Below are positions 1-35,382 of a stretch of DNA of 35,382 bases, in pieces. A program made the translations under genes and the position numbers. The notes under the pieces are model-generated. The model was not told where the DNA came from. It ran no database searches and saw only the letters and a program-made list of their open reading frames with translations. Source of the DNA: a candidate division WOR-3 bacterium (lineage in GTDB: Bacteria; Hydrothermota; Tepidihabitantia; Tepidihabitantales; JAOUPE01); assembly GCA_039801565.1 (NCBI GenBank), contig JBDRUX010000011.1, positions 1 to 35,382 of the forward strand. Direction: 5' to 3'. Position 1 is the stretch's first letter. The number at the start of each line of letters is the position of its first letter.

Positions 1-24
1 TATGAAAGAGAAACATATTACACA

Positions 25-351
25 GTGAAAGAGATAATCTCCCCGGAGATTTTGATTTTAAACAACGGTTTAAAAATCAAACTATTAGGGGTGAAAGAGA
101 GACCCGAAAAAATAAAAGAGGCTGTTCAGTTTTTAAGAGAGAAAACTAGGGGACAAAAGGTGTTCATGAAATTTGACAAGATAAAATATGATGAAGAGAA
201 AAACTTACTTTGCTATCTCTATTTGTGGAATAAGACATTCCTGAACGCCCATTTGATAAAAAATGGTCTTGTTGATGTGGATACGACTTTTGATTTTAAA
301 TATAAGATGAAGTTTTTAAATTTACGAAATGGATTAATCAAAGAAGTTTAG
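25..351 (+). CDS. Staphylococcal-nuclease (SNase/OB-fold)-like domain protein with degenerate catalytic residues. The N-terminus may extend off the window, since the frame is open back to position 1.
   Basis: The segment IKLLGVKERPE...AVQFLREK..GQKVFMKFDKIKYDEEKNLLCYLYLWNKTFLNAHLIKNGLV aligns with the SNase core (FRLLLVDTPE ... DKYGRGLAYIY ... VNEALVRQGLA). The Ca-binding Asp/Thr and catalytic Arg positions are substituted (K/E, N). It is translationally coupled to the next gene by a 1-nt gap. GC content is lower than in neighbouring genes. Confidence 0.5.
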   Translation: MKEIISPEILILNNGLKIKLLGVKERPEKIKEAVQFLREKTRGQKVFMKFDKIKYDEEKNLLCYLYLWNKTFLNAHLIKNGLVDVDTTFDFKYKMKFLNLRNGLIKEV

Positions 352-352
352 C

Positions 353-937
353 ATGATAATAAAATTTACTATCGAAGAAATCAGAAAGTATCTGGACATA
401 GATACGCCTGAGTTCCCAAAGTATGTAGCACCACTTATCAATTTAGCAAACCAATATGCGCAAGGAATACGCCCGAGAGTTGTTGGCCAAATGAGTGAGC
501 TTATTCAGGAGTTTGAAGGTAAAACCTTATCTGAGTGGGAGGAATGGTATTTGAAGAAAAAACCCAATGCAATAAAGAATGCTACTGAGAAAATACTCCA
601 GAAATTGAGAGAACTAAGGAATGCTATGAACAAGATTGACAGGGAGACTGTCGAAAAATGGGTGAAGGATCTGGTAATTGTGAAAACTTTTGCTGGATTA
701 AGATTTCACGAGGCAATACTCAAGAAAGGTGCAGAAATTAAAGGTACAAATTACCGCCTTGCTGAACCTGATGAGGAATCAAAAGGAATCGATGGTTACA
801 TTGGAGATATTCCAGTATCTATAAAACCCCATACCTATGAAGTGAAGGCAGCGTTACCAGAGCACATAGCCATCAAAATCATCATTTATAGGAAAATTGA
901 TGATGGAATTGAGGTTGATTATGGAGAAATATTGTAA
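353..937 (+). CDS. Hypothetical protein, possibly a nuclease or restriction-endonuclease-like protein, co-transcribed with the SNase-like gene.
   Basis: Clean 194-aa ORF with an ATG one nt after the upstream stop. A rho-independent terminator follows. I do not recognise a confidently assignable family. The nuclease-like context is the only functional hint. Confidence 0.45.
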   Translation: MIIKFTIEEIRKYLDIDTPEFPKYVAPLINLANQYAQGIRPRVVGQMSELIQEFEGKTLSEWEEWYLKKKPNAIKNATEKILQKLRELRNAMNKIDRETVEKWVKDLVIVKTFAGLRFHEAILKKGAEIKGTNYRLAEPDEESKGIDGYIGDIPVSIKPHTYEVKAALPEHIAIKIIIYRKIDDGIEVDYGEIL

Positions 938-1000
938 TAATCAGCCACTGCATCGCCTAACACAACATAAAAGGTTCATCCCTAATGGCATTCACCCAAA

Positions 1001-1025
1001 TTCCGCCTTTGGCGGAACTTCTTTT
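1001..1025 (+). terminator. Rho-independent terminator after the 25-937 gene pair.
   Basis: Hairpin ttccgcc-ttt-ggcggaa followed by cttctttt. Confidence 0.5.
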
Positions 1026-2024
1026 ATGCCCGATACCGTTTTATGCGCCATTTTGGCTGTGCAAAAGATGATGGCTTTTTACCAGAAAGTTGAAAGAGAC
1101 CTCTTGGTTATGGTTTAGGTGGCTCAAGGGTAAAGATTTCGTTACGAATCTTCTAACGCACATCTCCTCTCAATTTGCCGGCGCACCCACTTGTAAAGCG
1201 CAATATCCGCCTCAACCTTTAATGACTCACCAGAAAATTTATTCCTAACCTTCCAAATTTCACGGGCGAAGTTAAGATAAGCCGGGTAGAGTGGTGTAGG
1301 AATACCAAAATCAGTTTGGTTCGATTCTCAATCCCTTCTAACTCGGCTTGCCGGACAATCTGTTGGTCAATAATACTATCCCTTTGCTTCTCAATCGCTT
1401 GCTTAATCGTTTCCGGGTCATATCTTACCTCAAACTTCTTCATTCTTCTAACAGTAGACCTAACAAGCACTTATATCACCACCTTCTTATTTGTTTTCAT
1501 ATTTACATTACAATCAATTTCTTAGCCAAATCAATAGTCTATTCTCTAACTGGCTTACTGGGCAAGGAGTTAGGCAAGCCGGTGGGCAGTCCAGTAGGTT
1601 GCCTGCCGACTAGCCTAGGGGCTAGCCCACCCCCTAGCCTACCGGCTTGCCAATCTATTTACCAATTAGTTTGCCAAGATAGTGGACCAAAAGGTTGACC
1701 GGTGGCTTGCCCAGAAGATAACCCAGTGGTCTGGATAGTAGGCAAGTCAGAAAGCCGATTAGAGAGTAGGGTATTAGTTAAATCTTTAATCAATTGAAGT
1801 CAGGACTGCTTAGGTACAACTTTAAAAGACTACCCTTAGCCACACAACTCCAAAACTTACTTTTGCTATCCTCTCGCCTAAGTTATTGACTTATTAAACC
1901 TTCACAACTAAAGCCTATCCTAATATTATGCCGATGTTAAGCTCATAAGTTATCTGAAGCAACCTGGGATTCATTATGTGATTTGGGTCTGAAGGAATAT
2001 TTATATTCGACTGCCTGGCTATGA

Positions 2025-2483
2025 AAGTATCTTATCTGGATTTTAAAAACTGGGGTATGGTATTCGGTTTTATACCAGCAGAAAGTTCAAGAATCGGCTA
2101 ATCGGATAAGCTTTTGAGGTAAAGGTCGAGCTGGACGAGAAGAATTGATCTATCTGGTGACTGATCTTGAACCAGAAGTGGCACGAAGTCACTAACAATT
2201 ACGGATGAGGATTGAAGAGGCGTTTAGAGACTTAACGAGTGTATTAAGGTTAAAAAAACTTCGGCTCAAGGTTAATATTGAAGAACGGTTGGGGCGACTT
2301 GTCTTTGGCGCGATATTGGCGGTAGTTGTAGCGGCGTATTTATATCTGTTAGCGCTGGGTCAAATTTCCTTAAGTGGTCAAAAGGATTGCCGATTTAAGT
2401 TTTATCCAATTGGTCGTCCAGATTTGGCAGATATTGACAATTCGAAAACTTTTACTATGATTAATAATTTAAAATCGAAATGA
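2025..2483 (+). pseudogene. IS4-family (DDE) transposase C-terminal remnant with in-frame stop codons. It is probably the decayed 3' end of an insertion sequence that occupies the ~1.1 kb non-coding stretch 1119-2204.
   Basis: One reading frame gives ...GKGRAGREELIYLVTDLEPEVARSH*QLRMRIEEAFRDLTSVLRLKKLRLKVNIEERLGRLVFGAILAVVVAAYLYLLAL. This matches the IS4 C-terminal signature around the Y-(2)-R-(3)-E motif (..LLTNL..E..A.LY.QRW.IE..F..LK..LGL), with the catalytic E inside IEE. The expected Tyr codon is TAA (a one-base change from TAY). A second stop lies at 2115. The last 92 codons (2205-2483) are the only intact ORF. Confidence 0.5.
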
Positions 2484-3526
2484 TTAAGCAAGTGTCAACC
2501 ACTTTGGGATCGATGACTAAAATTAGTAACGACACCCGTTATGGCTATGCGATTGGACAAGTTCGTGTTCGTGAGGGGTTACTTTTTGACCGCAATCGCT
2601 ATGAGCAGTTAATCGCTGCGGAAAATGAAGAACATTTTTTAAGAATCTTAGCCAATTCGCCCTATAGTCAATTTCCAAAATCAAATGTTGAAGAGATTCT
2701 GAACGATGCCCATAACGAAAATTTTTTATTCTTGCGCAAATATTGTCGGGATAAATCGGTGCTTGACTTGTTCTCTTTTCAAGAGGATTTGCATAACCTA
2801 AAACTTTTCATCAAAGCCAAAATTGGACAAGCGCCGTCGCCAGAATTATACCTCTCACCTTTTGGCACAATATCAATTCCAGTATTGAATGCGCTAAGTG
2901 AAGCCTTCGTGAGAAAAGAGACCGACTTATTGAGTACTATTGGGATTGAAGACTTTTGGCGCACCGCAATCTTAAAAGCAAAAACTGTTTACGAGACAAC
3001 GAATGAACCAAAGTTGCTGGATTGCGAGTTAGACAAAGCGACATTAGGTCATTTATGTGAACTGGCTAAAGTTAATGACTTCCTTTACGGTTATTTTCAA
3101 AAAAAGGTTGATTTAACCAATATTGAGATATTACTGCGGATTCGGTTCTTTCAAGATAAGGAATCACTCTTAACCGAAGCACTAATTCCTGGTGGCACAA
3201 TTGAACTTGATTTTCTAAAAGAACTCTTCTTTGACCTTATTGAGAGGATAAGCGAAAAATTTGCCTTGACCCAATATGGGACAGTTGTCGCCGATGGTAT
3301 GAACTATTTAATCAATAATAAATCATTTATCCGATTTGAACGATTAGCAACCGAACACTTGCTTTCCTTTCTCTCCAAGGCTCGTTTTTTCACCTTTGGT
3401 TACGAACCTTTAATTGGTTATTTCTTATTTAAGGAGAATGAAATCAAAAATCTTCGCAAACTATTTCAGGGTTTACGGATGCGAGTAAATAAGGAGATGC
3501 TCCGCGAGACGATTGCCTATGTCTAA
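2480..3526 (+). CDS. atpC: V-type ATP synthase subunit C (V0 d-like). An alternative start at ATG 2513 would match the homolog N-terminus better.
   Basis: YAIGQVRVREGLLF.. and QEDLHNLKLFIKAK match the conserved V/A-ATPase subunit C motifs (YLNARVRVRRGTLL; NDLHNLQALLRAK). The length is about 340 aa. It is followed by the F, A and B subunit genes. Confidence 0.85.
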   Translation: MIKQVSTTLGSMTKISNDTRYGYAIGQVRVREGLLFDRNRYEQLIAAENEEHFLRILANSPYSQFPKSNVEEILNDAHNENFLFLRKYCRDKSVLDLFSFQEDLHNLKLFIKAKIGQAPSPELYLSPFGTISIPVLNALSEAFVRKETDLLSTIGIEDFWRTAILKAKTVYETTNEPKLLDCELDKATLGHLCELAKVNDFLYGYFQKKVDLTNIEILLRIRFFQDKESLLTEALIPGGTIELDFLKELFFDLIERISEKFALTQYGTVVADGMNYLINNKSFIRFERLATEHLLSFLSKARFFTFGYEPLIGYFLFKENEIKNLRKLFQGLRMRVNKEMLRETIAYV

Positions 3527-3818
3527 TATCTGTATCATTGGCGACCGCGATACGATTCTACCTTTTAAAGTTTTAGGTGTTGAGATAATTCCAATGCTTC
3601 CCGGACCCGAGGTAACTGAGCAAGTGCGGTCGCTTTTGTCGGAAAAGTTGGTCATCTTTTTCACTCCGGAATTATTTCCATACTTACAACCATTGATGGA
3701 TAAGACGCGTAAAGACCCGACTCCTTGTTTCATTGCCCTGCCTTTGACCAAAGAGGAAATGAGTATCAAACGGTTAAAGCGGTTGGTAGCAAGGGCAGTG
3801 GGCGCCGAGTTGATTTAA
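3513..3818 (+). CDS. atpF: V-type ATP synthase subunit F.
   Basis: 101 aa. The N-terminus MSNICIIGDRDTILPFKVLGVE is typical of V-ATPase F. It overlaps the end of subunit C and directly precedes subunit A. Confidence 0.8.
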   Translation: MPMSNICIIGDRDTILPFKVLGVEIIPMLPGPEVTEQVRSLLSEKLVIFFTPELFPYLQPLMDKTRKDPTPCFIALPLTKEEMSIKRLKRLVARAVGAELI

Positions 3819-3821
3819 GCG

Positions 3822-5588
3822 ATGGCTACTGTCGGTACTATCGTTAAAGTCTCAGGACCTTTGGTTGTTGCCAAAGGGATGACCGGTACAAAGATGTATG
3901 ATGTGGTAAGGGTGAGTGAAAAAAAATTGATTGGCGAGGTGATAAGACTGGAAGGTGATTTGGCATCAATCCAAGTTTACGAAGAAACCGGAGGTATTGG
4001 TCCTGGTGAGCCGGTCTATCCAACTTATGAACCATTGTCGGTAGAATTGGGGCCGGGCCTAATCCAATCCATCTACGACGGTATCCAACGACCCTTAGAT
4101 ATTATTCGAGAAAAGACTGGTGATTTCATTGCTCGGGGTGTTGACATTCCAGCCTTGGACCGAACTCGGCGCTGGCATTTCATACCAATCAAGCAAAAAG
4201 GCGATAAAGTTCTTCCGGGTAGTGTAATCGGCACCGTTCAAGAGACCGAATTGGTTCGTCACAAGATTATGATTCCACCGGGAGTTGAAGGTGAAATTTT
4301 AAAAATCGAAGAGGGTGAATTTACTGTGACCGAGCCGATTGCTATCGTAAAGACCGAAAATGGTGAGAAAGAAATTTTCTTAATGCAACGCTGGCCGGTC
4401 CGTCAACCAAGACCTTATCAAGCGAAATTACCCTTAGCCGAACCGCTACCAACTGGCCAAAGGGTGATTGATACCTTTTTCCCAATCGCCAAAGGAGGCA
4501 CGGCTTGTGTGCCAGGTCCATTTGGTTCGGGTAAGACGGTAATTCAGCACCAGTTTGCCAAGTGGTCGGATGCCGATATTATCATCTTTATTGGCTGTGG
4601 CGAACGGGGTAATGAGATGACCGATGTCTTATTGGAATTTCCCAAACTGACTGACCCCAAGACCGGAAGACCCTTGATGGAACGGACCGTACTGATTGCC
4701 AACACTTCTAATATGCCAGTAGCCGCCCGGGAGGCATCGGTCTATACTGGTATTACGATTGCGGAATATTTTCGGGATATGGGTTATTCCGTGGCTTTGC
4801 AGGCCGATTCCACTTCAAGATGGGCAGAGGCGATGCGCGAAATCTCGGGTCGGTTAGAAGAGATGCCCGGTGAAGAAGGCTATCCTGCTTATCTTTCGGC
4901 ACGGATTGCCGAGTTTTACGAAAGGGCTGGTGCGGTGCGAACTTTAGGTGATGCCAACCAAATTGGCTATTTATCGGTTATCGGTTCAATCTCGCCACCC
5001 GGTGGTGACTTATCTGACCCGGTTGTCCAAGCAACCTTAAGGGTTGTAAAAGTCTTTTGGTCATTAGAGGATAAACTTGCCTTTGCCCGACATTTTCCTG
5101 CCATATCTTGGCTCAACTCTTATTCGCTTTACACCGAAACGGTGAAAGACTATTTTGAGGAAAAGTTAGAGAAAGGATTTGTGGAAAGAGCTAAAGCCGC
5201 GATGATGCTATTGGAAAAAGAGGCGGAATTAGAAGAGATTATTCGGTTGGTTGGCAAAGATAGCCTCTCACCAGCTGACCGGTTAATTCTGGAAGCCGCC
5301 CGCTCGATTCGAGAAGACTTTCTCCACCAGAACGCTTTCCATGAAATTGATACCTATACCTCACTTAAAAAACAATCGGCAATGTTGGAGTTAATACTCT
5401 ACTTTTATGAAAAAGCGAAACAAGCCTTGGAAAAAGGAGCGGACATTACTGAGATTGAAAAATTAGCGGTGCGGGAACGGATTGCCCGAATGAAATATCT
5501 GAAAGAAGAAGAACCGGAAAAGATTTACCAAATCAAAGAGGCGATAGATGCCGAATTGACACAATTATTCGAGAAAACTGTAAGATGA
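3822..5588 (+). CDS. atpA: V-type ATP synthase catalytic subunit A.
   Basis: 588 aa. Walker [14 protein letters not shown]. Typical V/A-type A-subunit length and the non-homologous N-terminal insert region are present. ATGA overlap with subunit B. Confidence 0.95.
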
Positions 5589-6973
5589 TTAAAGATTACC
5601 AGACGGTCACGGAAATTGCTGGACCACTACTGCTCGTTTCCGGTGTAAGTGGGGTAAAGTATCAGGAACTGGTGGAGATTCATCTCCCATCCGGCGAAAT
5701 GCGGCAAGGCCAGGTCTTAGAAGTGGACGAAGACCGGGCATTGATTCAAGTATTTCAAGGCACGGCAGGAATTGATATTCCAAAAAGTAAGATTAGATTT
5801 TTAGGCAAAGGAATTACCATTCCTTTGTCCCAAGACCTTTTAGGGCGAGTCTTAGATGGTTTAGGCCGGCCCCGTGATGGCGGACCACCAATCATTCCTG
5901 ACACCTTTCGCGATATCAACGGTGCGCCTATCAATCCTTTTGCTCGAGAATATCCTAACGAATTTATCCAAACCGGTATTTCGGCAATTGATGGTCTGAA
6001 TACCTTAGTCCGGGGTCAGAAATTACCAATCTTTTCTGGCTCAGGCTTACCCCATAACCGGTTGGCAGCCCAGATTGTGCGGCAAGCAAAGGTTTTGGGC
6101 AAAGAAGAGACCTTTGCGGTAGTCTTTGGAGCAATGGGGATAACCTTTGAAGAAGCCGAATTTTTTCAAAAAGATTTTCGAACCAGTGGTGCCTTAGCAA
6201 GAACCGTACTTTTCCTAAATTTAGCCGACGAACCAGCCATTGAAAGAATTGCGACACCAAGGGCAGCCCTCACCTGTGCTGAATACCTTGCCTTTGAATG
6301 TGATATGCATGTCTTGGTTGTCCTAACCGATATGACTAATTACTGTGAAGCATTAAGGGAAATATCCGCTGCCCGCAAAGAGATTCCGGGTCGGCGCGGT
6401 TATCCTGGCTATCTCTATACTGATTTGGCATCAATTTATGAACGGTGTGGTAGAATTAAAGGCAAAAAAGGTTCAATTACCTTAATGCCAATCTTGACGA
6501 TGCCTGAAGACGATAAAACCCATCCGATTCCAGATTTGACCGGTTATATTACCGAAGGGCAGATTATTTTGTCACGCAGTTTACAACGGAAAAAAGTTTC
6601 TCCGCCAATTGATGTCTTACCTTCGCTATCCCGCCTTAAAGATAAAGGGATTGGCAAAGGTAAGACCCGAGAAGACCATGCCGATTTATTCAACCAATTA
6701 TTTGCTGCTTATGCCCGGGGTAAAGAAGCTGAAGAATTACAGGTAATTTTGGGTGAAGCGGCGTTAACCGAAATGGACCGACTTTATCTAAGGTTTGCCA
6801 ATGAATTTGAACAGCGCTATGTCTCGCAGGGTGAATACGAGGACCGTTCCATTGACCAAACTTTAGATTTAGGCTGGGAACTTTTAAGGATGTTTCCGAG
6901 AACCGAACTGAAGCGGGTAAGGGAAGAATATTTAGAAAAGTATTGGGCAAAATCGGGGGAAAAACAGCAATAA
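5585..6973 (+). CDS. atpB: V-type ATP synthase subunit B (regulatory).
   Basis: 462 aa with alpha/beta ATPase fold motifs and no canonical P-loop, as expected for V-type B. It is coupled to atpA. Confidence 0.95.
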
Positions 6974-7018
6974 AGGTCTCCCTTGTCACAAAATTACCAA
7001 AAATTAGCAATTTTTTCC

Positions 7019-7046
7019 TTGACAAGTCCAATAAAATTTATAAAAT
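7019..7046 (+). promoter_or_regulatory. Sigma70-like promoter (TTGACA-N16-TAAAAT) for the FG-GAP/T9SS gene, giving a ~175-nt structured leader.
   Basis: TTGACA at 7019-7024, a 16-nt spacer, TAAAAT at 7041-7046. The downstream gene has a strong SD (aagggag) before ATG 7227. Confidence 0.45.
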
Positions 7047-7226
7047 AATTTGCTATTATGATGAATTCGCGTAGTCTGGTAGTTACCTGTGGACTGACGC
7101 CTGTTACTGAAAAACTTGAAAGGCATGCGAACCTCTTCAGACTTTTTTTTCAGTAACGCACTAAAAATAAACAATTTTTCCGGGGCGTCATTAATTTATA
7201 AAAATGCTGTAGAAGGGAGATAACAA

Positions 7227-9425
7227 ATGTATTTACTCCTAACACTCGCCCTCCTTCTGCCACAAGCGCTGGAAACACAAACCGATTGGGTCGGCGGTCC
7301 TGGGATATTAGGTCCGGTTACTACCTGGCAAACTTCATTCCATCAATCTACAGACATTAATTACAATATCAGCGGACAGATCTCATTAGTCTCAATTACT
7401 ATTCCGGGGGGATGGTCAAAACATTCAATTCAAACCGATTCAAGAATTCTTGGGCAATCAGGAATATATCCAGCTGATTTTGATGGTGATGGCGACTTCG
7501 ACCTTGCTAGTTGGATTGATAATCCCGATGCAGTCAGAATTTACAAAAACCAAAAAGTTGAGACTAATGATGTGAATTTCATTGTTCAGACAAACCTATC
7601 CCTTCCTAACACTACTGGCTCTTACGGCTTGTTGTGGTGCGGTGATTTAGACAATGATGGCGATGCCGATATTGTTGTGCCCTGTACGCCGGGACCAATT
7701 TGGTTTGAGAATACCGGTAGTTTTAATTTTACCTCGCATACTATCGGAAGTATAACCTACGACCGGGCTTCTTGTGATGTTGGCGATGTGGATAACGATG
7801 GCGACAAGGATATCTTGATTTATGGGACTAACAATAATAAGCTTGATTTATGGCGCAACACTGGAGCAATGAATTTTACCCGGCAAAACATCAATACGAC
7901 TGGTAACTGGTGGCGAGTTATGTTCGGTCACCTTAACAACGATAACTTTCTTGATATATTCAATTCGGGTGATGTTTACATAAATTCGGGCGGTAATTTT
8001 CCAAGCACGCCGGACTGGACTGCTCCTCAGTGGAATGACATCGATGGCATTTGGATTCGCGATTTTGATAACGATGCCGATAACGACCTTCTTATTGGCT
8101 TCCAATGGGCGTCAACGCCAGAAATGGCTTGGTTTGAGAATGACGGCTCTGGGATTTCTTATACAAAACACACAATCTGCACCGGTTCCCAAGCGTATGA
8201 GCACTCAGACGCCTGCATCGGTGAGGATATTGACCAGGATGGTGTGCCGGATGTAATTGGAGTCTATCAAAAAGTTGGCTACTTCCGCCAATATCCTATT
8301 GGTACTTTTACTCTAAATGACATTGACAACAACTTTCCCGATGCGCATTGGTGTTTTGTTACCAACTTAGATTTTAAACCCGGTGGTTCTGATTTCGACC
8401 TGGATATTCTTGCCAGTAGAGTGGGTGAATTTGCTTGGTGGGAGAATAAAGCAGCTGGGGTACAGTATGCAGATTTGGGCTCTCTCGAATCCTCTATTTT
8501 AGAGAAACTCGATGCTAACTCCTGGCAAAAACTCTATTGGGTCGGCGCTCGTCCGGTAGGAACAACGTTAAACTTATATGTCCGGTCTGGTGCCGATGCA
8601 TCTTCGATTCAGACTAATGCCTGGCAGGGACCGTTCCAAGTTCCAACCGGAACGCCTTCTGGCGATTTCGATATCTCGAGTGTTACTACCCCCGGTCATC
8701 ACTATTTTCAATACAAAGTAGAAATGACCACTAATATTGCCAAAGACCTATCACCGGTTCTTTATGAAATTAGTGTCGAATATCAAGTTTCCGGCGTTGG
8801 TATTCATGATGTCGGGGTGCTTGAGATTCTTGCACCTATTGGTGATATTGAACCAGGTACGCTTGTTACACCAACCGCTTTGTTTAAGAACTTTGGTGAC
8901 TTTGATGAAAACTTCTTCGCTTTCTTCCAAATCGGTTGCATCTACTTTGATTTTCGATTTATCAGTTTAACCGCCGGCGAAACTGCCACGGTAACTTTCA
9001 CTCCCTGGACTGCAGAGGAAGGTTACTATAGCGAAGGTGCATCTACTTTTCTTGAGACTGATGAAAACCAAACCAATGATACCGTTACAGATTGGTTAAG
9101 AGTTGTCTCGCCACCTGGTTCTTCTGCTGACCCCTTTAGTCCATGTGGTTACAATGTACCACTAAAGTTCGAACTATTTAAACCAGCTCCTAATCCAACA
9201 GCAAATAATCTCTCAATAAGCTATGCAATATCTAATCCGTCCCAAGTTGAAATTGAAATCTGTGATATTAATGGCAGGGTAATTAAAAATTTGATGACCG
9301 AAGTACGACCTGCAGGTTATTACCGAATCGGTGTTAACTGTACTGATTTCGGCGCTGGTGTCTATATTGTGAAGATGAAAGCGGGAAAATTTGAAGCAGT
9401 TGAAAAATTTGTCGTGACTAAATAA
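7227..9425 (+). CDS. Secreted FG-GAP/VCBS-repeat beta-propeller protein with a T9SS C-terminal sorting domain.
   Basis: N-terminal signal peptide MYLLLTLALLLPQALE. Repeated Ca-binding-like DxDxDG motifs (DFDGDGDFD, DLDNDGDADIVV, DVDNDGDKDILI). C-terminus LSISYAISNPSQVEIEICDINGRVIKNL...GVYIVKMKAG.FEAVEKFVVTK matches the type-A Por secretion CTD. Confidence 0.8.
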   Translation: MYLLLTLALLLPQALETQTDWVGGPGILGPVTTWQTSFHQSTDINYNISGQISLVSITIPGGWSKHSIQTDSRILGQSGIYPADFDGDGDFDLASWIDNPDAVRIYKNQKVETNDVNFIVQTNLSLPNTTGSYGLLWCGDLDNDGDADIVVPCTPGPIWFENTGSFNFTSHTIGSITYDRASCDVGDVDNDGDKDILIYGTNNNKLDLWRNTGAMNFTRQNINTTGNWWRVMFGHLNNDNFLDIFNSGDVYINSGGNFPSTPDWTAPQWNDIDGIWIRDFDNDADNDLLIGFQWASTPEMAWFENDGSGISYTKHTICTGSQAYEHSDACIGEDIDQDGVPDVIGVYQKVGYFRQYPIGTFTLNDIDNNFPDAHWCFVTNLDFKPGGSDFDLDILASRVGEFAWWENKAAGVQYADLGSLESSILEKLDANSWQKLYWVGARPVGTTLNLYVRSGADASSIQTNAWQGPFQVPTGTPSGDFDISSVTTPGHHYFQYKVEMTTNIAKDLSPVLYEISVEYQVSGVGIHDVGVLEILAPIGDIEPGTLVTPTALFKNFGDFDENFFAFFQIGCIYFDFRFISLTAGETATVTFTPWTAEEGYYSEGASTFLETDENQTNDTVTDWLRVVSPPGSSADPFSPCGYNVPLKFELFKPAPNPTANNLSISYAISNPSQVEIEICDINGRVIKNLMTEVRPAGYYRIGVNCTDFGAGVYIVKMKAGKFEAVEKFVVTK

Positions 9426-9442
9426 AAAAAACAAAAAACCAA

Positions 9443-9470
9443 GGGCTGAGCTTAGCTCAGCCCTTTTTTA
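9443..9470. terminator. Rho-independent terminator, probably bidirectional, between the convergent genes 7227-9425 (+) and 9553-10278 (-).
   Basis: Perfect hairpin gggctgagc-tta-gctcagccc followed by tttttta. An A-run precedes it on the other strand. Confidence 0.7.
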
Positions 9471-9552
9471 TTCTAAAGCAGAAATTATGATGACACGAGT
9501 TCAGACTAAAAAGATTTAATTAATTTACCGAAAATCAAGAATTTTTACTGAA

Positions 9553-10278
9553 CTAAGATATCCAGATGAAAGCGAAATTACGATTCGTCGTCTCTCCTCG
9601 GCGAACCGAATAGAATAAATCCGGATGGCACTTGGTGCAATAATTCAAATCAGCGAATTCATTCAGTCCAAGCTCGGTTAATTGAAAACGGTTCAGTCCT
9701 TTTAAATCAAAATAGATTTTTCGCTGCCGAGTCACGAAAAATCGTTCCGAACCCGGGAGTTGGTTAAAAAATTGCGACAGAACTTCTAAACCAACTTCAT
9801 AACAAGCTTGCTCAATACAAGGTCCGAACACAAAACTTAACTCGGCTGGTTTAATGTTAAATCGGCTTATCATCCCGGCTACCAAATTTTTGCTGATTTG
9901 AGCTAATGTGCTGCGCCAGCCCGCGTGGGCAATTCCTATTATTTTATATTTTAAAGAAAAGATATAAATTGGTAGGCAATCGGCCACCTTTACGCCAATT
10001 GCTAAATTTTTCTCATCAGTAAAGATTCCATCCCCGGCTAAATTATCCTGCCAATTCTTTCGATTGATATAAAAGACCCGATTGGAATGAATCTGCTTTA
10101 AAGTGAAAATCTTATCAATTCCAAAAATTCTCAGTGCTTGTTGATAATTCAATTCGGAGTCGAATTCACTACGAGCAAAGAAGATTAAGTTCAAATCAGC
10201 TGATGGCCTAAACCGGAAAAATTTAACGCCCTTTTCTTCTTCTAATGCCCAAACTCGCATTGTTGCCATATTTTGCAA
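9553..10278 (-). CDS. pgeF: Peptidoglycan editing factor PgeF / YfiH-family (LACC1) multicopper polyphenol oxidoreductase / purine nucleoside phosphorylase.
   Basis: Conserved YfiH motifs: LKQIHSNRV, GIAHAGWRS, CTKCHPDLFYSVRR (Cys/His metal ligands). 241 aa. Confidence 0.85.
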   Translation of the reverse strand: MQNMATMRVWALEEEKGVKFFRFRPSADLNLIFFARSEFDSELNYQQALRIFGIDKIFTLKQIHSNRVFYINRKNWQDNLAGDGIFTDEKNLAIGVKVADCLPIYIFSLKYKIIGIAHAGWRSTLAQISKNLVAGMISRFNIKPAELSFVFGPCIEQACYEVGLEVLSQFFNQLPGSERFFVTRQRKIYFDLKGLNRFQLTELGLNEFADLNYCTKCHPDLFYSVRRGETTNRNFAFIWIS

Positions 10279-10294
10279 CGAAAATGTAATTTCT

Positions 10295-11953
10295 TTATTG
10301 CCGAACCACCGGTGTGACTAATAAATTGTTTAGGGTCAGTATCTGGATATAGTAAACTCCTGGTGGCAATTTTTTGCCTAAATCATCTCGTCCATCCCAA
10401 ATCAGTTGCTGGTTAGTATCTTGGGTCCTTGTCCAGGCGAAACTCTTGACAATTTTACCCGCGATATCATAAATTTTCACTACTGGTGAATAGCCCGAAG
10501 CGGCAAATTTTATTACCACCTGAGTCTTAAATGGATTGGGGTAAGTAAAGAGTTTGTGGTATGGTTCAAACTGGTCAAATGGCTTAAATTGTTCAAAAAT
10601 TCCCGGCCCGGTCGGCGGATATTTTATAGTAAGATAGTCAGAGTTACCAATCGAACCTTCACTACAACCGGTTACATAAACATAATTAGCTTCATCCACA
10701 CCGATAGCCGTTGCCCAATCATTTCCGTGTTCAATACCGGCTGAATACCGCGCAATCCATTGTTCGGTGCCGTTTGCGGAATATTTAATTGTAACATAAT
10801 CAGCAGTAGTGTCCATACCGTAATCCTGACCAGTGACATAAATATTATTTTCATTATCAACCACAATCGCATTTGCCCAAGCCGAGAGACCGGCGGGTCC
10901 GATATAAGTCTGCACCCAATCCTGAGTTCCATTAGGCGAATATTTCACCGTCGCAAACTGATACCGGAATGAACCAATCCCAGATTTGCCAGTAACATAA
11001 ATATTCCTAAGACTATCCATCGCAATACCGGTTGGTTCGTCGTCATAATTGCCACTGCTATTATATCTTGCTACCCACTCTTGAACCCCATAAGTGTTAT
11101 ATTTTATTGTGACATAATCCCAGCCGGTCGCAGGACCGACACTTCGACCAGTGACAAAGACATTACCCGAATCGTCCACTAAAATCGCATTACCTTCATC
11201 CGACCAATTATCTTGATAGGAGTAACGTCGTACCCATTGCAATACCCCGGTTGTGCTATACTTTATAGTTACACAATCATAATAAGTAGTTAAATCGTAA
11301 CTTGTCCCAGTAACATAGACATTGCCGTTATTATCAACAGCAAGAGAATAAGCGATATCCCAGCCATTGCCATTGGGATTATCATAGCGAGCGGTCCACA
11401 ATTCCTCACCTTCTGGGCTATATTTGATGGTAAGATAATCAAAATCACCATTAGCATTCTTACTTTTACCAGTGACATAAATATTGCCCACGTTATCCAA
11501 GGCGAGGTCATAGGCTTGGTCACATTTATTCTCGAGTCCATTATATCTTCGTACCCAGATAGTATCACCGGTCGCTTTGTTATACTTTATCGTGCAATAG
11601 TCAGAAGAATCTTCCAGTTGGTGACGGCTGATATAGCCAGTGACATAAACGCCATTAGCATCAACTGCAATTGCTCTCGCCTCGTCCTGCCAATTGCGGA
11701 TTGGCGAGCCATTGTACTGAGCAACCCATTGCTCATTGCCCAAAGAGTCATATTTAATCGTGGCAAAATCGTTGATGTAGCCAGTGCCGGGTCCTTGACT
11801 TGCCCCAGTAACATAGACATTTTTTAAGTTATCAATCGCCAGCGCTTTTGCATAATCTTGACCATAGGGACCTTGATAACGGGCAGTCCATAACTGTGCA
11901 TAAATAATAACTGGAAGAATTAAAATTGTCTGAATTAATAATATTTTTAGCAT
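10295..11953 (-). CDS. Secreted SBBP (beta-propeller) repeat protein with a T9SS C-terminal sorting domain.
   Basis: Signal peptide. At least 8 repeats of the form N.YVTG (NVYVTGAS, GVYVTGYIS, NIYVTGKSK, NVYVTGTSY, NVFVTGRS, NIYVTGKSG, NIYVTGQDY, YVYVTGCSEG) spaced ~45-50 aa apart. C-terminus FTYPNPFKTQVVIKF..KIYDIAGKIVKSF...GVYYIQI is a T9SS CTD. Confidence 0.8.
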   Translation of the reverse strand: MLKILLIQTILILPVIIYAQLWTARYQGPYGQDYAKALAIDNLKNVYVTGASQGPGTGYINDFATIKYDSLGNEQWVAQYNGSPIRNWQDEARAIAVDANGVYVTGYISRHQLEDSSDYCTIKYNKATGDTIWVRRYNGLENKCDQAYDLALDNVGNIYVTGKSKNANGDFDYLTIKYSPEGEELWTARYDNPNGNGWDIAYSLAVDNNGNVYVTGTSYDLTTYYDCVTIKYSTTGVLQWVRRYSYQDNWSDEGNAILVDDSGNVFVTGRSVGPATGWDYVTIKYNTYGVQEWVARYNSSGNYDDEPTGIAMDSLRNIYVTGKSGIGSFRYQFATVKYSPNGTQDWVQTYIGPAGLSAWANAIVVDNENNIYVTGQDYGMDTTADYVTIKYSANGTEQWIARYSAGIEHGNDWATAIGVDEANYVYVTGCSEGSIGNSDYLTIKYPPTGPGIFEQFKPFDQFEPYHKLFTYPNPFKTQVVIKFAASGYSPVVKIYDIAGKIVKSFAWTRTQDTNQQLIWDGRDDLGKKLPPGVYYIQILTLNNLLVTPVVRQ

Positions 11954-12041
11954 CTTGCTTCCCTATTTTTTAAAGCTACCAAGATTTTTTATTAAGTCAA
12001 GCAATGATGTAAAATTATCGAAAAAGATTTTCATTACCGAT

Positions 12042-13247
12042 TTACCTTTGACACACCACTTGATTAAATAAATGCGCTAAACGTTGGGCTTGATTCCTTC
12101 GGCTATACCATCCAATTGGTTGATTGGCAAAAGATTCTTTTTGTTTTAGAATTGTTAGCAAAGTGGATTTAATCGCTTCAGGATTTAAATTTGTCGCAAG
12201 ACCGGCATTGTGGTATTCAATCAGCCGGGTTGCCTCATTACAACTTTCACAAACCGCCAGGATTGGCTTGCCCGCGCCGAAATATTCATATAACTTTATA
12301 CCGGCGGATTGGTTTGGTTTCGTCAAATATAGTAAAATATCCACACTTTTCATCAAGTTAATTACAGTTTGATGTGATAATATCCCCAAATAACGGACCG
12401 TTGGACTTAAAGTCTTCAAACGGTTTTGGCAATCAATTGAGGCTCGGCCGGCAATGAGAACTTGTAAATCTTTAATATCACCCACTGCTTGTAAAAAGGC
12501 AAAGAGTGCGCCTTCATTCTCCCATAAAGTTCCGGCATAAAGTATCTGCAATTTCTTATCCGGCGGTTTTGATTCCCTTAAGCCTGATTCAGTATCTTCT
12601 TTTACCTCGAATTCTTCTGGGTCATAGCCATTTTCAATTATTGTTGCTTGTTTCTCAAGTTGACGAGCAGTCCCTTGATTAACTGCCACTACGGTATCTG
12701 AATTCTTAAGGATATAGCGGCGCAAGATTTGTACTAAAGAACGAAAATGAAGCGGTGGCGGTGTAAAACCGGCCGGATAAGGGTCACGAAAATCACTGAC
12801 CAAAGGTATCCCACTCTCTCGTTTTAAAAAGACCCCGAGCAGTAAAGCACTGTAAGGTGGCCCAGTGGCAAAGATTAGCCGTGGCTTTTCTTGGCTGATT
12901 ACCTTTCTTCCTAATGACAAGGCAAATGGCACCCAAAGAACCTTGGCGTCAGGGAAAAGCAAATAATTTACGAATAAAGGCCCGGTGCCACGAACCTTAA
13001 CTGGTTTATCCTTGCGCCAGAGGTAAAGAATCCGCGCTGGGTCAAGACTTTCACTACGATAGATTTTTATTCCCTCTAAATCTTTAAGTAGACTTTGGTC
13101 GTAAAGAAAATAACTGATTGGCTTTACGGTTAAGAAAACCGGTTGCCAGCCAAATTCCGGAAGGTATTTAGCTAATTTTGTTACTCGCATTACCCCACTC
13201 ATTCCAACCGGTGGTGAATAATAAGTGACAAATAAGACCTTATTCAC
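12042..13247 (-). CDS. GT-B fold glycosyltransferase, family 4-like. Its GTG start lies 1 nt after the helicase stop.
   Basis: N-terminus VLFVTYYSPPVGMSGVMRVTKLAKYLPEFGWQPVFLT (Glyco_trans_4-like). C-terminal EX7E-type motif KLYEYFGAGKPILAV. 401 aa. Confidence 0.75.
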   Translation of the reverse strand: MNKVLFVTYYSPPVGMSGVMRVTKLAKYLPEFGWQPVFLTVKPISYFLYDQSLLKDLEGIKIYRSESLDPARILYLWRKDKPVKVRGTGPLFVNYLLFPDAKVLWVPFALSLGRKVISQEKPRLIFATGPPYSALLLGVFLKRESGIPLVSDFRDPYPAGFTPPPLHFRSLVQILRRYILKNSDTVVAVNQGTARQLEKQATIIENGYDPEEFEVKEDTESGLRESKPPDKKLQILYAGTLWENEGALFAFLQAVGDIKDLQVLIAGRASIDCQNRLKTLSPTVRYLGILSHQTVINLMKSVDILLYLTKPNQSAGIKLYEYFGAGKPILAVCESCNEATRLIEYHNAGLATNLNPEAIKSTLLTILKQKESFANQPIGWYSRRNQAQRLAHLFNQVVCQR

Positions 13248-13248
13248 T

Positions 13249-15300
13249 TTAGAGCTTTCGAATATAGTCGGCCATTGCTTTTAGACATTCTTCGGCGGGG
13301 AGAAAGACCAATTTGAGTTGCTTTAAATAACTCAACAAACCATGAATATCTAATGTCAAATAATGGTCTTCAACTTGTAGGTCTTCGGGTAAGGTTCGAA
13401 AGAAAGCCCCGGAACCTAAGTTGTCTTCCAATTGGAAAATATTTTCTCGAATTACTGCTCGAATCGCTTCTTCATCCGGCAGTGGCAAGGGCAAGGACTC
13501 ATTTTTAGGGAATTGCCATATTTTCGCCGGTAGGGAAAAAATTTTCCCCTCAATGTCTAATACCGGGATTCCGGTTCTATTATAGGCTTGACTAAGGATA
13601 AAGCCATAAAGGCTACCAAGAAAATGGACTATATAAATATTAGGCGTGACCTGGAAATAAGGAAATTCTTCAGCCGGCAATTCTGGAAAAAATTTTTGCT
13701 TGATAACCGAAGCCAATTGGTAATAGTAACCGCCCGTGCCAGTTCCTTCAAATAATTTAGTCGTTCCATCTACTTCACCAATCCTTTGTGCTAAGACTTT
13801 TCGCTCTTTTTCTTTCTTTTCGACCAACTCCCAAGTTCGACCACCCAGAATGAATCTTTTGGCTAAATAGTAGATTTTACCAATATGAGTATTACTACTA
13901 ATGTCGTAAACATCATAGCTACCAAAACTCTTTTCTTGGATATTAGAATGAATTTTGCCGTAAGTGATTTTATTCTCTAATTTCGGAGCGAGAAAGTAAA
14001 TACTACTCCTGGGGGCAGTGATGAAACTTTCCTTTAATAAATTCTCAAATATCTGGCGAATATTTTCTTCTTGGTCATAGATTGGTTTGATTATTCTTAC
14101 TATCGAATCATAAGTTGTGCCGATGCGCCGGCGTTGGAAAAGATAAGAAAAGATTTGCTGGGGAATAACCGAAAGGCAGGGATTGTAGCGTTTTTCGTAA
14201 AGAAAACCTTTTTTTGCACAGTCGAAATAGAGTTCAAAAAGAAATTTTTCCCAGGGGTTTTCATAAACACCGATGGCAAAAAGGTAATTCTTGCGGCGCC
14301 GATTGCCTCGACCAATCCGTTGTAAGAGCGAACTGACATTAAAAGGTGGCCGAAAGAGTACCACGCCGTCAATATCACCAATATCAATTCCCAATTCCAA
14401 AGTGGAAGTAGCACAAAGAATGCCGAATTTCTCTTGATTCATTAGGACTTCAATTCGTTCCCGCTCTTTTTTGACTAAGCTGGCATGATGAACCCAGACC
14501 CGATTTTTAAATGGTGCGCGGTCAAAAACTTTACCATAAGATTCGGCATAACTGCGGGCATTGAAGAAACAAAGAATCTTATGCAACTGGTGCTCTTGAA
14601 ATAGTTGAAAAAGGATAGAAACCAAATCTTTGGAGTTCGGAATTAAAACCGTTTCAATATCCCGTTCGATTTGGACTAACACCACCTTAGGATTGGGAAA
14701 ATAGCGTTCGCCAATTGTTAAATCGTCAATTGTTGCTGACAACGCGCAGTATTGAAGATTGGATTTAATTCGCCTTAGCCGATTCAAGAGAATTCGCAAT
14801 TGGTCACCCCGGGGTGTGTTATCTAAAAGATGTAACTCATCCAAAATTACCGCGGAAAGTTGGGCAAATATCTTAGGAAACCGACAAAGCATCGAGTCGA
14901 ATGATTCCGGAGTTGTTAAAAGTAAGAACGGTGGCCGTTTCTCATCCAATTTTGGTCGGTCGCCGGTTTTCCGGGCCAAATCGAGTTCCAAATTGAGTTT
15001 GAGATAACCGATTGGCGAAGCCAACCGACGATAGAGGTCATTAACCAAGGCCCGGGTTGGTGAAACATAAAGGATTGAGAATCGGTTCGCCTTAAAATCG
15101 GGTTTACCGAGGATTCTTTCTACAACCGGTGCAACAACCGCTTCAGTTTTACCAGTGGCCGCCGGTGCAATGACAACAATATTCTCACCGGATAGAATCT
15201 TCGGGATAGTGGCGACTTGCACTGGCGTCAACCGGCCGAAATGGCTAAAAAATGGAATCCAAGTTCGCTTTAATGACTGTTTAATCTCAGCTTCGGTCAT
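13249..15300 (-). CDS. SF2 DExH-box helicase, Lhr/BrxHI-like, with a ~300-aa uncharacterised C-terminal region.
   Basis: Motif I APAATGKTEAV; Ia YVSPTRAL; Ib LLTTPESF (TPES is typical of Lhr-like helicases); II VILDELHLL (DExH); III ALSATI; VI LLQRIGRGNRR. Last gene of the ATPase-ATPase-helicase operon. Confidence 0.85.
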   Translation of the reverse strand: MTEAEIKQSLKRTWIPFFSHFGRLTPVQVATIPKILSGENIVVIAPAATGKTEAVVAPVVERILGKPDFKANRFSILYVSPTRALVNDLYRRLASPIGYLKLNLELDLARKTGDRPKLDEKRPPFLLLTTPESFDSMLCRFPKIFAQLSAVILDELHLLDNTPRGDQLRILLNRLRRIKSNLQYCALSATIDDLTIGERYFPNPKVVLVQIERDIETVLIPNSKDLVSILFQLFQEHQLHKILCFFNARSYAESYGKVFDRAPFKNRVWVHHASLVKKERERIEVLMNQEKFGILCATSTLELGIDIGDIDGVVLFRPPFNVSSLLQRIGRGNRRRKNYLFAIGVYENPWEKFLFELYFDCAKKGFLYEKRYNPCLSVIPQQIFSYLFQRRRIGTTYDSIVRIIKPIYDQEENIRQIFENLLKESFITAPRSSIYFLAPKLENKITYGKIHSNIQEKSFGSYDVYDISSNTHIGKIYYLAKRFILGGRTWELVEKKEKERKVLAQRIGEVDGTTKLFEGTGTGGYYYQLASVIKQKFFPELPAEEFPYFQVTPNIYIVHFLGSLYGFILSQAYNRTGIPVLDIEGKIFSLPAKIWQFPKNESLPLPLPDEEAIRAVIRENIFQLEDNLGSGAFFRTLPEDLQVEDHYLTLDIHGLLSYLKQLKLVFLPAEECLKAMADYIRKL

Positions 15301-15329
15301 TTTAAAAATGGTTCAAATTGTTCAAGCGT
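15301..15329 (-). promoter_or_regulatory. Intergenic junction (ATPase-2 stop to helicase start) carrying three tandem CTTGAAC/TTGAACC repeats at 8-9 nt spacing.
   Basis: Coding-strand sequence aaaaCTTGAACgCTTGAACaatTTGAACCatttttaaaATG. The same word arrangement recurs at the 16635-16684 junction. Confidence 0.35.
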
Positions 15330-16634
15330 TCAAGTTTTGATTATACCGGACTGTTTAAGACGAAGCAAATCTAATGCTTCGACACAGTACTTAATAAAAA
15401 GTCGAATTCCTTCATCTTTTCGCTTTAAAGCGTTAGCGAAAAGTTGTTTCCTATCTAAATCCGATAAGGTAAAATTCGGATAGGCTCGCGAATAGACCAT
15501 CGTCAATTTTGTGAATGCCTCAGTTAAAGCCCTCTCACTTAACGGGTTCAGCGTGATTTTATTTTTAATGAAATTGGTCAATTTAATATAAGTATAATCA
15601 TAAGGCATCGGAGTTGTGGCAATCACTAAAAGGATGTAGGAATCCTTATAAATATAAGGAGTGGGCCGAACTTGATTGTGAATCAAACGCGTATCAATTT
15701 TCTTTAAAGCCGGGTCATTGAGTGCAGTTCGGATTAAGCCTTCAAGGAAGTTCATCCCCCGGGTAAAGGCGATAATATCCCAGAGATGAGTGACGGTCTC
15801 GGCTTCATCAATTAGAATTACTAACCCATGTAATTTTAATTTCGCCGCAATGTAACTTAAACCGCTGATATTATAGCAATAGAAATCAGCCGCAGTTGAA
15901 AAGTCATAGAGGGCAGGAATTTTGTAACCACCCAATATCCGATAGGGGCTACGGTATTCAACCGCATATTCTTTGGTGCTTTCACCTTCAATCCATTGCC
16001 AGAAGACTTCGGTCACCAGACTGGATGCATCTAATCGTTTTAAGCGCGCTAAAAGTGGGGTATAAAAGCAATGGTCATTGATTGACAAGTCAAGCGCCCG
16101 ATATAATAAATCGCGAAAAGAATTTTCCTGCTCGTTGTTAATGAATCGAAGATTATGGACCAACTCGCGCCAGACCCGTTTTGGGCGATTGGGAGCAACT
16201 TCTCTGGGGTCAAACTCACAACGGCTGGTTACCATATTCATCTTTAAAGCCTGGTGGTGAATGTATTCCAATAGATGGGTCTTACCAGAACCATATTCCC
16301 CTTCAATTAAAAAGACATCTCCCTTACCCCGAGTTAAATTCTCTAAGCCGGTAAGAATCTTTTCGATTTCGCTATCCCGGCCAAAGGTAAATTCGTCAAC
16401 ATCCTGATGAGGCACAATTCCCATTCGAAAGGCTTCAATCATCCGACGGGCACTAACTTCCGAAATCGGTTGTTGCTCGCGTGCCACCGGCAGAACCCGA
16501 CTGGTTGGTATCCATAGCTTTAAACCGCTTTGAAATTTGACCAGAACTTCGGTGCCTCGCCAGCGATAATCTAATATCTCACCCTCACCAAAGACCGGAT
16601 GAGAAACATAAGAAGTATTTAACGCTTTGTCCAT
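15330..16634 (-). CDS. P-loop NTPase, BrxD/DUF2791-like (second of two paralogs).
   Basis: N-terminal RRMIEAFRMGIVP...FTFGRDSEIEKI..L....GKGDVFLIEGEYGSGKTHLL (Walker A). Walker B LVILIDEAETV. Its architecture and motif spacing parallel the upstream paralog. Confidence 0.7.
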   Translation of the reverse strand: MDKALNTSYVSHPVFGEGEILDYRWRGTEVLVKFQSGLKLWIPTSRVLPVAREQQPISEVSARRMIEAFRMGIVPHQDVDEFTFGRDSEIEKILTGLENLTRGKGDVFLIEGEYGSGKTHLLEYIHHQALKMNMVTSRCEFDPREVAPNRPKRVWRELVHNLRFINNEQENSFRDLLYRALDLSINDHCFYTPLLARLKRLDASSLVTEVFWQWIEGESTKEYAVEYRSPYRILGGYKIPALYDFSTAADFYCYNISGLSYIAAKLKLHGLVILIDEAETVTHLWDIIAFTRGMNFLEGLIRTALNDPALKKIDTRLIHNQVRPTPYIYKDSYILLVIATTPMPYDYTYIKLTNFIKNKITLNPLSERALTEAFTKLTMVYSRAYPNFTLSDLDRKQLFANALKRKDEGIRLFIKYCVEALDLLRLKQSGIIKT

Positions 16635-16684
16635 CAGTTTTTCTTAAAGGCTAACTTGGTTCAAAATATTCAAATAGTTCAAAA
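16635..16684 (-). promoter_or_regulatory. Intergenic junction (ATPase-1 stop to ATPase-2 start) carrying three tandem TTTGAAC/T repeats.
   Basis: Coding-strand sequence aatTTTGAACtatTTGAATattTTGAACCaagttagcctttaagaaaaactgATG. No canonical SD precedes the ATG. Confidence 0.35.
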
Positions 16685-17959
16685 TTAAAATTCTTCTTTT
16701 TCTACTTCGGCTTTGGCTGCTTCGGTTAATTTCTGTGTTGTCACTTTTAAAATATTTTCCGCATCTTTCTTTTCCAGTGCTTTATTGGGATTGGCGCGGA
16801 TACGATGGAAGGCTTCAATTGCACCGACAACAAATAGCCGCCGATAACTTACATCATAAGCAAAGGCTTGTAATACCAGTTCGGATAGATTCTTAATCGT
16901 CTTGTTCAAGATATTTCGGTTAAACTCAAAATTGTAAGCGGTTTCAAAAAGGCTGGCCAGTTTCAAGCCCAAGGCATGTAAAAATTGGGACGGCTCAATA
17001 CCTAATTCTTCTAAGTTAATTTTGACCCCAACCGGATTGGTTTCGGAGAATGCGCTGCGGAGTCTTTGTTTCAAAGCCTCGTAGACACCGCCACTTCCTT
17101 CTAATAATAGATTTTCATCCGGAATTGCATAAAAAAACATCACCCCGGGTAATCGGCTATTGCCACATTCATCAATAATTTGCCGCAAGTTGTCTAAGGC
17201 GCGTCTTTTATCCCGAGAAGATGAGATACTCATTCCCCTTTCCGCTTCATCAAAAAGTAAAATCAAACCCGAATAGCCAATTAAATGAATCCATTGGGCT
17301 AAGGAACGAATCATCCGAAAAGCCGTTGCTTTATCAATCCGTTCGGAGATTCGGTAGCGGGCTCGGATGTCTCGTCCAATCTCTTCACCTTTCAACCACT
17401 GGACAACTGCATCAAAGCCTTCATCGTCTTCAGCAATGATACAACTGAAGGCACCTTTAACCGCATTTAAAAAACTGGTACTCTCAGTACCTTTTATCGT
17501 CTTTAAGTATTCCTGCAGGGCATCAATCTGGTTAACCTTGGCTTTACAGTTCTCATACCAACGGTGGAGTAAACAATCAATTCCTTTTTCCCAAGATTTC
17601 ATTAATTCTTCTTCTTTAACTGGTGGAGTGAGGTTGATTGCAATCTGTTTATAGACCAATTCTAATTTATCAAATGGGCATTCGGTGGGGTTAAGACTGA
17701 CATAAGCCACAACAAAATTATGTTTGAACGCTAAATTCCGCACCGTATAAAGAAAATGGGTCTTCCCACCACCATAATTACCAGTGATGAGTTTAAAAGA
17801 AGAAAGATTGTATTTGAGAATTCCTTTTAGATATTCCTCTTCGATGACGCAAGAATAGCGTTCCAAACCGATAGTGAATGTCTCGATGCCAAATTCCGGT
17901 GGTGTGCCGGTGCCGCCCAATTTATTAATAATTGCTCGGGCGAGATTGGTGTCAATCAT
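16685..17959 (-). CDS. P-loop NTPase, BrxD/DUF2791-like (first of two paralogs).
   Basis: N-terminal ARAIINKLGGTGTPPEFGIETFTIGLERY...LSSFKLITGNYGGGKTHFL (Walker A). Walker B GLILLFDEAERG. ATGA overlap with the upstream 281-aa gene. Confidence 0.7.
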   Translation of the reverse strand: MIDTNLARAIINKLGGTGTPPEFGIETFTIGLERYSCVIEEEYLKGILKYNLSSFKLITGNYGGGKTHFLYTVRNLAFKHNFVVAYVSLNPTECPFDKLELVYKQIAINLTPPVKEEELMKSWEKGIDCLLHRWYENCKAKVNQIDALQEYLKTIKGTESTSFLNAVKGAFSCIIAEDDEGFDAVVQWLKGEEIGRDIRARYRISERIDKATAFRMIRSLAQWIHLIGYSGLILLFDEAERGMSISSSRDKRRALDNLRQIIDECGNSRLPGVMFFYAIPDENLLLEGSGGVYEALKQRLRSAFSETNPVGVKINLEELGIEPSQFLHALGLKLASLFETAYNFEFNRNILNKTIKNLSELVLQAFAYDVSYRRLFVVGAIEAFHRIRANPNKALEKKDAENILKVTTQKLTEAAKAEVEKEEF

Positions 17960-18801
17960 ATTGGTTCAAAAACAAGATAAGAATAAAAAGTACCATCGCC
18001 CTGCTCGTTATCTGGTACCCAAATTGATTTTGTCTTGTCGGTTGTAGCATCAAAAGTAGCCACGCCTAATCGAAGTCGGTGCTTACCAATGACAAAATTT
18101 TCCCTTTGCTTTAAGTTATACAAGTCGTAACTGAATTGAATCCTTGAATACTCGCGAAATTTATCTTTGGCCGGGTCGGCACGGAAAGAAGCGGGTTGGG
18201 ATAAAAGAACTAATTCCGAAAGCAAATCAATCAATAAGACCTTTTCGCCAGCAGGGATATTATTCAATTTGGTATAGCGTTCGTACGCCCGTATCAGGTT
18301 TTTGAGAAAATCCTTGGGCGGAGTTAAGTGTCTTTTGATTCGCTCGTTAAAACTATGAATGGTCTCGTAGATAGTTGGAACCGAAAGCGGAATTTTTGAT
18401 TTAATGGTTTGGATTTCCGGGCCCCAAAATAGTGTAGCAAATCCTAATTCAAAATCGAGTTTTAGAGTATAGAATCCAACGCGTAAAACCGGTAGCTGTC
18501 CTTTTAAGACAATGCCATCTTTTGCTAATAAATCTCTCAATTCACTACCAAATTTATAACGAAATTCATCCTTAATCGTTTTTAGGGCTTCGGCTTCAGC
18601 AGTAAGCCAGGTGGAAAGATTGGTCTTAATCTCGACACAAGGATAATCGGCTAATATTTTCTTTATCTCGTTAAGTCTTTTTTCTATTAAGGAAAATTCC
18701 TTACCAGCCGACTCTTTCGTTTTTAGGTAGGACTCAATTCTTTTCGCTAAAACTTGCGATTTTTTAGAGACTTCTTTCAAGCGCTGACCCCAATTTTCCA
18801 T
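17956..18801 (-). CDS. Hypothetical protein, first gene of the ATPase-ATPase-helicase operon. Likely translated from a leaderless mRNA.
   Basis: 281-aa ORF with no recognisable motif. The N-terminal ~100 aa are Lys/Glu-rich and predicted helical. The ATG lies 8 nt downstream of a consensus TATAAT. Confidence 0.6.
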   Translation of the reverse strand: MENWGQRLKEVSKKSQVLAKRIESYLKTKESAGKEFSLIEKRLNEIKKILADYPCVEIKTNLSTWLTAEAEALKTIKDEFRYKFGSELRDLLAKDGIVLKGQLPVLRVGFYTLKLDFELGFATLFWGPEIQTIKSKIPLSVPTIYETIHSFNERIKRHLTPPKDFLKNLIRAYERYTKLNNIPAGEKVLLIDLLSELVLLSQPASFRADPAKDKFREYSRIQFSYDLYNLKQRENFVIGKHRLRLGVATFDATTDKTKSIWVPDNEQGDGTFYSYLVFEPI

Positions 18802-18809
18802 AGAGAGTA

Positions 18810-18837
18810 ATTATAATTTTTTCTAATGCTTTGTCAA
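18810..18837 (-). promoter_or_regulatory. Consensus sigma70 promoter (TTGACA-N16-TATAAT) placed so that transcription starts at or within a few nt of the ATG at 18801 (leaderless).
   Basis: Minus-strand sequence ttATTGACAaagcattagaaaaaatTATAATtactctctATGG. -35 at 18832-18837, -10 at 18810-18815, and 8 nt separate the -10 from the ATG. Confidence 0.5.
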
Positions 18838-19360
18838 TAAAAAGCGCAACCATTACCATTTACCGCTTAAAACCTGTGCTAACTTTTTAATATTTAGTGA
18901 ACTGATAAAGTTTAAAATATTTTTAAAATGACTTTAATTTTATTTAAGATTTTTAGCTTTAATTTTCTATTATTTTGATAAGTCATTAATTTTCCAAGTC
19001 TTATTACCTCTTGACCCATCATTAGGGGCTAGCCCCCGGCTACCCTAAGGCTAACCCATAAGCGGTATCGGGGGCAGTATCAGAGATAGAGGCTGGAATC
19101 GCTTAATAGTTAGTCTTTTTGTTAGGCTTAGGGAAAGTCTTAATGGTTGATTTCTTATTTGCTTCTCAGATAGTTTAAGTTTCAGCCTTCTGGGCAAAAA
19201 TTACCGTTAGTTGGCAATCCACTTGGATTTCACCAGCTTTGCTGGCTATCGGGTTGGACACCAGAGAAGTTGGGATGGACAGTTAGGACACAAGTTTAAT
19301 TATTACCTGTCTTTATCCCCAAACTTCTGGGCTCTTAGTTTAAAGGCTAATCAATTTCGC

Positions 19361-20593
19361 CTAATTTGTTTTAATTAGCTTTTTGGTGATAGTAAGTTCT
19401 TTGGTTTCTAATTTAAGCAAATAGACACCAGCTCGAACTGGGTTAAAGGCATCGTCAGTTCCTGTCCATTCGACAATCCTAAGTCCGGATTCTTGTTGCC
19501 CATTGACTAAAACTTTAATTCGCTGACCCGAACGATTATAAATACTCAATTTCACTGTCCCTGGTTTACCAACATAGTAGCCGATTTTCACACTATTTTT
19601 GAATGGATTAGGTGATATTACACTAAAACCAACTGGTTTAAGAACCAATTCACCCTTGAGACCAACGAAACCGCAAGAAAACCAGGCGTCGTTACAATAA
19701 TTACCGTTATTACCGCCCAGTATCCAAATTTTATCGTCATAGGCAACTCCGCTCAGGCCAAACCTTGTTTCCCAACCAGCCGAATCGGTGGCTAAAAACC
19801 AGTTCATACCGTCATAAGAGTACCAGACATCATTAAGATTGACGCCATTCGATTTTCCACCCAGCACCCAGATTTTGTTATCAAAGACTAAGGCGGAAAA
19901 ATTCTGTCTTGCCGGCCATTCTGCCGAATTAGTGGCACAAGTCCAGTTTATACCATCGCTCGAATACCAGACATCGTTTAGGTCACCGGACGGACCGTTG
20001 CCGCCGAGGACCCAAATTTTATTATCAAATACGACCGAGGCGTGTAAATAACGCTTTTGCCAGGCAGCCGAGGAGCAAGCCCCGGTCCAGGAAAAACCAT
20101 CGGTGGAGAACCAGACATCGTTTTTATAACCGAAATATTCTACCCCACCCATTATCCAGATTTTGTTATTAAATGAAACGGCACTATGGCCAAAGCGCAT
20201 TGACCAATCAGCAGCAATGATTACCCTTGTCCAGTTTATCCCATCAGCAGAATTCCAGACATCATTTTTATAGTGGCCAAAGCCTTCGTGTCCGCCCATT
20301 AACCAAATCTGGTTGTTATGGACGACTGTTGTGTGAAAAGCCCTTCTTGACCAACCTGGTGCATTAGTGACACAATTCCAGTTTACGCCGTCGGTCGAAT
20401 TCCAGACATCGTTAAAATAATTAGAAAAATCCCAGCCCCCCAATATCCATAGTTTATTATCGAAGACGACCGCGGTGTGATTGGCGCGTCTTACCCAAGC
20501 ACAAGAATCAGTGACCTCAATCCATTCCATTTGCCCAGTGAGTAATTTGAACAATATAAAGAGAATAAGGATAGCAACTGCCTTTTTCATCAT
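19361..20593 (-). CDS. Secreted Kelch-repeat beta-propeller protein with a T9SS C-terminal sorting domain.
   Basis: Signal peptide MMKKAVAILILFILF. Five near-identical repeats DVW(N/Y/F)S.DG.NW......W..R....A.V.F(N/D)NKIW(I/V)(L/M)GG. C-terminus SPNPFKNSVKIGYYV...VKLSIYNRSGQRIKVL...GVYLLKLETK is a T9SS CTD. Confidence 0.8.
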   Translation of the reverse strand: MMKKAVAILILFILFKLLTGQMEWIEVTDSCAWVRRANHTAVVFDNKLWILGGWDFSNYFNDVWNSTDGVNWNCVTNAPGWSRRAFHTTVVHNNQIWLMGGHEGFGHYKNDVWNSADGINWTRVIIAADWSMRFGHSAVSFNNKIWIMGGVEYFGYKNDVWFSTDGFSWTGACSSAAWQKRYLHASVVFDNKIWVLGGNGPSGDLNDVWYSSDGINWTCATNSAEWPARQNFSALVFDNKIWVLGGKSNGVNLNDVWYSYDGMNWFLATDSAGWETRFGLSGVAYDDKIWILGGNNGNYCNDAWFSCGFVGLKGELVLKPVGFSVISPNPFKNSVKIGYYVGKPGTVKLSIYNRSGQRIKVLVNGQQESGLRIVEWTGTDDAFNPVRAGVYLLKLETKELTITKKLIKTN

Positions 20594-20625
20594 TCCCCCT
20601 TTTTTACCCCGTTTGACATTATATT

Positions 20626-20654
20626 ATTATAGCAATTGCGAATTCATTTGTCAA
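20626..20654 (-). promoter_or_regulatory. Consensus sigma70 promoter (TTGACA-N17-TATAAT) for the Kelch/T9SS gene.
   Basis: Minus-strand sequence cTTGACAaatgaattcgcaattgcTATAATaatataatg..aaaaagggggaATG. The SD-like aagggggA lies before the ATG. Confidence 0.5.
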
Positions 20655-20708
20655 GAGATAATCCAGGCATTACCGAGCCCTCGCCGAAATATAGACAAGT
20701 GCTTTAAA

Positions 20709-22352
20709 ATGGATATAATATCGAAAATGGTAAAATTAAGAATTGCCAAAAATATCAAAACAATGCTGAGAAAAATATTTTTGATATTTATTTTTATTGA
20801 GTTAAGTGAAGGAAATTCTCCACCGACTACACCTATTATTTTTGGTCCAAAGGTGGCCAAGATGGGCGAAGTTTGTAATTTTAAAATTTTTGCTACTGAC
20901 CCAGATGGCGATAGTATTAAATATTTTTATAAAGAAAATATAATAGGATTATGGAAAGAGACGCCTTTTTATGCGAGTGGAGAGACGGTTTATATTTCCC
21001 ATGTTTTAATGGGTAGCGGAGTCCGCAAAATTTCCTTTTATACTCAGGATAAAAAAGGAGCATCTTCTAAAGAAATTATTTATGAGATTACGGGGAAAAT
21101 ACCTGAGAGATTAAAGGGAATAAAGGAATTTACCGGTATCTTTTTCCCCTACGAAAAAGGATGGAAGATAATAGATTTTTGGACGCTTGATACCAGTGGC
21201 CGGATGATAGTAAGGTTGCAGAAATCACCAAATGGAAGAACACTCGATGCCTTTTGGCTTTGCCAATTAAAAGAAGCTATATTAAAAAAGATACAATTTC
21301 TTAGTATTGATGATAGATATTTGGTAAACGAGGAAGGAATGTGTGGGCATGATAAAGGTATAAGTTTCAATGATAGTATATTTTGTTATACGGCTTATGA
21401 ATGGAGAAGAAGTGAATGGACATATATTTTTGATTTAAAAAATTGGGAAATAATTGGTGAAATAGGTAGAAAATATACTCCAAGTAATGTTTTTGTTCCG
21501 CCGCCTCATTTTTCGGTAATTTCGGAAAAAGAAGGAGAAAATGAATTCGCGGGAACATCTCTTGGAAAATTTTTAATAATTCCTTATTTTCCAATTAAAG
21601 ATTTAGGAGAAAGATGGAGAGATATGACTTTAGGAGAATGTTGTTTAGAGATAGACCCAAAGAAAAATCTGGGATTTCTTATTAAAGGTTCAGCAGAGAA
21701 TATACCACCTTTTAAGGTTTTAGTGATTTCCGATAGTGAATTACTTATTGAGATATTTAAAACTGACTCGTTTATAAAAGCGAATGATTTAAAGAGAAGC
21801 GAATATTTAGAAGTATGGCAAAGGACTAATGAGGGAGATTGCAATTATAATTTTTATCGTTGGGGCATAAGACTTGCTGATGGAGAGATATTTATTTTAT
21901 CAGACCCAATTTTTTTTAAAACCTTTGAATACGGAGATGGTGTTGAAGCAGTGGCTAAAAAATTTAATTGGATTTTATTAGAGGACATTGAAGGAACCGG
22001 GGTATTTAAAGCTCCTGATAGTGTGCCGAAATTGCCAGAGGTTTGGGTAAGCGATAAGGAAGAGAGGAAAAAGATGCATAATTCAGTTATGGTGAAGATA
22101 AAATTGCCTTATAAAATAGTTTTTGATGCTTCTTCTCTTTCTATTGCTTATTATTTTCCGGACAAAAAAAGTTCGCTCTTTTCTACAAGTGAGATTAAAT
22201 TTGATGAAAAATATCGTATGTTTTCGTTAAGTATGGTGACTCCTTCTCAATATTATACGGGTGTTTTATTAGGTGATAAATTAGTGAAGCAAAAGATTCC
22301 TCAGAAATTTGACCCCGATAAACCAATATTTGATTATCGAAGACCCTATTGA
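20709..22352 (+). CDS. Hypothetical secreted protein encoded by a distinctly AT-rich gene. The start is uncertain: the ORF track's 20481 start runs into the convergent Kelch gene, and MDIISK at 20709 or MLRKIFLIFIF are more plausible.
   Basis: Long clean ORF whose base composition is visibly AT-richer than the flanking genes. A hydrophobic signal-like segment LRKIFLIFIFIELSEG is present. No T9SS CTD and no recognisable catalytic motif. Confidence 0.55.
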   Translation: MDIISKMVKLRIAKNIKTMLRKIFLIFIFIELSEGNSPPTTPIIFGPKVAKMGEVCNFKIFATDPDGDSIKYFYKENIIGLWKETPFYASGETVYISHVLMGSGVRKISFYTQDKKGASSKEIIYEITGKIPERLKGIKEFTGIFFPYEKGWKIIDFWTLDTSGRMIVRLQKSPNGRTLDAFWLCQLKEAILKKIQFLSIDDRYLVNEEGMCGHDKGISFNDSIFCYTAYEWRRSEWTYIFDLKNWEIIGEIGRKYTPSNVFVPPPHFSVISEKEGENEFAGTSLGKFLIIPYFPIKDLGERWRDMTLGECCLEIDPKKNLGFLIKGSAENIPPFKVLVISDSELLIEIFKTDSFIKANDLKRSEYLEVWQRTNEGDCNYNFYRWGIRLADGEIFILSDPIFFKTFEYGDGVEAVAKKFNWILLEDIEGTGVFKAPDSVPKLPEVWVSDKEERKKMHNSVMVKIKLPYKIVFDASSLSIAYYFPDKKSSLFSTSEIKFDEKYRMFSLSMVTPSQYYTGVLLGDKLVKQKIPQKFDPDKPIFDYRRPY

Positions 22353-22452
22353 ATATATTATCCTTTTCTAATTTGACTTTTAATAATTTTGCCAGCTTTT
22401 TAAGGAATAATCTTTTGATAAAAGGCTTGTAAACATTTTTAAGAAAAAAGTG

Positions 22453-22480
22453 TTGACAGCAATTAAAACAATCTTAAAAT
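22453..22480 (+). promoter_or_regulatory. Sigma70 promoter TTGACA-N16-TAAAAT ending 6 nt before ATG 22487, which predicts a leaderless transcript.
   Basis: gtgTTGACAgcaattaaaacaatctTAAAATaaccctATG. There is no SD between the -10 and the ATG. Confidence 0.5.
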
Positions 22481-22486
22481 AACCCT

Positions 22487-23887
22487 ATGAAACCAATTAA
22501 TTCTCTAACTATTTGTCTTCTTGCTATTTCGGTCACCTTAGCCCAGTGGACAACGATTAGTGTTGATACCGTAACATCCTTGCCCACGGCTAAGACTATG
22601 ACGATGCAGGCATTGGCGATTGATAATAACCAGACACTTCATGCGGTTTGGACCGAACGGATTTCACCCGGTATTAATCGGATTTATTATTCTTATAAGG
22701 TAATCGGTTCGACTTGGAGTTTGCCGGAATTAGTAGCAGATTCCACTAATAGTGACGCAGTATTAGGAGTCGAGGCTAATTCTGGAGTAGTCCATATCGC
22801 TTATACTGTCACAATTAGCACTTATCCTGAACTCTTCTACGCTACCAATCGCACTGGTAATTGGGAAAGAACTCGTCTGACTAACAATGATGTCTACGAC
22901 TATGCGCCCACCATTGTGGTCAAAGGTAGTTCCGCCCATATCGCCTGGATTACGGTTGATTCTTTGAGGCAATATCGAATTGCTTACGGGATTTATTCTT
23001 CGGGCAGTTGGTACAAAGAAATTCTTTATGGCAGTCAGCTTGGCGATTTTGGTTTAGGTGCCGCACCTTATCTTGCTCTCGAACCAACTGGAATTGCTCA
23101 TATCAGTTATCGTGGTGGCAACTACGGTAATTACCATATCCATCATGCTGAAAATCCGCTTGGTGATACAACTTGGCTCTATGAGGTTCTTTATACGGTG
23201 AATGCCAATGACTTCAGTTCGGCGCTGGCAGCAAAGCACAATGGTGAACTTTTCTTAGTTTGTAGTGGCAACGATGGTTGGGGGTTTCCCTTCCGAACTT
23301 GCTACTTACATCGTCCACCAAACTCATCAACTTGGGAACCTTATCAATTGATGACCGGCGATGCCAGTGCCACTTTACGCGGTTTTGCCCTGGACTCTAA
23401 TTTTGTTCATATCAGTTGGGAACGGGTTAGTGGCAATATTCTAACCGAAGAAATCTATCACTGCTCCAATTTTTCCGGTCGTTGGTTCAATTCCGGGATT
23501 AGAACCGATGGTCAAACCAGTTATGGCGCATTAGTGATTGATAATAATCATTGTGGACACTGCTTAGTAGTTTCGGGTGCTAATATTGATTCGCAGTCAG
23601 TCTATTGTCTTAACAGTGCCCCACTCACTAGTTTGAATGAAAGTCGAAATGATAACTGTGGCAATTTTTTAAGCCGAAGCTTAAGAATTTTACGCCCACC
23701 GGTGCGACTGAAAATAAATGACGCTACTACTTCTCCAGTCTCGATTTATAACAGTAATGGGCAAAAACTCACCCGAATTCCAGTTCAAAATGATGGCACA
23801 ATAGTCTGGAATGAACCCAATATTGCCACTGGCATCTATTTTTGCCAATATCGAGGGAAGACTTTGCCATTTATTCTATTACGCTAA
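22487..23887 (+). CDS. Secreted beta-propeller-like repeat protein with a T9SS C-terminal sorting domain.
   Basis: Signal peptide MKPINSLTICLLAISVTLAQ. Repeated (V/A)HI(A/S)(W/Y) strand motifs (LHAVWTE, VHIAYTV, AHIAWITV, AHISYRG, VHISWERV). C-terminus VSIYNSNGQKLTRIPVQNDGTIVWNEPNIATGIYFCQYRGKTLPFILLR matches a T9SS CTD. Confidence 0.75.
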   Translation: MKPINSLTICLLAISVTLAQWTTISVDTVTSLPTAKTMTMQALAIDNNQTLHAVWTERISPGINRIYYSYKVIGSTWSLPELVADSTNSDAVLGVEANSGVVHIAYTVTISTYPELFYATNRTGNWERTRLTNNDVYDYAPTIVVKGSSAHIAWITVDSLRQYRIAYGIYSSGSWYKEILYGSQLGDFGLGAAPYLALEPTGIAHISYRGGNYGNYHIHHAENPLGDTTWLYEVLYTVNANDFSSALAAKHNGELFLVCSGNDGWGFPFRTCYLHRPPNSSTWEPYQLMTGDASATLRGFALDSNFVHISWERVSGNILTEEIYHCSNFSGRWFNSGIRTDGQTSYGALVIDNNHCGHCLVVSGANIDSQSVYCLNSAPLTSLNESRNDNCGNFLSRSLRILRPPVRLKINDATTSPVSIYNSNGQKLTRIPVQNDGTIVWNEPNIATGIYFCQYRGKTLPFILLR

Positions 23888-23984
23888 TTCTTTCATCAGC
23901 CGAAGGTTGGTATGCTATTGGTCCGGAAATACACACTCGCTGAAGCAAATATTTTGCCGCGGGCGAGTTGTTATTAAACTTATC

Positions 23985-24158
23985 TTATTTCTTAGCTTTT
24001 TTCGGTGCCCCGGGCAGAATCTTATACATCCCGGTTCCGCACTTTACGCAAGTGCCCTTCATTGCTTTCCGACCCGTCTTCATTTTAACTTCCTTCGGGT
24101 CTTTCATTTCACTTGGCTTTCGGCACTTCACGCAATAGGCTTTTACTTTTTCTGCCAT
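23985..24158 (-). CDS. Small zinc-ribbon protein of 57 aa, absent from the ORF track because it is under 60 aa.
   Basis: Minus-strand translation MAEKVKAYCVKCRKPSEMKDPKEVKMKTGRKAMKGTCVKCGTGMYKILPGAPKKAKK. Two CxxC pairs are spaced for a zinc ribbon. The sequence is Lys-rich with a clean start and stop. The track's 122-aa ORF 23811-24179 (+) is its antisense. Confidence 0.6.
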   Translation of the reverse strand: MAEKVKAYCVKCRKPSEMKDPKEVKMKTGRKAMKGTCVKCGTGMYKILPGAPKKAKK

Positions 24159-24973
24159 CTTTGCTCCTTTTATATTTAATTTAAAATTGATTGAATATAC
24201 TGAAATTTTGGTTTATGTCAATAAAAATCTGTAAGGGGCGTGCTATCACCTTGTATCAATTTTGGATTAGGGGTCACAAACCGCGCTACGGACTACATTT
24301 ATTAATTATTCAACTTTTTCAAACGGGGAATAATTTCTGACTTTTTCGATAACCCAATTCTTTCGGTAACCCCATTTGAAATAATCCACCCTGTTTACGA
24401 ATTTTTCTTATAAGCCCCACCGTTTCTTTGGTGAAGACTATAAATTCTTTTACGCATTATCTTATAAGATTGTATTATCAACACAGAAAAGTCAAGCCAA
24501 AATTTCTCTTAAGTTTTTGATATTTAGATTCTTATATCAAATTTTGCTTTAGGCTGAGTATGGTATAGGAGGTAACCCCGTGGTGATTCCATAGGTAGCC
24601 CGGTAGGTTGTTTCGGAAGTTGGTCCGGGGATAGTAAGCAGGTTGGAGAAACTGACTGTAAACAACTTCCGAGACGAACTGGCAGGCAACTTTGGAAGCA
24701 ACCCGGCAGGTAACTCGATAAGTCACTTGGAGAGCAAACGCCAACACCAACTCATTGCCAATTGGAATTCCAAAACGAGTTCAGAATGACAACACAAAAC
24801 ATCAAAATGAATGGGGAGCAAAAATTCTTATAGCAGGACGCTTTGAGCAAAATTTTATTTATGATTTGACCTTATTCCAGGCAATATTTTATATCGCATC
24901 AGGAAATGGTTACATTTCTCTCTTGACATTTGCTTTTCTCTCCTTCATAGTGATGATAAAAAGGAGCGATGCA

Positions 24974-25954
24974 ATGGGAATTGTAATTACCCTTTTATTA
25001 ATCTTTGGCGGATTAATTGTTGCTGTTATTTTCATTTTAGCAATCAAAGGCTTGGTCCGAGTCGCTCAGGCTGAAGTGATCGTAGTGGAAAGGTTGGGCA
25101 AGTTTCATCGTTTAGCTGAAAGCGGTATTCGGATTATTTGGCCCTTGCTCGACCAAAAGAAAAAAGTCTACGCCCGAGTAATGAAGACTGATGCTGAAGG
25201 CAAGTCATTTACAATAACTACCTTGGTTGACCGAATTGATTTGCGAGAGCAGATTTTAGATTTTCCGAAACAGACGGTAATCACAAAAGATAATGTGACG
25301 ATTGATATTGATTCGGTTTTTTATTATCGTATTACTGACCCGGTCCGTGCCACTTATGAGATTGCTAACTTGCCCTATGCCATTGAAATGCTGGTTCAGA
25401 CAACACTGCGAAATATTATTGGTGAGATGGATTTAGACCAGACCTTGGCTTCGCGGGAGATAATAAATAATAAACTGCGGCGCGTGTTAGATGAAACGAC
25501 TGCTAATTGGGGAGTAACGGTGACCAGAGTCGAAATACAAAATATCGAGCCACCACCAGAAGTTAAGATTACAATGGAGCGTCAGATGCGTGCGGAACGC
25601 GACCGTCGCGCTTCGGTCTTAGAAGCCGAAGGTAAAAAACAGGCAAGCATCCTTGCCGCCGAAGGGGAACGCGAAGCGGCGATACTCTGGGCCGAAGGGA
25701 CTAAACAGAAGTCAATCTTAGAGGCTGAAGGTAGAGCCGAAGCTCTACTCAAATTAACCGAAGCCGAAGCCCAAGCGGTCGAAAAAATTAAAGCAGTGGT
25801 TGGAGAAGATAATGCCACTAAGTATCTAATCGCAATCAAATATCTGCAGTCATTAGAAAAAATCGCCAGCGGTCCGGCTAACAAAGTATTTTTGCCTATC
25901 GAAACCTCGGGAATTTTAGGCTCTTTGGGGGCAATTAAAGATATATTCAGATAA
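24974..25954 (+). CDS. SPFH/band-7 (stomatin/flotillin-like) membrane protein. The start is placed at the ATG with a strong SD rather than at the track's 24755.
   Basis: aaaaaGGAGcgatgcaATG at 24974. An N-terminal TM helix (ITLLLIFGGLIVAVIFILAI) is followed by the SPFH core (AEVIVVERLGKFHR..., ITKDNVTIDIDSVFYYRITDP). The C-terminus has Ala/Glu-rich EAEGK..ILAAEGERE..ILEAEGRAEA repeats typical of flotillin/YqiK-type proteins. Confidence 0.85.
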   Translation: MGIVITLLLIFGGLIVAVIFILAIKGLVRVAQAEVIVVERLGKFHRLAESGIRIIWPLLDQKKKVYARVMKTDAEGKSFTITTLVDRIDLREQILDFPKQTVITKDNVTIDIDSVFYYRITDPVRATYEIANLPYAIEMLVQTTLRNIIGEMDLDQTLASREIINNKLRRVLDETTANWGVTVTRVEIQNIEPPPEVKITMERQMRAERDRRASVLEAEGKKQASILAAEGEREAAILWAEGTKQKSILEAEGRAEALLKLTEAEAQAVEKIKAVVGEDNATKYLIAIKYLQSLEKIASGPANKVFLPIETSGILGSLGAIKDIFR

Positions 25955-25957
25955 AAC

Positions 25958-26293
25958 CTATTGTTCTCCGCAAACCGGACATTTCAATTTAATGTTTTCG
26001 GGCGGACCGGGATGTAATTCATTCTCTAAACCCTTATCGGCATTTTTGTGAAATGCCTGACATTCGAGCAGGTAGGCTTCCTTTGGGGAAAGGGCATATT
26101 CGAACCAAAAGTATTTATACTTACCAACCCATCGTTTCAAAGCAAGATTCAAATCGGTATCGGAACGGGCAACATAAGTTGGTCTATTCGGTGTATTAGA
26201 AATTCCATAAACTCCCGGCCGGTTCGGCACAATCAGAATATCAATCCGAGAGACTTCTAATGCGAAAGGCCCTCGCATCATTACTCCTACCAT
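25958..26293 (-). CDS. Small GIY-YIG-like nuclease-domain protein with a C-terminal CxxC.
   Basis: PGVYGISNTPNRPTYVARSDTDLNLALKRW resembles the UvrC-type GIY-(10)-YVG-...-L..RL pattern. The C-terminus is KLKCPVCGEQ. 111 aa. Confidence 0.45.
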   Translation of the reverse strand: MVGVMMRGPFALEVSRIDILIVPNRPGVYGISNTPNRPTYVARSDTDLNLALKRWVGKYKYFWFEYALSPKEAYLLECQAFHKNADKGLENELHPGPPENIKLKCPVCGEQ

Positions 26294-26420
26294 TTAAGCC
26301 ATTTGGTTTTAGTCGCTGCTGGAATAGTGGTAAATCGGAAGGATTGAAAGATAAATCAATCGGTTGGTCTAAGATGTAACCCATTTTCGGCTCGCTAAAT
26401 TATAGTATTTTGGTAAAACT

Positions 26421-27524
26421 TTGTCAAGAAAAAAAAGATTGACTTTGAAAAATTTTTATTTAAAATGCACGAACTTGAAAGCATTAAAACTACAAAAACG
26501 GTATTTAAAAGACTATTTAAATTCGCTACGCAAATACGGCGAAGTCTTTGGTCCAGTAAAAAAGGGTGATAAATTTATTTACGACCGGTTAGATGACCTC
26601 GATCGACTTGACCTCTCGATGCTTCGAACTATCGTCCCAGCTAAAAAGTTTCTTATTCCACCTCGATTTAACACCTTTTCGTTCGATGATAAAGGTTATT
26701 ATGCCGAGTTAGAAAATATTCAACCTTGTGTTATCTTTGGCGTTCACCCTTGCGAAATCCACGGCATTATGATTTTAGATAAGCTGTTTACCGAACGGCT
26801 TCCGGATATTTATTATACCGAACGGCGTCGGAAAACTGCTATCCTTGGTTTATCTTGCGTGCCGGATGATAAGTGTTTTGCCAAATCAACTAATACCCAT
26901 TTCGTTGAAGCCGGTTTCGATTTAGCATTTAACGATTTAGGAGCGAACGAAGACGAATATTTAGTTTGGGTTGGTTCAAGTTTAGGCGATGATTTGATTC
27001 GCTTAAGGCTTGACCTATTCGACGAGAATATTAAAAAATCCGACCTCGATAAGTATATAAAATGGCGCAACTGGCGGGATGCCCAGTATAAATTAGAAAT
27101 TGATATGACCGGTATGCCGGATATTATGGAATTATCTTACGATTTACCGATTTGGCAGGAGTTAGGTGAAAGGTGTCTTTCTTGCGGTGCTTGCAGTATG
27201 GTCTGTCCAACCTGTCCTTGTTACAATATTATTGACCGGATGAACCCAGCAGTCTTTCAAGGTTTTCGGGAACGTTATTGGGACTCTTGTATGTTTAAAG
27301 AATTCGCTTTAGTTGCCGGGGGGCATAATTTTCGAGAAAGTCGGGCTTCAAGGGTTCGACTCTGGTATACCCATAAATTAAAGGCATTTATTACCGAGTT
27401 CGGTCGTCCGGCTTGTGTCGGCTGTGGACGCTGTATTGATACTTGCGTGGTTGATATTAATGTTAAAACTGTTGCGAATGCCCTACGTGGGGCAGAAAAA
27501 TCTTCCAAAATTGAGGTGAAATGA
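26421..27524 (+). CDS. hydB: Sulfhydrogenase (group 3b NiFe hydrogenase) beta subunit, HydB/AsrA-like iron-sulfur protein. The true start is probably TTG at 26475.
   Basis: FGPVKKGDKFIYDRLDDLDRLDLSMLRTIVPAKKFLIPP parallels the Pyrococcus HydB N-terminal region. Cys clusters CLSCGACSMVCPTCPC and CVGCGRCIDTC are present. The hydG, hydD and hydA genes follow. Confidence 0.8.
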   Translation: MSRKKRLTLKNFYLKCTNLKALKLQKRYLKDYLNSLRKYGEVFGPVKKGDKFIYDRLDDLDRLDLSMLRTIVPAKKFLIPPRFNTFSFDDKGYYAELENIQPCVIFGVHPCEIHGIMILDKLFTERLPDIYYTERRRKTAILGLSCVPDDKCFAKSTNTHFVEAGFDLAFNDLGANEDEYLVWVGSSLGDDLIRLRLDLFDENIKKSDLDKYIKWRNWRDAQYKLEIDMTGMPDIMELSYDLPIWQELGERCLSCGACSMVCPTCPCYNIIDRMNPAVFQGFRERYWDSCMFKEFALVAGGHNFRESRASRVRLWYTHKLKAFITEFGRPACVGCGRCIDTCVVDINVKTVANALRGAEKSSKIEVK

Positions 27525-28357
27525 GCGAAAATTATTATCTACCCGAACCGATGCGAATTGTCCGACGCTATGATTTAATTAAAGATGTCCGGTTTTTTCA
27601 GGTGCGTGCCCTGGCGATGGAGCGCGCCTTAGCAATGCAATATCTACCCGGTCAATTTATGATGATTTCGATTCCAGGTGTTGGTGAAGCCCCGTTTTCC
27701 ATCAGTTCCAGTCCATCGCGACCCGGGCTACTCGAATTCGGTATCCGGCGCACCGGAGTTTTGACTAATGAACTATTTAAACTGAAAGAAAATGCGGTAA
27801 TCGGTGTGCGCGGTCCTTATGGCAACGGTTTCCCAATTGCGAAGATTGAAAAACATGATGTCGTTATTGTAGTCGGTGGTTTAGGGGCGGTTCCGTTACG
27901 CTCGCTTCTATTGTACATCTTAGACAATCGTGACCGTTATGGTCAGGTTACTTTTATGTATGGTGGTCGAAAACCCGACGAGATGCTTTTCTTACGGGAA
28001 TTTCTTGAATTACGAGAAAGAGACGATTTAAACTGCCTTTTAGCCGTCGAAAGAGACCCGGACGGCAAATGGCCCGGTGAGATTGGTCTCGTTACATCAC
28101 TTTTTAAAAAATTGAAAAAGATTGATGCGGAAAATACTTATGCTCTGGTTTGCGGACCACCGGTGATGTATAAATTTGTTATCAATGAACTTCTAAAATT
28201 AAATATACCAAAACATCAAATCTTAATGACCTTGGAACGAAGAATGAAGTGTGGAATTGGTAAATGTGGCCATTGTGCCATCGGTTCAATCTACACTTGC
28301 TTGGACGGACCGGTATTTTCCTATTGGGATGTTATTCATATGAAGGATTTAATATGA
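27521..28357 (+). CDS. hydG: Sulfhydrogenase gamma subunit, HydG/AsrB-like FAD/NAD(P)-binding oxidoreductase with a C-terminal 2Fe-2S cluster.
   Basis: Ferredoxin-reductase-type fold motifs (GVGEAPFSISS, VVGGLGAVPLRS). C-terminal CGIGKCGHCAIGSIYTCLDGPVF. ATGA overlaps with both neighbours. Confidence 0.85.
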   Translation: MSENYYLPEPMRIVRRYDLIKDVRFFQVRALAMERALAMQYLPGQFMMISIPGVGEAPFSISSSPSRPGLLEFGIRRTGVLTNELFKLKENAVIGVRGPYGNGFPIAKIEKHDVVIVVGGLGAVPLRSLLLYILDNRDRYGQVTFMYGGRKPDEMLFLREFLELRERDDLNCLLAVERDPDGKWPGEIGLVTSLFKKLKKIDAENTYALVCGPPVMYKFVINELLKLNIPKHQILMTLERRMKCGIGKCGHCAIGSIYTCLDGPVFSYWDVIHMKDLI

Positions 28358-29151
28358 GAGAAAATACTGAGATTACTTCAAAACCTTTGGTTGGTTTTTA
28401 TAATTTTTCAGGCTGTTCGGGTTGCCTTTTGACCATTCTAAACTGCGAAGACGATTTATTAGATATTTTTGCTGCGGGTGAAGTGGTCTCATTCTTAATG
28501 GCAAACCGTGGTAATATCGAAAAGAATCTTGACATTGCCTTTATTGACGGTTCAGTAACTACTAAAGATCAACAAGAATTTCTTCTTGATTTACGAAGCC
28601 GTACCAAAAAATTAGTTGCCTTAGGTACTTGTGCCTGCTATGGCGGTTTACAGGCAATGGAGACTGGTAAGAGCTCTTTTGCCAGTCGTTATCAGAGGGT
28701 TTACGGTAAAACCGGTCCGACAATTGTTCAGGCTTTTGAATCAAAACCTTTAGACGCATTTGTCAAAGTTGATTATTATCAGCCTGGTTGTCCAATTGAT
28801 GGCAAGCAATTTTTATTTACCTATTCGCGTCTGGTACGGGATTTGCCAGCTGACCCACCACTGGCTAAGGTTCCGGTCTGCACCGAATGCAAATGGCACG
28901 AAAATGAATGTTTGCTTTTAAAAGACAAACTATGTCTCGGTCCGATTACCGCTGCTGGCTGTAATGCCCGTTGTCCTTCCAATAATACCGGATGTGTTGG
29001 CTGTTTTGGTCCCGCTGATGAACAGAATTTGACCTCAGAAATTAATCTTTTAAAATCCAAGAAATTTCCGTTAGAGACAATTGAGCGGAAACTCCGGATT
29101 TTCGGCGGGACGCGTTTTGCTGCAATACTGGGACAATTAAAAAAACATTAG
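28354..29151 (+). CDS. hydD: NiFe hydrogenase small (delta) subunit, group 3 type. The start is placed at ATG 28354, which overlaps the hydG stop.
   Basis: N-terminal proximal-cluster motif YNFSGCSGCLLT. Additional Cys ligands GTCACYGG, CPIDG and CTECKWHENEC. About 265 aa, as in the Pyrococcus delta subunit. Confidence 0.85.
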   Translation: MRENTEITSKPLVGFYNFSGCSGCLLTILNCEDDLLDIFAAGEVVSFLMANRGNIEKNLDIAFIDGSVTTKDQQEFLLDLRSRTKKLVALGTCACYGGLQAMETGKSSFASRYQRVYGKTGPTIVQAFESKPLDAFVKVDYYQPGCPIDGKQFLFTYSRLVRDLPADPPLAKVPVCTECKWHENECLLLKDKLCLGPITAAGCNARCPSNNTGCVGCFGPADEQNLTSEINLLKSKKFPLETIERKLRIFGGTRFAAILGQLKKH

Positions 29152-29165
29152 GAAAAGGGAAGTAA

Positions 29166-30470
29166 ATGGCAAAAATTGAAGTAAAACACGTTGCCCGCAT
29201 TGAAGGCCATGCCGGAATCGAAGTCGAAATTGAACGCAGGAAAGTAAAACAAGTAAAAGTTAACATCCCGGAAGGACCCCGCCTTTTTGAAACTTTAGTT
29301 TTGGGCAAAACACCCGAAGAGGCGGTTAGTATTGTGCCACGCATCTGTGCCATATGTTCGGTATCCCATCGGCTTGCTTCCATTACCGCCTTGGAACGAG
29401 CATTTGAAATTAAAGTACCTATCGCTACAAAGTTGTTACGTGATTTGATGCATTATGGTGAAATGATTGAGTCCCATTCACTTCATATCTTTTTATTGGC
29501 TTTGCCCGATTATCTTGGTTATCCCAATGCGATTGCAATGACCGATAAATACACCGACCAGGTATTGCGCGGCTTGCGTTTGAAAAAATTTGGTAACCGA
29601 ATAATGGAGATAACCAGTGCCCGTTATACCCATGGCGAAAATCCCAATATTGGTGGATTTTATCGCTGGCCAAGTCGAAACGAACTCTTGGAAATTAAAA
29701 ACGAAGCAGAACGGTTATTAGCGGATGGCATTGAAACAGTGGAATTGATGCGAAATCTGCATTATCCGACTTCGATGGAAGAAGGGTTAATGTTTATGTG
29801 TTTAAATCCACTAACCGAGACTTATGGGTTTACGGGCGATTCGGTTCTAATTTCGAATGGCGAAGAAAGACCGGTCGACGATTATCTTAAATTAACTAAT
29901 GAGCGGGTAGTTGCCCACTCAACAGCCAAGCGGTGTCGTTATAATGGTAAACCTTATATCGTTGGTCCTTTGGCACGAATGAATCTTTTAGGCGAACGAC
30001 TCCATGGCAAAGCCGCCGAGGCTTTTAAGCGGTGCTATAGTTTAACTTGGGTGCGGAATCCTTTATATGCCAATCAAGCCCGGGCGATTGAGATTTTATT
30101 CTGCCTGGAAGATATTCCCAAACTGATTGACAAATTGCTCACAACAACCCCTCCAGAAATTAAAGAACCAACCAAGAAATCAGGCAAGGCGGCTGGTGCG
30201 GTCGAGGCACCACGTGGGACACTTTATCATTATTACGAAGTGGCACGGGGTTACGTGCGCAATGCCAATTTTGTAATTCCAACCACTCAGAACTTAGATG
30301 CAATTGAGCGTCATATCCAGGTTGCAGCAGAAAATCTGCTTAAGACTGGAGAGATAAATAAGAATGAAATTGAATTACTTTTGGAAATGGTGGTCCGTTC
30401 CTATGACCCTTGCGTCTCCTGTTCCGCCCATTTCGTTAATTTACGAATAAAAACGAACGATAACAAATAA
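29166..30470 (+). CDS. hydA: NiFe hydrogenase large (alpha) subunit, group 3b.
   Basis: N-terminal Ni-binding RICAICSVSH (RxCGxCxxxH). C-terminal DPCVSCSAHF (DPCxxCxxH), followed by a short cleavable extension VNLRIKTNDNK. An SD (aaaagggaag) precedes the ATG. Confidence 0.9.
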   Translation: MAKIEVKHVARIEGHAGIEVEIERRKVKQVKVNIPEGPRLFETLVLGKTPEEAVSIVPRICAICSVSHRLASITALERAFEIKVPIATKLLRDLMHYGEMIESHSLHIFLLALPDYLGYPNAIAMTDKYTDQVLRGLRLKKFGNRIMEITSARYTHGENPNIGGFYRWPSRNELLEIKNEAERLLADGIETVELMRNLHYPTSMEEGLMFMCLNPLTETYGFTGDSVLISNGEERPVDDYLKLTNERVVAHSTAKRCRYNGKPYIVGPLARMNLLGERLHGKAAEAFKRCYSLTWVRNPLYANQARAIEILFCLEDIPKLIDKLLTTTPPEIKEPTKKSGKAAGAVEAPRGTLYHYYEVARGYVRNANFVIPTTQNLDAIERHIQVAAENLLKTGEINKNEIELLLEMVVRSYDPCVSCSAHFVNLRIKTNDNK

Positions 30471-30534
30471 GACGAAGATTCGGGTAATTCATTAACATTA
30501 GCCTTGTTCAGTTATCAATTGGAAAATTTGCTTT

Positions 30535-31146
30535 ATGAAATGTCCACTTTGTAATCGGCGCAAAGGAGTCCGTAGCTGTCCAGTCTTGAATGTTCAAATC
30601 TGTTCGCTATGTTGTGGCAAAAGTCGACGCCGCACCGTTATTTGTCCGGATGATTGTACTTATTTGATTGTTGGGCGTCAATACCAAGTTCAACGAATTG
30701 GCAATTTTGAACCGATTGAAAAAGTTCGTAAACTTATTCCGGATTATCTGAACAATATTGAATATAGTATTCTTCTGGTTCGCCAGAACCGATTTGGTGA
30801 CCTTAAAGACCGGGAAGTTAAAGAAGCCTTGGAAAACCTATTAAAAACAATTGAAACCGCGGAGAAGAAAATTCTTTACGAGTACCGTTCTCCTAATCCC
30901 AAAGTTCAAATTGTAGCCGACAGTGTTCATAAGATAATTGAAAAACAAGAGAATAGCGAAGCTGGGTTGCGTCCGGCCTCAAGTGATGAGACTAAAACTT
31001 GCTTGAAGGCAATAATAATTACCCTACGGTCTTTAGTTGAACAAAATCCCGAATCAACCGTTTACTTAGATTTTATTCAACAATACACCCATGAAATAAT
31101 TAAAGAGGCGTCAAATAATGCAGTAAAGACGAGGATAATTATCTAA
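30535..31146 (+). CDS. Hypothetical protein with an N-terminal Cys-rich (zinc-ribbon-like) module.
   Basis: MKCPLCNRRKGVRSCPVLNVQICSLCCGKSRRRTVICPDDC: ten Cys in the first 42 residues. The remaining ~160 aa are predicted helical. No family recognised. Confidence 0.5.
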   Translation: MKCPLCNRRKGVRSCPVLNVQICSLCCGKSRRRTVICPDDCTYLIVGRQYQVQRIGNFEPIEKVRKLIPDYLNNIEYSILLVRQNRFGDLKDREVKEALENLLKTIETAEKKILYEYRSPNPKVQIVADSVHKIIEKQENSEAGLRPASSDETKTCLKAIIITLRSLVEQNPESTVYLDFIQQYTHEIIKEASNNAVKTRIII

Positions 31147-31327
31147 AATTCCAACTCTGGTCATTTCTTAATTTATAAAAAATCACTGATTCTTAAAAGC
31201 GAGAATTATAAATTCGATGTCTTTTTCAAAGGTAATCAGTTATTCCCGGCACCGTTTATATTTGCTCCTGATACTTTAAATTGAGGTCTGCCAGGGACCA
31301 CTTTTGTCTGTAAGAATAAATAAAAAA

Positions 31328-31350
31328 GGGGACGAATTTCGTCCCCTTTT
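31328..31350. terminator. Bidirectional rho-independent terminator shared by the convergent genes 30535-31146 (+) and 31368-31991 (-).
   Basis: ggggacg-aattt-cgtcccc hairpin flanked by aaaaaa on one side and tttt on the other. Confidence 0.65.
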
Positions 31351-31367
31351 AAGTTTATGCAATCGAA

Positions 31368-31991
31368 TCAGTTGTGGAGCACGAAGAAGATGAAGATATC
31401 CGGGTCCATCGGGTCAACTTCAAACATTGGCTGTTCGATTGACTTGCCGTAGCCACAAATACCATATTCGACGAATGCTCCGGTTTCAGGATGTTCGCCA
31501 ACAATGATCTGGATTGAGCCGGGAATTGTGCCGGTGAGGTCCAAATATGGACACTCGTCGTCCTCGCTATTCGTTTGGGCACAGACACCGAGGTCAAAGG
31601 TCTCTTCACCGTAAATTAAACCGACATCTAACGCATCATCGTCATTATAAGTCTTTCCGTCATAGGGATTAACCGGGAATTGACCAGGTTTCCCAACGGT
31701 TGGGTCTTCGGGGTCAAACGGGTCACCGCCGGGGAAGTAAGTAGCTGGATTGGCTGGAGTATCATCCTCGGGGTCCCAATCACCTACATAATCATCGCCT
31801 GGATAACTGCCATAGTGGTCGGTTGCATAGGCCTCAAGCACGGTTTGAACAATATGCATATTGTTCTTTACTGATGCTCTCCTTGCTCTTTCCTGGAACA
31901 GCACGAAGTTCGGAATAACTAACGCCAATAGAATACCGATAATCAAGATAACCACCAGTAATTCGATTAGGGTAAATCCCTTGTTCCGCAT
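31368..31991 (-). CDS. Type IV pilin / pseudopilin-like protein (prepilin-type N-terminal cleavage/methylation domain) with an Asp/Glu/Pro-rich C-terminal domain.
   Basis: MRNKGFTLIELLVVILIIGILLALVIPNF is the canonical class III signal (G-1, F+1, E+5). A strong SD (gggaGGTGaataaaaATG) and a consensus promoter lie upstream. No pilus assembly genes are adjacent. Confidence 0.8.
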   Translation of the reverse strand: MRNKGFTLIELLVVILIIGILLALVIPNFVLFQERARRASVKNNMHIVQTVLEAYATDHYGSYPGDDYVGDWDPEDDTPANPATYFPGGDPFDPEDPTVGKPGQFPVNPYDGKTYNDDDALDVGLIYGEETFDLGVCAQTNSEDDECPYLDLTGTIPGSIQIIVGEHPETGAFVEYGICGYGKSIEQPMFEVDPMDPDIFIFFVLHN

Positions 31992-32107
31992 TTTTATTCA
32001 CCTCCCTTCTTTTAAGAGTAAAGCGATTACCCCGAGACTACCTATAATTGGTTTTTTGCCATTGGATACTTTTAGGTATCTCATGGGGTCTCTCTTTTTA
32101 CGATTTT

Positions 32108-32135
32108 ATTATACAAAAATTTTAAAATTTGTCAA
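32108..32135 (-). promoter_or_regulatory. Consensus sigma70 promoter (TTGACA-N16-TATAAT) for the pilin-like gene, giving a ~115-nt leader.
   Basis: Minus-strand sequence cTTGACAaattttaaaatttttgTATAATaaaatcg. Confidence 0.5.
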
Positions 32136-32309
32136 GCAAAATTTTTATCGCAAAGCAAGAATTTATCTAAGATTTAATATTAATTAAATTCTTAAGTCAT
32201 TGTATCTTTGAATCTTAAAAATAGATATATTGAAATAAATGTAAGATAAAAATCTTACGCAATTTCACCAATTAACAAGGCTGAGGGGGTAGTTTAATAT
32301 TTTGTTAAA

Positions 32310-33392
32310 TTAATGGCTGGGGTCATTTCTTAGGTTATGGATAAAATTTGCAATGAAATGCGCCCCCATATTATCGTAGCTGCCGAACCCTTTTGCCGCT
32401 GCTTGCCAAAGTATTTTGTCTTTTTGCAATTTAATTATTTGCTCACCTAAATTTTGGGCAGCTTCTTCATTCTTTAAAGGAAAAGCAACGCCGCATTCTT
32501 CAAGAAAACTGTAATTCAGTTGGGCATAAGTGCCAATCAAAGGGAAAAGAACAAACATTGGAATTCCCAAACCGACCGCCCAATTGGTTCGCTCGTGCGA
32601 CGCCGCAACGATTACATCAATACATTTCATCAATTCTGCGGTCTTTCGATTCTCTTCCCGGCGGTTCTTGCTCTGGACAACCATTATATTCTGGGGATTT
32701 ATTTGATGGTTACGCTTTCTAATTAATTCAATTCTTTTTTGTAAAAGGGCAGCTTTTTGCGGATTGGTTCCAGTAAAAACAATTGCGCGCATTCCATCTT
32801 TTACAACGGATTCGACGGCAAGAAAGATTTTTGTGATATGCGGTCGGGGATAGGCTTGGGAGATAAAAAAGGCAACAGTTAATGGTTCATTAGAATTAAG
32901 CCTTGCCTGCCGCAAATTGAAATTCTTTTCCGCATCGCTTAACAATTCGGGCTCGATTACCAACCCGGTTACGACAATCGCTTCTGGTTTAACGCCAAAT
33001 TTTACGAATTGATTTTTGGTTGATTTGAGGGGAACAAAAATTGTGACATTATCGCTTATCGCGCATTCACGCGGTGCCGCAATTTCGCCATGAATATAAA
33101 AAACTTTCAAACCCCGGTTGGCTAAAATCCTTGCCACTAAGGGGTGCTCAGCCAAAAATAACGCTCGCCAATTTAAAACCGCTACCTTTAATCCTTGGCT
33201 CAATAATTTGAGAAAGATTGGATTAGGGACTGACAACTTCTGCCGAAATTGATTGTAAAACTTTGTAATAAGCCCACCATAGCCACCTAAGAGATAAAAT
33301 CTTTTAATCACTTGCCAGCCAAACTTACCCATACTGTTTGTCATTTGAGAAATATTTTTGTATTCAACTTTTAGGGACGGGTATTGGCTCAA
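32310..33392 (-). CDS. Putative GT-B glycosyltransferase, GT28/MGDG-synthase- or MurG-like.
   Basis: 360 aa. The C-terminal segment VAASHERTNWAVGLGIPMFVLFPLIG...EECGVAFPL resembles the donor-binding region of UgtP/MurG-type enzymes (ITKPGG.T..EA.A.G.P.I...P.....N). The assignment is tentative. Confidence 0.45.
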   Translation of the reverse strand: MSQYPSLKVEYKNISQMTNSMGKFGWQVIKRFYLLGGYGGLITKFYNQFRQKLSVPNPIFLKLLSQGLKVAVLNWRALFLAEHPLVARILANRGLKVFYIHGEIAAPRECAISDNVTIFVPLKSTKNQFVKFGVKPEAIVVTGLVIEPELLSDAEKNFNLRQARLNSNEPLTVAFFISQAYPRPHITKIFLAVESVVKDGMRAIVFTGTNPQKAALLQKRIELIRKRNHQINPQNIMVVQSKNRREENRKTAELMKCIDVIVAASHERTNWAVGLGIPMFVLFPLIGTYAQLNYSFLEECGVAFPLKNEEAAQNLGEQIIKLQKDKILWQAAAKGFGSYDNMGAHFIANFIHNLRNDPSH

Positions 33393-33471
33393 AAGAATTG
33401 TAACGACACTATCCAGGTAATTCGGATGTCCCCGCCCAATTTCGGTGCTTAAGGCAACGATGCTTTTAATC

Positions 33472-34740
33472 TTATCGGGTAATTATCTGTTCCCGTTTTG
33501 GCCCAACCGAGATGATTTCGATTGGGACACCTAAAAATGATTCGAGCCGTTGAATATAATTCTGCGCCGGTTTGGGCAGGTCGTTAAAATCTCTAATTTC
33601 AGAAATAGGTGTCTGCCAGCCTTCAACTTCTTCATAGACTGGCTCACAGCGGTTCAAAAGTCGAGTAACCGGAACTGTATCAATTGTTTTGCCATTGATT
33701 CGATAGCCAACACAAATCTTTATTTTCGGGAAAACATCTAAGACATCCAGTAAGGAAAGTGCCAAGCGGGTTGCTCCGGTCAATTGGACACCGTAGCGAG
33801 TCGCGACCGCATCAAACCAACCGACTCTTCTGGGTCGTCCGGTAGCAGCGCCATATTCTTGACCCCGCTCCCGAATCAAATTCCCAGTTTCGTCTTTCAG
33901 TTCGGTAACGAATGGTCCGCCACCAACACTTGAGCTATAAGCCTTCACCACACCTAAAATATCATTTATTTTATAAGGTGGTATTCCAGCACCAACACTG
34001 GCAAATCCAGGTAACGGATTGGAAGATGTCGTATACGGATAAATTCCCCAATCTAAGTCGCGCATCACTCCCAATTGACCTTCCAAAAGAATCTTCTTGT
34101 CTTCTTTCAAAGCTTTTTGGACAACTGGCATAATGTCACAAATATAACCTTTTAACTTCTGCCCATAATCGTAGGCATAATCTATCATTTCGGTAACTGA
34201 CAATGGTTTTTGATTATAGACTGCCTGGATTATGAGATTTTTTTTTGCCAAGACCGCCTCGATTCTTTCAATCAGGTATTCTTTATCCAAGAGGTCTGCC
34301 ATCTGCAGTCCGACCCTTGCCGCTTTATCAGCATAAACCGGGGCAATTCCTCGTAGTGTGGTTCCTAATTTTTTATTTCCCAAACTCGCTTCTTCTAATT
34401 TGTCAAACAGGATATGATAAGGCATTACAACCTGGGCTCTTTCCGAAATGAGCAGGGTTCCCATTTTTACCCCGGCTGATTTCAGCTCACAAATCTCTTG
34501 CCAGATTGCTTCAGGGTTGACTACGACACCGGTGCCGATGATATTAATTGTCTTGGGATTAAATATCCCACAGGGGACCAAGTGGAGACGAAATTTTCCG
34601 AATTGATTAATAACGGTGTGACCAGCGTTATTGCCACCTTGGAAGCGAATCACCATATCGGCATTTTGGGCAAGAAAATCAACAATTCTGCCTTTACCTT
34701 CGTCACCCCACTGGGTGCCAACCACCGCAGTTATTGGCAT
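33472..34740 (-). CDS. purA: Adenylosuccinate synthetase.
   Basis: N-terminal GTQWGDEGKGRIVDFLAQNADMVIRFQGGNNAGHTV, a typical PurA P-loop/GDEGKGK motif. 422 aa. Confidence 0.95.
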   Translation of the reverse strand: MPITAVVGTQWGDEGKGRIVDFLAQNADMVIRFQGGNNAGHTVINQFGKFRLHLVPCGIFNPKTINIIGTGVVVNPEAIWQEICELKSAGVKMGTLLISERAQVVMPYHILFDKLEEASLGNKKLGTTLRGIAPVYADKAARVGLQMADLLDKEYLIERIEAVLAKKNLIIQAVYNQKPLSVTEMIDYAYDYGQKLKGYICDIMPVVQKALKEDKKILLEGQLGVMRDLDWGIYPYTTSSNPLPGFASVGAGIPPYKINDILGVVKAYSSSVGGGPFVTELKDETGNLIRERGQEYGAATGRPRRVGWFDAVATRYGVQLTGATRLALSLLDVLDVFPKIKICVGYRINGKTIDTVPVTRLLNRCEPVYEEVEGWQTPISEIRDFNDLPKPAQNYIQRLESFLGVPIEIISVGPKREQIITR

Positions 34741-35326
34741 TTCAATTCAGTATATTGAATTATTCTTTTAAGTCAATCCGTTATGATGAAGCAGATAGAA
34801 TTTATCACGGATTATTTCCGTTACTTAAAACCAGTGCGACAATTTTTAAATTGGTTAGTTTTCGGGCTTACCCGGATATCATTTAAATGAAACGAAGAAC
34901 GGTATGAAGTCGAAGTGCTAAAGTGATTTGCTTCGTTAAAAACCTGATGGGAATTCGTAGGCCAGCCTTTGTGCCAGATTATAGCTAACGAGGTGATAGG
35001 AAACAAAAATTTGAAGCGGTGCCTCAAGTATCTTTCACACTAGTTAAGAGCTAACTTTCTAAGAGGAATGTAATTAAAGAGCTATTCTCTTATATATTTT
35101 TCGTAAAGTGGTTATTGAGATTTTAAACTCACGACTGCAAAAATCGCAACGCACGCTGACCGGGCGGTTATGGGCAATCATTTCACCGATAATGTCCTTG
35201 CCCAATGCCGCAATTGCCGCTAAACACTTTCGGCGATTACAGTGACATTTATATCGTAAAGTTTGGTAGTGTCCCTATTGTCGTGGAAATTTAAATGAGT
35301 ATAATAAGCTTAAAAGGAGAAAAGGT

Positions 35327-35382
35327 ATGAAACTTAGTCAAGGAACGGTTATTTTCGAAGAAGACACTCTCACCGAGGCGAT
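35327..35382 (+). CDS. 5' end of a gene truncated by the window edge (MKLSQGTVIFEEDTLTEA...).
   Basis: ATG preceded by a strong SD (aaaaGGAGaaaaggtATG), with a TATAAT at ~35300 and a TTGTCG -35-like hexamer 16 nt upstream. Confidence 0.4.
   Translation, partial: MKLSQGTVIFEEDTLTEA

Follow-up and report, generated by a model that had tools for sequence, protein, structure and literature searches.

An unnamed four-gene cassette of paired BrxD-family ATPases and an Lhr-like helicase in candidate division WOR-3 bacteria and other lineages

The window analysed here, 35,382 nucleotides of a contig from a candidate division WOR-3 bacterium (JBDRUX010000011.1, assembly GCA_039801565.1), contains five minus-strand genes that are tightly packed: the first two overlap by 4 nt (ATGA), and the next three junctions are 50, 29 and 1 nt wide, in full accord with a first-pass annotation. 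In the order of reading, these are g1 (17956-18801, 281 aa), g2 (16685-17959, 424 aa), g3 (15330-16634, 434 aa) and g4 (13249-15300, 683 aa), all recorded as open reading frames, followed by g5 (12042-13247, 401 aa), which starts with GTG and carries the Pfam domains of a GT4 glycosyltransferase. A putative sigma-70-type promoter, TTGACA-16-TATAAT, can be read on the minus strand at 18810..18837, and, in agreement with the single consensus promoter proposed ahead of g1, it is the sole 12/12 match among 30 promoter-like sites between 11800 and 19400. Since its -10 hexamer ends 8 nt upstream of the g1 ATG, the g1 mRNA would be leaderless or nearly so. The placement of the operon between T9SS cargo genes was also borne out by a T9SS sorting domain in both flanking genes, one encoding a 552-aa protein above the Por_Secre_tail cutoff and the other a 410-aa Kelch protein that scores 25.6 bits for this domain against a cutoff of 27.

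The products of g2 and g3 are paralogous AAA+ ATPases of the ORC/Cdc6 clade with intact Walker motifs. Their paralogy is supported by direct comparison (BLASTP, 26% identity, E 3e-9), and their proposed assignment to the BrxD/DUF2791 family by matches of both to PF10923 (BrxC_BrxD), which cover the full length of g2 (6e-49) and residues 57-177 only of g3 (1e-27). g2 carries GNYGGGKTHFL as Walker A and LILLFDEAE as Walker B, the corresponding motifs of g3 being GEYGSGKTHLL and LVILIDEAE. An N-terminal motif previously quoted for both proteins is present in g3 (IEAFRMGIVP...FTFGR), while g2 fits it only loosely (IINKLGGTGTPP...FTIGL). g2 matches the PADLOC models of BrxD (9e-41) and SngB (4e-23), and the NCBIfam equivalog BREX_BrxD gives 139 bits for g2 and 67 bits for g3 against a cutoff of 350 bits. 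Conservation within the cassette is highest for g2, with 47-88% identity between loci and both Walker motifs kept across 52 sequences.

g3 is a second, divergent BrxD-family ATPase with an added N-terminal barrel, a feature that the earlier reading of this protein had omitted and that is a new finding of the present analysis. The predicted Tudor/SH3-like domain occupies approximately residues 1-52 (16479..16634, minus strand) and resembles the C-terminal domain of UvrD/PcrA, an assignment resting on E-values of about 8e-4 together with a predicted model of g3 that places five beta-strands within residues 9-50. Profile comparison with UvrD C-terminal domains returned 7egs_B (7.8e-4), 6yi2_A (8.6e-4), 7egt_B (0.015) and 4c2t_A (0.02), and the Pfam families PcrA_UvrD_tudor and CarD_TRCF_RID gave weak matches below threshold. 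The pattern VxHxx[FYW]GxGxV...FxxGLxxW[LI]P is found in every g3 orthologue, including the archaeal ones, and its HxxFGxGxV motif is common to the C-terminal Tudor domain of UvrD/PcrA and the RID of Mfd/CarD. The barrel is N-terminal to the AAA+ ATPase in g3 and C-terminal to the SF1 helicase in UvrD/PcrA; it was not found in canonical BrxD/SngB.

g4 is an Lhr/Ski2-like SF2 DExH helicase with all motifs intact, including TTPES, DELH, SAT and QRIGRGNRR, and with the Pfam domains DEAD and Helicase_C. PADLOC matches to BrxHI (3.5e-67) and SngC (3.9e-58) agree with the helicase type named at first. Its closest solved relative is mycobacterial Lhr (5v9x, 8.5e-25, with 7lhl), followed by ASCC3, Slh1, Hel308 and Brr2; Lhr is a repair-associated 3'-5' translocase. 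Motifs I-VI are kept in 40 sequences and the C-terminal half is poorly conserved. Catalytic motifs are conserved in all three NTPases, g2, g3 and g4.

The signature protein g1, always encoded first in the cassette, has no match in Pfam, PADLOC, NCBIfam or PHROGs and no fold relative among solved structures, and a role as a non-enzymatic adaptor or sensor is proposed for it. The statement that this protein lacks a TerB signature was upheld, with no TerB_N, TerB or TerB_C domain detected in g1 and a genuine SngA, used as positive control, returning 4e-103; in turn, SngA scores -1.9 bits against the g1 family profile. At tblastn sensitivity, no relatives of g1 were found in phages, IMG/VR contigs or plasmids. 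The Asgard g1 possesses a Rho_N/SAP-like N-terminal domain, a link to nucleic acids, and one locus encodes a stand-alone g1 homologue.

Gene order is conserved elsewhere, g1-g2-g3 being collinear at all 61 GTDB loci (species representatives, mostly WOR-3) with room for all three genes. g4 comes next in most of these loci, and at least nine loci have no helicase after g3. The four-gene set recurs at more than 100 loci in two domains of life with its catalytic motifs intact, on contigs of Marsarchaeota-type archaea and of Promethearchaeota (Asgard) as well as in another bacterial lineage. Plasmids of Aulosira and Desulfomonile carry a variant without the Tudor barrel; the leading gene of each is distantly homologous to g1 (family-profile scores of 44 and 42 bits). 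Neither this cross-domain spread nor the plasmid subtype figured in the earlier account; its suggestion that the system may not be catalogued holds, with no entry in Pfam, PADLOC v2, NCBIfam, PHROGs or the searched literature.

The GT4 gene was initially considered a possible part of the module. In a five-gene module of this kind, the ATPase-helicase machinery would be tied to glycosylation of the cell envelope or of nucleic acids. The 1-nt gap behind g4 favours such a module, and the GT4 gene is probably co-transcribed with the cassette in this window. It lies behind the helicase at 28 of about 70 loci of the first set, and the cassette is kept at 45 of 54 metagenome loci of orthologous-level GT4 genes with enough upstream sequence. 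However, the 28 loci all fall within a WOR-3 subset; no copy outside WOR-3, in archaea or on plasmids has GT4, and several WOR-3 sub-lineages lack it too. Across loci, g4 and GT4 may overlap or lie up to about 560 nt apart, and at one locus (L135) four genes are inserted between them. Where present, GT4 is accompanied by GT2 and epimerase genes in convergent orientation, a set characteristic of polysaccharide loci; nine loci keep GT4 without the cassette. The five-gene module is accordingly very improbable, and GT4 is a lineage-specific syntenic neighbour outside the conserved four-gene unit.

The relation of this unit to known systems can be read from scores between components. Compared with the plasmid cassettes, g2 reaches about 100 bits with their first ATPase and g4 186-207 bits with their helicases; the values are 50-99 bits for g2 with BrxD or SngB and about 137 bits for g4 with BrxHI or SngC. 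Judged from these sequence comparisons, the cassette is a clade of its own, sister to BrxD-BrxHI from BREX types 2 and 6 and to SngB-SngC of Shango, and a member of neither. Shango, a defence system validated by experiment (10.1101/2022.11.11.516204; 10.1101/2022.05.11.491447), shares with the cassette a common plan, in which a partner protein is encoded upstream of an ATPase of the PF10923 family and a DEAD/DExH helicase of the Lhr/Ski2-like type, and neither nuclease nor methyltransferase is present; the operon order of a real Shango locus (L076) matches. The cassette differs in that g1 is unrelated to SngA, the ATPase is doubled, its second copy bearing the Tudor-like barrel, and the components of the cassette group separately from SngB and SngC. 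BrxD and BrxHI form a tightly linked pair for which a helicase-loader role has been proposed (PMC12839542); compared with this pair in BREX 2/6, the cassette has two ATPases instead of one, adds g1, and is without PglZ, PglX, BrxC and PglW.

Such resemblance might reflect a decaying remnant of BREX type 2/6 or Shango after loss of core genes, as the top PADLOC matches (BrxD and BrxHI, then SngB and SngC) and the NCBI label on homologues, 'BREX system ATP-binding domain-containing protein', would suggest. Yet the recurrence of four genes with intact catalytic motifs in two domains and the separate clade argue against decay, as does a signature gene unrelated to SngA. Consistent with the missing BREX core reported before, PglZ, PglX and BrxC are found neither in the window, where no ORF exceeds 732 aa and there is therefore no space for them, nor among recurrent neighbours. 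On the Aulosira conjugative plasmid, moreover, the cassette follows immediately after PglZ-BrxD-BrxHI, as a unit separate from the adjacent canonical BrxD-BrxHI pair. A remnant is thus scarcely credible, being effectively refuted by the conservation data.

By analogy with archaeal Orc1/Cdc6 paralogues, which bind origin DNA as a heterodimer (PDB 2qby), g2 and g3 may form a hetero-oligomeric, ATP-switched DNA-binding platform that would recognise a nucleic-acid target and recruit or load the g4 helicase; both the hetero-oligomer and the loader role are inferred. g1 could take the place of the Shango TerB protein SngA as a non-catalytic sensor or adaptor, and the Tudor barrel might tether the complex to a partner, possibly RNA polymerase or UvrB, as the UvrD/PcrA C-terminal domain would suggest. 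The analogy has bounds: identity to Orc1/Cdc6 and AAA+ helicase loaders is only 12-16%, and a C-terminal winged-helix DNA-binding domain was not identified in the cassette ATPases. The partner helicase g4 is a monomeric-type SF2 enzyme instead of a ring helicase, and nothing in the data points to a part in replication.

Genomic surroundings bear on function in two directions. The Desulfomonile plasmid copy lies beside AbiEi/AbiEii, the Marsarchaeota copy adjoins two type I-A CRISPR-Cas modules, the Asgard copy has a HEPN gene nearby, and at one locus (L016) an SspH/mad8-like gene is directly upstream of g1. In the other direction, WOR-3 copies are flanked by housekeeping genes (tRNA synthetases, FBPase, L28, RNase PH, BamA/TsaD), only a handful of credible defence-model matches occur among 109 non-redundant flanking ORFs, and no nuclease, toxin or methyltransferase tied to the cassette was found. 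In WOR-3, g2 co-diverges with the syntenic GT4, GT2 and epimerase genes (Spearman 0.73-0.85), and g2 and g3 are more conserved than these neighbours (68-75% versus 54-62% identity). With such surroundings, co-divergence and conservation, the 'immunity' label given to this locus is not established; helicase-less loci and the lone g1 also count against the preferred reading given below.

These observations are shared by an alternative in which WOR-3 and allied lineages use the cassette for housekeeping genome maintenance, as core machinery for DNA/RNA transactions that could act on R-loops, transcription-replication conflicts or stalled forks. In this scheme, such a structure would be recognised by the ORC/Cdc6-like pair and resolved by the Lhr-like helicase, with the Tudor barrel linking the assembly to RNA polymerase or UvrB. 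Stable, sub-lineage-specific chromosomal positions amid housekeeping genes and retention at most of the GT4 loci fit this reading, as do the kinship of g4 to Lhr, the likeness of the barrel to the UvrD C-terminal domain, also to the one seen in a crystal structure with UvrB, and the absence of the cassette from collections of phages, viruses and, for this subtype, plasmids. However, all characterised relatives of the ATPases and the helicase belong to defence systems, the occurrence over distant phyla of bacteria and archaea is scattered, related copies sit beside BREX, AbiE and CRISPR-Cas, and one WOR-3-like clade lacks the cassette at its GT4-GT2-epimerase site. Housekeeping genome maintenance is a tentative possibility that deserves weight.

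The reading preferred here, held with roughly even confidence, is that of an unnamed four-gene NTPase cassette, sister to BrxD-BrxHI and SngB-SngC, whose role across the family would be surveillance against mobile DNA and which has become core-like in WOR-3. Defence appears the best-supported role when the whole family is considered, based on component homology, plasmid copies and CRISPR-adjacent copies. In WOR-3, sequence comparison indicates that the cassette is fixed, inherited vertically and similar in its behaviour to core genes, so that an immunity role in these bacteria is no more than plausible.

The cassette formed by g1, g2, g3 and g4 is a well-defined and widespread system with parts homologous to known ones. 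At the query locus it opens a run of five tightly packed minus-strand genes, and their confirmed ORFs bear out the first-pass annotation: g1 (17956-18801, 281 aa), g2 (16685-17959, 424 aa), g3 (15330-16634, 434 aa), g4 (13249-15300, 683 aa) and g5 (12042-13247, 401 aa, GTG start). Of these, g1 and g2 overlap by 4 nt, and the successive junctions after them have gaps of 50, 29 and 1 nt. The single consensus promoter claimed ahead of g1 was also recovered, as a promoter-like TTGACA-16-TATAAT element on the minus strand (18837-18810), which is the sole 12/12 match in 11800-19400 and stops 8 nt short of the g1 ATG. Base composition across the region is uniform, and P0001, encoded in a MAG of candidate division WOR-3, matches g1 at 100% identity. 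The genes flanking the cassette include, by Pfam, T9SS cargo, V/A-type ATPase subunits, a YfiH-like protein and a Band 7 protein, with no integrase or recognisable defence gene among them, and no tRNA genes or Rfam matches occur across the whole window. A 520-nt non-coding spacer (18838-19360) separates the cassette promoter from a Kelch T9SS cargo gene; it is very AT-rich beside the promoter and carries a GC-rich segment at about 19010-19090. Two sizeable plus-strand ORFs adjoining the locus (20481-22352, about 550-623 aa, and 22487-23887, 466 aa) lack any Pfam match at E<=1e-4. Farther off, also on the plus strand, adjacent genes at 3822-6973 code for subunits A and B of a V/A-type ATP synthase, an ATPase of archaeal type that is here found in a WOR-3 bacterium.

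The signature component of the cassette is g1, which has no match in Pfam, PADLOC, NCBIfam or PHROGs, and whose 40 homologues show no consistent Pfam match at E<=1. The earlier observation that the first protein lacks a TerB signature stands, since no TerB-family Pfam model is matched at E<=1 by g1 or 39 homologues, and the SngA model of PADLOC leaves g1 unmatched. As a positive control, a genuine SngA, the TerB protein of Shango, reached 4e-103 with the SngA model and 1.6e-67 with TerB_N, yet scored -1.9 bits against the g1 profile; these Pfam, PADLOC and control scores rule out g1 as a TerB or SngA relative. A structural model (pLDDT 90) predicts an N-terminal three-helix bundle, a five-strand beta-meander, a helical region and a C-terminal three-strand sheet, and a PDB sequence search with g1, g2 and g3 returned no meaningful match. 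When its profile was run against 1.84 billion representatives, the g1 family comprised at least 891 clusters (50% identity) at E<=1e-3, including 294 at E<=1e-30, with members nearly all 270-290 aa long. The family extends beyond the cassette, because its member P0130 (271 aa, profile E 6e-68) stands alone at L071:10001-10816, on a Logan contig (SRR24791474), flanked by BamA (Omp85) and TsaD; no BrxD-like ATPases lie within 10 kb, and csm genes of type III-A are found about 5 kb off. On a Promethearchaeota contig, an Asgard g1 of 366 aa (L069:1935-3035) is extended at its N-terminus, and the extension includes a Rho_N/SAP-like domain (25.4 bits, cutoff 24.9); the gene after that cassette (L069:7365-7922) matches the ubiquitin-fold-modifier conjugating enzyme UFC1, which is typical of eukaryotes.

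The two ATPases proved to be paralogues of the BrxD/DUF2791 family, as had been proposed, with 26% mutual identity (E 3e-9). While g2 aligns over its whole length with PF10923 (BrxC_BrxD; 6e-49) and also matches the PADLOC models BrxD (9e-41) and SngB (4e-23), g3 matches PF10923 at residues 57-177 only (1e-27), together with AAA_16 and PADLOC SngB (1.5e-15). Both fall short of the NCBIfam BrxD equivalog NF033438 (139 bits for g2 and 66.7 for g3, cutoff 350), and neither matches PHROGs. Their fold is AAA+ closest to Orc1/Cdc6; a C-terminal winged-helix DNA-binding domain, as expected of that clade, was not identified. Walker A and B are intact in both, and these motifs, together with SF2 motifs I-VI of g4, are kept across 40-52 orthologues, so that all three NTPases look catalytically competent from their sequences.

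A further domain, new here and overlooked by the first-pass annotation, occupies the first ~45 aa of g3, where the motif VxHxx[FYW]GxGxV...FxxGLxxW[LI]P is present in every orthologue, archaeal ones included. Because the canonical BrxD and SngB profiles start only at g3 residue 57, this module is an addition to the ATPase. Its profile matches UvrD C-terminal Tudor domains in the PDB (7egs_B 7.8e-4, 6yi2_A 8.6e-4, 7egt_B 0.015 and 4c2t_A 0.02), of which 7egt_B was crystallised with UvrB, and the Tudor domains of JMJD2A rank after them. The structural model of g3 places five short strands at residues 9-50, a predicted barrel, and the Pfam models PcrA_UvrD_tudor and CarD_TRCF_RID are matched at sub-threshold level in 1 and 3 of 20 g3 members, respectively. 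The assignment as a UvrD-type Tudor domain is suggestive, not secure.

The designation of g4 as a Lhr/BrxHI-type DExH helicase was upheld. It contains DEAD and Helicase_C domains, has BrxHI (3.5e-67) and SngC (3.9e-58) as top PADLOC matches, and is nearest among solved structures to M. smegmatis Lhr (5v9x 8.5e-25, 7lhl 3.6e-24), followed by the Ski2-like ASCC3, Slh1, Hel308 and Brr2; its TPES, DELH, SAT and QRxGRxxR motifs are conserved among orthologues. It misses the equivalog level for Lhr (TIGR04121, 187 bits against a cutoff of 850; PRK13767, 160 against 849), and by sequence the Lhr architecture of winged helix, domain 4 and C-terminal domain was not recognised in it either; the PADLOC BrxHI match spans residues 21-505 only. 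The C-terminal region (340-683) is poorly conserved, and archaeal helicases are ~150 aa shorter. At least nine loci stop after g3 with no helicase next, seven from one WOR-3-like sub-lineage (L009, L011, L012, L016, L019, L020 and L021) and two from Caldisericota (L034 and L064). The genes 3' of g3 at L009 (cNMP-binding protein and OmpA), L019 (aldehyde dehydrogenase and LysRS) and L064 (ThrRS), the only helicase-less loci annotated downstream, are unrelated housekeeping genes. Either a helicase is encoded elsewhere in these genomes, or g1, g2 and g3 act without one.

A single strict g1 peptide pattern, applied to one genome per GTDB species, recovered 61 loci, a lower bound; it was derived from alignment A1, because the broad alignment A2 was too divergent for search patterns. 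Most of these loci are from WOR-3, and the others belong to Caldisericota, Gemmatimonadota, Poribacteria and Syntrophaceae. The arrangement is conserved well outside the query genome, with g1-g2-g3 collinear in all loci with sufficient sequence and g4 next in most. The four-gene cassette directly adjoins two type I-A CRISPR-Cas modules on Marsarchaeota-type contigs, has a HEPN gene close by on Promethearchaeota contigs, and sits amid murein and RNA-processing genes in one further bacterial lineage. Two separate contigs of Caldisericota MAG_4091 (JBPOJC01; L029 and L034) each carry g1-g2(-g3) at ~45% identity to the query, which could reflect two copies in one genome or a strain mixture in the bin.

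The relation of the cassette to BREX and Shango is clarified by plasmids, in which a g2 search gave distant BrxD-type matches (22-29% identity), two of them with the cassette architecture. On Aulosira laxa NIES-50 plasmid3 (AP018310.1; L074:1-11557), a 279-aa hypothetical protein, two ATPases and a helicase follow right after PglZ-BrxD-BrxHI, and two paralogous ATPase-helicase modules therefore stand in tandem on a conjugative plasmid; on Desulfomonile tiedjei pDESTI.01, the same four genes adjoin AbiEi/AbiEii. Against the g1 profile, the 279-aa plasmid proteins reach 44 and 42 bits over ~200 positions, in contrast to the negative score of genuine SngA, and the plasmid second ATPases have no Tudor module. 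Pairwise, g2 scores ~100 bits against the plasmid first ATPase and 50-99 against BrxD and SngB, g3 has its weakly best match in the plasmid second ATPase (56-76 bits, BREX and Shango proteins lower), and g4 scores 186-207 bits against the plasmid helicase and ~137 against BrxHI and SngC. These scores favour the plasmid cassettes over BREX and Shango, and by sequence comparison the four-gene system thus forms its own clade, in which the ATPase duplication is older than the split into two subtypes.

A remnant of BREX or Shango might account for an SngB-type ATPase and an SngC-type helicase, which the cassette shares with Shango, g2, g3 and g4 all matching the SngB or SngC models. These matches, however, score below those to BrxD and BrxHI, and the pairwise scores put the cassette outside the SngB/SngC group. 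No BREX core is present, as the first-pass annotation had noted: the 35-kb window holds no ORF >732 aa, PglZ (BrxZ) is absent from the window, from the recurrent neighbours of ~70 loci and from precomputed Pfam lists, and neither a PglX/BrxX methyltransferase nor a BrxC/PglY large ATPase was found in the window, the flank Pfam matches or the recurrent neighbours. BREX genes lie beside the cassette only on the Aulosira plasmid, as a separate adjacent unit. With the own-clade scores, this rules out a BREX remnant, and descent from either system as a remnant is very improbable. The cassette has a similar ATPase-helicase module and is a member of neither system, differing from Shango in having no TerB protein, from BREX in having no PglZ, PglX or BrxC, and from the named families in missing their equivalog cutoffs. 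It is set apart by the g1 family and the duplication of its ATPase, and one subtype also by the Tudor barrel. No name for it was found in PADLOC v2, Pfam, NCBIfam, PHROGs or the searched literature, where nothing relevant appeared beyond the BREX-diversity and Shango papers; a description may exist outside that literature.

The GT4 glycosyltransferase g5 (assigned by Pfam), which lies 1 nt from g4 and had been suggested as a possible fifth member, does not belong to the system. Across the ~70 loci examined it lies 3' of the helicase in only 28, all from one WOR-3 subset, in which convergent GT2 and epimerase genes and ribosomal protein L28 accompany it. A GT4-anchored metagenome scan found the cassette upstream in 45 loci and missing in 9 with an orthologous-level GT4, counts that are not independent because some metagenome loci duplicate GTDB loci; 7 of the 9 form one divergent clade keeping the GT4-(GT2)-epimerase order. 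The helicase-GT4 junction can take insertions, because metagenome contig Ga0129301_1000260 (L135:124-10170) carries four genes there (134, 194, 734 and 856 aa) that match no other locus. A GT4-coupled five-gene module, for which the close spacing at the query locus would speak, is thus hardly credible given this restricted range, the persistence of GT4 without the cassette and the L135 insertion.

A putative role in anti-mobile-element surveillance has roughly even chances of being correct. The relatives that have been characterised come without exception from BREX types 2/6 or from Shango, which has been shown to protect against phage (10.1101/2022.11.11.516204; 10.1101/2022.05.11.491447), and the family is patchy across both domains of life. 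By raw tally, defence genes neighbour the plasmid, Marsarchaeota and Asgard copies and L011/L016, while over 50 WOR-3 loci show no such association. At L016, a divergent 763-aa protein encoded directly upstream of g1 (L016:3013-5304) matches the SspH C-terminal region (3.6e-58) and mad8 (1.4e-41); in L011 a member of its cluster is placed likewise, and the protein may be a defence-type ATPase neighbour in its sub-lineage. The immunity-type system proposed in the first-pass annotation is accordingly favoured by homology and by the plasmid and archaeal contexts, and disfavoured by WOR-3 loci that lie amid housekeeping genes and co-diverge with their neighbours. For WOR-3, a housekeeping role in genome maintenance is a serious, if somewhat doubtful, alternative. 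The WOR-3 cassette occurs in several contexts, each stable within its sub-lineage and composed of housekeeping genes, and it is kept upstream in the 45 GT4-anchored loci, against 9 without it. Pairwise identities of g1-g3 track those of the syntenic GT4, GT2 and epimerase (Spearman 0.67-0.91, a descriptive value inflated by shared phylogeny), and g2 and g3 are conserved at 68-75%, compared with 54-62% for these neighbours; an aaRS comparison within the same analysis (cluster c6) is unreliable because two paralogues are mixed. Only a handful of 109 non-redundant flanking ORFs match credible PADLOC models (SspH/mad8, mad2, mad3 and TIR), the remaining matches being generic. The cassette has no accompanying nuclease, toxin or methyltransferase, and g1 relatives are absent from phage, IMG/VR and plasmid collections at tblastn sensitivity.

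The components, motifs, gene order and relationships are established here, and they suggest how the cassette could operate. By analogy with paralogous Orc1/Cdc6 proteins on DNA, g2 and g3 may form an ATP-switched hetero-oligomer that would recognise a nucleic-acid target and then recruit or load the Lhr-like g4; a recruiting or loading role has been proposed for BrxD with BrxHI (PMC12839542). In this scheme g1 would act as sensor or adaptor, in the place held by SngA in Shango, and the Tudor barrel of g3 might anchor the complex on a partner such as RNA polymerase or UvrB. A more speculative and rather unlikely reading is that a defence-type ATPase-helicase module has been domesticated into a vertically inherited, transcription-coupled genome-maintenance pathway in WOR-3 and possibly some archaea, in which the ORC/Cdc6-like pair would dock on the transcription or repair machinery through the UvrD-type Tudor barrel and, with the new-fold protein g1, load the Lhr-like helicase. 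If true, this pathway would be a previously unrecognised sister of the BREX-accessory and Shango modules.

Within BREX and Shango, few components are as poorly understood as the BrxD-BrxHI and SngB-SngC pairs, and the cassette provides a third, independent setting of the ATPase-helicase pair, in which the duplicated ATPase, the signature partner and, in one subtype, the Tudor-like docking domain make the mechanism testable. With it come a protein family of 891 or more clusters (50% identity), unannotated in every library searched, and a cross-domain case spanning WOR-3, Caldisericota, Gemmatimonadota, Marsarchaeota, Asgard archaea, and cyanobacterial and Desulfomonile plasmids. Here one module looks mobile and linked to defence in some lineages but like part of the core genome in another, a contrast that informs how roles are exchanged between immune modules and genome-maintenance machines.
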